A DNA stretch of 64,000 nucleotides, taken from NCBI GenBank assembly GCA_032718475.1, contig JAUCBJ010002800.1, positions 74,000 to 137,999 of the forward strand, read 5' to 3'. A model generated the notes under the pieces. The model saw nothing but the letters and a program-made list of their open reading frames with translations. It was not told the origin of the DNA and did not search any database. Below are positions 1 through 64,000 of the stretch, piece by piece; position 1 is the first letter of the stretch; the number at the start of each line of letters is the position of its first letter. The translations under genes and the position numbers were made by a program. Origin of the DNA: Nemertoderma westbladi (Eukaryota; Animalia; Xenacoelomorpha).

Positions 1-3000
1 GGAGTAATTAAAGTTATATTGGTTACCCATGGAGTAATTAAAGTTATATTGGCTACCCATGGAGTAATTAAAGTTATATTGGTTACCCAAGGAGTAATTA
101 AAGTTATATTGGCTACCCATGGAGTAATTAAAGTTATATTGGCTACCCATGGAGTAATTAAAGTTATATTAGCTACTCCGTAATTAAAGTTATATTGGCT
201 ACCCATGGAGTAATTAAAGTTATATTGGCTACCCAAGGAGTAATTAAAGTTATATTAGCTACTCCGTAATTAAAGTTATATTGGCTACTCCGTAATTAAA
301 GTTATATTGGCTACCCAAGGAGTAATTAAAGTTATTGGCTACCCATGGAGTAATTAAAGTTATATTGGCTACCCATGGAGTAATTAAAGTTATATTGGCT
401 ACCCATGGAGTAATTAAAGTTATATTGGCTACCCATGGAGTAATTAAAGTTATATTGGCTGCACATGGAGTAATTAAAGTTATATTGGCTACCCATGGAG
501 TAATTAAAGTTATATTGGCTACCCATGGAGTAATTAAAGTTATATTGGCTACCCAAGGAGTAATTAAAGTTATATTAGCTACTCCGTAATTAAAGTTATA
601 TTGGTTACCCAAGGAGTAATTAAAGTTATATTGGCTACCCATGGAGTAATTAAAGTTATATTGGCTACCCATGGAGTAATTAAAGTTATATTGGCTACCC
701 ATGGAGTAACTAAAGTTATATGAGCTACTCCGTAATTAAAGTTATATTGGTTACCCATGGAGTAATTAAAGTTATATTGGCTACCCATGGAGTAATTAAA
801 GTTATATTGGCTACCCATGGAGTAATTAAAGTTATATTGGCTACCCATGGAGTAATTAAAGTTATATTAGCTACTCCGTAATTAAAGTTATATTGGTTAC
901 CCATGGAGTAATTAAAGTTATATTGGCTACCCATGGAGTAACTAAAGTTATATGAGCTACTCCGTAATTAAAGTTATATTGGTTACCCATGGAGTAATTA
1001 AAGTTATATTGGCTACCCATGGAGTAATTAAAGTTATATTAGCTACTCCGTAATTAAAGTTATATTGGCTACCCATGGAGTAATTAAAGTTATTGGCTAC
1101 CCATGGAGTAATTAAAGTTATATTAGCTACTCCGTAATTAAAGTTATATTGGCTACCCATGGAGTAATTAAAGTTATATTAGCTACTCCGTAATTAAAGT
1201 TATATTGGCTACCCATGGAGTAATTAAAGTTATATTGGCTACCCAAGGAGTAATTAAAGTTATATCGGCTACCCATGGAGTAATTAAAGTTATATTGGCT
1301 ACTCCGTAATTAAAGTTATATTAGCTACTCCGTAATTAAAGTTTTATTGGTTACCCATGGAGTAATTAAAGTTATATTGGTTACCCATGGAGTAATTAAA
1401 GTTATATTGGTTACCCATGGAGTAATTAAAGTTATATTGGCTACCCATGGAGTAATTAAAGTTATATTGGTTACCCAAGGAGTAATTAAAGTTATATTGG
1501 CTACCCATGGAGTAATTAAAGTTATATTGGCTACCCATGGAGTAATTAAAGTTATATTAGCTACTCCGTAATTAAAGTTATATTGGCTACCCATGGAGTA
1601 ATTAAAGTTATATTGGCTACCCATGGAGTAATTAAAGTTATATTGGCTACCCATGGAGTAATTAAAGTTATATTAGCTACTCCGTAATTAAAGTTATATT
1701 GGCTACCCATGGAGTAATTAAAGTTATATTGGCTACCCATGGAGTAATTAAAGTTATATTGGTTACCCATGGAGTAATTAAAGTTATATTGGTTACCCAT
1801 GGAGTAATTAAAGTTATATTGGTTACCCATGGAGTAATTAAAGTTATATTGGTTACCCATGGAGTAATTAAAGTTATATTGGCTACCCATGGAGTAATTA
1901 AAGTTATATTGGTTACCCAAGGAGTAATTAAAGTTATATTGGCTACCCATGGAGTAATTAAAGTTATATTGGTTACCCATGGAGTAATTAAAGTTATATT
2001 GGTTACCCATGGAGTAATTAAAGTTATATTGGTTACCCATGGAGTAATTAAAGTTATATTGGTTACCCATGGAGTAATTAAAGTTATATTGGTTACCCAT
2101 GGAGTAATTAAAGTTATATTGGCTACCCATGGAGTAATTAAAGTTATATTGGTTACCCAAGGAGTAATTAAAGTTATATTGGCTACCCATGGAGTAATTA
2201 AAGTTATATTGGCTACCCATGGAGTAATTAAAGTTATATTAGCTACTCCGTAATTAAAGTTATATTGGCTACCCATGGAGTAATTAAAGTTATATTGGCT
2301 ACCCATGGAGTAATTAAAGTTATATTGGCTACCCATGGAGTAATTAAAGTTATATTAGCTACTCCGTAATTAAAGTTATATTGGCTACCCATGGAGTAAT
2401 TAAAGTTATATTGGCTACCCATGGAGTAATTAAAGTTATATTGGTTACCCATGGAGTAATTAAAGTTATATTGGTTACCCATGGAGTAATTAAAGTTATA
2501 TTGGTTACCCATGGAGTAATTAAAGTTATATTGGTTACCCATGGAGTAATTAAAGTTATATTGGCTACCCATGGAGTAATTAAAGTTATATTGGTTACCC
2601 AAGGAGTAATTAAAGTTATATTGGCTACCCATGGAGTAATTAAAGTTATATTGGCTACCCATGGAGTAATTAAAGTTATATTAGCTACTCCGTAATTAAA
2701 GTTATATTGGCTACCCATGGAGTAATTAAAGTTATATTGGCTACCCAAGGAGTAATTAAAGTTATATTAGCTACTCCGTAATTAAAGTTATATTGGCTAC
2801 TCCGTAATTAAAGTTATATTGGCTACCCAAGGAGTAATTAAAGTTATTGGCTACCCATGGAGTAATTAAAGTTATATTGGCTACCCATGGAGTAATTAAA
2901 GTTATATTGGCTACCCATGGAGTAATTAAAGTTATATTGGCTACCCATGGAGTAATTAAAGTTATATTGGTTACCCATGGAGTAATTAAAGTTATATTGG

Positions 3001-6000
3001 TTACCCATGGAGTAATTAAAGTTATATTGGTTACCCATGGAGTAATTAAAGTTATATTGGTTACCCATGGAGTAATTAAAGTTATATTGGCTACCCATGG
3101 AGTAATTAAAGTTATATTGGTTACCCAAGGAGTAATTAAAGTTATATTGGCTACCCATGGAGTAATTAAAGTTATATTGGCTACCCATGGAGTAATTAAA
3201 GTTATATTAGCTACTCCGTAATTAAAGTTATATTGGCTACCCATGGAGTAATTAAAGTTATATTGGCTACCCAAGGAGTAATTAAAGTTATATTAGCTAC
3301 TCCGTAATTAAAGTTATATTGGCTACTCCGTAATTAAAGTTATATTGGCTACCCAAGGAGTAATTAAAGTTATTGGCTACCCATGGAGTAATTAAAGTTA
3401 TATTGGCTACCCATGGAGTAATTAAAGTTATATTGGCTACCCATGGAGTAATTAAAGTTATATTGGCTACCCATGGAGTAATTAAAGTTATATTGGCTGC
3501 ACATGGAGTAATTAAAGTTATATTGGCTACCCATGGAGTAATTAAAGTTATATTGGCTACCCATGGAGTAATTAAAGTTATATTGGCTACCCAAGGAGTA
3601 ATTAAAGTTATATTAGCTACTCCGTAATTAAAGTTATATTGGTTACCCAAGGAGTAATTAAAGTTATATTGGCTACCCATGGAGTAATTAAAGTTATATT
3701 GGCTACCCATGGAGTAATTAAAGTTATATTGGCTACCCATGGAGTAACTAAAGTTATATGAGCTACTCCGTAATTAAAGTTATATTGGTTACCCATGGAG
3801 TAATTAAAGTTATATTGGCTACCCATGGAGTAATTAAAGTTATATTGGCTACCCATGGAGTAATTAAAGTTATATTGGCTACCCATGGAGTAATTAAAGT
3901 TATATTAGCTACTCCGTAATTAAAGTTATATTGGTTACCCATGGAGTAATTAAAGTTATATTGGCTACCCATGGAGTAACTAAAGTTATATGAGCTACTC
4001 CGTAATTAAAGTTATATTGGTTACCCATGGAGTAATTAAAGTTATATTGGCTACCCATGGAGTAATTAAAGTTATATTAGCTACTCCGTAATTAAAGTTA
4101 TATTGGCTACCCATGGAGTAATTAAAGTTATTGGCTACCCATGGAGTAATTAAAGTTATATTAGCTACTCCGTAATTAAAGTTATATTGGCTACCCATGG
4201 AGTAATTAAAGTTATATTAGCTACTCCGTAATTAAAGTTATATTGGCTACCCATGGAGTAATTAAAGTTATATTGGCTACCCAAGGAGTAATTAAAGTTA
4301 TATCGGCTACCCATGGAGTAATTAAAGTTATATTGGCTACTCCGTAATTAAAGTTATATTAGCTACTCCGTAATTAAAGTTTTATTGGTTACCCATGGAG
4401 TAATTAAAGTTATATTGGTTACCCATGGAGTAATTAAAGTTATATTGGTTACCCATGGAGTAATTAAAGTTATATTGGCTACCCATGGAGTAATTAAAGT
4501 TATATTGGTTACCCAAGGAGTAATTAAAGTTATATTGGCTACCCATGGAGTAATTAAAGTTATATTGGCTACCCATGGAGTAATTAAAGTTATATTAGCT
4601 ACTCCGTAATTAAAGTTATATTGGCTACCCATGGAGTAATTAAAGTTATATTGGCTACCCATGGAGTAATTAAAGTTATATTGGCTACCCATGGAGTAAT
4701 TAAAGTTATATTAGCTACTCCGTAATTAAAGTTATATTGGCTACCCATGGAGTAATTAAAGTTATATTGGCTACCCATGGAGTAATTAAAGTTATATTGG
4801 TTACCCATGGAGTAATTAAAGTTATATTGGTTACCCATGGAGTAATTAAAGTTATATTGGTTACCCATGGAGTAATTAAAGTTATATTGGTTACCCATGG
4901 AGTAATTAAAGTTATATTGGCTACCCATGGAGTAATTAAAGTTATATTGGTTACCCAAGGAGTAATTAAAGTTATATTGGCTACCCATGGAGTAATTAAA
5001 GTTATATTGGTTACCCATGGAGTAATTAAAGTTATATTGGTTACCCATGGAGTAATTAAAGTTATATTGGTTACCCATGGAGTAATTAAAGTTATATTGG
5101 TTACCCATGGAGTAATTAAAGTTATATTGGTTACCCATGGAGTAATTAAAGTTATATTGGCTACCCATGGAGTAATTAAAGTTATATTGGTTACCCAAGG
5201 AGTAATTAAAGTTATATTGGCTACCCATGGAGTAATTAAAGTTATATTGGCTACCCATGGAGTAATTAAAGTTATATTAGCTACTCCGTAATTAAAGTTA
5301 TATTGGCTACCCATGGAGTAATTAAAGTTATATTGGCTACCCATGGAGTAATTAAAGTTATATTGGCTACCCATGGAGTAATTAAAGTTATATTAGCTAC
5401 TCCGTAATTAAAGTTATATTGGCTACCCATGGAGTAATTAAAGTTATATTGGCTACCCATGGAGTAATTAAAGTTATATTGGTTACCCATGGAGTAATTA
5501 AAGTTATATTGGTTACCCATGGAGTAATTAAAGTTATATTGGTTACCCATGGAGTAATTAAAGTTATATTGGTTACCCATGGAGTAATTAAAGTTATATT
5601 GGCTACCCATGGAGTAATTAAAGTTATATTGGTTACCCAAGGAGTAATTAAAGTTATATTGGCTACCCATGGAGTAATTAAAGTTATATTGGCTACCCAT
5701 GGAGTAATTAAAGTTATATTAGCTACTCCGTAATTAAAGTTATATTGGCTACCCATGGAGTAATTAAAGTTATATTGGCTACCCAAGGAGTAATTAAAGT
5801 TATATTAGCTACTCCGTAATTAAAGTTATATTGGCTACCCATGGAGTAATTAAAGTTATATTGGCTACCCAAGGAGTAATTAAAGTTATATTAGCTACTC
5901 CGTAATTAAAGTTATATTGGCTACTCCGTAATTAAAGTTATATTGGCTACCCAAGGAGTAATTAAAGTTATTGGCTACCCATGGAGTAATTAAAGTTATA

Positions 6001-9000
6001 TTGGCTACCCATGGAGTAATTAAAGTTATATTGGCTACCCATGGAGTAATTAAAGTTATATTGGCTACCCATGGAGTAATTAAAGTTATATTGGCTGCAC
6101 ATGGAGTAATTAAAGTTATATTGGCTACCCATGGAGTAATTAAAGTTATATTGGCTACCCATGGAGTAATTAAAGTTATATTGGCTACCCAAGGAGTAAT
6201 TAAAGTTATATTAGCTACTCCGTAATTAAAGTTATATTGGTTACCCAAGGAGTAATTAAAGTTATATTGGCTACCCATGGAGTAATTAAAGTTATATTGG
6301 CTACCCATGGAGTAATTAAAGTTATATTGGCTACCCATGGAGTAACTAAAGTTATATGAGCTACTCCGTAATTAAAGTTATATTGGTTACCCATGGAGTA
6401 ATTAAAGTTATATTGGCTACCCATGGAGTAATTAAAGTTATATTGGCTACCCATGGAGTAATTAAAGTTATATTGGCTACCCATGGAGTAATTAAAGTTA
6501 TATTAGCTACTCCGTAATTAAAGTTATATTGGTTACCCATGGAGTAATTAAAGTTATATTGGCTACCCATGGAGTAACTAAAGTTATATGAGCTACTCCG
6601 TAATTAAAGTTATATTGGTTACCCATGGAGTAATTAAAGTTATATTGGCTACCCATGGAGTAATTAAAGTTATATTAGCTACTCCGTAATTAAAGTTATA
6701 TTGGCTACCCATGGAGTAATTAAAGTTATTGGCTACCCATGGAGTAATTAAAGTTATATTAGCTACTCCGTAATTAAAGTTATATTGGCTACCCATGGAG
6801 TAATTAAAGTTATATTAGCTACTCCGTAATTAAAGTTATATTGGCTACCCATGGAGTAATTAAAGTTATATTGGCTACCCAAGGAGTAATTAAAGTTATA
6901 TCGGCTACCCATGGAGTAATTAAAGTTATATTGGCTACTCCGTAATTAAAGTTATATTAGCTACTCCGTAATTAAAGTTTTATTGGTTACCCATGGAGTA
7001 ATTAAAGTTATATTGGTTACCCATGGAGTAATTAAAGTTATATTGGTTACCCATGGAGTAATTAAAGTTATATTGGCTACCCATGGAGTAATTAAAGTTA
7101 TATTGGTTACCCAAGGAGTAATTAAAGTTATATTGGCTACCCATGGAGTAATTAAAGTTATATTGGCTACCCATGGAGTAATTAAAGTTATATTAGCTAC
7201 TCCGTAATTAAAGTTATATTGGCTACCCATGGAGTAATTAAAGTTATATTGGCTACCCATGGAGTAATTAAAGTTATATTGGCTACCCATGGAGTAATTA
7301 AAGTTATATTAGCTACTCCGTAATTAAAGTTATATTGGCTACCCATGGAGTAATTAAAGTTATATTGGCTACCCATGGAGTAATTAAAGTTATATTGGTT
7401 ACCCATGGAGTAATTAAAGTTATATTGGTTACCCATGGAGTAATTAAAGTTATATTGGTTACCCATGGAGTAATTAAAGTTATATTGGTTACCCATGGAG
7501 TAATTAAAGTTATATTGGCTACCCATGGAGTAATTAAAGTTATATTGGTTACCCAAGGAGTAATTAAAGTTATATTGGCTACCCATGGAGTAATTAAAGT
7601 TATATTGGTTACCCATGGAGTAATTAAAGTTATATTGGTTACCCATGGAGTAATTAAAGTTATATTGGTTACCCATGGAGTAATTAAAGTTATATTGGTT
7701 ACCCATGGAGTAATTAAAGTTATATTGGTTACCCATGGAGTAATTAAAGTTATATTGGCTACCCATGGAGTAATTAAAGTTATATTGGTTACCCAAGGAG
7801 TAATTAAAGTTATATTGGCTACCCATGGAGTAATTAAAGTTATATTGGCTACCCATGGAGTAATTAAAGTTATATTAGCTACTCCGTAATTAAAGTTATA
7901 TTGGCTACCCATGGAGTAATTAAAGTTATATTGGCTACCCATGGAGTAATTAAAGTTATATTGGCTACCCATGGAGTAATTAAAGTTATATTAGCTACTC
8001 CGTAATTAAAGTTATATTGGCTACCCATGGAGTAATTAAAGTTATATTGGCTACCCATGGAGTAATTAAAGTTATATTGGTTACCCATGGAGTAATTAAA
8101 GTTATATTGGTTACCCATGGAGTAATTAAAGTTATATTGGTTACCCATGGAGTAATTAAAGTTATATTGGTTACCCATGGAGTAATTAAAGTTATATTGG
8201 CTACCCATGGAGTAATTAAAGTTATATTGGTTACCCAAGGAGTAATTAAAGTTATATTGGCTACCCATGGAGTAATTAAAGTTATATTGGCTACCCATGG
8301 AGTAATTAAAGTTATATTAGCTACTCCGTAATTAAAGTTATATTGGCTACCCATGGAGTAATTAAAGTTATATTGGCTACCCAAGGAGTAATTAAAGTTA
8401 TATTAGCTACTCCGTAATTAAAGTTATATTGGCTACCCATGGAGTAATTAAAGTTATATTGGCTACCCAAGGAGTAATTAAAGTTATATTGGCTACTCCG
8501 TAATTAAAGTTATATTGGCTACCCAAGGAGTAATTAAAGTTATTGGCTACCCATGGAGTAATTAAAGTTATATTGGCTACCCATGGAGTAATTAAAGTTA
8601 TATTGGCTACCCATGGAGTAATTAAAGTTATATTGGCTACCCATGGAGTAATTAAAGTTATATTGGCTGCACATGGAGTAATTAAAGTTATATTGGCTAC
8701 CCATGGAGTAATTAAAGTTATATTGGCTACCCATGGAGTAATTAAAGTTATATTGGCTACCCAAGGAGTAATTAAAGTTATATTAGCTACTCCGTAATTA
8801 AAGTTATATTGGTTACCCAAGGAGTAATTAAAGTTATATTGGCTACCCATGGAGTAATTAAAGTTATATTGGCTACCCATGGAGTAATTAAAGTTATATT
8901 GGCTACCCATGGAGTAACTAAAGTTATATGAGCTACTCCGTAATTAAAGTTATATTGGTTACCCATGGAGTAATTAAAGTTATATTGGCTACCCATGGAG

Positions 9001-12000
9001 TAATTAAAGTTATATTGGCTACCCATGGAGTAATTAAAGTTATATTGGCTACCCATGGAGTAATTAAAGTTATATTAGCTACTCCGTAATTAAAGTTATA
9101 TTGGTTACCCATGGAGTAATTAAAGTTATATTGGCTACCCATGGAGTAACTAAAGTTATATGAGCTACTCCGTAATTAAAGTTATATTGGTTACCCATGG
9201 AGTAATTAAAGTTATATTGGCTACCCATGGAGTAATTAAAGTTATATTAGCTACTCCGTAATTAAAGTTATATTGGCTACCCATGGAGTAATTAAAGTTA
9301 TTGGCTACCCATGGAGTAATTAAAGTTATATTAGCTACTCCGTAATTAAAGTTATATTGGCTACCCATGGAGTAATTAAAGTTATATTAGCTACTCCGTA
9401 ATTAAAGTTATATTGGCTACCCATGGAGTAATTAAAGTTATATTGGCTACCCAAGGAGTAATTAAAGTTATATCGGCTACCCATGGAGTAATTAAAGTTA
9501 TATTGGCTACTCCGTAATTAAAGTTATATTAGCTACTCCGTAATTAAAGTTTTATTGGTTACCCATGGAGTAATTAAAGTTATATTGGCTACTCCGTAAT
9601 TAAAGTTATATTAGCTACTCCGTAATTAAAGTTATATTAGCTACTCCGTAATTAAAGTTATATTGGCTACCCAAGGAGTAATTAAAGTTATATTGGTTAC
9701 CCATGGAGTAATTAAAGTTATATTAGCTACTCCGTAATTAAAGTTATATTGGCTACCCAAGGAGTAATTAAAGTTATATTGGCTACCCAAGGAGTAATTA
9801 AAGTTATATTGGTTACCCATGGAGTAATTAAAGTTATATTAGCTACTCCGTAATTAAAGTTATATTGGCTACCCAAGGAGTAATTAAAGTTATATTGGCT
9901 ACCCAAGGAGTAATTAAAGTTATATTGGTTACCCATGGAGTAATTAAAGTTATATTAGCTACTCCGTAATTAAAGTTATATTGGCTACCCAAGGAGTAAT
10001 TAAAGTTATATTGGTTACCCATGGAGTAATTAAAGTTATATTAGCTACTCCGTAATTAAAGTTATATTGGCTACACATGGAGTAATTAAAGTTATATTGG
10101 CTGCCCATGGAGTAATTAAAGTTATATTGGCTACCCATGGAGTAATTAAAGTTATATTAGCTACTCCGTAATTAAAGTTATATTGGCTACCCATGGAGTA
10201 ATTAAAGTTATATTGGCTACCCATGGAGTAATTAAAGTTATATTTGTTACCCATGGAGTAATTAAAGTTATATTAGCTACTCCGTAATTAAAGTTATATT
10301 GGCTACCCATGGAGTAATTAAAGTTATATTGGCTACCCATGGAGTAATTAAAGTTATATTAGCTACTCCGTAATTAAAGTTATATTGGCTACCCAAGGAG
10401 TAATTAAAGTTATATTAGCTACTCCGTAATTAAAGTTATATTGGCTACCCATGGAGTAATTAAAGTTATATTAGCTACTCCGTAATTAAAGTTATATTGG
10501 CTACCCATGGAGTAATTAAAGTTATATTGGCTGCCCATGGAGTAATTAAAGTTATATTGGCTACCCATGGAGTAATTAAAGTTATATTAGCTACTCCGTA
10601 ATTAAAGTTATATTGGCTACCCAAGGAGTAATTAAAGTTATATTGGCTACCCATGGAGTAATTAAAGTTATATTGGCTACCCATGGAGTAATTAAAGTTA
10701 TATTAGCTACTCCGTAATTAAAGTTATATTGGCTACCCATGGAGTAATTAAAGTTATATTGGCTACCCATGGAGTAATTAAAGTTATATTAGCTACTCCG
10801 TAATTAAAGTTATATTGGCTACCCATGGAGTAATTAAAGTTATATTGGCTAGCCATGGAGTAATTAAAGTTATATTGGCTACCCGTGGAGTAATTAAAGT
10901 TATATTTGTTACCCAAGGAGTAATTAAAGTTATATTAGCTACTCCGTAATTAAAGTTATATTGGCTACCCATGGAGTAATTAAAGTTATATTGGCTACCC
11001 ATGGAGAAATTAAAGTTATATTGGCTACCCATGGAGTAATTAAAGTTATATTGGTTACCCATGGAGTAATTAAAGTTATATTGGTTACCCATGGAGTAAT
11101 TAAAGTTATATTAGCTACTCCGTAATTAAAGTTATATTGGTTACCCATGGAGTAATTAAAGTTATATTGGCTACCCATGGAGTAATTAAAGTTATATTGG
11201 TTACCCATGGAGTAATTAAAGTTATATTTGTTACCCATGGAGTAATTAAAGTTATATTAGCTACTCCGTAATTAAAGTTATATTGGTTACCCATGGAGTA
11301 ATTAAAGTTATATTGGCTACCCATGGAGTAATTAAAGTTATATTGGTTACCCATGGAGTAATTAAAGTTATATTGGTTACCCATGGAGTAATTAAAGTTA
11401 TATTAGCTACTCCGTAATTAAAGTTATATTGGTTACCCATGGAGTAATTAAAGTTATATTGGCTACCCATGGAGTAATTAAAGTTATATTGGTTACCCAT
11501 GGAGTAATTAAAGTTATATTGGTTACCCATGGAGTAATTAAAGTTATATTGGTTACCCATGGAGTAATTAAAGTTATATTGGTTACCCATGGAGTAATTA
11601 AAGTTATATTGGCTACCCATGGAGTAATTAAAGTTATATTGGTTACCCAAGGAGTAATTAAAGTTATATTGGCTACCCATGGAGTAATTAAAGTTATATT
11701 GGCTACCCATGGAGTAATTAAAGTTATATTAGCTACTCCGTAATTAAAGTTATATTGGCTACCCATGGAGTAATTAAAGTTATATTGGCTACCCATGGAG
11801 TAATTAAAGTTATATTGGCTACCCATGGAGTAATTAAAGTTATATTAGCTACTCCGTAATTAAAGTTATATTGGCTACCCATGGAGTAATTAAAGTTATA
11901 TTGGCTACCCATGGAGTAATTAAAGTTATATTGGTTACCCATGGAGTAATTAAAGTTATATTGGTTACCCATGGAGTAATTAAAGTTATATTGGTTACCC

Positions 12001-15000
12001 ATGGAGTAATTAAAGTTATATTGGTTACCCATGGAGTAATTAAAGTTATATTGGCTACCCATGGAGTAATTAAAGTTATATTGGTTACCCAAGGAGTAAT
12101 TAAAGTTATATTGGCTACCCATGGAGTAATTAAAGTTATATTGGCTACCCATGGAGTAATTAAAGTTATATTAGCTACTCCGTAATTAAAGTTATATTGG
12201 CTACCCATGGAGTAATTAAAGTTATATTGGCTACCCATGGAGTAATTAAAGTTATATTGGCTACCCATGGAGTAATTAAAGTTATATTGGCTACCCATGG
12301 AGTAATTAAAGTTATATTGGCTACCCAAGGAGTAATTAAAGTTATATTGGCTACCCAAGGAGTAATTAAAGTTATATTTGTTACCCAAGGAGTAATTAAA
12401 GTTATATTAGCTACTCCGTAATTAAAGTTATATTAGCTACTCCGTAATTAAAGTTATATTGGCTACCCATGGAGTAATTAAAGTTATATTGGCTACCCAT
12501 GGAGTAATTAAAGTTATATTGGCTACCCATGGAGTAATTAAAGTTATATTGGCTACCCATGGAGTAATTAAAGTTATATTGGCTACCCATGGAGTAATTA
12601 AAGTTATATTGGCTACCCATGGAGTAATTAAAGTTATATTGGTTACCCATGGAGTAATTAAAGTTATATTGGCTACCCATGGAGTAATTAAAGTTATATT
12701 GGTTACCCATGGAGTAATTAAAGTTATATTAGCTACTCCGTAATTAAAGTTATATTGGCTACCCATGGAGTAATTAAAGTTATATTGGCTACCCATGGAG
12801 TAATTAAAGTTATATTGGCTACCCAAGGAGTAATTAAAGTTATATTGGCTACCCAAGGAGTAATTAAAGTTATATTTGTTACCCAAGGAGTAATTAAAGT
12901 TATATTGGCTACCCATGGAGTAATTAAAGTTATATTAGCTACTCCGTAATTAAAGTTATATTGGTTACCCATGGAGTAATTAAAGTTATATTAGCTACTC
13001 CGTAATTAAAGTTATATTAGCTACTCCGTAATTAAAGTTATATTGGCTACCTATGGAGTAATTAAAGTTATATTGGCTACCCATGGAGTAATTAAAGTTA
13101 TATTGGCTACCCATGGAGTAATTAAAGTTATTGGCTGCCCATGGAGTAATTAAAGTTATATTGGCTACCTATGGAGTAATTAAAGTTATATTGGCTACCC
13201 ATGGAGTAATTAAAGTTATATTGGCTACCCATGGAGTAATTAGAGTGATATTGGCTACCCATGGAGTAATTAAAGTTATTGGCTACCCAAGGAGTAATTA
13301 AAGTTATATTGGCTACCCATGGAGTAATTAAAGTTATATTAGCTACTCCGTAATTAAAGTTATATTGGTTACCCATGGAGTAATTAAAGTTATATTGGCT
13401 ACCCATGGAGTAATTAAAGTTATTGGCTACCCATGGAGTAATTAAAGTTATATTGGCTACCCATGGAGTAATTAAAGTTATATTGGCTACCCATGGAGTA
13501 ATTAAAGTTATTGGCTACCCATGGAGTAATTAAAGTTATATTGGCTACCCATGGAGTAATTAAAGTTATATTGGCTACCCATGGAGTAATTAAAGTTATA
13601 TTGGCTACCCATGGAGTAATTAGAGTGATATTGGCTACCCATGGAGTAATTAAAGTTATTGGCTACCCAAGGAGTAATTAAAGTTATATTGGCTACCCAT
13701 GGAGTAATTAAAGTTATTGGCTACCCATGGAGTAATTAAAGTTATATTGGCTACCCATGGAGTAATTAAAGTTATATTGGCTACCCATGGAGTAATTAGA
13801 GTGATATTGGCTACCCATGGAGTAATTAAAGTTATTGGCTACCCAAGGAGTAATTAAAGTTATATTGGCTACCCATGGAGTAATTAAAGTTATATTGGCT
13901 ACCCATGGAGTAATTAAAGTTATATTGGCTACCCATGGAGTAATTAAAGTTATATTGGCTACCCATGGAGTAATTAAAGTTATATTGGCTACCCATGGAG
14001 TAATTAAAGTTATATTGGCTACCCATGGAGTAATTAAAGTTATATTGGTTACCCATGGAGTAATTAAAGTTATATTGGCTACCCATGGAGTAATTAAAGT
14101 TATATTGGTTACCCATGGAGTAATTAAAGTTATATTAGCTACTCCGTAATTAAAGTTATATTGGCTACCCATGGAGTAATTAAAGTTATATTGGCTACCC
14201 ATGGAGTAATTAAAGTTATATTGGCTACCCAAGGAGTAATTAAAGTTATATTGGCTACCCAAGGAGTAATTAAAGTTATATTTGTTACCCAAGGAGTAAT
14301 TAAAGTTATATTGGCTACCCATGGAGTAATTAAAGTTATATTAGCTACTCCGTAATTAAAGTTATATTGGTTACCCATGGAGTAATTAAAGTTATATTAG
14401 CTACTCCGTAATTAAAGTTATATTAGCTACTCCGTAATTAAAGTTATATTGGCTACCTATGGAGTAATTAAAGTTATATTGGCTACCCATGGAGTAATTA
14501 AAGTTATATTGGCTACCCATGGAGTAATTAAAGTTATTGGCTGCCCATGGAGTAATTAAAGTTATATTGGCTACCTATGGAGTAATTAAAGTTATATTGG
14601 CTACCCATGGAGTAATTAAAGTTATATTGGCTACCCATGGAGTAATTAGAGTGATATTGGCTACCCATGGAGTAATTAAAGTTATTGGCTACCCAAGGAG
14701 TAATTAAAGTTATATTGGCTACCCATGGAGTAATTAAAGTTATATTAGCTACTCCGTAATTAAAGTTATATTGGTTACCCATGGAGTAATTAAAGTTATA
14801 TTGGCTACCCATGGAGTAATTAAAGTTATTGGCTACCCATGGAGTAATTAAAGTTATATTGGCTACCCATGGAGTAATTAAAGTTATATTGGCTACCCAT
14901 GGAGTAATTAAAGTTATTGGCTACCCATGGAGTAATTAAAGTTATATTGGCTACCCATGGAGTAATTAAAGTTATATTGGCTACCCATGGAGTAATTAAA

Positions 15001-18000
15001 GTTATATTGGCTACCCATGGAGTAATTAGAGTGATATTGGCTACCCATGGAGTAATTAAAGTTATTGGCTACCCAAGGAGTAATTAAAGTTATATTGGCT
15101 ACCCATGGAGTAATTAAAGTTATTGGCTACCCATGGAGTAATTAAAGTTATATTGGCTACCCATGGAGTAATTAAAGTTATATTGGCTACCCATGGAGTA
15201 ATTAGAGTGATATTGGCTACCCATGGAGTAATTAAAGTTATTGGCTACCCAAGGAGTAATTAAAGTTATATTGGCTACCCATGGAGTAATTAAAGTTATA
15301 TTAGCTACTCCGTAATTAAAGTTATATTGGTTACCCATGGAGTAATTAAAGTTATATTGGCTACCCATGGAGTAATTAAAGTTATATTGGCTACCCATGG
15401 AGTAATTAAAGTTATTGGCTACCCATGGAGTAATTAAAGTTATATTGGCTACCCATGGAGTAATTAAAGTTATATTGGCTACCCATGGAGTAATTAAAGT
15501 TATATTGGCTACCCATGGAGTAATTAGAGTGATATTGGCTACCCATGGAGTAATTAAAGTTATTGGCTACCCAAGGAGTAATTAAAGTTATATTGGCTAC
15601 CCATGGAGTAATTAAAGTTATATTAGCTACTCCGTAATTAAAGTTATATTGGTTACCCATGGAGTAATTAAAGTTATATTAGCTACTCCGTAATTAAAGT
15701 TATATTGGCTACCCATGGAGTAATTAAAGTTATATTGGCTACCCATGGAGTAATTAAAATTATATTGGCTACCCATGGAGTAATTAAAGTTATATTGGCT
15801 ACCCATGGAGTAATTAAAGTTATATTAGCTACTCCGTAATTAAAGTTATATTGGTTACCCATGGAGTAATTAAAGTTATATTAGCTACTCCGTAATTAAA
15901 GTTATATTGGCTACCCATGGAGTAATTAAAGTTATTGGCTACCCAAGGAGTAATTAAAGTTATATTGGCTACCCATGGAGTAATTAAAGTTATATTGGCT
16001 ACCCATGGAGTAATTAAAGTTATATTAGCTACTCCGTAATTAAAGTTATATTGGCTACCCATGGAGTAATTAAAGTTATATTGGCTACCCATGGAGTAAT
16101 TAAAGTTATATTGGCTGCCCATGGAGTAATTAAAGTTATATTGGCTACCCATGGAGTAATTAAAGTTATATTAGCTACTCCGTAATTAAAGTTATATTGG
16201 CTACCCATGGAGTAATTAAAGTTATATTGGCTACCCATGGAGTAATTAAAGTTATATTGGCTACCCATGGAGTAATTAAAGTTATATTAGCTACTCCGTA
16301 ATTAAAGTTATATTGGTTACTCATGGAGTAATTAAAGTTATATAGGCTACCCATGGAGTAATTAAAGTTATATTGGCTACCCATGGAGTAATTAAAGTTA
16401 TATTGGCTACCCATGGAGTAATTAAAGTTATTGGCTACCCAAGGAGTAATTAAAGTTATATTGGCTACCCATGGAGTAATTAAAGTTATATTAGCTACTC
16501 CGTAATTAAAGTTATATTGGCTACCCATGGAGTAATTAAAGTTATATTAGCTACTCCGTAATTAAAGTTATATTGGTTACCCATGGAGTAATTAAAGTTA
16601 TATTGGTTACCCATGGAGTAATTAAAGTTATATTGGCTACCCATGGAGTAATTAAAGTTATATTGGCTACCCATGGAGTAATTAAAGTTATTGGCTACCC
16701 AAGGAGTAATTAAAGTTATATTGGCTACCCATGGAGTAATTAAAGTTATATTAGCTACTCCGTAATTAAAGTTATATTGGCTACCCATGGAGTAATTAAA
16801 GTTATATTGGCTACCCATGGAGTAATTAAAGTTATTGGCTACCCAAGGAGTAATTAAAGTTATATTGGCTACCCATGGAGTAATTAACGTTATATTAGCT
16901 ACTCCGTAATTAAAGTTATATTGGCTACCCATGGAGTAATTAAAGTTATATTGGCTACCCATGGAGTAATTAAAGTTATATTAGCTACTCCGTAATTAAA
17001 GTTATATTGGCTACCCATGGAGTAATTAAAGTTATATTGGCTACCCAAGGAGTAATTAAAGTTATATTGGCTACCCATGGAGTAATTAAAGTTATATTGG
17101 CTACCCATGGAGTAATTAAAGTTATATTGGCTGCCCATGGAGTAATTAAAGTTATATTGGCTACCCAAGGAGTAATTAAAGTTATATTGGCTACCCATGG
17201 AGTAATTAAAGTTATATTGGCTACCCAAGGAGTAATTAAAGTTATATTGGCTACCCATGGAGTAATTAAAGTTATATTGGCTACCCAAGGAGTAATTAAA
17301 GTTATATTGGCTACCCATGGAGTAATTAAAGTTATATTGGCTACCCATGGAGTAATTAAAGTTATATTGGCTGCCCATGGAGTAATTAAAGTTATATTGG
17401 CTACCCAAGGAGTAATTAAAGTTATATTGGCTACCCATGGAGTAATTAAAGTTATATTGGCTGCCCATGGAGTAATTAAAGTTATATTGGCTACCCATGG
17501 AGTAATTAAAGTTATATTGGCTACCCATGGAGTAATTAAAGTTATTGGCTACCCATGGAGTAATTGAAGTTATATTGGCTGCCCATGGAGTAATTAAAGT
17601 TATATTGGCTACCCATGGAGTAATTAAAGTTATATTGGCTACCCATGGAGTAATTAAAGTTATTGGTTACCCAAGGAGTAATTAAAGTTATATTGGCTAC
17701 CCATGGAGTAATTAAAGTTATATTGGTTACCCATGGAGTAATTAAAGTTATATTGGCTACCCATGGAGTAATTAAAGTTATATTGGCTGCCCATGGAGTA
17801 ATTAAAGTTATATTGGCTACCCATGGAGTAATTAAAGTTATATTGGCTACCCATGGAGTAATTAAAGTTATATTGGCTACCCATGGAGTAATTAAAGTTA
17901 TATTGGCTACCCATGGAGTAATTAAAGTTATATTGGCTGCCCATGGAGTAATTAAAGTTATATTGGCTACCCAAGGAGTAATTAAAGTTATATTGGCTAC

Positions 18001-20270
18001 CCATGGAGTAATTAAAGTTATATTGGCTACCCAAGGAGTAATTAAAGTTATATTGGCTACCCATGGAGTAATTAAAGTTATATTGGCTACCCATGGAGTA
18101 ATTAAAGTTATATTGGCTGCCCATGGAGTAATTAAAGTTATATTGGCTACCCATGGAGTAATTAAAGTTATATTGGTTACCCATTGAGTAATTAAAGTTA
18201 TATTGGCTACCCATGGAGTAATTCAAGTTATATTGGCTGCCCATGGAGTAATTAAAGTTATATTGGCTACCCAAGGACTAATTAAAGTTATATTGGCTAC
18301 CCATGGAGTAATTAAAGTTATATTGGCTACCCATGGAGTAATTAAAGTTATATTGGCTACCCAAGGAGTAATTAAAGTTATATTGGCTACCCATGGAGTA
18401 ATTAAAGTTATATTGACTGCCCATGGAGTAATTAAAGTTATATTGGCTACCCAAGGAGTAATTAAAGTTATATTGGCTGCCCATGGAGTAATTAAAGTTA
18501 TATTGGCTACCCAAGGAGTAATTAAAGTTATATTGGCTGCCCATGGAGTAATTAAAGTTATATTGGCTGCCCATGGAGTAATTAAAGTTATATTGGCTAC
18601 CCAAGGAGTAATTAAAGTTATATTGGCTACCCATGGAGTAATTAAAGTTATATTGGCTACCCATGGAGTAATTAAAGTTATATTGGCTACCCAAGGAGTA
18701 ATTAAAGTTATATTGGCTGCCCATGGAGTAATTAAAGTTATATTGGCTGCCCATGGAGTAATTAAAGTTATATTGGCTACCCAAGGAGTAATTAAAGTTA
18801 TATTGGCTACCCATGGAGTAATTAAAGTTATATTGGCTACCCATGGAGTAATTAAAGTTATATTGGCTACCCAAGGAGTAATTAAAGTTATATTGGCTAC
18901 CCATGGAGTAATTAAAGTTATATTGGCTGCCTATGGAGTAATTAAAGTTATATTGGCTACCCAAGGAGTAATTAAAGTTATATTGGCTGCCCATGGAGTA
19001 ATTAAAGTTATATTGGCTACCCATGGAGTAATTAAAGTTATATTGGCTGCCCATGGAGTAATTAAAGTTATATTGGCTGCCCATGGAGTAATTAAAGTTA
19101 TATTGGCTACCCAAGGAGTAATTAAAGTTATATTGGCTGCCCATGGAGTAATTAAAGTTATATTGGTTACCCATGGAGTAATTAAAGTTATATTGGCTAC
19201 CCATGGAGTGATTAAAGTTATATTGGCTGCCCATGGAGTAATTAAAGTTATATTGGCTGCCCATGGAGTAATTAAAGTTATATTGGCTACCCAAGGAGTA
19301 ATTAAAGTTATATTGGCTACCCATGGAGTAATTAAAGTTATATTGGCTGCCCATGGAGTAATTAAAGTTATATTGGCTACCCAAGGAGTAATTAAAGTTA
19401 TATTGGCTACCCATGGAGTAATTAAAGTTATATTGGCTACCCATGGAGTAATTAAAGTTATATTGGCTGCCCATGGAGTAATTAAAGTTATATTGGCTAC
19501 CCAAGGAGTAATTAAAGTTATATTGGCTACCCATGGAGTAATTAAAGTTATATTGGCTACCCATGGAGTAATTAAAGTTATATTGGCTGCCCATGGAGTA
19601 ATTAAAGTTATATTGGCTACCCATGGAGTAATTAAAGTTATATTGGCTGCCCATGGAGTAATTAAAGTTATATTGGCTACCCATGGAGTAATTAAAGTTA
19701 TATTGGCTACCCATGGAGTAATTAAAGTTATATTGGCTACCCAAGGAGTAATTAAAGTTATATTGGCTACCCATGGAGTAATTAAAGTTATATTGGCTGC
19801 CCATGGAGTAATTAAAGTTATATTGGCTACCCATGGAGTAATTAAAGTTATATTGGCTACCCATGGAGTAATTAAATTTATTGGCTACCCATGGAGTAAT
19901 TAAAGTTATATTGGCTGCCCATGGAGTAATTAAAGTTATATTGGCTGCCCATGGAGTAATTAAAGTTATATTGGCTACCCATGGAGTAATTAAAGTTATA
20001 TTGGCTGCCCATGGAGTAATTAAAGTTATATTGGCTGCCCATGGAGTAATTAAAGTTATATTGGCTACCCAAGGAGTAATTAAAGTTATATTGGCTGCCC
20101 ATGGAGTAATTAAAGTTATATTGGCTACCCAAGGAGTAATTAAAGTTATATTGGCTACCCATGGAGTAATTAAAGTTATATTGGCTACCCATGGAGTAAT
20201 TAAAGTTATTGGCTACCCAAGGAGTAATTAAAGTTATATTGGCTGCCCATGGAGTAATTAAAGTTATATT
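1..20270. repeat. 30-bp AT-rich satellite array, consensus GGAGTAATTAAAGTTATATTGGCTACCCAT, with 26-bp and 28-bp variant monomers; continues past the left edge
   Basis: Uninterrupted tandem copies. Variants include ggTtaccc, cccAagg, ctGccc, a 26-mer TAATTAAAGTTATATTAGCTACTCCG and a 28-mer lacking TA. The array ends abruptly at ...gttatattg|tacgtcc (~20271). Confidence 0.99.
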
Positions 20271-20635
20271 GTACGTCCAGATGGGATCGAACTGGTGACC
20301 TCCAGGGCAGCGAAATTCACATGCCAAGGTGACAACCCCAGTGGTCACTATTTATAATGACACGTAATAAGTAACAGTAAAAATAATTAATGGATGGCCC
20401 GTTCCAGTAAGGATTATATGACAGCAATTCAAGTAGTTAGGAGGAAAATAATTTAAGGAAAAATTCATAATAACAATTAAAATTCAAGAGCGAAAAACAC
20501 GTGAAAACCCCACAAAATAAAACTTCATAAACCAGATTGTATTTATTTGTGGACTAATAAATTTATATATAAGATATTATTGCGAAACAACCCGATAATT
20601 AGAGATGTATCATCCAACTTCCGGTTGATAAGTGA

Positions 20636-21486
20636 GTTACGGATTTCCGGCAGGGCGGGGTGAGAGGAGGACTTCCGGTAGGGCGGGGTGAGTGACGGAC
20701 TTCCGGTAGGGCGGGGTGAGTGACGGATTTCCGGTAGGGCGGGATGAGTGACGGACTTCCGGTAGGGCGGGATGAGTGACGGACTTCCGGTAGGGCGGGA
20801 TGAGTGACGGACTTCCGGTAGGGCGGGATGAGTGACGGACTTCCGGTAGGGCGAGATGAGTGACGGACTTCCGGTAGGGCGAGGTGAGTGACAGACTTGC
20901 GGTCGGCAGGTGAGTGCCGGACTTCCAGTAGGGCGGGTGAGAGAAGGACTTCTGGTGGTAGGGCGGGGTGAGTGACGGACCTCCAGTAGGGCGGGGTGAA
21001 TGACGGATTTCCGGTAGGGCGGGTTGAGTGACGGACTTCCGGTAGGGCGGGGTGAGTGACAGACTTCCAGTCGGCGGGTGAGAGAAGGACTTCCAGTAGG
21101 GCGGGTGAGTGACGGACTTCCGGTAGGGCGGGGTGAGTGACGGACTTCCAGTAGGGAGGGGTGAGTGATGGACTTCCGGTAGGGCGGAGTGAGTGACGGA
21201 CTTCCGGTTGGGCGGGGTGAGTGACGGACTTCCGGTCGGCGGGTGAGTGCCGGACTTGCAGTAGGGAGGGGTGAGTGATGGACTTCCGGTAGGGCGGAGT
21301 GAGTGACGGACTTCCGGTAGGGCGGGGTGAGTGACGGACATCCAGTAGGGCGGGTGAGAGAAGGACTTCTGGTGGTAGGGCGGGGTGAGTGACGGGCTTC
21401 CGGCAAGGCGGGGTGAGTGACGGACATCCAGTAGGGCGGGTGAGAGAAGGACTTCCGGTAGGGCGGGGTGAGTGACGGACTTCCGT
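20636..21486. repeat. GC-rich ~28-bp minisatellite (GAGTGACGGACTTCCGGTAGGGCGGGGT)
   Basis: About 30 diverged tandem units that end directly at the stop codon of the upstream minus-strand gene. Confidence 0.95.
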
Positions 21487-22650
21487 TTACCACATTCCCG
21501 ACATTCTATTGTAAATCTTCCTGGTCCCCCTTCGCTCCCGCAGACCCGCTCTTTCCCGACAAAACTCCTGGTCGTAATTCCTGACGGAACTCCTAATCGC
21601 GAGTTCAACCGAGTCGCCCTGAGCCATTTTACTGAGAATCTCTAGGCAGGAGACGAGGTTAAGGCAGTTACCGTACGAGCGACCAAGTAGCACCTGTTTC
21701 AAAGGGAACGCCGCCGTTTCAACTCCCAACATCTTGGTGGCGTACGTTAGCGAAGCTTTCGGGACGCTCTTCTTGTCCACTAAACCGCCTATAACATAAA
21801 CCTTTGAAGGGTCGAACCGCCACAATAAGTTGTTCGAGTCCGGGGAGAGATAGACTATGTCATTCCTGGGGAAAACCCCAGTAACTGGTTCGCCACTCAC
21901 GTTCATATGATAGCGACCACGGCTTAGCATGAAATTGTTTTGGTTTCTCCGCTCAACCATTTCCATTGCGGAGGATTCGGGACGGAGATTGGTGCAGGTC
22001 AGTCTGAACGGATCCTTCAATGTCAGATTTATAGAGACTAACATATCCAGTTGGGTGAACAAATTGTTAATGTCCCGTTCCCGCATATATTCATCGAATG
22101 AGAAGTCTACAACGAGATCTAGGCCGTTTAATAAGGATTTTAATTGTTTCTCTTTGAGGTTTTCCGAGATGTAATGGTTGACTCCGGCTAACAGTATCCC
22201 TGGAGAGGACCGATACTCTTCCAGCACTGCCATGTTTTTCTCGACACGGCGCGCTCGCCTCAACTTATCGTTTATTTTTTTATGTTCGTTTAAAAATAAA
22301 AATGATAAATATTTGAGTTTGGCGGATCGACTAGTTTGGCCGAGGAACTGGGTTATTTCGGCGTCCGACATCGACCGCGGGAGTTCCACCCCGAATTCCC
22401 GATAGAATTTAATTCGGCTTCGGAATTCTTCGATTTGTTCCTGCGTTATATCCTCGGGGTTGTAGACACTCGCTAACGCGTTGTGTATACCGCCGCCCGT
22501 GTTACTGGCGATGTAACAGCGACTCACGCGGTTCAATGAGAACTTATTCGAGCGGAGCCGATTATCGGAGGGCGAAGGGAGAGTTTTATTACGTCGGAAC
22601 AGCCGGCAAATACCTGGAGTCATAGCAACAACAGATGATAATAACGCCAT
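21487..22650 (-). CDS. TRMT10C: TRM10-family (SPOUT) tRNA m1R9 methyltransferase, TRMT10C/MRPP1 (mitochondrial RNase P subunit)-like, single exon
   Basis: 387 aa with TRM10 motifs LVVDFSFDEYM, IVYLSPDS, VYVIGGLVDK, TAAFPL and LNL. The Arg/Ser/Leu-rich N-terminus resembles a mitochondrial presequence, and SRSAKLKYLSFL is MRPP1-like. Confidence 0.8.
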   Translation of the reverse strand: MALLSSVVAMTPGICRLFRRNKTLPSPSDNRLRSNKFSLNRVSRCYIASNTGGGIHNALASVYNPEDITQEQIEEFRSRIKFYREFGVELPRSMSDAEITQFLGQTSRSAKLKYLSFLFLNEHKKINDKLRRARRVEKNMAVLEEYRSSPGILLAGVNHYISENLKEKQLKSLLNGLDLVVDFSFDEYMRERDINNLFTQLDMLVSINLTLKDPFRLTCTNLRPESSAMEMVERRNQNNFMLSRGRYHMNVSGEPVTGVFPRNDIVYLSPDSNNLLWRFDPSKVYVIGGLVDKKSVPKASLTYATKMLGVETAAFPLKQVLLGRSYGNCLNLVSCLEILSKMAQGDSVELAIRSSVRNYDQEFCRERAGLRERRGTRKIYNRMSGMW

Positions 22651-23320
22651 AGTGAAATTGTAATAAACAAAAAGACTATATAGAATCGGAGGATAATCTA
22701 AACCTATGAACTAATAATAGTTTGACGAAAAAAAAACTGTTTAATACGTAATACCGGTATTAGATAGTTACGTACGGAAAGAAAGATTAATATCTGTGGA
22801 CTGTGGGGAAGCAGGTTAATCTCTTGTGGCGCCAATCAGTGGCGGTAAATATTACAAACTTTGGTATTGAAACTTGAAGCTAGTGAATAGTAAAGAGTTT
22901 CATCCATCTGGTATTTACAGTGATTTTAGCCATGATTACGGATTGCCCCCCCCCCCCCCCTCCCTTTGGTCTTGTGTCAAATCCTGGTAAGATATCCTGT
23001 AGTCAGGTTACAGTTGCATTGATTTAAGCAAGCAATACAGTACAACTGTTAATGGAACAATATAATTTTACTTCTGTATGTATCTGTAAACATACAATGT
23101 ATAAAAACATCATTAATTGGATGATCGTGATACATTATGGAAAAAGTTATGCAGTTTGTTATTTTGTAGTTTATGTTAGCTATATTGTAGAAATTAATAA
23201 AATTTAAAGCGACAAAAAAAGAAAATAAAGTTACATTGTTGGAGGTCGATTAGGAGAAGCATCAATTAAAAAATATTCTAACAAAAATGACATGTCCCTT
23301 GTCAATATATATTCAGTCAC

Positions 23321-23482
23321 TTACATATTTTTTACACCACATCTCAAGAGTTACATATTTTTTACACCACATCTCAAGAGTTACATATTTTTTACACCAC
23401 ATCTCAAGAGTTACATATTTTTTACACCACATCTCAAGAGTTACATATTTTTTACACCACATCTCAAGAGTTACATATTTTT
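23321..23482. repeat. 30-bp minisatellite (TTACATATTTTTTACACCACATCTCAAGAG) x ~5.4
   Basis: Perfect tandem copies between the two host genes. Confidence 0.95.
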
Positions 23483-23747
23483 CACCTATCAGATTTACAC
23501 ATGGACTGTACCCCTTCCACCCCTTCTCGTCACTTACCATCCATAATAATATCATCCCATCGAATCATTTACTTTCACTTTATTATTTTTAACAAGTCAC
23601 AAATATTTTACAATCGGCAGAAATACAATTCTACACGTTTAAAATATTAATTTAAGTCTGGAACTGAAGTAACTTACTAACATATTCACAACTGTATGTT
23701 TATAAAGTATAATAATATTTGCAAAATTATATAAGAAGTAAGTTTAT

Positions 23748-24881
23748 TTATTTATTTAAGCTCCGGCAGTCCGGCACTACTGAACTCTCAGACAGGGCTC
23801 TGGCCTCGTGCAAATGAACCATAAAGCAGACACCCTGACTCAGAGAACTACGGTAAAAGCCACCGTTAGCGGTTACAGTAACCGCCTTCAAATTGTCGCC
23901 CGTCCCAAATATTATTTTAGAACGGCCCTTTATTTGCGACGTATTCCGTAAGTTCGTCGCCCGAAGAGACACGGAATCCTCAACCACCTCGAGTTTATCC
24001 AACAGCTCTAACGCTCGCTGTTGCTCGGCAACACCCCCCACAGTTCGAACGATCGATTTAAAGTCAACGACTGCCGTCCGACACGAGAACCAGACCTTAC
24101 CGGACAGAAAACTTAGTAACCTAGGCAACACGGGAGCGTGTTTCTCGGCCTCCGCTTGTTGGCGGATAATCGGCTGAGAGTAACTGTGATTGGTTTGTCC
24201 GTGGGACAAATCGGAAACCATGGTTACCAGGGTAGACACATCGAAATTAATACGATCGTGGCTGATCCGCAAGGCGGATAAATCAGGCACCTTTTCGCGT
24301 TCCGAACCCATCAGTTTACCCTGCACTATGGCCCCGCAGTCTTCCAATAAGTTCACTAGTTGTGGAGAAACGCCACGCGGGAAGCTAACCATTACCCTCG
24401 GGTGGGTGAACCCGAACTGAAAGTGACGCGATAAGGAAACCAAATCAGATACCTGTTGGATCGTATCTTTAGCTCCAAAAGCAGACGATCCATCGATAAT
24501 TTGTTGCAAGTTTTCAGGTTTCCTGGCGACCACCTTTACCCACAATAAACCGTCGCATGCGACTATATCTACCGTAACATTTCCGTCCAATTTAGGGTCA
24601 GTTTGTTTAGGTATTTTGTAAAAGAAACATTTAATATCTGGAAGAATATTCGCAGTCGATACAATTGCTTTGTAATACTCCATATTAGAACATGTGATAA
24701 ATGTATTAATTTTATCTGAACTCATAAGTTTGTTGTGCAATAGTTTTGTTACTCCGTGAATCTCCTTCTGTATTTGAAGGCTAAGTTTCTCGTTATTAGG
24801 TAGAGAATTAGCACCCAGCAATATTGCGTCCCATTGCTGGAGGAATGCAGTAACATCATTAATAGTTGTAGCCGAAGCCAT
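23748..24881 (-). CDS. C7orf25: UPF0415/C7orf25-like (DUF1308) protein, single exon
   Basis: 377 aa with motifs TCSNxxYY, VDIVACDGLLWVKVVARKP, INFDVSTLVTMVSDLSHG, CRTAVVDFKSIVRTVGG, IIFGTGD, TVTANGGF and HEARALSE, as remembered for this family. Confidence 0.85.
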   Translation of the reverse strand: MASATTINDVTAFLQQWDAILLGANSLPNNEKLSLQIQKEIHGVTKLLHNKLMSSDKINTFITCSNMEYYKAIVSTANILPDIKCFFYKIPKQTDPKLDGNVTVDIVACDGLLWVKVVARKPENLQQIIDGSSAFGAKDTIQQVSDLVSLSRHFQFGFTHPRVMVSFPRGVSPQLVNLLEDCGAIVQGKLMGSEREKVPDLSALRISHDRINFDVSTLVTMVSDLSHGQTNHSYSQPIIRQQAEAEKHAPVLPRLLSFLSGKVWFSCRTAVVDFKSIVRTVGGVAEQQRALELLDKLEVVEDSVSLRATNLRNTSQIKGRSKIIFGTGDNLKAVTVTANGGFYRSSLSQGVCFMVHLHEARALSESSVVPDCRSLNK

Positions 24882-25309
24882 TGCGGCATTAGGCTACTGT
24901 ATTAGGCCTACTGTGTACTGTACTGTGTACTGGAGACGGAGAAATACGGAAATACCTGAATACCAAGGAGTATTCCCAGCTCTACCAGCCTACAGTCCTA
25001 TACTGCTATATGGCTGTATAGCTGTATAGGCCAAGTCCTATACAGCCGTACAAACAACTCACAAACTGCTGGACTGGCAGATAAGGGAAATTTTGGTTTG
25101 CAATTGTGAACGAGCATTTAACAATCTTCATCATCGTGAATTTAAATAATTATAGTGTCAAAAGACGCGCAAAACTCTCCGCTTTCAATTAATATAAGCC
25201 ACATGTGAAATTATTGAGATTTAATGTATTTGAATCGATCGAAAATCTCTATCCATATAAAAACCAAGATAAAAAATTATCAGAGCACTGCATAAAATGA
25301 CGTTAAATA

Positions 25310-26540
25310 TACTACTAGGATCGGTATGCTGCATTGCAGCTGCATTTTTAAGAATGCTGTGCCGGCTTGTCGACAAAATTGCACCGCCACCAAGGCCAGT
25401 GTTCTTTAAGATGCGTCTCAAGGAAGTCATGGACTGTCCACCATGCTTATTCATTCCGTGAGGCTGCCAAAGTACAAGATTATACACTGGCTGGTCCTCA
25501 CGGCGAAAGCAATGTCCTGCAAAGCGGAGGCGATTTTGTTCTACTGTCAAAGCTTGGGGGAACCAATGAGACACCTCCAATGTTATATAGTGTCTGGTTG
25601 GAGATGTATGCATTGTACTTGACACAATGAACCCGGCGTAGCATTCTTGTGAATGTGCCATCCAGAGATTTGGTGTCCTTAGCAGTTAGAGCCCAGCATG
25701 GACTCCCGTAGAGGAGTACTGGAACTACTGCTGCTCTAAATAATCGGACCTTAAGTTTCCGATTAATTCTCGGTGATTTCCAAATCCTGGAAAGCCTATT
25801 CAAGGCTGCCCATGCCTTTCCCTTACGTATTCGAAGGTCCTCACCTGACTTCCGGATCCATGATCCCAGGTAACAGAAGTCGTCCACATGCTCAAGCATA
25901 CCATCCTTTGAGCTTATGCTCATCCGATCAGAGACTTGCTGAGGACTTTCAAAGTTAACTGTCAAAATTTTGGTCTTTCTGGAGTTAATAAAAAGACCAA
26001 CACTAGAAGCAGCATGTTCTAATGAGCTGAGGAGCCGTTGGGCTCCCTCTAATGATTCTGAGAGTACTCCTAAGTCATCAGCAAAGTCTAGATCAGTTAG
26101 GTACTTGGCAGGATTTCCTCGACTTCTGGAGCCAGTAGGTGGAGTTATCATCACCCCATCATCATTATGATGATCTAAGGACATGCGTAGAACATAGTCA
26201 ACCACAATAATGAACAAGAATGGTGCAAGTGTGTCTCCTTGGAGGACGCCCCATAACACTTCAAATGGTTCTGTGTCACCGTCAACAGTAGACACAAATG
26301 TTGTCAAACCATCGTATACTGATCTGATTGCTGCAATAATTTCATCAGGAATCCCATATAATGAAAGTATGCTGAACATACGTGAGCGAGAGACTGAATC
26401 AAAGGCCTTGAAGAAGTCAATCAACAAAGATAACAGCCAGATGCCTGTCTTTCTTTTTTGAGAATTCTTCAATTATCCTTCTAAGTGCCAAAATGGGCTC
26501 CATGGTCCCACGACCTTTACGGAACCCATTCTTACGGAGC
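25310..26540 (-). mobile_element. 5'-truncated, decayed RTE-type non-LTR retrotransposon (RT fragment), copy 1
   Basis: RT motifs DFFKAFDSV, GVLQGDTLAP and DFADD. Nearly identical to the 3' part of 30706-32505 but with small indels and a ~55-bp deletion near 25393. Short (TAG)n tail at ~25310. Confidence 0.92.
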
Positions 26541-26576
26541 CCCTAAAGGGACATGGGTTTCCCCCTTTTTTTTCTT

Positions 26577-26915
26577 AAGTCCGGCCCGGAGATACTATCT
26601 CAGGCCCGGAGATACTATCTCAGGCCCGGAGATACTAAGTCCGGCCCGGAGATACTATCTCAGGCCCGGAGATACTAAGTCCGGCCCGGAGATACTATCT
26701 CAGGCCCGGAGATACTAAGTCCGGCCCGGAGATACTATCTCAGGCCCTGAGATACTAAGTCCGGCCCGGAGATACTATCTCAGGCCCTGAGATACTAAGT
26801 CCGGCCCGGAGATACTATCTCAGGCCCGGAGATACTAAGTCCGGCCCGGAGATACTATCTCAGGCCCGGAGATACTAAGTCCGGCCCGGAGATACTATCT
26901 CAGGCCCGGAGATAC
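26577..26915. repeat. 20-bp minisatellite with alternating subunits (AAGTCCGGCCCGGAGATACT / ATCTCAGGCCCGGAGATACT)
   Basis: About 17 subunits, mostly forming a 40-bp dimeric unit. Confidence 0.95.
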
Positions 26916-28112
26916 GCTGCCATCTCATAAATAATAAGACGGTATAACAATTATTGGTTTTTCAAGCAAAGGCAATGTATACGTTAATGTATAATAATAT
27001 GTTGCTTGGCGTGGGTGGCTGAGGCCTTGGCCTTGGTTGGTTAGTTTCCAGGGTGATTGTTCTAGAATATTAAATTATTTACCTTGAGTGAACCAAACCA
27101 ACCACCCACACAATGCTGAAGCACAGCGGTTGTATCCCAGCCGTCCAGCCCAGCCCGGCTGGCGCCTCCTACAACACAATGCAAGCAGCTCAGCTCAATA
27201 TTGCTTGAAAATTCTCTTGTAAATATTTTCCAACTCAATAAATAATTACACTTGAAATGCACTATAGAGGGGTGGGGAGGTGTTAGCGATGTCGCCAGGC
27301 GATTCTAACTGTTTTTGGGGATCATTTCCTTAAAATATATTTATGATTTCCTGCAACCCATGATATTGCTTTTGCGCCGCTGTGTGCTGTGTGCAAAATC
27401 TCCCACGCGGTGGTGCGAATAGTTTAATATATAATGGGATAAAGTGTCTCGTCTTGCGAGACATTTAATTATAATTACTAAAGTAAATTATCTATATTTG
27501 CAAAGGGTGAGGGTTTAACAGACCATACACCAGAAAAAGAAAATACAAAAAGGAGGAGAACGGGGCAGGTGGTGGGTAAAAGATATTTTATTATAAAATT
27601 AGAATGTGTACGCAATGTATCTGGAAGTCATAAATTAAATTATACGTTATTTTGATTAACAGATTACTGAATCCAGGTACCGTAATGAAAGAATACCAGT
27701 AATCATTTGTTAGACAAAGAGATTCCAGTGCACATCCTAGAGGATGGTATAGGAACTTGTTAATTGTACATGTTTTGCGGTATCATAAAATATATTGGGC
27801 TCAATGCTTTGCAATATTACCCAATACCCATTTTTTATGCTCTATCTCGTGGTGTCGGTTAGAACGCGCGAAAATGAAAATCGATGGTCATTTTTGAAAA
27901 AAATCGGTAGTTATTTCGGTAAATTGCGGCTAATTAACGGAAGGGCTTTTGTGTTGGCAATTTATTATTTTATACAATTGAATATTTGGCTGATGTTAAG
28001 TTCATTAACCCGTTCAATAACAAGTTATTTTGCAAAATTATGGCTAATTTTGGGAAGGGCTTTTGGAATGGAAATCAAATTTAAATGAAAGGTGTTCTTA
28101 GGAGAATTTGAA

Positions 28113-28342
28113 TTAATAACGAGTGCCCTACATAACGGCGCAGTGCACTTAATAACGAGTGCACTACATAACGGCGAAGTGCACTTAATAACTAGTGCCC
28201 TACATAACAGCGCAGTGCACTTAATAACGAGTGCCCTACATAACGGCGCAGTGCACTTCATAACGGCGCAGTGCACTTCATAAAGGTGTAGTGCACTTCA
28301 TAAAGGTGTTAGTAGTGCACTTCATAACGATGCAGTGCACTT
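28113..28342. repeat. 36-bp minisatellite (TAATAACGAGTGCCCTACATAACGGCGCAGTGCACT) decaying into ~19-bp units
   Basis: Four full copies followed by shorter GTGCACTTCATAA units. Confidence 0.9.
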
Positions 28343-28344
28343 AA

Positions 28345-29695
28345 TGTCATATGCTATATTTCATGTTATATGCTATAGTACATGCTTGCGATATGCTATA
28401 TGGTATGGTATATGCTATGCTATATGCTTTATGCTATATGCTATGCTATGCTATATGCTATGCTATATGCTATGCTATATGCTATGCTATATGCTATGCT
28501 ATATGCTATGCTATATGCTATGCTATATGCTATGCTATATGCTATGCTATATGCTATGCTATATGCTATGCTATATGCTATGCTATATGCTATGCTATAT
28601 GCTATGCTATATGCTATGCTATATGCTATGCTAATTGCTATACTATTTGCTATGCTATATGCTATGCTATATGCTTTATGCTATATGCTATGCTATGCTA
28701 TGCTATATGCTATGCTATATGCTATGCTATATGCTATGCTATATGCTATGCTATATGCTATGCTATATGCTATGCTATATGCTATGCTATTTGCTATGCT
28801 ATATGATATGCTATATGTTATAGGCTATGCTATATGCTATATGTCATATGTTATATGTTATGCTATATGCAATGTCATGCTATATGTTATGGTATATGCC
28901 ACGTTATGATATATGCTATGCTATGCTATTATATGTCATATGCTATATGTTAAATGTTATGCTATATGCCATGTTATGTTATATGCTATAGTACATGCTA
29001 AGCTATATGCTCTATGCTATGCTATATGCTATATGCAATATATCATATGCTATGCTATGCTATGTTATGCTATATGCCATATGCTATGTTATGCTATATG
29101 CCATATGCTATGGTACATCCTATGCTATATGCTATATGCAATATATCATATGATATGCTATGTTATGCTATATGCTATGGTACATCCTATGCTATATGCC
29201 ATGCTATGCTATATGTTATGGTATATGCTATGCTATATGATATGATATATGCTATGCTATATGTTATATACTATGTTATATGTTATGCTATATGCCACGT
29301 TATGCATGCTATGCTATGCTATGTTATGCTATGCTATCATATGTTATGTTGTTCTATGCTATGCTATCATATGTTATGTTGTTCTATGCTATGCTATGCT
29401 ATGCTATGCTATGCTATGCTATGCTATGCTATGCTATGCTATGCTATGCTATGCTATGCTATGCTATGCTATGCTATGCTATGCTATGCTATGCTATGCT
29501 ATGCTATGCTATGCTATGCTATGCTATGCTATGTTAAGCTATGCTATGCTATGCTATGCTATGCTATGCTATGCTATGCTATGCTATGCTATGCTATGCT
29601 ATGCTATGCTATGCTATGCTATGCTATGCTATGCTATGCTATGCTATGCTATGCTATGTTAAGCTATGATATGCTATGTTATGCTATGCTATGTT
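28345..29695. repeat. (ATGCT)n / (ATGCTATGCTAT)n microsatellite block
   Basis: Pure 12-mer run at ~28440-28630 and pure 5-mer run at ~29385-29660, with degenerate sequence between. Confidence 0.97.
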
Positions 29696-30590
29696 TGTCA
29701 AAATGACATTTTGACATGTCATTTTGCAAAAATGTCATTTTCAAAATGACATTTTGACATGTCATTTTGCCAAAATGTCACTTTCGAATTGACATTTTGA
29801 CATGTCATTTTGCCAAAATATCAATGTGTCAATATGTCACTTTCAAATTGACAGTTTGACATGTCATTTTGTAAAATGTCACTTTCAAATTGACATTTTG
29901 ACATGTCATTTTGCCAAAATGTCATTTTCAAGTTGACATTTTGACATGTCATTTGCCAAAATGTCAATGTGTCAATATGTCACATTCAAATTGACAGTTT
30001 GACATGTCATTTTGTAAAATGTCACTTTCAAATTGACATTTTGACATGTCATTTTGCCAAAATGTCATTTTCAAGTTGACATTTTGACATGTCATTTGCC
30101 AAAATGTCAATATGTCAATATGCCACTTTCAAATTGACAGTTTGACATGTCATTTTGTCAAAATGTCACTTTCAAATTGACATTTTGACATGTCATTTTC
30201 AAGTTTACATTTTGACATGTAATTTTGCCAAAATGTCACTTTCGAATTGACATTTTCACATGTCATTTTGCCAAAATGTCAATGTGTCAATATGTCACTT
30301 TCAAATTGACAGTTTGACATGTCATTTTGTAAAATGTCACTTTCAAATTGACATTTTGACATGTCATTTTGCCAAAATGTCATTTTCAAGTTGACATTTT
30401 GACATGTCATTTGCCAAAATGTCAATGTGTCAATATGTCACATTCAAATTGACAGTTTGACATGTCATTTTGTAAAATGTCACTTTCAAATTGACATTTT
30501 GACATGTCATTTTGCCAAAATGTCACTTTCAAATTGACATTTTGACATGTCATTTTGCCAAAATGTCATTTTCAAGTTGACATTTTGACA
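29696..30590. repeat. TGACAT/ATGTCA palindromic satellite, left part
   Basis: Short units such as TGACATTTTGACATGTCATTTTGCCAAAATGTCA, with ~143-bp higher-order spacing of TGTCAATATG. Confidence 0.95.
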
Positions 30591-30705
30591 TAAATCATTA
30601 AATAAATTTTACGACATAAACTTACATGATGTTTTCCGCGGCATTGGTAACATTGTTTACCTGAGTAGCAATCCCTCGCTGTATGCCTGGGTTTGAGGCA
30701 AATGA

Positions 30706-32505
30706 CTACTACTACTAGGATCGGCATGCTGCATTGCAGCTGCATTTTTAAGAATGCTGTGCCGGCTTGTCAACAAAATTGCACCGCCACAACTCCCTAT
30801 CACCCATGACATTTGCTAGATCATCCGCATCTTTAAGGCCAGTGTCCTTTAAGATGCGTCTCAAGAAAGTCATGGGCTGTCCACCATGCTTATTCACTCC
30901 ATGAGGCTGCCAAAGTACAAGATTATGCACTGGCTGGTCCTCACGGCGAAAGCAATGTCCTGCAAAGCGGAGGCGATTTTGTTCTAGTGTCAAGCTTGGG
31001 GGAACCAATGAGACACCTCCAATGTTATATAGTGTCTGGTTGGAGATGTGTGCATTGTACTTGACACAATGAACCCGGCGTAGCATTCTTGTGAATGTGC
31101 CATCCAGAGATTTGGTGTCCTCAGCAGTTAGTGCCCAGCATGGACTCCCGTAGAGGAGTACTGGAACTACTGCTGCTCTAAATAATCGGACCTTAAGTTT
31201 CCGATTAATTCTCAGTGACTTCCAAATCCTGGAAAGCCTATTCAAGGCTGCCCATGCCTTTCCCTTACGTATTCGAAGGTCCTCACCTGACTTCCGGATC
31301 CATGATCCCAGGTAACAGAAGTCGTCCACATGCTCAAGCATACCATCCTTTGAGCTTATGCTCATCCGATCAGAGACTTGCTGATGACTTTCAAAGTTAA
31401 CGGTCAGAATTTTGGTCTTTCTGGAGTTAATAAAAAGACCAACACTAGAAGCAGCATGTTCTAATGAGCTGAGGAGCCGTTGGGCTCCGTCTAATGATTC
31501 TGAGAGTACTCCTAAGTCATCAGCAAAGTCTAGATCAGTTAGGTACTTGGCAGGATTTCCTCGACTTCTGGAGCCAGTAGGTGGAGTTATCATCACCCCT
31601 TCATCATTATGACGATCTAAGGACATGCGTAGAACATAGTCAACCACAATAATGAACAAGAATGGTGCAAGTGTGTCTCCTTGGAGGACGCCCCATAACA
31701 CTTCAAATGGTTCTGTGTCACCGTCAACAGTAGACACAAATGTTGTCGAACCATCGTATACTGATCTGATTGCTGCAATAATTTCATCAGGAATCCCATA
31801 TAATGAAAGTATGCTGAACATACGTGAGCGAGAGACTGAATCAAAGGCCTTGAAGAAGTCAACAAAGATAACAGCCAGATGCCTGTCTTTCTTTTTTGAT
31901 AATTCTTCAATTATCCTTCTAAGTGCCAAAATGGGCTCCATGGTCCCACGACCTTTACGGAACCCATTCTGATTTCCACGGAGCAGTCTCTCAATGGGAT
32001 CCCTGATGCGATTTAATAGAATCCTATTGTATAGCTTTGCAGCAATCGAGATCAATGAGATTCCCCGAAAAGAACCATAGAGTGTTAGGTTGCCCTTCTT
32101 GGGAACTGGCACCAACTTATTTGTTTTCATTTCTTGTGGGACTCTTGTTGTTCGGTACATGTCTACTATGATGGGATAGATGAGCTTTAAACACTCAGGT
32201 ATTTTAAAGACCTCAGGGGGAACACCATCTACTCCACTGGCACGATTGGTCTTAATGCTCTTTGCAGCAGCCTTCACTTCTGCAAAGGAGATATCGCCAA
32301 TGGGAATATCTGGGAGTACAGACTCAGACACTTTTACATCTATAAAGTTATCAGGCAATACCCTGTCATTGTTGAGGAGCTTTTCAAAGTGGGCTTTCCA
32401 ACCATTGAGGCGATCGGCTGGTGATTCAGCCTTAACCTTGGTGGTTGGTTGGCTTTTCCGCCCAGTAAGCAGATTGATTGATTTCCATGCTTGGGATGAT
32501 TGCCT
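30706..32505 (-). mobile_element. 5'-truncated RTE-type LINE, copy 2 (intact RT frame, no endonuclease)
   Basis: RT motifs KKGNL..FRGISL, QNGFRKGRGT, VDFFKAFDSV, QGDTLAP and FADD. (TAG)n tail at ~30706-30717. Target-site duplication GCAAATGA at 30698-30705 and 32506-32513. Confidence 0.93.
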
Positions 32506-33693
32506 GCAAATGAAGCATCGGTCATCATTTCGCAGTTGTTGTTTTCTTGAATCAAGATCCGTGTAGGTTGGACACCGTAATGATGAATGATTACCGTTGC
32601 AATATGAACAGAAAACAGCTGATGTTTGATTATTATTGTCGTAGTCAGATCTTGTTACCATCGCCGAAGCTGTAGAGGTAAACTTTGAAGCGTTAGGATT
32701 CCTGTAATTATAATTAGGGGTTGATTGTCTAGCGTAGTTAGATTCACTAATATTACTATTTGTAGCGATATACTCACTGGCCTCCATAGCATCAGCTTTT
32801 CTTCTGATAAAATCTGCAATTTTATCGATTTTGAAACAATCATCAGATTCGGTATGTTCGTGAAATTTCTCTCTGACTGACTCCGGTAACTTACCAAGAA
32901 TTACTTGACATATCATGGCTGAATTTATGTCCGAGATCATTCCAAGTGATTCCAGGGAGCGAATGTGGGGAATCAAATTATCATAAAATGATCGCAAGTC
33001 CTTTAAATGTCGACACACTGGAATATTATAAACTTTATTAAAATGACCTGAAATAATCATACTTTTGCGTCCAAATCTTTCATGGATAATCTGAACAGCT
33101 GTACTGTAATTTTCAGCAGTCACTTCTAGTCCTTCCACTGTCAGTTTGGCTCTGCCTTTAAGAAATTTTTTTAAATATATAAACTTCTCTACAGTTGGGA
33201 TTGCGGTGTTGCTGTCAATAGCACTAGTAAAGGACTGCCAAAACGGTTGAAAGGTTGTGTAATCACCTTCGAAATTTTATATTTCTATTGCGGGAAGTCT
33301 TTTTCTATAGGTTGCTTGTTGCAAAATACGTGTTTCCATATCAGAACTAGTTTTGGGCATTGAAACTTCCGCTTTAGAGATAGTTTTGTCAATATCACTA
33401 TCTCAACAGACTTGTTGCAAACCAGAAATTGCAAGCAATAGTCTGGAATTATATTCATCACTCTGATACAAATCATTTTCAACATCATCATCTTTCAATT
33501 GAAAATGGATTTCTTTGTTTTGACTGTCTAATTGAGCTTTTACATCTGGTATTAGAAGCAACAATTGTTTGCTTCTGGTCAATGATTCTGAAGTTATTTG
33601 ATCGCATGCATGAGCCTCAGCTTCCTTGGCTAACTTAGTAGCCTTGGATCTATAGCGCCCTCTTATTTGTACAAGGCGTGTTAGATCACCCAT
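32506..33693 (-). pseudogene. BEL/Pao gag pseudogene (5' part; 3' remainder at 30591-30705)
   Basis: One reading frame from ATG 33693 with in-frame stops TGA (33403-33405) and TAA (33277-33279). It reads CSYCNGNHSSLRC...CFIC and resumes after the LINE as LKPRHTARDC...CYQCRGKHHVSLC. Confidence 0.85.
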
Positions 33694-33911
33694 GGTGAAT
33701 GATAATCTAATTTGCCAGATAAATAATCTTACTGGGTGTTGTGAAATGTAACCAACGTACCTTTTGAGTTATATCCGAAGAGTTTGATGTGATTTATTCT
33801 TCCGAGAAATCCGATGTAATTAGTGGGTTGTCCGTTGTTGTCGCGCAATTGCATTGAGTTCCGACCGTGAGTTGTCTCCCATCATTTCATCGTCTCCTTT
33901 TCGTAGTTGTA

Positions 33912-33927
33912 CCGGTTCGAAGGACCA
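33912..33927 (-). promoter_or_regulatory. Primer-binding site TGGTCCTTCGAACCGG (tRNA-Tyr-type)
   Basis: Lies 2 nt downstream of the LTR end. It is complementary, with one G:A-type difference, to the usual eukaryotic tRNA-Tyr 3' end CCGGCTCGAAGGACCA. Confidence 0.8.
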
Positions 33928-33929
33928 TT

Positions 33930-34469
33930 TGGTTATTTTAGAGAGATGAAAATATTTAATGACTTTATCGTACAGAATATTTAATACAAGTAACGTCACG
34001 ATTACACCGAAATTATAAAGTTTGGTTATTTGGTTATTTTAGAGAGATGAAAATATTTAATGACTTTATCGTACAGAATATTTAATACAAGTAACGTCAC
34101 GATTACACCGAAATTATAAAGTATGAATTTACCGTAACAATTAGTATATGAATTTAATTGAACGAATGAGCAGGAGATCCAAAATCCTTATAATTAAAAT
34201 GCCATTTAGTAATTAGTTCTGGTTGACCCCTTATACTGCACATACTGTACTAACTACTGTACTGTTAGTATTTGACCCTTTATTCGGCACATACTATTTA
34301 CTGTAAGTACTGTATATCTTGACTAATTAACAGGCACGTATGCTAGTGCTAATTAACCCAATGTAGGTACTGAATAATCGAACTAAATATCAATCTACTG
34401 TACAATTATAGACAAACTTTGTCATAGACTCAATATTGGCGAGTTCAACTGTATAATATAATTACCACA
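33930..34469 (-). repeat. 5' LTR of the truncated BEL/Pao element, with a ~100-bp duplication at its 3' end
   Basis: Minus strand reads TGTGGT...AACCA. The sequence from 33930 recurs from 34031. The PBS is adjacent. Confidence 0.75.
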
Positions 34470-35480
34470 TTTGCCAAAATGTCAATGTATCAATATGTCA
34501 CATTCAAATTGACAGTTTGACATGTCATTTTGTAAAATGTCATTTTCAAATTGACATTTTGACATGTCATTTTGCCAAAATGTCATTTTCAAGTTGACAT
34601 TTTGACATGTCATTTGCCAAAATGTCAATATGTCAATATGCCACTTTCAAATTGACAGTTTGACATGTCATTTTGTCAAAATGTCACTTTCAAATTGACA
34701 TTTTGACATGTCATTTTCAAGTTGACATTTTGACATGTAATTTTGCCAAAATGTCACTTTCGAATTGACATTTTCACATGTCATTTTGCCAAAATGTCAA
34801 TATGTCACTTTCAAATTGAGAGTTTGACATGTCATTTTGTAAAATGTCACTTTCAAATTGACATTTTGACATGTCATTTTGCCAAAATGTCATTTTCAAG
34901 TTGACATTTTGACATGTCATTTGCCAAAATGTCAATGTGTCAATATGTCACATTCAAATTGACAGTTTGACATGTCATTTTGTAAAATGTCACTTTCAAA
35001 TTGACATTTTGACATGTCATTTTGCCAAAATGTCATTTTCAAGTTGACATTTTGACATGTCATTTGCCAAAATGTCAATCGTGTCAATAGGTCACATTCA
35101 AATTGACAGTTTGACATGTCATTTTGTAAAATGTCACTTTCAAATTGACATTTTGACATGTCATTTTGCCAAAATGTCATTTTCAAGTTGACATTTTGAC
35201 ATATCATTTGCCAAAATGTCAATATGTCAATATGCCACTTTCAAATTGACAGTTTGACATGTCATTTTGTCAAAATTTCACTTTCAAATTGACATTTTGA
35301 CATGTCATTTTCAAGTTGACATTTTGACATGTCATTTTGCAAAAATGTCACTTTCGAATTGACATTTTCACATGTCATTTTGCCAAAATGTCAATGTGTC
35401 AATATGTCACTTTCAAATTGACAGTTTGACATGTCATTTTGTCAAAATGTCACTTTCAAATTGACATTTTGACATGTCAT
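34470..35480. repeat. TGACAT/ATGTCA palindromic satellite, right part
   Basis: Same units as 29696-30590. Confidence 0.95.
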
Positions 35481-35490
35481 ATTTTATGAG

Positions 35491-37417
35491 ATTTAAGGTA
35501 TTTTTTCTTGAAAAAGCGAACATAACTTTTCTGAGTCCGTTTCTGTAACATTTAAAGAAAAGTTCACTTGTGATACTTCTTTTAGTGTTAAATTAACAGC
35601 AGATTCCAAATACAGTAACCGTTTTTTCATATGATTTGTAGTTCTCGCGATATTTGGGTTCAAACACAACGTTTTTTGATATTTTACGAAATTTAAGGTA
35701 TTTTTTCTTGAAAAAGCAGACATAACTATTCCCAGTCCGTTTCTGTAACATTTAGAGAAAAGTTAACTTGTGATACTTCTTTTAGTGTTAAATTAACAGC
35801 AGATTCCAAATACAGTAACCGTTTTTACATATGATTTGTAGTTCTCGCGATATTTGGGTTCAAACACAACGTTTTTTGTATTTTACGAAATTTAAGGTAT
35901 TTTTTCTTGAAAAAGCAGACATAACTATTCCAAGTCCGTTTCTGTAACATTTAGAGAAAAGTTAACTTGTGATACTTCTTTTAGTGTCAAATTAACAGCA
36001 GATTCCAAATACAGTAATCGTTTTTACATATGATTTGTAGTTCTCGCGATATTTGGGTTCAAACACAACATTTTTTGATATTTTACGAAATTTAAGGTAT
36101 TTTTTCTTGAAAAAGCAGACATAACTATTCCCAGTCCGTTTCTGTAACATTTAGAGAAAAGTTCACTTGTGATACTTCTTTTAGTGTTAAATTAACAGCA
36201 GATTCCAAATACAGTAACCGTTTTTACATATGATTTGTAGTTCTCGCGATATTTGGGTTCAAACACAACGGTTTTTGATATTTTACGAAATTTAAGGTAT
36301 TTTTTCTTGAAAAAGCAGACATAACTATTCCCAGTCCGTTTCTGTAACATTTAGAGAAAAGTTCACTTGTGATACTTCTTTTAGTGTTAAATTAACAGCA
36401 GATTCCAAATACAGTAACCGTTTTTACATATGATTTGTAGTTCTCGCGATATTTGGGTTCAAACACAACGTTTTTTGATATTTTACGAAATTTAAGGTAT
36501 TTTTTCTTGAAAAAGCAAACATAACTATTCCCAGTCCGTTTCTGTAACATTTAGAGAAAAGTTAACTTGTGATACTTCTTTTAGTGTTAAATTAACAGCA
36601 GATTCCAAATACAGTAACCGTTTTTACATATGATTTGTAGTTCTCGCGATATTTGGGTTCAAACACAACGTTTTTTGTATTTTACGAAATTTAAGGTATT
36701 TTTTCTTGAAAAAGCAGACATAACTATTCCAAGTCCGTTTCTGTAACATTTAGAGAAAAGTTAACTTGTGATACTTCTTTTAGTGTCAAATTAACAGCAG
36801 ATTCCAAATACAGTAATCGTTTTTACATATGATTTGTAGTTCTCGCGATATTTGGGTTCAAACACAACATTTTTTGATATTTTACGAAATTTAAGGTATT
36901 TTTTCTTGAAAAAGCAGACATAACTATTCCCAGTCCGTTTCTGTAACATTTAGAGAAAAGTTCACTTGTGATACTTCTTTTAGTGTTAAATTAACAGCAG
37001 ATTCCAAATACAGTAACCGTTTTTACATATGATTTGTAGTTCTCGCGATATTTGGGTTCAAACACAACGTTTTTTGATATTTTACGAAATTTAAGGTATT
37101 TTTTCTTGAAAAAGCAGACATAACTATTCCCAGTCCGTTTCTGTAACATTTAGAGAAAAGTTCACTTGTGATACTTCTTTTAGTGTTAAATTAACAGCAG
37201 ATTCCAAATACAGTAACCGTTTTTACATATGATTTGTAGTTCTCGCGATATTTGGGTTCAAACACAACGTTTTTTGATATTTTACGAAATTTAAGGTATT
37301 TTTTCTTGAAAAAGCAAACATAACTATTCCCAGTCCGTTTCTGTAACATTTAAAGAAAAGTTAACTTGTGATACTTCTTTTAGTGTTAAATTAACAGCAG
37401 ATTCCAAATACAGTAAC
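35491..37417. repeat. ~200-bp AT-rich tandem repeat, ~9.6 copies
   Basis: TTTAAGGTATTTTTTCTTGAAAAAGC recurs at ~35492, 35692, 35891, 36091, 36291, 36491, 36690, 36890, 37090 and 37290. Confidence 0.97.
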
Positions 37418-37645
37418 ATTAAAAGGTTTTTATTCTTAAATTGTAGATATTGCAACAAAAATTAAAAAAAAATACGATTTGAGGGAATCACAACAAAACT
37501 TTTTAAGTTTAAAACAACCGGTTATGTTAAACATAACGGTAACGTATAACGGCATAACGTTACCAAAAATAACTTCATTTTAATAACAAAATAAACGGAT
37601 AAACAGATGAGTTAACAGCAGTATCAACACCAGATTAGCACAAGA

Positions 37646-38837
37646 TGTTCGCGCTTTCAGACCTTTAGCAGTTTAACCTGCCAAATTGGGATGTCTTTTA
37701 GATAATAGATCGTCTTTAGCCTATGACAAGTATTTGATACACTACATTAGCCGAAGCCAGTCTATGCGCGATCATTCACCCGCTGGATATACCCGGGAGA
37801 CTGGATTCGGAAGCCTAACCGTATTGCGGGGTAGGCCTACTGTATTATTCGACTGATCGTAATATATATAATCTCTGACAAATATTATTCACTTTCTGGA
37901 AATATTAACAGTTCCTTTAGGACGTGGCGCTCTAAATATGTAAACAGAGTTATGACTTAAACTAAACACAACGGGATGGCTATAGATTCACGTATATGGC
38001 GCATTCTTTAGGAGATGCTTTGTTATCAGTCACAATCATACACAATACTGCACAATGCTGCACACTGATCTGCCGACCTTCACTAATTTTAGTCACATAT
38101 AAAGAGAACAACAGACGGTACATGTAGTGCTTATGAAATAGCATTTGATTCACTTCAAACCACTTTAATGTAAGTCGCAATCGTTATATGTAACCGGTCT
38201 CTCTAACCTTCAGTATATCAAGAAGATTGGGGTGTCTGATTATTTATCAGTATTCCAAATATAATATTCCATCAACAGATATAATGAATAACCGACAGTA
38301 AAAAGCAGTAAAATGTTAAGTTAAGTTTGATTGATATGAGATATGAATTGGTTTGTATGATTAGTTAAGTAAGTGAGTTATGATAACAGATATACGTTCT
38401 ATAATTAAGCCTACTAATGTTGGGCTAAAGACTGAAAACACAGAGATTCCAAAAGCCGGTCTTTCTGGGCTCAGGACAAAATGTAAACATTGACCCATAA
38501 TGCATTGCGTGATTTCTCGGAGGTTTCTGTACAAAAAGCCGGAGAATCGCTCTGATTGGTTGACCGAACAAAGAAACACCAGAGAACAAGGGAAAATTTA
38601 CACGTGTACAGCTCAGCTGTTAGCTGTCGTCATAGTAACTACACTGTTTCAAGAGGATCTGGCGTATTGCGTCATAGAATTGCTAATTATGTCCGCTAAA
38701 GTACACATACAGAAGAAATGGCTTTTATGTCCTCTAAAACACCAGTACAGTAAGGACACGGCCTTTTATGCCTGTTAAACCAACTACAGAGTACTTTACG
38801 GGGAAAATAACCGGCCAATTCCGCAAAAGCTTTTACA
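37646..38837 (-). repeat. Candidate 3' LTR of element B
   Basis: On the minus strand a short purine-rich GGGAGCGG precedes TGTAAAAGC..., there is a CCAAT box at ~38555, and the region ends ...GCGCGAACA, similar to the element C LTR end. No second copy is available to confirm it. Confidence 0.35.
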
Positions 38838-38915
38838 CCGCTCCCAGAAAATGGGATTTAAGTCTATAAAATATAACAAATCACAGTTTCTAAAATATAA
38901 AAATACTCTAAACAG

Positions 38916-39054
38916 TTAGTCTTTCTTACGCGGACGGCGTTTACGCAGTTTTTTGAGGCTAGCAAGAGTCCTTTTCTCTTTGGGGCGAGCCACTTTACTA
39001 GGAGGGCTGTAACTCCTGGGTGAAGGGTGCAATACAATTGCATCAGAAGGTTTA
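38916..39054 (-). CDS. Separated C-terminus of the element B exonuclease/zinc-knuckle ORF
   Basis: Joining across the TSD restores ...HNPK-PSDAIVLHPSPRSYSPPSKVARPKEKRTLASLKKLRKRRPRKKD* in frame. Confidence 0.85.
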
Positions 39055-39585
39055 TGTTAGCTTATCCAATCCCGCTAACACCCCATAAAGTTGTAAGCCG
39101 ATAAGCAATATTGGGAGCCACGAGATTGGGCAATTAACCAACTCGTGCCATCCCAATAAGAGTGGGAAGGAAGCACACAATAGAGGGTCAGGGGCCAAAC
39201 CCCTAACCCAGAGAGAACAGGTGGAGTGAACGGGAACACTCCACGGGGCGCCAACAAGGGTAACAACCAATCAGAGGGGGGCAAGGCATCGATTGAGTAG
39301 AGCAATAAGGCCACCGTGCAATATAACCAGTAACACAATGTCAGTAATTCAGTTATCTCAGTGCAGTGTAGGTTAGTTAGTTTAGATAGGGGAGCACGGG
39401 ACTTTAGTTACCGTATCCCGCCTTCCATAATTATACTACAGTCATCATATCTATATCTTATACCCATCAATTATTATACACCGAATATCAGAACTCATTC
39501 ACTATTTCCGTTTACTCTTTATACACGGCGGGGACGCGTAAACTAAACACCGGATAAATCGGGATCCCTCCTGGATCCTGTCACA
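39055..39585 (+). repeat. 5' LTR of element A
   Basis: TGTTAGCTTATCC...GGATCCTGTCACA; direct repeat of 49659-50190. Confidence 0.97.
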
Positions 39586-39651
39586 GTAACTAAAACCAGC
39601 TGCCGCCCCAGATAAAACTCAACCACTAGCCACCGAAATCTGCAGAAGAGG

Positions 39652-42600
39652 ATGAGTCAGTCAGGTGACGCGACACCGACGCGGACCCCGGACGAAGACC
39701 TAACGATCCGCGAGGCCGCAACCAGGCGATACAGGCCCACAACGCCGGACCCATCGGTAACGGGTCATCCGGCAGTTCAGAACGAGGGGGGCCTGGAACC
39801 CGAGCTCGAACCAAGAGAAAGAGAGAGCGAGACAGAGGGAGACGGAGATGAGTCGACACGGGACGGAGATCGGCGCACCGATGTCGCCGGCCAGCTACAG
39901 GCCAAGGGCGACGAGCGGCCCACCGAAACGGCGACGGTGGGGCCGACAGTGCGACGCCGGACGCGAAGAGACGGAGGAGACATCGGTACCGATGTCGCCG
40001 GCCAGCTACAGGCCGAGGGCGACGGACGGCCCACCGGAACGGCGACGGTGGAGCCGCCGGTACGACATCGAACCCGGAGGGACGGAGGAGAGGTCGGCGA
40101 CGAGGACGTCGGGGTTTCAGAGCGACTTCGACGGGCCTACAACGCGACCCGGAAGCTGATGAAGGACGCCAAGAAGGAAGGGGCGAAGGTAGACGAGGTG
40201 AGACTGAGAAAGTGACTAGGTGAGTCGGATAGACACTTTAATTACCTAATACGTTTTGGGCAGAGAGAACTAGCCGAGGAGAGAGCAAAAGGGGTTGCCG
40301 GCGAACTGTTTGAACTATGGGAGTGTGGGAGTATGGAACCTAGCGTAGCGTCAGTGTACATAGGGCCATACTTGGTCGATGCCCGGGGAGCAAAATTAGT
40401 GGGTTGGAGGGGACCCGAGGGGGGCGGATCCGAGGTTAACCCCGAGGATTCGGCCTCGTCGGTCGGAGAAAGTTCCGGGAAGCGGGGGAAAGTTAGTAGG
40501 TCGGGAAGGCGGAGGGGGTCCGCTGTAACCGATAAGTCTGCTACATCCTCCGCGAAAGAAAGAGTGGTGAGAGAGATAGGTGCCGCATACCGAGAACAAG
40601 GTCAGAGGGAAATGGAGGAACGGTTGGAGGAGGGGAGAGTGCGGTTAGCGAGGGAAGCGGCATTGATTAGAGAAACCGGAGAGAGGGCCGAAAGGGCTTT
40701 GAGAAGCCTTAGGGAGTGTGAGGAAATAGAAGAAAAGGAGTGTAGGGAGCGTGAGGCGAGGGAGGATAGGGAACGCAAAGAGCGTGAGGCGAGGGAGGAT
40801 AGGGAACGCAAAGAGCGTGAGGCGGAACACAAGGAACGTGAGGCGAGGGAGGATAGGGAACGCAAAGAGCGTGAGGCGGAACGCAAGGAATATGAGGCAA
40901 GAAGGGAAAAGGAACGCAAGGAGCGCGAGGTGAGACGAAGGGAGAGCATTAGGAGTGTAGCGGAGTCGGCCGCCCGGGACACCCAGGAGTGTGAGAGGAG
41001 AATGGGAGAGGCCGAACGAGAGCAAAAGGAATTAAAAAGACGCCAGAATGTGCTTGCGGAAGATAAGATTAGACGGGCGCACGAGTTGCAACTGGTGCAA
41101 GCGTCGCCGTCTGAAAGCGGGGCCGGCTCGAGTGTTTTTGGGGAGCCGGGGGCCGTAGATACATTTATTGATACCCCACTGACAGGGACCGCACGACAGA
41201 CTCAAAACTGGTGCGACCTACGGGCGGGGGGGGGGGGGGGGGTAATAATGATAATGGTACAGTAGACGTGGTTAATATTAATAGTACCGTATGGGACAAC
41301 TCTAATCAAACCTTTATTGCAGGAAATACTTTACCTGGTGGTAGTAATTTAAATTTAAATCAGAACGTCCCTAGTATTAATGTAGGAAATAATTATAATA
41401 TTAGTGTAGCTACGCAAAATAATCCAATTAATCAAAGTAATAACCCAAATTCGAACTTACAAAATAATTTAAATAACGCGATTACGCAGAATAATCCAAA
41501 TAATTTAAATAATGATCCAAGCCCGAGTTTACAAAATAATTCAGATAGTGTAGTCGCGCAATATAATCCAAGTGATTTTGTCTCGAACGGACAAATTAAT
41601 TCCGTTTCCAATACGGGTGCTATTAATGTAAATACGTCGGGCGTGTGTGGTCAGACAGACGAGGGCCTGGTAGGCCACGTAGTTGATAGGCAGGGAGTGG
41701 CTGGGTTAGGTAGACCCAGCGAGGGCCTGGTAGGCCACGCAGTTGGTAGGCAGGGAGTGGCTGGGTTAGGTAGACCCAGCGAGGGCCTGGTAGGCCACAT
41801 AGTTGGTAGGCAGGGAGTAGAGGGCCTGGTAGGCCACGCAATAGCAGAGGGTGAGGCGGGGGTGAATAGACCCGACCGCGGTAGACTTGATGCGTCGACT
41901 GGAGAGGGATATAGTAGCGGGGTGAGGAGTAGCGAAGTTAGATGTGGCGAATGGGGGGGGGGGGCTACGAGAACCCCACAACAGCGAATTAGCGGCGAAA
42001 GGGGGGGGGGGCAGAGAGTGTCCCACAGCCGTCAGCGGATAATGCGAGGGCCGAAATAGGTAAACCGCAACAACCGGCGACGGAAAGTAATAGGGGGATT
42101 GCGGATATCCCCAGCGGCGTGCGACCGAGCAGAGAGAGACGGGTTGATGTCGCGAGAGGGCGGACGAAGCGTCGAGCCCGATCAGAGGAAGGAAGAAGAA
42201 CAGTGGGGTTTAACCGGGAGGTCGACGAGAGATCTCACGAGCGGGAATATTCCACTGATAGGAGAAGAAAGGAAGACAGTAGTAGAAGTATCGCCGCGAA
42301 CGATAGAAGAGCGAGGACGGATAGCGAGCCGTCGATAGTCGAGATGAGAACGGAGAGTCAGTGGGGTCGGACTCCGGGAGATTGCCGTCGCCCCGGAGGG
42401 ATGCGACCCGGCGAGGCGCACTACGCGCCGAGAGAGGGGTACGCGATGTACCGGCACGAAGATGAGAACAGTAGAGAGGGGGGTCGAAGAGAAACTTTCC
42501 GACGGAATACACCTATCGATCCAGAATACGGTAGCCGCGGGGAGGATTATTCGAGAAGAATAAACTTCAATCCCGAGCGACACATGCAGACTGTAGGACA

Positions 42601-42970
42601 TACTGTAGGCCTTACTGCACATACCATAGGCCATACTGAGAGAGGCAATGTAGGCGATAGGATGGCGTGGACAACGGGATTAAACCCGGAAGTCGCGGAA
42701 TACATACCGGCGAGTAGGTCAGAAGCTGATAGGCCTATACCGGTACCAGCACAGCAGTATGACTACAGCATGCAGGGACATAACATATACCCAGGGGAGG
42801 GGGGAATTATTGCGGATAGGTGTATGGGCCCCAACATATTAACATCAACCCCAGTACCAAACATACCGGTGGGGGGGGGGGGGGGGACAGGGTGACATTC
42901 CCCCATCACAATATCAACAATATACCCCGATAGGAGCAAGAACAACGAGACCCTTAGATGAAAACAGGTC
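39652..42970 (+). pseudogene. Element A gag-region frame (low-complexity, coiled-coil and Asn-rich N-terminal part), broken by a TGA and by frameshifts at poly-G tracts
   Basis: 39652-40215 and 40333-41265 share a frame separated only by TGA 40213-40215. Later frame changes lie near G-runs at ~41226, ~41953, ~42001 and ~42871. No capsid or zinc-knuckle part is visible before the jump to pol. Confidence 0.6.
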
Positions 42971-44952
42971 GTGTGACACAGAGATATGGAGTTCCCAAGT
43001 TAGAATTGACAGCTGCGAGACTAGGAGTAAGAGCCACAGCCTACCTAGTGGATACTATTCCCAACATAGTGGAGACACACTACTGGACGGACTCCATGGT
43101 AGTGCTTGGTTGGCTACACAACGAAAAGACGAGATACCCGATATTCGTCGTGAATAGAGTGGACGAAATAAGGGCGGGCACAGAACTGGAAAGGTGGCAC
43201 TACTGCCCAACAGACGAGAACCCAGCGGACTTGCTGTCGAGGGGCGTGGAACGCCACACTTTCCTGAAGAAGGAAGTATTGTGGCAACATGGGCCACAAT
43301 TTCTAAGTGATAGGGAGGCCTGGCCGCCGATGAGGAAGGTGGACCCGGGCTCGGAAGTAGTATCAGAAGGAGAAGAGGGAGATTCAGAGGGAGAAGAGAT
43401 ATACTCCCAGATGGTGAGGGAGATTAGGGACGTGCAACCAGGAAGGGAACTGTGTGATAACCCAACGGATAAACTCCTCAGCTACAGTTCTAGTTGGTAT
43501 AAGACCAAGAAACTAGTGGCGTATTGGAGAGCCTTCGGGAATATCCTTGCGGGAGTCGGCAAGGACAAGAAGATCAGGACAACCATAGATCTGGAAGGAG
43601 CGGCCAAGGCAGTGATCCGCTATGAACAACGGAAGAACTACGGCGACGAGGTGGAACGCGTCGGTAACCAACAGCACCTCCGACGGGACAGCGAGCTGAT
43701 AACGCTGTCGCCACAACTCAATGACGACGGGATTCTAGTAATGAATTCTAGGGTGGGATACAACAACAGCATAGTGGTACCACCGAAACCCATCATCATT
43801 CCTACAGGATCGCCAATAGTCCACCAGATTATATGGGACTCCCACAAATCGATACTGCATGGGGGCACCAACCGAACCCTCACAGAGATAAGGAGGACCT
43901 ATTGGGTCAAACAATTAAGGAAGAAGGTTAAAGCGGTAGTGGGGCAGTGCCAGACCTGCCGACGAGCGAAGAAGGAACGAGCCGTACAGGAGATGGCGCC
44001 ACTACCGGCGAGTAGGGTAAGACAGCACGACCCGCCATTTACGCATTGCGGTGTGGACATGTTCGGGCCGATAAAGATCAAAGTGATGCGACACACGGAG
44101 AAACGCTACGGCATTATCTTCGTATGCAACAATACGCGGGCGGTAGGGATAGAACTCGCCCAAGATGCAACCGCATCAGCGTTCATTAACGCCTTAGAAA
44201 GGTTTAGGGACCGCAAAGGTGGGACGATCGCAGTGATATACAGCGACAACGGCACCAACTTTGTGGGCGCAGAGAGTGAGATGGCAGAGGGCTTGGACAT
44301 CTTGGAGGGAGAAGAAGTCAGGGCAGCCATGAGACGACGACAAGTAAAGTGGGAGAGAAGGACGCCGTGTGCACCACATACACTAGGATGCGTCGAGAGA
44401 CTGGTGGGCAGTTCAAAGCGTCTAATGACGAAGCTAATGAACACCCACATGGTCACTGAGGACGTTTTACGGACAGTACTTGCGAAGTGCGAGGGGATCA
44501 TTAATAGCAGACCGCTATATCCGGAGAATGATGACCCTGAGTCGTTAGACGTGCTGACGCCTAGCCATTTCCTGATGGAAAGGCCAGCGACCATCGATAT
44601 GCGGGGTGTAGACCCAGATGACATACACTCCCGCCAAAGTTGGAAAGTCGCTAAAGCAATAAGCGCAGAGTATTGGAGGAGGTGGGTCGAGGAATACCTA
44701 CCCACGCTCCATAAGCGAAGCAAGTGGAGGAAGCCGAACAGGGAGTTAAGAGAGGGAGATCTCGTAATCGTCACGGACGATACTATCATCAACAACCAAT
44801 GGCGGTTGGCGAGAGTTGTAGGCACCTACTCCGACGAGGACGGAAGAGTCCGATCGGTAGAAGTGCGAATAGGTGGAAAGATAGGTGCGAAGGACAGAAA
44901 AACTTACAGGAGAGCTGTAGGGAAATGCTGTCTTCTAGAAGGGGCACCTTAG
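42958..44952 (+). CDS. BEL/Pao pol C-terminal part: RNase H end, integrase zinc finger and core, DUF5641-like tail
   Basis: PKLELTAA, YWTDSMVVLGW, FVVNRV, NPADLLSRG, H..HGG...C..C, GVDMFGP, SDNGTNFVGA, GCVERL, INSRPL, LTPSHFL and W.LARV. Confidence 0.95.
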   Translation: MKTGRVTQRYGVPKLELTAARLGVRATAYLVDTIPNIVETHYWTDSMVVLGWLHNEKTRYPIFVVNRVDEIRAGTELERWHYCPTDENPADLLSRGVERHTFLKKEVLWQHGPQFLSDREAWPPMRKVDPGSEVVSEGEEGDSEGEEIYSQMVREIRDVQPGRELCDNPTDKLLSYSSSWYKTKKLVAYWRAFGNILAGVGKDKKIRTTIDLEGAAKAVIRYEQRKNYGDEVERVGNQQHLRRDSELITLSPQLNDDGILVMNSRVGYNNSIVVPPKPIIIPTGSPIVHQIIWDSHKSILHGGTNRTLTEIRRTYWVKQLRKKVKAVVGQCQTCRRAKKERAVQEMAPLPASRVRQHDPPFTHCGVDMFGPIKIKVMRHTEKRYGIIFVCNNTRAVGIELAQDATASAFINALERFRDRKGGTIAVIYSDNGTNFVGAESEMAEGLDILEGEEVRAAMRRRQVKWERRTPCAPHTLGCVERLVGSSKRLMTKLMNTHMVTEDVLRTVLAKCEGIINSRPLYPENDDPESLDVLTPSHFLMERPATIDMRGVDPDDIHSRQSWKVAKAISAEYWRRWVEEYLPTLHKRSKWRKPNRELREGDLVIVTDDTIINNQWRLARVVGTYSDEDGRVRSVEVRIGGKIGAKDRKTYRRAVGKCCLLEGAP

Positions 44953-45084
44953 AAGTGGAGTTAGTGCGTAGTTTAGTCATCCAAGTTTTGGACTGAGGGG
45001 GGTGGGATTGAGGGCGAGACGCCCTTCCCACAAACAAAATAATAAAAATAAAATAAAAAATAGTACATGGTAGGTACGCAGTTA

Positions 45085-45905
45085 GTAGGCAGAAGGTACG
45101 TTGTACCTAGTTAGTCAGTAGGTACGTAGTACCTAGAGTTAGTTAGTTAGTTAATAGGTACGTAGTACCTAGAGTTAGTTAGAGAGTTAGTAGGTACGTA
45201 GTACCTAGTTAGAGAATTAGTAGGTACGTAGTACCTAGTTAGAGAGTTAGTAGGTACGTAGTACCTAGTTAGAGAGTTAGTAGGTACGTAGTACCAAGTT
45301 AGAGAATTAGTAGGTACGTAGTACCTAGTTAGAGAGTTAGTAGGTACGTAGTACCTAGAGTTAGTTAGTTAGTTAATAGGTACGTAGTACCTAGAGTTAG
45401 TTAGAGAGTTAGTAGGTACGTAGTACCTAGTTAGAGAATTAGTAGGTACGTAGTACCTAGTTAGAGAGTTAGTAGGTACGTAGTACCGATAGTTAGTTAG
45501 AAAAGTTAGAGGGTACGTAGTACCAATAGTTAGTTAGAAAGTTAGAGGGTACGTAGTACCGATAGTTAGAGAGTTAGAGGGTACGTAGTACCGATAGTTA
45601 GAGAGTTAGAGGGTACGTAGTACCGATAGTTAGAGAGTTAGAGGGTACGTAGTACCGATAGTTAGAGAGTTAGAGGGTACGTAGTACCAATAGTTAGTTA
45701 GAGAGTTAGAGGGTATGTAGTACCAATAGTTAGTTAGAGAGTTAGAGGGTACGTAGTACCAATAGTTAGTTAGAAAGTTAGAGGGTACGTAGTACCGATA
45801 ATTAGAGAGTTAGAGGGTACGTAGTACCGATAGTTAGAGAGTTAGAGGGTACGTAGTACCGATAGTTAGTTGGAGAGTTAAAGGGTACGTAGTACCATTA
45901 GTTAG
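45085..45905. repeat. ~28-32-bp tandem repeat inside element A with core GGTACGTAGTACC
   Basis: About 25-28 units, e.g. AGTTAGTAGGTACGTAGTACCTAGTTAGAG, between pol and the extra ORF. Confidence 0.93.
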
Positions 45906-46400
45906 AGAGAGAGAGAGTAAGAGGTAGAAGGGTATATAAGATATAGATATTAGTTAGCAGTAAGTAGCGTTAGTAGCGAGAAGGGGGGCATATGAGTACA
46001 GCTGGGTAAATCGTGTGGCCACACGATGTATACTGCTGTACTGCATAGACCCACAGAGTAGGCCAGAATGTGGATTAGAGAATAGAATAATCCATAGACA
46101 GTAGTAAGTAGTAGGACAGTAGAATCGAAATAGAAAAATAAATAAAATAGGGCTAAAAATTGTAGAATAGTGGCAACACAAGGGAAGTTATTCTGGAACA
46201 TAATAAAAGTAACGGACAGATATCGAAATTAGGGTGTATTTACTAGCTTCAAAATTAATTAGGAATAATTTAGGTTAAAAGGCGCAGTTAAGTAGGAAGT
46301 AGGCCATTATCGAACTGTACAGAACATCCTAGATACATCACTCATCTGTATTGCGCCTTGGTAAGGCACCACCTTGCAGGTGAGCGAGTGAACATTCGGA

Positions 46401-48950
46401 ATGGCGAGTAAGTTGATCAGAAAGAGAAAGGCGGAGTCAGGAGGAAAGGAGATACTCGTGGATTTCACCGAGAGACATCCGGAAGAGAAGACGAGAGGAT
46501 ACTACGAGAGGTTGGAAAGGGGTCACGCGGCACGAGCGCTGCAGGATCACTTCCGGGAAGCGCACGAACAGCGGCTGGTCGGGACCTACAGGACCCCGTC
46601 GCTAGACAACGCGATCTTCCAACACTTCCACTACGTGGTGAAAGGGGACGAGGCGAAGTTCGGGATTCCGAAATACCCGAGGGAATCACCGAGGAAGGAC
46701 TGGAAGAGATTCATAGAGTCCGTCAACAGAGGAGGATATATGATCCTAGATGACGAGGGAACCGTGGAAGACGAGGCGGGTTCGAGACGAGGAACGGCAG
46801 GGTCGGCCAGGACCATACTCCTACATTTGGCCGCGCCAAATGGGGACATCTTCTTATTCGACCTAGGGACGTATGGGAAGAAGGACGGGCCGAAATTAGA
46901 CCGATTACCGAAAGCAGTACAGGTCTTAGTAAGAGAGAAGTCGACGACGAAAGTGGGATCGGCGATTCGCGAGGACGCGGAGAGGATCATCGGTCCGGAC
47001 GCCACCAACCTCCTGGATATGCAGAAGGTCTTTATGGCCATGACGGCACCGGATGGATTGGGGGTAGTCGAAAACACAGGCCAATGCGGGGCCGTGGCGA
47101 TGGGCCAATTATTGGGGCTCGTATGCCACAAACCGATGGAGTGGGGGAAGTTTAGGGAAGAATACGGAGCAGAACTAGCGAACTCGCTAAAGTGGGGAGC
47201 GAGACCGGGAAAGCAGGAGGTATATCAGTTCCGCAGGGGAGCGATAAAGGTATATCAGAAGCGATATATCCTGCAGGAGGACTGGATAATGATAAGTTTG
47301 CTTAACTTATTCATGACCGTGATTATCGAGAGGGAACCAGGGGCATTTCTGTTATCGGGATCATCCCTAAGCTACAGGAGAGCCTTTAAAGTGGCCTTTG
47401 ACGGTCTGGTAGACCACCCGGGGCTGAAGGGCGAGTCGGTGTACTACAACAGCCGACATCTGGTAGACGGGGAGACAGATACACCGTATCAGAGATGGGA
47501 GCAGCTAGAGATGGATAGACGAGAAGCAAAGCGACTGGAAGAAGTCGCTAGACGGGAGAGGATAGAAGCAGAAGAGAGGGAAGAGGAGGCCAGGGCACAG
47601 AGTTACGGCTTCGAGGAACAGGCGGGCCTAGACGAACTTCATTGGACTTCGTCAGGGAGTTCGGGGGAGTCTCTAGGGCGAGAATTGGGATGGACGGTGG
47701 GATCGCCAAAACAGTCGACGTCAGGGTTGCAAACGATGCCCATACCAGCGGGAGCCGAGGGCGACCAACCGCCAAGGAAGTTAAGGGAGCTAGAGGGATG
47801 GAGAGCTACGGGCGAGAGCCAAGGCGGGAAGGGACATAGTGGATCCATCGGGATACCGGGATTGGAGACACTACCAGAAGAGGAGGACGACGACGACGAG
47901 TTCGGAGAGATGCCGCCCATCGAGAGGATAGGCCACTCGGACACGGACTGGGTTGGCGGAAGGGTGGTGACGGCCAGTGGGGCGAGGGCCTTCTGGAACA
48001 GATCCGGCAAGCGGACCTGGGTGCACGAGGAGCCGGCGATGGATTTCGCGGGGAGCACCATCAGGTTGGGCGAGCAACCGGGGACGGCACCACGGATAGT
48101 ATTCGGGGAGACGATGCCCGAGAGGGGCGGAGAGATCGACGTAAACAGGGAGACCAACGTAGAGAAGTTCGCCTACCAGCGACTCCACAGACTGCGGAGA
48201 TCGCTTGGGACGAAAGACGAGGTGGGACGGGAGACATTGGTACTCGGCTGCGACTACTGTGGGAGACAGACCCATCGGAAAAGCAGCTGTCTATACCGGT
48301 TCCAAAAGGGAACCTTTTGTCTCTACTATAGAGAACCAAGCCACAGGATGGGGGCGTGTCCACGGTTGCATAACCGATGTCCAAAGTGCCACTTTCGGGG
48401 ACACTACGGACGCGAGTGCGACTGGATGAACGACGAGGAGAAGTTCACGAGATTCGAGGAGTGGGCCGACGTCGGGGCCATGACGCGCCAGCGCATGAAG
48501 GCCCAGGAGTTCAAGTGGGGTTTCTTCCTTATCAATCAGGAGACTCACATGGAAATCATAAAGCGGAGGCTACCGTTTACCTACCAAGAGGTAGCAACGG
48601 CGGCGTCGTACGCTGGAGTGATGAACACGCAAAGGTATCTGGACAGGTGGACGCCAGAGAACCGAAGGGAGTTTAGGGATTTCTTGGCGGAGCACGTACC
48701 AAAGGCAATGAAAATGATCCTATGGGACGCCACTAGAGGGAGACAACCGGGCCATTCTGAGGGGCCACCGGCGAAGCGATATCGGGCACTAATAACACCA
48801 GCGCCCAAGGAGCCAACGACCGGGATCAGCAAGGAAGTGGCGGCGAAGGTCCGAAAGCAGAAAGCGGATGATGCCAGAGGAACGGTGATAACCAAGAAAC
48901 GGCCCAGGGAAGAGGACACCAGGGGGAACTACCCCCGGAGGAACAGATAG
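46401..48950 (+). CDS. Extra ORF of element A: DEDDy-like 3'-5' exonuclease domain + CCHC-type zinc knuckles + basic tail (849 aa, intact)
   Basis: ILDDEG (ExoI), LPKAVQVLVREKSTTKVGSAIREDA (ExoII), LLDMQ and YILQE (ExoIII-like). Knuckles CDYCGRQTHRKSSC and CPKCHFRGHYGREC. Confidence 0.75.
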   Translation: MASKLIRKRKAESGGKEILVDFTERHPEEKTRGYYERLERGHAARALQDHFREAHEQRLVGTYRTPSLDNAIFQHFHYVVKGDEAKFGIPKYPRESPRKDWKRFIESVNRGGYMILDDEGTVEDEAGSRRGTAGSARTILLHLAAPNGDIFLFDLGTYGKKDGPKLDRLPKAVQVLVREKSTTKVGSAIREDAERIIGPDATNLLDMQKVFMAMTAPDGLGVVENTGQCGAVAMGQLLGLVCHKPMEWGKFREEYGAELANSLKWGARPGKQEVYQFRRGAIKVYQKRYILQEDWIMISLLNLFMTVIIEREPGAFLLSGSSLSYRRAFKVAFDGLVDHPGLKGESVYYNSRHLVDGETDTPYQRWEQLEMDRREAKRLEEVARRERIEAEEREEEARAQSYGFEEQAGLDELHWTSSGSSGESLGRELGWTVGSPKQSTSGLQTMPIPAGAEGDQPPRKLRELEGWRATGESQGGKGHSGSIGIPGLETLPEEEDDDDEFGEMPPIERIGHSDTDWVGGRVVTASGARAFWNRSGKRTWVHEEPAMDFAGSTIRLGEQPGTAPRIVFGETMPERGGEIDVNRETNVEKFAYQRLHRLRRSLGTKDEVGRETLVLGCDYCGRQTHRKSSCLYRFQKGTFCLYYREPSHRMGACPRLHNRCPKCHFRGHYGRECDWMNDEEKFTRFEEWADVGAMTRQRMKAQEFKWGFFLINQETHMEIIKRRLPFTYQEVATAASYAGVMNTQRYLDRWTPENRREFRDFLAEHVPKAMKMILWDATRGRQPGHSEGPPAKRYRALITPAPKEPTTGISKEVAAKVRKQKADDARGTVITKKRPREEDTRGNYPRRNR

Positions 48951-49649
48951 GTTCCCAGAGTCGAGGGAGAGAGACTGGGACTTGGATGTGGTACGCCTGG
49001 CAGGCGCCGCGCGGGATGTACGAACTATTAAGTACAAATTCAATTAATGCAAAATAATCATATAAGTGCAATTTGTATGTACGTACGTAGTAATTAGTAA
49101 TCTAGAAATATACATACGTTCGGAGTAAGTACTATAGTCATACAACCTTTCTCAATTAGCTACTGGGACTGGGGGATAATTGACTATGGCACTATGGACG
49201 AGACACCAGACAATTTCACACTTCTTGAGTGCGACGGCACGAGAGGGGGGGGAGATTCGTCAGAAGGGAAGAGGCAGTCGAAGTGAGGTTGAGGGACGGA
49301 ACAATAGTGCGGAGTGCGGAGAGAGTGCGGACGCAATTCTAGTGTGGGGGGGAGAATAAGAGGCTGAGCGAGGGACGAGGAGGTCCGAGTGTGAGAGAGT
49401 TAGGGTGAGAGTGGAGGTGAGATAGGGCGGAAGTGTTGGGGAAACAAAAGTTGCGTGAAAGGTGAGCGCGATCGGCCCGACATGAGACGCCAGGCACACA
49501 GGGTAGCGTTATCATACCCATAGGGGGCGGCCTGGAAAGCCGACCCCGAGAGAAAAGAATTCCACCCCACACCCGATACTAGATCGGGATCCAGCGGGAT
49601 TGTAGCGCACTTTTAGGTTGATGCTATCTTCTTACCGGGAAGATAGCAT

Positions 49650-49658
49650 GGGGGGGAG
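49650..49658 (+). promoter_or_regulatory. Polypurine tract of element A
   Basis: GGGGGGGAG immediately before the 3' LTR TG. Confidence 0.85.
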
Positions 49659-50190
49659 TGTTAGCTTATCCAATCCCGCTAACACCCCATAAAGTTGTAA
49701 GCCGATAAGCAATATTGGGAGCCACGAGATTGGGCAATTAACCAACTTGTGCCATCCCAATAAGAGTGGGAAGGAAGCACACAATAGAGGGTCAGGGGCC
49801 AAACCCCTAACCCAGAGAGAACAGGTGGAGTGAACGGGAACACTCCACGGGGCGCCAACAAGGGTAACAACCAATCAGAGGGGGGCAAGGCATCGATTGA
49901 GTAGAGCAATAAGGCCACCGTGCAATATAACCAGTAACACAATGTCAGTAATTCAGTTATCTCAGTGCAGTGTAGGTTAGTTAGTTTAGATAGGGGAGCA
50001 CGGGACTTTAGTTACCGTATCCCGCCTTCCATATATTATACTACAGTCATCATATCTATATCTTATACCCATCAATTATTATACACCGAATATCAGAACT
50101 CATTCACTATTTCCGTTTACTCTTTATACACGGCGGGGACGCGTAAACTAAACACCGGATAAATCGGGATCCCTCCTGGATCCCGTCACA
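49659..50190 (+). repeat. 3' LTR of element A
   Basis: Near-identical to 39055-39585 and followed by TSD GTTTA. Confidence 0.97.
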
Positions 50191-52291
50191 GTTTAGGATT
50201 ATGATCGGTGTATCCGCCGGTCGAGGTACCTGGTTGATCGATATCAACTTCAGTGGAGCGAGGTCTAACGGCCTTTATGGCGCGTCTTAGGACAGCAGCT
50301 CCTACGGGTCCTTGACGGGTCGTCTGGACAATGGCGGTAGGTGGACCGTGAGTGGTGAGAAACTTCCTCGGTTTAATGGTTCTTTCCAGCTCGCGTTCTC
50401 GGGCTCGATATTCGTAGGGCCGTCGAGATACTTCCTGTAACTCAGGGTGCGAGTTGATAAATAAATCGCCATACTCAGGGTCTTGACGGATGAAATTGAT
50501 CAAATGGTATGAAGTAATATCGTTAGGATTGACGTTCCTAAGATATTTTCGAACAAATTTGGTGGAAATACACTCACCAACACGCTTCATTAGTTCGTAA
50601 CTCGGTGTGCGTGTTTTTTGTTCCACAGACGCGAATAAATAAGGATGGAATGCGTAAACTCCCTCGTAAGAGCGTCCAGGGTAGTAGCGATGGCGGGACT
50701 CACAATGTAAATCCGCGTTCGCTTCCCAAGCTCGGATGTAGCGCAGGGTAATCATCTCATCTACGCTTTCTAAATCGCGGTTAAAGGGGCAATTATGACT
50801 GGCATGTCCTTTAAGTTGACAGTGGTGGCATTGGGTCATAAATTGGGGGCAGACTGCAAAAATATGCGAGTTATTAAGTCTGCAATACGCACAATAGATC
50901 TCCATCATCAGTTGTTCGTGGAAATAGGAGCAGGGTACGTCTGAGTCCATAGGGGTGAAATGGTCTCTCGATGCGCATAATCGACAACGTTTTCGAGAAA
51001 CATAGTTGGTGTGTCGATAATCGTATGCGGTGAGACATTGTGGACCTTGATACCACTCCAAGACGTAATCGTTATCGCTGCTCCGGGGCGCTGTAGGCTG
51101 GATCGCTTCAGATTCTAAGCATATTGGTTCGTCTTCCAATTGCATAGCTGAGGTAGGTGCGGCTGTCTCCGCAAGCGGACCCACTGTCTGAACTTCCACG
51201 ACAGAATAACCTGTGGGTATTCGGGGTCTTTGTATAACAGATGAATGTAAGTTCTGTATACAAACGTCCTGAAAGAGAGCAAATCCCGCGTTGTTTAGCT
51301 TCTCCGCAGCTGAGTCTCTTAGGCTGAGTTTGGTCAGAGCGCGGTCCTTGAACTGACTATCAACGTTACGGAACGGAGTCAGAAAGCGCCTGAAACATTC
51401 GAAGCGGATGAATTTATTGTGTTCATCTAACTTGGCGAGTTTGGTTCCAAGTATTAAGGGATGGGCGCGTATGGTACGACTGCACACATCGGCTAGCCAA
51501 CCGGCAAGTGCTGCGTTTTCAAAGATCGTGTATATAGCTAAGGAGGGACGAAGTGGAACACTCATAAAGCTATACACGGCGCCAGGTGCGGTCAATGGTC
51601 CATCAAAGTATAAACGAGAATAATAATCTCCATATGCTTGTTGGTAATTGATAGGATTTCCAACCTTGAAATTCCATCCGTATTCTTGAAAGGCAAGATG
51701 TCCGATGGAGGTTCGTTGTACTTTAGTAATGCCGCTGGGTGTATTGGCATACATAGTGCGGAAGAAACCTCGGCCTTCTGCCCAGGGAGCAATCAGCTGA
51801 GTATCAACGAAAGGGTATGGAATGTTCTCCATATTCCGAAAGTCGTTTTGTAGGTCTCCATAAACAGCTGAGCCGATTTTAAGGATTCTTTCGTTAAACA
51901 ACATCTCGAGCACGGGCTGGGGTAACATCGATCCATCGATACCCATGGCCGGTTTGCGCTCGTTGTCGGTGACGTAACGCTGCGCGAGTTCGAATTGTCC
52001 ATGTCGGAGTTTCCTTTGTGTCTCAGTAAGAGTTTCAAAAGAATAATCAATCACATCGGAACACGCTCGAGTAAATACGTGGGTAGAACCAGCGAGTCCT
52101 CGTATATGTATCATCCGCGTAGTTCCCAGTTCTCCAACCGGAACGCTACCTTCGTTATCGTAAGTGACAACTCCATACATCTCGATAACGTTAAGAGTTT
52201 CGTTCCACTCTTTAGTGGCGTTTTCGAGGGTCATTCCCACTGGATGCCACAAGGTAGCGCATTCGCTTGCATTAGGTAGATCTCTATACTT
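50191..52291 (-). CDS. Element B extra ORF, exonuclease + zinc-knuckle portion, interrupted at its 3' end by element A
   Basis: VTYDNEG, LPQPVLEMLFNERILKIGSAVYGDL, FVDTQ and YTIFE. Knuckles CAYCRLNNSHIFAVC and CHHCQLKGHASHNC. The ORF-track stop at 50186 lies inside the element A LTR. Confidence 0.75.
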
Positions 52292-54310
52292 TCAATATTG
52301 TGTGGTATATGTTTCCACATCTCCATATCGTTGTATTCTTTCCTCCTCGAATAACACGTCAAGATTCCAGTGTACTAATCGAGTTTTGATGAATCCATCA
52401 AGATTATACGGAGGTATTGTTTCTTTCTCTATTCTGGAAACATTATATGGTTTTCGAAATGAGTTTATTTTAACTAACTGATCCAGATGTTTCTGCAGTT
52501 GTTCGAGCTCGACAAGATCGAGAGGATTTATGAGTGGTAGAAACCTCAGACTATGTGTAGGATCTTCTGGTTTTACCATGTAATATTGTGTTAGATTGAC
52601 GTAATAAGGGTGATCTTTGATCCCATAAAACGAGTCCGGTAAAGGTCTAGCGCGTATGTTTACATCGTGTACCATGCGACGGACAAGATCCGCTCTATTG
52701 TCCGGAGGTTCAACGAGTATACCATCGACACGAGCGGCTTCGATGGGCGGACGTTGCAACATGGGAGCGTCAGCGATAAGATCTCGAGATCTTAGGTTGA
52801 TATCAACCGGTTGGGGTTGTACCGTCGCAAAGAGTTTGTCTCCGAAATTGGGAACCATCGAGGGATGAAGGATGGTTTTAGAGTAGAGATCCGTCATAAG
52901 GATTTGAGCTTCGGGTTGAGCTAAAGCTGCTTCTTCTCTCTCATCTAGTTCTATATGTCTCTCCTCGAGCAGATTTTCCTCCGCTTGTTGTTGTAGACGC
53001 TCATCTAGGAACTCTTGTAAAGAGTAGGTTCGTCCACGTTCGATGTCCTCCTCGAGATTTTGTATTTCTCTATCGAACTGGGGTAAAGCTAATTCCTTCA
53101 CCGCTTGGACTTGTTGTTGCAATTTACGTTTCTCCAAACAATCGTAAGTTCCCTTTCCGATTTTCTGCCGAATAGCGTCTAACGCGTTTCGTATGACGCT
53201 CTCTTCGACTTCCGTAACGGGTTGGATCGAGGTGAAGCCGGGACAGTTGTATGGGTTAAACGGCGATATTAGATGACCGCGTCCCAATCCAGCTAAGTAG
53301 GGTTGGCGAATATCTAGTGAGCCTACTACCGGAGTGCCACCGATCAACTGTTCGGGTAACACTAGATCTTTGAACAGTGAGTACAGTTCGGGAGGATCCG
53401 TGATACTATTAGGATCAAGAGTCTGAGGTCTAACTGAGGGATGAGGAGGTCTGACCGAGTATTCCGGAACTCTGATCATTGGTTTATTCAAGGATCGTTT
53501 GAGCCGAGCGACCGTAGTTGATACGTCGAATAGGTTTCGCTCGAAACTCCCATAAGTATATCGTGTAAAACTGTGTTTAGCGCAACGTCTCCGCGGATGT
53601 TTATGTCTTTCCGTTTGCTGATTGGGTCTAGGGCATTCGTCGCAGTAATACCAAAGACGCACGTCCTGCAGGGGAAACGCGGGTGATCGTTCTCCAGTTT
53701 TACAATATTCCTCCATCTGTTCGAAGCTATCTGGGACGACAGGTAGCGGTCGATCGGCGGTAAGATACATCATAGTGAAATAGAGTCGTTTGAGTTCTAT
53801 CATAGGATCGTGATGTATACCTTGAGGATATCGAGTTTCGAGATTTTGTTGGCTGGCAATATTGAGATATGTCTCTCTCAGGAATTCCAGATAATCGTTG
53901 AAGTCGCTGCGTTTATCCGGCTCTTCAACGTCTTCCCTTTCGAGTCTGTTTCGAATAGAGTTCTCGTGTTCTATTCTCGGTTTATCGTTCCGACTCCGCT
54001 GGGTATGATATTTAAATAAAACCATTTCCCTTTCGGTGTCTACGTCGTCCGTATCGTGTAAATCGATAGGATGGCCAGTAGTTAAGAAGTCCATATACGT
54101 ACCATTACGATGCGTATAGCGAGCGGTGAACTTTCGATAGTCCAATTCACGCGTAAGTTGCTCCTGGGACATTGGCGGTTCGATATAACGACCATCATCC
54201 TCCGTAGTAGTTGGACCAGCGTCGCCGCGTATCAAGCTATCGACAAACGCTTGTAAAGGTAGAGTATATCGCTCCCTGATACCAAGATCATCTTCTATCA
54301 ACTCAGTCAT
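52292..54310 (-). CDS. Element B extra ORF, N-terminal 672-aa portion of unknown function
   Basis: Long open frame, in frame with the downstream exonuclease portion across a single TGA. Contains a CDEC...H...C..H cluster and a coiled-coil-like stretch. Confidence 0.6.
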   Translation of the reverse strand: MTELIEDDLGIRERYTLPLQAFVDSLIRGDAGPTTTEDDGRYIEPPMSQEQLTRELDYRKFTARYTHRNGTYMDFLTTGHPIDLHDTDDVDTEREMVLFKYHTQRSRNDKPRIEHENSIRNRLEREDVEEPDKRSDFNDYLEFLRETYLNIASQQNLETRYPQGIHHDPMIELKRLYFTMMYLTADRPLPVVPDSFEQMEEYCKTGERSPAFPLQDVRLWYYCDECPRPNQQTERHKHPRRRCAKHSFTRYTYGSFERNLFDVSTTVARLKRSLNKPMIRVPEYSVRPPHPSVRPQTLDPNSITDPPELYSLFKDLVLPEQLIGGTPVVGSLDIRQPYLAGLGRGHLISPFNPYNCPGFTSIQPVTEVEESVIRNALDAIRQKIGKGTYDCLEKRKLQQQVQAVKELALPQFDREIQNLEEDIERGRTYSLQEFLDERLQQQAEENLLEERHIELDEREEAALAQPEAQILMTDLYSKTILHPSMVPNFGDKLFATVQPQPVDINLRSRDLIADAPMLQRPPIEAARVDGILVEPPDNRADLVRRMVHDVNIRARPLPDSFYGIKDHPYYVNLTQYYMVKPEDPTHSLRFLPLINPLDLVELEQLQKHLDQLVKINSFRKPYNVSRIEKETIPPYNLDGFIKTRLVHWNLDVLFEEERIQRYGDVETYTTQY

Positions 54311-55130
54311 ATCTGCTATGAGTTTATCAATATTATAATGAGTTTATATATTAGGCTAGCGGGCGTCGCTGCCTACCCCTCTTTTGCCCCCGGACAGTGC
54401 AAGATCCTCAGCGCCGATGTACCATCGTCGCTGTGCTTTCGCCAACGATGTAGCTACACAACGACAATGATAACCGGCACAAGTCACTCCACTGTCCGTC
54501 CCAAAGGCTTAGATGTACTTCAGGTTCTTTCTGGAGAGTTAGGGCTACTTTCACAATTGCGACTAGCTACTGTAAACACACTTTAGCAGTAACATTCACC
54601 TATGAACGCACAAATTCAACACAACTGCCACAAACTGTACACATTCGGGTCATTTGTCCGTTAGTCAGTACCTTCCAGAATGTCACTTTATGTATTATGT
54701 ATCCTTGGATACTAGCAGTGCGCTATTTATTCCCTATGCTATTCAATGGGGCAAGCTTTCTATTGTTCTTTTAACTCACTTCTAATTCTAGCGTGGTTGT
54801 TGCCATGGTGACATTATGGAAAGCTAGCGGTAGAATTAGGGTAATTCTCATGCATACAGATCTGGGATGCTATTTAATAGTAATTCTTTAATGGTCAATA
54901 TCCTCTCTATACATGATTTTATGAATTTTATCGGCTATTGACTATATTGGAGATTCTCGCACACAAATACGCTTAATAGAGTGAATCTCCGCTCCCATGA
55001 TCTATTAATTAATGGAATTTTGGGAATGTTATAAATTGTATAAAAATGACAATTTATTAAATTCATTGAAATATATGAATTTAAATTTATTCCTGTAAAT
55101 TTTATTATTTAATGTTAAATAGACACAATT

Positions 55131-55389
55131 TTATTCCAGAACGTGTCTGGGGACTGGGATCCTTGATTCTAGGAATTTTGTCTTTTTAAGAATATCGGTA
55201 AGTGCTACGATATCTTAATCGACTAGAATTTTAAAGGATCTAAATTTCGACAGATTTTGTAAATATTAATAATTAATATTTAGGATGGGCACCAGTTTAT
55301 TCCAGAACTTGTCTGGGGACGTTAACCACTGATTCTAGAATTTTGTCTTTCAAGTATATCGGTGGGTGCCGCGATATCTTAATCGACTA
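55131..55389. repeat. Diverged ~93-bp direct repeat (two copies ~166 bp apart) in the element B spacer
   Basis: TTATTCCAGAAC.TGTCTGGGGAC...GATATCTTAATCGACTA at ~55131 and ~55297. Confidence 0.8.
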
Positions 55390-55943
55390 TAATTGCAGAT
55401 AGTCAAAGGGTTTAACAGATTTATTTTGCGTTATACGCTACTGTTAAAGGGACATCACGCTACTATATGTATTATTTAATATACGGTATGAGAGCAATAT
55501 CGCATGAAGCAATGTCAGTGAGAAGAGGCAAGTCGTTTCCAAGGTCTACCCAGAGCTTGGTTTAGCCGAGACACGAGGATCTGAATTTTGCATTCCTAAT
55601 ACTCTACTTACCAATAATACTTGAATATAGTAGGAGCTTTATTGTACTTTAATAAGTACGGATATTTCATCTTACTGTAGTTACGTATTTGTAATGTAAT
55701 ACGGACAGTAAGGAAGGAGAAAAAGAATTATTTCTCGCCGTCGCACTAAATATATAATATATAAGTAATTAAGTAATAAACGCGAATATATATTGCACTA
55801 ATCTACTAAATAATCGCTAAAATAACATTCTGCTAAATAAAATTAAAGAAAACGATTATAATAAAATTACATAATAATATATACATAAATATAAAATGAT
55901 AAGAATATAAAATAATCTGGTCACACACCCACTCCATACGCTA

Positions 55944-58900
55944 CTAAGCTGGGGAGTCCCTAGATGTTAGGGAGGTGGTCGTGGGAAGAGTATCTTGTCT
56001 TCCATAGTTTCCGGAGAGTTCTCTGTCTCTTTCCAGTAAACATAAGCGACCAACTGGGCGATTGAGCTGCTGTGTCTCGAAGACAATTCCCGGTTTCTTG
56101 AAGTTACGTCGCATGACGACGAGTTCTACCGATCGCACCAAACCGTCATCCGAGATGTGAGTCTCGATGATACGACCTGTCTGCCACCGCTTACGTGGAA
56201 GATCTGCATCCACAATAAGGACCATGTCTCCAGCGCTGACGTTTTCTTGCTGCGCAAACCACTTAGTTCGAAGTTGTAGCGTGGGCAGATAATGTTTTTC
56301 GAAATGGTCAGCGAAACGACGGGATAACAACTGCATGAGTTGCCAAGTTTGCCGGCAGTATTCGTCTCCGTCTGTGATTTCCGATTGTGGGAGCATGGCT
56401 ACAGGTTTCTTCAGTAGGAAGTGCGCGGGTGTTAGCGCTTCCAGGGAATCGGGACTCGATGAGACTGGCATAAGCGGTCTCTCGTTGAGATAGGCAGCGA
56501 TTTCCTCCATTAACGTCCGCAAAAGTTCGTCGGTGAGATACGCGCGGCACGGCACTATAAAGTGAAATGCGGTCTTCACACTTCTTATTAATCTCTCCCA
56601 ACTTCCTCCCCACCAAGGGGCGTCGGCGGCGTTGAAGGTCCAGCTAGACACTGTTACTCGTAGCTGATCGTCCACCTGTCTTTGGTTCCAATCTTTGACG
56701 TAAGCTTTGATTTCATTGTTGGCACCAATGAAGTTTGTTCCCTTATCAGATCTCATCGTGTTACTAGTTCCAAAGCGAGCGATCTGTCGTCGTAAGCTTA
56801 ATAGGAAGCTGTTGGTAGATAAATCGTTCACCATATCGAGATGGATAGCTCTGCAAGTCATACAAACAAAGATGACGCACCATCTCTTGACTATAGTCCT
56901 AGCACGATATACTTCAATAAGGCCAAATAAATCCACACCGGTATTAGTAAAGGGTGGTTCATAGAAGCTTACTCGTTCCCTAGGTAATTCTGCCTCTCGC
57001 TGTGTTAAAGGCCTACTGAATGCTTCCCTACAGGGTATGCAGTTCCTAAGAACTTGGTTCAGAGCTCTACGGGGTTTATAAAAATAATAGCGAGTTCGAA
57101 TTTCGCTAAGAACTCGTTCTCTACCAGCATGATAAAGTTTGCTGTGAACATCTACAATCATCTTGACTTGTATTTCAAGATTTCTAATGAGTATGGGAAA
57201 CTTAGTGTCAAAGGATAATGGAGCATTTGTTAATCTTCCTCCAACACCTATCAACCCATCTATCATTGTGCTAGAGAAACGATCCCTTAAGCGCATTTGT
57301 GGATTTCTCAACAACAGGAAATACTTATCGGAATCCTCATAGCATTGCAGGAGTCTCAGCATCTGCTTGTTGGTTTCTTCATGCTCCTGATAACTGATCT
57401 TCTCCTTCAGAAACTTGTTGGATATCTTATATTTGGGAAGATCTTTAACAACATGGACCTGCACCGATGTCAGCGGAGCGGTATCACTATTGGTCTTCAT
57501 CCCGGAGTAGTGATGGTGAAAACATCTTTTTAAATATGTAACAGCTTTACAGAGCCGATTCCAGGAACTGTAGTGATGTATCGCTCTCTGCAGGAGAGGT
57601 GAGAGTCCTTGCGAGACGTCTGGTATTCCAGATTTCCAATCCTTCTCACGGATTTCCACTACAGACTTATTTGTGGCTGTGGGTTTCTGATCCAAAGCGT
57701 CGTCTCCGGAAGTATGTAGTACAGACAGATCTACCATAGGTTTAAATAACTTCGATTTACTCGCTCGAGTTTTAGGTTTGACTTTCTCCACTCCCTTGGC
57801 CTGTCTAATCTCTGCTGTAGTAAGATGAGGAGGCCATTCTTTTTCTTCTTTGTAGAGGAAGTCGGGTCCACCTAACCAGTCTGGAGTATCTACCAGTTCT
57901 TGTGGAGTTGCTCCCCTGGAGGTGATGTCTGCTGGATTGATCGTTCCGGGGCAATGTCTCCATTGATCCATCGGCGTGCGACTGAGTATAATAGCTACTC
58001 TGTTAGTAACGAAGACGCTGAACTGACAGACTTCATTGGTTATATACTCCAACACGAGTAAAGCATCAGTCCAATAGACAGTTTTCTCCAGTGGGTAGTC
58101 GATCTGTTCTGTTACATTCCGGCCGATGGCTGTAGCGTATAGAGCCGCTTTTAACTCCGCTCGAGGAACTTTCAACTTGTTGTTTATCAATGCCTTAGAG
58201 GTAACCAAGGCGACTTTGATTCCATCCGGAGTTTCCACTCTTAGGTAGGCTACTATACCTATTCCCATATCGCTGGCGTCTCCAAACACATGGAATTGAT
58301 AGGAATACGTAGGGAGAACATGACCAAAATATGAACGGGAAATTATAAAGTTCTCGATGGCTGGTAGAGAATCTTCCCATTTCATCCACTCCTTTAATAA
58401 TTCTCCCTTAAGTGGATCGTCCCATGAGTGGTTTTCAAGCCACATTTGTTGTACTAAACTCCGAGCAATCAATATAACTGGGCTAATAAATCCCAATGGA
58501 TCGAAATAAGTGCTCAGGATACTTAAACAAATCCGTTTAGTCCGAACTGGATTATCTCGCTGTTTTAGCTGGAAAAACAGGATATCTCTCTCTGTGTCCC
58601 ATTTCAAACCAAGTGTCTTGGTTTCTGGAAGATCATCTTTGATTAGATCCAGGTCTTTCGCTCCTCGATCTTCTACCGGGATCGACTCCAGAAACTCACG
58701 GGAGTTGCTGGTGAATTTAGTTAATCGAAATCCACCTCTTTTTAAGCACTCTACCGTTCCTTTATGGATATCAATGGCTTCATCGACTGATGGAAGGGAC
58801 TTTAGATTGTCGTCCATGTATATATCCCGTTTGATGTTGTCAATCACCTCTTTAGAGAAGGCTTCTCGGTTGTCATCCGCAGTGGTGCGCACCACTGAAC

Positions 58901-59385
58901 AGGCGTTTGAAGGGCTTGAGATTATCCCAAAGGCCTGGATGGTCATCCAGTACTCCACCGGTTTCTGGTTGAGGTCTCCTTCAGGCCACCACAGAAATCG
59001 TAGGCTATCTCGATCCCTATCCAGCGCCTTGACTTGTAAGAACATGCCTTCTATATCTGAGGCGAAAGCGATTGAATATTGTCTTAATCTTAAGAGTATT
59101 CCCAACAAGGATTGGAGTAAGTTGGGTCCGGGTAACAATTCGGAATTAAGTGATTGGCCCATATAGAGGGCGGAGCCGTCAAACACCACTCGTACTTCGT
59201 GGGGTTTACCGGGTTTGGGAACGTAATGGTGAGTTAAATAATACGTTCTGTCAGTTATAGGTGTTTCTTCCGGCACTCGCTCCGCATATCCCTTGCTAAT
59301 AAATTTCCTCAACTGCGTTTGATACATTTCTTTAGCTGAAGAATTTGCCGTAAGGCGTCGATGTAGTTGAGCAATTTGTTGCCGT
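55944..59385 (-). CDS. BEL/Pao pol of element B: RT, RNase H and integrase (protease and gag absent)
   Basis: YYLTHHYV, RVVFDGS, SLNSELLPGP, DIEGMFLQV, LRFLW, YMDD, FDPLG, FGDAS, PRAEL, WTDA, NPADITSRG, GVDLFG, SDKGTNF and GGSWERL. The frame is open from ~59385. Confidence 0.96.
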
Positions 59386-59693
59386 TATTCCTACACCAGG
59401 GGGGAAAAACGCTGATGCTGGAGACGTGACTTAACAGACCACCGAGCCCCGGCCAGTCACCGGATATTGATTGTGGGGAGGGAATATTTTCTAAGATGCA
59501 AGTTTGCGGTTGAGAAAAGCTGCATTAGTTGGATATACTCTTTAATGTAACTGAACTCTGTTGAACCTTGTTCAACAATATTGAACCTTGATTAAGAATA
59601 ATTTTGGGCTTCCCCAAATCAATATACACCAAATATTCACAATAAGTATACACGATAATATAAATCCCTACGGTATATTATTTAATAACCCGC

Positions 59694-60984
59694 TGTTCGC
59701 TCAGAATTTTAGCCTACCTAATGTTCCCCAGATTTTCCCTCGGTCCTAGTCCTAGTGCCGTAGTGTCGGTGTCGGTCGACCCTGTCGTGTGTCCGTTCCA
59801 CCCCACACGAACCCCGAAGGGAACGATCATCGAGAACCAGCACGGCTTGGCTAAGGGTCGGTCCAGTCGGTAGACTCTGTCGCGTATCCGTACCACCCCT
59901 CTCGAACCCCGAAGGGTTCGGTCATCGAGAACCAGTACGGCTTGGCTAGGAGTCTGTCGTGTCGGTGGACCCGTTCGCGTGTCCGTTCCACCCCTCACGA
60001 ACCCCGAAGGGTTCGATCATCGAGAACCAGAACGGCTTGGCTAGGGGTCCGTCAGTTCATCACAGAAACCCAACCACCTAGGCTTTCCGAGTCCGTTTCA
60101 GGCTCGTAGTCGCTTCGGCAGCCGAGAAACTGCTCCGAACAGTCGGTAGGCCAGTAGAGTCTAGTCGAGTCTAGTCCTTTGTCTTTCGACCCCATCGCGT
60201 GTCCGTTCCACCCCTCACGAACCCCGAAGGGAACGATCATCGAGAACCAGAACGGCTTGGCTAAGGGGTCTGTCGTCGGTTCCCGTCGCAAATCCCAGTC
60301 AAGCAGTCAGCGTTCCGAGTTCTTTTCAGGCTCGTAGTAGCTGCCGTTGACCCGAGACCGCTAAGGGCAGTCCTTGTCAAACCAGTCCTGTGGCCAGCCC
60401 TTTCGCATGTCCGTCCCACCCCTCACGAACCCCGAAGGGATCGGTCATCGAGAACCAGTACGGCTTAGGTCAGGGGGCAGTCGTTAGTTGGCCACCTGTT
60501 CGCGTGTCCGCTCCACCCCTCACGAACCCCGGGGTTCGATCATCGAGAACCAGAACGGCTTGGCTACTAAGGGGCCGTCGGTGCCCGTCGCAAATCCCTG
60601 ACACAAGCAGTCAGCGTTCCGAGTTCTTTTCAGTCTCGTAGTAGCTGCCGTTGGCCAGGGACCGCTAAGGGCAGTCCTTGTCCTTTAGGCCTGGCGCATT
60701 ACCAAATCCACCCCTACAGGCAGCAGGAAGTTGGCCAGGGCCTAATAGTACTCAGGCTAACCTGAATACTGCTTGCATTTTCCATCCCTCCCTGGCCCTT
60801 ATAACTATGAAATTATTCCCGTACCCTGTAAGTTGCCCCAAAGTTCGCCCATAAATCGCCCCCAGTTTATTGAATGTGCCCAAAACCCATGGTCCCGCAC
60901 CCAGTAGTAATATCGGAATAATCAATTTTAAATAAATACAAAAATATTCAACTCGCGTTATGGAAAGTTGAAATACCGCGAACA
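59694..60984 (-). repeat. 3' LTR of element C, with internal ~95-bp repeats
   Basis: 7-bp inverted termini TGTTCGC...GCGAACA, preceded on the minus strand by PPT GGGGGGGAC (60985-60993). Six copies of a GTCCG..CACCCCTCACGAACCCCGAAGGG..CGATCATCGAGAACCAG unit. Confidence 0.8.
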
Positions 60985-61150
60985 GTCCCCCCCAATGACC
61001 TTCGTGAAGTCTGTCGGTCGATTGAGTTTGCGTAGGTCATTCCCAATATAAAAAATCCCAAATTTAATATTGCATAGTTTTTAATTAATTTGGCCTAGAG
61101 TTTGTATAAAAATAAATGTTCGATAAATGTTCCTGGAATATCCCAATCCA

Positions 61151-63751
61151 TTATTTCTTTTTCTGGTACGCCTTTCGTCTCTTCGCCCGTCGACTCTCAT
61201 CGATCGCTATGGCTGGTAGAGGAGCGTCAACATCCATTGTGAGTAACGCTTCGGCTTGTCTCCTGGCGGCTCTTCCTTTCGAAGGCAACGGTATCATGTC
61301 GGTTCGTCTTTCCAACTCGGAGTTGCGTGCCTCTAGGAACCATTCTCCGTCACCGAACTCCTCTTTATACGAATATAATCGTCTAATAACTTCGAATGGA
61401 CCGAATAATCCGGCGCTCAGTAGCAGATCCACGTAATGGAAGGGTAGCGAGGCCGACGTGTGGAGGCGTTCCGGGAAGGAGAAATATCCGCACGCCATCT
61501 CCTGCGCGATATTCCGAGCGTTTCTCCGAAACTTGGTCTTTAAGTGGCTGTTTGCGTATGTCTCAAACATGACCATATTGCCCATAGCGGTAACGTCTTT
61601 GGTTGGACATTTAATATAGCAGCGGGGGCTAGCGGAATGTCCACGGAAACCGCACGTGGTGCAGAGGTTATAAAGGATCGGACAGACCGAAACGTCGTGG
61701 CCCGATATCGCGCAGTATGGGCAATAGAGTATCCCGAGGAGCTGGAGGCAAGAATCGGTAACCCGATTCCTTCTGCTGCGTGGGCACTGCTCCGAACCGC
61801 AGTCGCCGCATACCTCCAACTGCATCTCTCGACCGGGGAATATCGGAATCGGGACGCCGGCGTAGTATTCGAGTCGTCGGTCGCTCTTCGGAATATTCTC
61901 GGTGGTCGGTAGCCCGCGGAATGCTAGGCTTTTGCGTAGTATGTTCTCGCTTCGATAACCCTCTTTGTGTCCCGCTGGTCTCAACTCGGATGACCGTTTC
62001 TGGCGGTGGATCCATTCAGTTTGCCCGGCGTACCAACGGGTTAGTCGCATAGGGTCCTGAGGAACGGCGGGTGTAGTAGCTACCGCTGGTCGGCGAAGAG
62101 GTGCCGGGGTTTTCGACGGAGGGATACCGAGGAGATCGTCGGGTGTCGGCGCATCGCTGGGGCCTTCCTCGACCAGTATCGCTGAGCGGGTCCGTTGTTG
62201 GCTGGTACTCGGAATCTCCGACGACCAATCTTCGCCGCCCGGGAAAGGATACGGGGATAACCGTTGGCATATGTCGCCGAAGTCGCTCAATGCGGCTGTA
62301 GTGGCTACCTCTCTCGCGGGGCTACCGGAGCCGCGTGGGGTGTAGACGCCTGCTCTCTTCATCGGTTCGGCCGAGGCAACCCGTTTGGCGGCCGGTCCGT
62401 ACGCGGCCTCCGGCTCGAGTTGTCGCTTCGGGGTGGAGAGTAGAACACCCTCGTTTAGCCATATCTCTTCCCCTTCCGAGGAGATCAGAGGCTCCTCCGC
62501 ACCGAGAAGTTCGGTAATCGTAGGGATGTCGTAAGGTCCGCTCTCGTCCCAGGAATCGATAACGGCGGGCGTTTTCGATTCTCCCGGTGTAATGTTCTCG
62601 ACCGCTTTAAACGCGTGGTTTATAACCTCATTCCAGTCGTAGTCGACGAAGGAAAGGGGGACCGCCGTAATAAGGTTATCGAGAGTTTTACAGATAAACT
62701 TAGCGACGGTGTAGCATTCCATAACGACGTAAACGTAGTTCCGTCGATCGGGATTCTCCCATCTTTGGTGTGTCGTCCATTTCCGATCAACGTCCTTCCA
62801 TCGACCCTCTCGCTCGCTCTTTATTTCCAATCCCGGGTATCCACCGTATATTTTATTATAGTCCCGGAATTTCTGGGGTTTGAAGTCGATACCGCCGTTT
62901 AGCACAGCGAGGTAGCCGATCCCGGATTTCGTCGGTCTCACTTCTTGGAATCCTCGCATGAATTCGGCGAATCTTAACCAGGCTAGCAGCGTTTGAGTGT
63001 CGATGCAATGGCTAAGTGCGTTGAGGTCGTTTCGTCGGTTTCTTCCTGCGGGAGCGTTCGCGTAGTCGTTCCGGACGTCCGCCTTGATATCCGACCCGAT
63101 TTTAATGACGTCGAAGTCGAAGAGGATCTTTTGGATTTCCGGAGGCAGCAACCAGATCGCTCCGGCTGCCTGCACTTCCTGTCTGGGTGTCGGGAATATT
63201 CGGCACACCAGTACCAAACCGTCCAGGGTTCCGAGGACGACGACTAAGGATCGACCGTATTCTTTCGCCCCGTACTTTTCCTGGTAGTCGTCGCGGTTTT
63301 GGATAATCGATACGCGTTCCTCTCGAAGCGTCGCCGTACACTCCGACAGGTTTCCCCAGTGGGCGAGGTATGTACTCTTGTCGTCGACGAAACTCTGACA
63401 TCTCGCCAACGTAATCGCCTTCGAGGTGGGCGTCGCGTTTCCCTCGTTGTCGTAGATCAAACATCGGGATCTGTAGACGCTCTGCCGGAACGTTTCCCAA
63501 AACGACGAATCGTCCCCTCCGGTTGCCTTTGCGTTCCGAGTTCTTTTCAGTCTCGTACTAGCATCGGCTAACCGGAGGGCTCGTAGATTCTTAGAATCTG
63601 GTCCCTCTCGCCCGGTGAATTTAATGACTCGCACGTTCTCATTTAGTAGGGTGCTCCAATTCGTATCAAAGTCAGGGGATCTGGGTTGCGAATATTCCAG
63701 TAGATCTACCGTGTTACGTAATTCGCCGATAATTTGGCGATTTGGGTCCAT
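61151..63751 (-). CDS. Extra ORF of element C: DEDDy-like 3'-5' exonuclease + CCHC-type zinc knuckles + basic tail (866 aa, intact)
   Basis: LIYDNEG, LPPEIQKILFDFDVIKIGSDIKADV, CIDTQ and YVVME. Knuckles CPYCAISGHDVSVC and CTTCGFRGHSASPRC. Ends RRAKRRKAYQKKK. Confidence 0.75.
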   Translation of the reverse strand: MDPNRQIIGELRNTVDLLEYSQPRSPDFDTNWSTLLNENVRVIKFTGREGPDSKNLRALRLADASTRLKRTRNAKATGGDDSSFWETFRQSVYRSRCLIYDNEGNATPTSKAITLARCQSFVDDKSTYLAHWGNLSECTATLREERVSIIQNRDDYQEKYGAKEYGRSLVVVLGTLDGLVLVCRIFPTPRQEVQAAGAIWLLPPEIQKILFDFDVIKIGSDIKADVRNDYANAPAGRNRRNDLNALSHCIDTQTLLAWLRFAEFMRGFQEVRPTKSGIGYLAVLNGGIDFKPQKFRDYNKIYGGYPGLEIKSEREGRWKDVDRKWTTHQRWENPDRRNYVYVVMECYTVAKFICKTLDNLITAVPLSFVDYDWNEVINHAFKAVENITPGESKTPAVIDSWDESGPYDIPTITELLGAEEPLISSEGEEIWLNEGVLLSTPKRQLEPEAAYGPAAKRVASAEPMKRAGVYTPRGSGSPAREVATTAALSDFGDICQRLSPYPFPGGEDWSSEIPSTSQQRTRSAILVEEGPSDAPTPDDLLGIPPSKTPAPLRRPAVATTPAVPQDPMRLTRWYAGQTEWIHRQKRSSELRPAGHKEGYRSENILRKSLAFRGLPTTENIPKSDRRLEYYAGVPIPIFPGREMQLEVCGDCGSEQCPRSRRNRVTDSCLQLLGILYCPYCAISGHDVSVCPILYNLCTTCGFRGHSASPRCYIKCPTKDVTAMGNMVMFETYANSHLKTKFRRNARNIAQEMACGYFSFPERLHTSASLPFHYVDLLLSAGLFGPFEVIRRLYSYKEEFGDGEWFLEARNSELERRTDMIPLPSKGRAARRQAEALLTMDVDAPLPAIAIDESRRAKRRKAYQKKK

Positions 63752-64000
63752 ATTTACGATTATATCCGTTACAAATTAGGTCAGTTAATTATAAGTCCAG
63801 AAAGTCTGAAACTATAGCGATAGCAGAATAATTCAGTTTTTTATTTAATTCAGTTTATTCAATAACATTGCTATATAGGCATCTATCATCTTATTGCTAA
63901 TACATTCAGCATTTACAGTTACTATAGCTATACATAATATCCAACCAGTTTTTTATGACTTTTTTGTCCTTTTTTTTCAATTCTTTTCTTTGACCTCTTT

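Follow-up and report, generated by a model that had tools for sequence, protein, structure and literature searches.

The window, a stretch of 64,000 nucleotides from a Nemertoderma westbladi contig (JAUCBJ010002800.1), carries three exonuclease/zinc-knuckle genes, ORFs A, B and C, in retrotransposon sequences that we call elements A, B and C (Table 1). Elements A and B are BEL/Pao retrotransposons with Pao-type pols, in which a domain search found Peptidase_A17 and DUF5641; the preserved parts of these pols conform to the order PR-RT-RH-IN. Element C has neither a pol nor a second LTR within the window, where 249 bases lie upstream of its gene, and would join BEL/Pao only through the linkage seen in the family. 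An earlier note on this DNA had counted three BEL/Pao elements and had placed a PPT and a 3′ LTR after each gene. The count stands for A and B, C being marked by its PPT and LTR-like start. The complete set of LTRs, target duplication and PPT belongs to A; B and C have a PPT and an LTR-like start only, and the 3′ LTR of B is tentative, with no second copy within the window.

Table 1. Features of elements A, B and C (positions in the window).
Feature	Position	Strand	Remarks
Element A, 5′ LTR	39055..39585	+	TG...CA
Element A, target duplication	39050-39054 and 50191-50195		GTTTA, 5 bp
Element A, pol fragment	42958..44952	+	end of RNase H/Peptidase_A17, H2C2, integrase core, DUF5641; stop TAG
ORF A, exonuclease/zinc-knuckle gene	46401..48950	+	849 aa, intact
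ORF A, predicted DEDDy-fold domain	46695..47336	+	~aa 99-312; D117, E119, D192, Y289, E293
ORF A, three CCHC knuckles with the conserved helical module	48225..48635	+	~aa 609-745
Element A, PPT	49650..49658	+	
Element A, 3′ LTR	49659..50190	+	
Element B, pol	55944..59384	-	Pao type, RT to integrase; stop TAG
ORF B, main part	50191..54310	-	
ORF B, exonuclease domain	~52225-51467	-	
ORF B, knuckles	~50986-50672	-	
ORF B, basic tail	38916..39049	-	beyond element A
Element B, tentative 3′ LTR	about 38189..38837	-	TG...CA; preceded by purine tract 38845-38838
ORF C, exonuclease/zinc-knuckle gene	61151..63751	-	866 aa, intact
ORF C, exonuclease domain	~63511-62666	-	
ORF C, knuckles	~61834-61442	-	
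Element C, PPT	60985..60993	-	
Element C, LTR-like region	59430..60984	-	contains repeats of 95-97 bp; far boundary approximate

The two LTRs of element A are identical at 529 of 531 aligned bases. Its pol fragment lacks the RT, and the 5′ LTR is followed by GTAACT and not by a TGG primer-binding site. The missing tRNA primer-binding site is consistent with an internally deleted copy. An acceptor-like TTGCAG is located about 20 nt before the ATG of ORF A. ORF B is interrupted by the insertion of element A. It also contains a single in-frame stop at 52292-52294, absent from the earlier note, and an N-terminal extension of 672 aa for which no relative was found among the retrieved ORFs and proteins or in Pfam. 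Contigs of sequencing runs X1 and X2 join position 39049 to 50191, indicating that other copies of B exist without the A insertion. On the 5′ side, the pol of B is truncated at the end of the LTR-like region of element C; at its other end, this region starts with TGTT at 60984. The spacers between pol stop and ORF start measure 1.45 kb in A and 1.63 kb in B, close to the 1.5 kb given before.

Judged by sequence, ORFs A, B and C are homologous. Pairwise BLASTP comparisons gave E-values of 7e-11, 6e-10 and 8e-6. A profile built without the window proteins scored the three at 211, 134 and 186 bits, whereas 200 shuffled versions of each protein did not exceed 3.2 bits. The motif blocks that the earlier note had named as shared were all found, in the order described there. 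The family is large (210 clusters) and its overall identity is about 20%. When ORFs A and C were used as queries, word-indexed searches for homologs returned no matches; the relatives were recovered by unindexed profile search only. Scans of viral contigs detected no relatives, but no Pao control elements either.

According to profile comparison and structural modelling, the ORFs encode a DEDDy exonuclease fold of the EXD2/RNase D type (DnaQ-like), in line with the WRN/EXD-type fold proposed in the earlier note. The best match of the family profile in the PDB was EXD2 (E=3.7e-18), accompanied by Egalitarian, T. brucei RNase D and WRN; phmmer with ORF A and a three-sequence profile gave no significant PDB match (EXD2 E=1.5). 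The AlphaFold model had a mean pLDDT of 67.6, with values mostly of 80-96 across the exonuclease and knuckle domains, and single-sequence folding reached a pLDDT of 34. All 41 Foldseek matches listed were DEDD-type exonucleases, T. brucei RNase D being the top one and Nibbler, EXD1 and Egalitarian being among them. A match to PF01612, suggested earlier as a check, was obtained for none of the three window proteins at E<=1. Among the relatives, 6 of 67 matched it with E-values from 6e-5 to 0.084, the best at 23.3 bits against a curated cut-off of 23.6.

Acidic residues occupy the catalytic positions in 58 of the 74 ungapped alignment rows and in all three window genes. The canonical set D-x-E, D, Y-x3-D is found in 46 of the 74 rows and the variant with Glu at the fourth position in 6, so that the motif reads DEDD or DEDE in 52 rows; four rows have E at the third position. 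ORFs A, B and C all read D-x-E, D, Y-x3-E. As Glu replaces Asp at their fourth catalytic residue, their nuclease activity is only predicted. The catalytic set is missing in 20 of the 42 full exonuclease domains of the loci, and two relatives (L047 and L059) keep the knuckles with no exonuclease match. Thus, catalysis appears dispensable in part of the family.

In the predicted proteins, the DEDDy domain is followed by a disordered linker of 100-400 residues and by three tandem CCHC knuckles, beside which lies an additional conserved helical module. The CxxC knuckles recognized in the earlier note hence correspond to a triple CCHC array. Its Cys and His residues are the best-kept positions of the alignment, one Cys being absent from the middle knuckle of ORF A. 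A rather unlikely reading is that the knuckles and the exonuclease shell act as a non-catalytic RNA adaptor that would export, localise or package the genomic RNA, cutting being secondary. It would explain why the knuckle module varies less than the active site and persists on its own in L047 and L059, and why a whole clade devoid of catalytic residues is conserved (exonuclease dN/dS of 0.04-0.48 in six such pairs). Egalitarian, whose EXO domain is dead, ranks among the top profile and fold matches, and the basic tails might serve as nuclear signals. The action of CERV for Cer1 (PMC10309623) provides a precedent. However, the full acidic set has been retained in the 58 rows and in all window genes despite the low identity, which speaks for selection on catalysis in most lineages.

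The association with Pao pol extends to the relatives. Where metagenome contigs offer 3.5 kb or more of DNA upstream of the gene, a same-strand Pao pol was found there in 27 of 29 loci (38 of 60 loci overall), bearing out the position after pol reported for A and B. Peptidase_A17 is present in 24 of 25 long pols of the relatives, and the carrier elements reach 10-11 kb. Of 66 relatives, 11 show a strict PPT pattern behind the gene, and the count for the opposite strand was 0 of 66; one relative (L023) has a TGG primer-binding site after its LTR. The trees of the exonuclease gene and the integrase agree across 31 elements (rho 0.86, 0 of 2000 permutations). The exonuclease dN/dS, a domain-wide average with no site test, was 0.04-0.48 in 12 of 13 pairs, one pair being saturated. 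These values support the earlier proposal of an old, selected accessory gene: from the alignments, the gene is old and under purifying selection.

In the pol tree, A and B group with cnidarian, echinoderm, fish and mollusc pols, all of them selected because they are close to B, and are separate from 22 metagenome elements. The exonuclease label requires two changes, counted on the scored elements, as the 35 other pols of the tree were left out of gene scoring. A single exonuclease-carrying clade was not rejected (AU p=0.23).

Given its position, the gene might be env-like, as are the additional BEL/Pao genes already known (PMC8742986, PMC13524379), or it might be a captured host gene carried along as a functionless passenger. 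We regard this as very improbable. A crude hydropathy scan, run without a dedicated predictor, revealed no clear membrane segment: the maximum over 19 residues was 1.1-1.5 in A and B, and the 2.08 of ORF C falls on a predicted core strand. By hydropathy and the nuclease fold, the signal peptide, TM anchor and fusogen fold of an env-like glycoprotein were not found, which agrees with the earlier note. The exonuclease fold, the co-divergence with the integrase and the dN/dS values largely refute both an env-like and a passenger gene. Annotating third ORFs of BEL/Pao elements as env by position alone is thus unsafe.

In some relatives, the gene is predicted to be expressed as a fusion to pol. An open in-frame link between pol and the gene occurs in 10 of 38 relatives (0.26 expected), namely in 9 of 14 with a UGA-C pol stop versus 1 of 24 with other stops, although these readthrough loci are kin and not independent cases. 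A hairpin begins 9 nt past the stop; 10 of its 14 pairs are compensatory in six sequences, chosen out of 15 because their hairpins are equally long. Taken individually, only 6 of the 15 hairpin regions fold at z < -2. In type II readthrough, UGA-CGG is combined with a 3′ stem starting 8-12 nt downstream (PMC3159437). The UGA-C context, open link and covarying stem match this pattern. As 11 of 13 exonuclease domains behind a UGA-C pol stop lack the catalytic set, most fused versions would be dead. In the in-frame relatives, the exonuclease domain is also preceded by a Met, about 24 residues ahead in several, so their protein may be made separately as well. The window elements A and B have TAG stops and no readthrough signal. 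Because each of their pols is followed by some 1.5 kb of stop-rich spacer, separate expression is expected, probably via a spliced or subgenomic RNA.

Our tentative interpretation, to which we give slightly less than even weight, is that this BEL/Pao lineage encodes a likely single-stranded RNA-binding protein predicted to trim or grip the 3′ ends of the element's own RNA or reverse-transcription intermediates. The knuckles would bind single-stranded RNA, active versions would trim the 3′ end, and dead variants would grip it without trimming. The analogy to T. brucei RNase D (TbRND), in which exonuclease and tandem CCHC are laid out in the same way, suggests RNA binding and trimming. In TbRND, trimming requires the four CCHC fingers, which bind RNA (PMC7797062). 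Action on the element's own nucleoprotein is suggested because UGA readthrough in many relatives would attach the protein to Gag-Pol and so carry it into the particle.

Alternatively, the protein could be a separate cytoplasmic factor that weakens silencing by trimming, degrading or sequestering piRNAs, siRNAs or their precursors, or by competing with Nibbler/MUT-7 and EXD1. We consider this possible, though unlikely. Nibbler and EXD1 are among its listed fold neighbours, A, B and many relatives possess a separate ORF in the env slot, and dead versions might sequester RNA as well. The substrates that TbRND trims are small guide RNAs (PMC7797062), and the arenavirus ExoN suppresses innate signalling (PMC7968707). 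In contrast, the predicted Gag-Pol readthrough fusion better fits a role in the element's own particle, the strict co-divergence with the integrase fits a particle-tied role better than a diffusible public good, and the domain-wide dN/dS averages reflect conservation instead of an arms race.

A bolder version of the trim-or-grip interpretation, which we judge quite unlikely, would be a deep BEL/Pao branch with a standing exonuclease gene, some members of which package the readthrough product as the first particle-borne trimming or proofreading nuclease of an LTR element, later turned into a dead RNA clamp in one subclade.

The fold itself is shared with EXD2, WRN-exo, Egalitarian, Nibbler and EXD1, host genes without the knuckle module, EXD2 being closest by sequence among solved structures. 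TbRND (PDB 7C42/7C45) resembles the window proteins in the order of its parts: a DEDDy exonuclease, a linker and then tandem CCHC fingers. It is a cellular guide-RNA trimmer with four fingers and a short linker (PMC7797062). The proteins described here differ in their three knuckles, long linker, helical module and residence in a mobile element. The env-like third genes of Belpaoviridae, the F-like one of Roo and the gB-like one of mosquito elements, occupy the same slot between pol and PPT/3′ LTR, but their products are membrane glycoproteins (PMC8742986, PMC13524379), whereas the window product would be a soluble nuclease-fold protein. As in the readthrough relatives, a single stop codon separates pol and the extra ORF in SIRE1, whose env-like ORF is expressed via stop codon suppression according to work cited in PMC2829016. 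SIRE1 is a plant copia element with env-like cargo, while the signal seen here belongs to metagenome relatives and not to A or B. In the literature we found no report of a BEL/Pao exonuclease, and the word "exonuclease" does not occur in the main texts of PMC3118150, PMC13524379 and PMC2774666. Repbase, GyDB, Dfam, subscription papers and supplements were outside the scope of this search, and a database entry may exist.

To our knowledge, LTR retrotransposons are not known to require a 3′-5′ exonuclease. The gene exists in active-looking, dead and knuckle-only forms, a natural series that, together with the covarying hairpin, opens two questions: of what use an exonuclease is to a retroelement, be it in handling its own RNA/cDNA ends or in fighting small-RNA silencing, and how an env-slot gene is loaded into particles. 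A comparable case is offered by Juno and Vesta of bdelloid rotifers, which we take to be Ty3/gypsy-type elements. Their DEDDy exonuclease ORF3, likewise in the env slot, was published in 2017, as was the DEDDy exonuclease of the rotifer Athena/Terminon elements (PMC5408684), so that such cargo is not undescribed as the earlier note had supposed. Like the window genes, ORF3 is an RNase D-like, non-env extra ORF after pol, lacks TM segments and coiled-coils, has been given the same candidate roles, and its activity is also predicted (PMC5408684). The rotifer ORF3s were described as recent acquisitions with the motif DEED and were set apart from BEL/Pao (PMC5408684). Whereas that case looked recent and lineage-specific, the gene presented here defines a large BEL/Pao lineage, with a DEDD or DEDE motif, a triple CCHC module, deep co-divergence with the integrase, a dead-enzyme clade and predicted readthrough. 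Compared with the known systems, what appears to be new is the setting in a BEL/Pao lineage, the architecture with three knuckles, and the variants with predicted readthrough or a dead enzyme.

All three open reading frames (ORFs A, B and C) that the earlier note had reported as exonuclease/zinc-knuckle genes were found in the window where it had placed them. Its assignment to three BEL/Pao elements stood for A and B, both of which carry a Pao pol, whereas of element C (minus strand) the window shows no more than the ORF, which is intact, together with a PPT and an LTR-like region. ORF A is intact and lies 1.45 kb beyond the pol fragment of its element. In element B, whose pol loses homology to fetched Pao pols at 59384, a 1.63-kb spacer precedes ORF B, which begins at 54310 (−). 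The latter has an in-frame stop at 52292-52294 that looks private to the window copy, because contigs covering this codon differ from it. Element A is inserted inside the accessory gene of element B, with contigs from sequencing runs X1 and X2 connecting 39049 to 50191, and the LTR-like region of element C adjoins the pol of element B. Within 25 kb there is thus a nest of three elements that share their cargo. Elements A and B are multi-copy in the sequencing runs ("organism A" runs). N-terminal extensions of 500-950 residues occur in some family members (ORF B, 54310-52295; metagenome loci L005, L051, L043 and L015); that of ORF B contains a Cys/His cluster and a search found no relative of it, and those of L005 and L051 are alike. 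Elsewhere in the window, an 842-aa gag/RT frame is probably a LINE inserted in frame.

Features of the window and stop-codon cassettes in metagenome loci
Feature	Position	Strand	Remark
30-bp satellite	1-20271		~20 kb, higher-order repeats
Host-like ORFs, unbroken, amid repeats	21487-22710; 23748-24893	−	tRNA m1G methyltransferase (PF01746, E=2e-13) and DUF1308/DUF5614 protein
Second RT copy	25392-26532		97.8% identity to RT of 842-aa frame
43/143-bp repeat	29698-30591; 34468-35484		partly palindromic
842-aa frame	30748-33276	−	Pao gag piece (DUF1759) joined to non-LTR-type RT (RVT_1, DUF6451)
200-bp tandem array	35479-37417
Nested arrangement of A, B and C	38500-58400
Element A 5′ LTR	39055-39585	+	529/531 aligned bases identical to 3′ LTR
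Element A Pao pol fragment	42958-44952	+	without RT; Pfam
Element A PPT	49650	+	
Element A 3′ LTR	49659-50190	+	pairs with 5′ LTR; element flanked by target duplication (GTTTA)
Element B Pao pol	59384-55944	−
Cassette after pol	L007:1234; L037:6645; L065:6736; L068:5645; others
Cassette after pol	L034:4374; L066:3843	−

That the three proteins are homologous is borne out by pairwise BLASTP (E=7e-11, 6e-10 and 8e-6) and by a profile built without them, which scored them 211, 134 and 186 bits against at most 3.2 bits for 200 shuffles of each. Pfam, a single-sequence PDB search and two word-indexed homolog searches returned nothing, and PF01612 matched 6 of 67 relatives scanned, always below the cut-off. 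In the ESM Atlas, residues 95-320 of ORF A lie next to clusters annotated with PF01612 (score 0.94; 34% of the members of that cluster carry PF01612). With a three-sequence profile, an unindexed search retrieved 210 clusters at E≤0.001, of which 29 reach 1e-10. The family alignment (A3) comprises the window proteins and 81 clusters from 150 listed of the 210, picked mostly for matches at both ends. Its profile matched EXD2 (E=3.7e-18), Egalitarian (6.9e-8) and WRN (5.3e-4) in the PDB, and T. brucei RNase D (TbRND) over the knuckle (9.5e-8) and exonuclease (1.8e-4) stretches. ORF A was also modelled with AlphaFold (mean pLDDT 67.6, pTM 0.52, linker low). With this model, Foldseek had 18 matches at E≤0.001; each of the 41 matches listed is either a DEDD-type exonuclease or a polymerase with such a domain, and viral matches concur. 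The DEDDy/WRN-exo-type fold suspected from sequence is thus corroborated. At the catalytic positions (D117, E119, D192 and D/E293), 74 of the 84 alignment rows are free of gaps and 10 are not; 58 of the 74 have an acidic residue in every column. The canonical set occurs in 46, and six, including the three window genes, have Glu at the last position. We regard the family's fold, as modelled, and its conserved residues as established. The C-terminal module has three CCHC knuckles in tandem, accompanied by a helical part, and ten Cys/His positions are kept in 79-84 of 84 rows. As the earlier note had stated, no clear membrane segment appeared in a hydropathy scan; a reading of the gene as an env or mere passenger is very improbable and largely excluded.

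A metagenome scan with a degenerate knuckle-motif pattern yielded at least 120 loci (~300 estimated), mostly from a few related accession series, with long flanks for 80; the family profile matched 118 of 120. A same-strand Pao pol lies upstream in 38 of 60 loci having the exonuclease domain; the figure becomes 32 of 38 where the upstream sequence extends 1.5 kb or more and 27 of 29 where it extends 3.5 kb or more, in agreement with the linkage proposed earlier. Among 30 ORFs scanned with Pfam, Peptidase_A17 was found in 24 of 25 long pols and DUF5641 in the 25th and one fragment; one downstream ORF had generic integrase domains only and three had no match. No pol of another class was seen upstream of the gene among these loci. 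Gene and integrase trees agree closely (31 elements, L066 excluded; rho 0.86, 0 of 2000 permutations). Of 13 pairs compared over the exonuclease domain, 12 give dN/dS (Nei-Gojobori) of 0.04-0.48 and one is saturated; the pairs overlap, protein-guided alignment lowers the ratio, and looser flanks are also below 1. The gene is linked to Pao pol, has diverged together with integrase and is under selection. What a BEL/Pao lineage carries here is a genuine accessory gene, both old and widespread; the earlier note had likewise supposed it old and selected. When 35 further Pao pols, picked for the closeness of their pol to that of B, are included in a pol tree, elements A and B fall among those 35, apart from 22 metagenome elements; a single clade of gene-bearing pols was not rejected (AU p=0.23). 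At L022:5187-10931, ~5.7 kb between direct repeats contain the exonuclease gene without a Pao pol match, possibly a non-autonomous element.

Of 38 relatives, 10 have the gene in the reading frame of pol, from which one stop and an uninterrupted stretch of 120-240 codons separate it (0.26 expected by composition). Such links accompany 9 of 14 UGA-C stops versus 1 of 24 others; the Fisher p of 1e-4 overstates this contrast because the loci are kin. Stop contexts include UGA-CGG and UGA-CAA-UUA, described as readthrough motifs (PMC3159437). After pol, a conserved cassette comprises UGA-C, a 9-nt spacer, a stem of 9 bp, a bulge of 7 nt in which UCGG is invariant, and a 5-bp hairpin. Six of 15 sequences were chosen for hairpins in register; in these, pairing holds for 96% of cells and compensatory changes occur at 10 of 14 pairs, while slid controls pair at 36-43%; folded singly, 6 of 15 reach z < −2. 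The UCGG bulge looks like an RNA-level signal, since it is conserved across two reading frames. Fusion to pol by readthrough is thus predicted for these relatives; readthrough into an env-slot gene has a precedent in SIRE1 (PMC2829016). In elements A and B, pol ends in TAG and the signal is absent.

By analogy with TbRND, whose trimming is described as requiring its four CCHC fingers (PMC7797062), the knuckles may hold single-stranded RNA and deliver the 3′ end of that RNA into the pocket of the exonuclease. Readthrough would carry the protein into the particle along with Gag-Pol, for which reason we tentatively favour RNA or cDNA intermediates of the element itself as target. Counter-defence against small RNAs is conceivable but doubtful. 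Where the domain is complete, catalytic residues are lost in 11 of 13 genes that follow a UGA-C stop versus 9 of 29 others (some of the nine reflecting alignment slip), and dead domains remain under purifying selection; L029 and L076 are in frame with the catalytic set intact. Two related Pao elements (L047:3341-6529 and L059:6880-9648) retain the module of three knuckles within a long ORF that has no exonuclease match. Both the dead clade and the knuckle-only elements speak for an adaptor without catalysis that would serve export or packaging, comparable to CERV (PMC10309623), a reading that we consider rather unlikely overall.

The earlier note's view that this type of cargo was undescribed does not hold, as rotifer Juno and Vesta encode a DEDDy exonuclease as ORF3 (motif DEED), judged a recent acquisition (PMC5408684), and PMC6338049 and PMC6431247 refer to such exonucleases as an accessory domain already known. 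For BEL/Pao elements, we found no exonuclease case in the main texts of the literature, to which the search was confined; the ICTV profile of Belpaoviridae names gag, pol and env-like genes only (PMC8742986), and the word "exonuclease" is absent from the main texts of PMC3118150, PMC13524379 and PMC2774666. The exonuclease/triple-knuckle architecture has apparently been undescribed until now; TbRND combines its exonuclease with four CCHC fingers, whereas the family presented here carries three knuckles.
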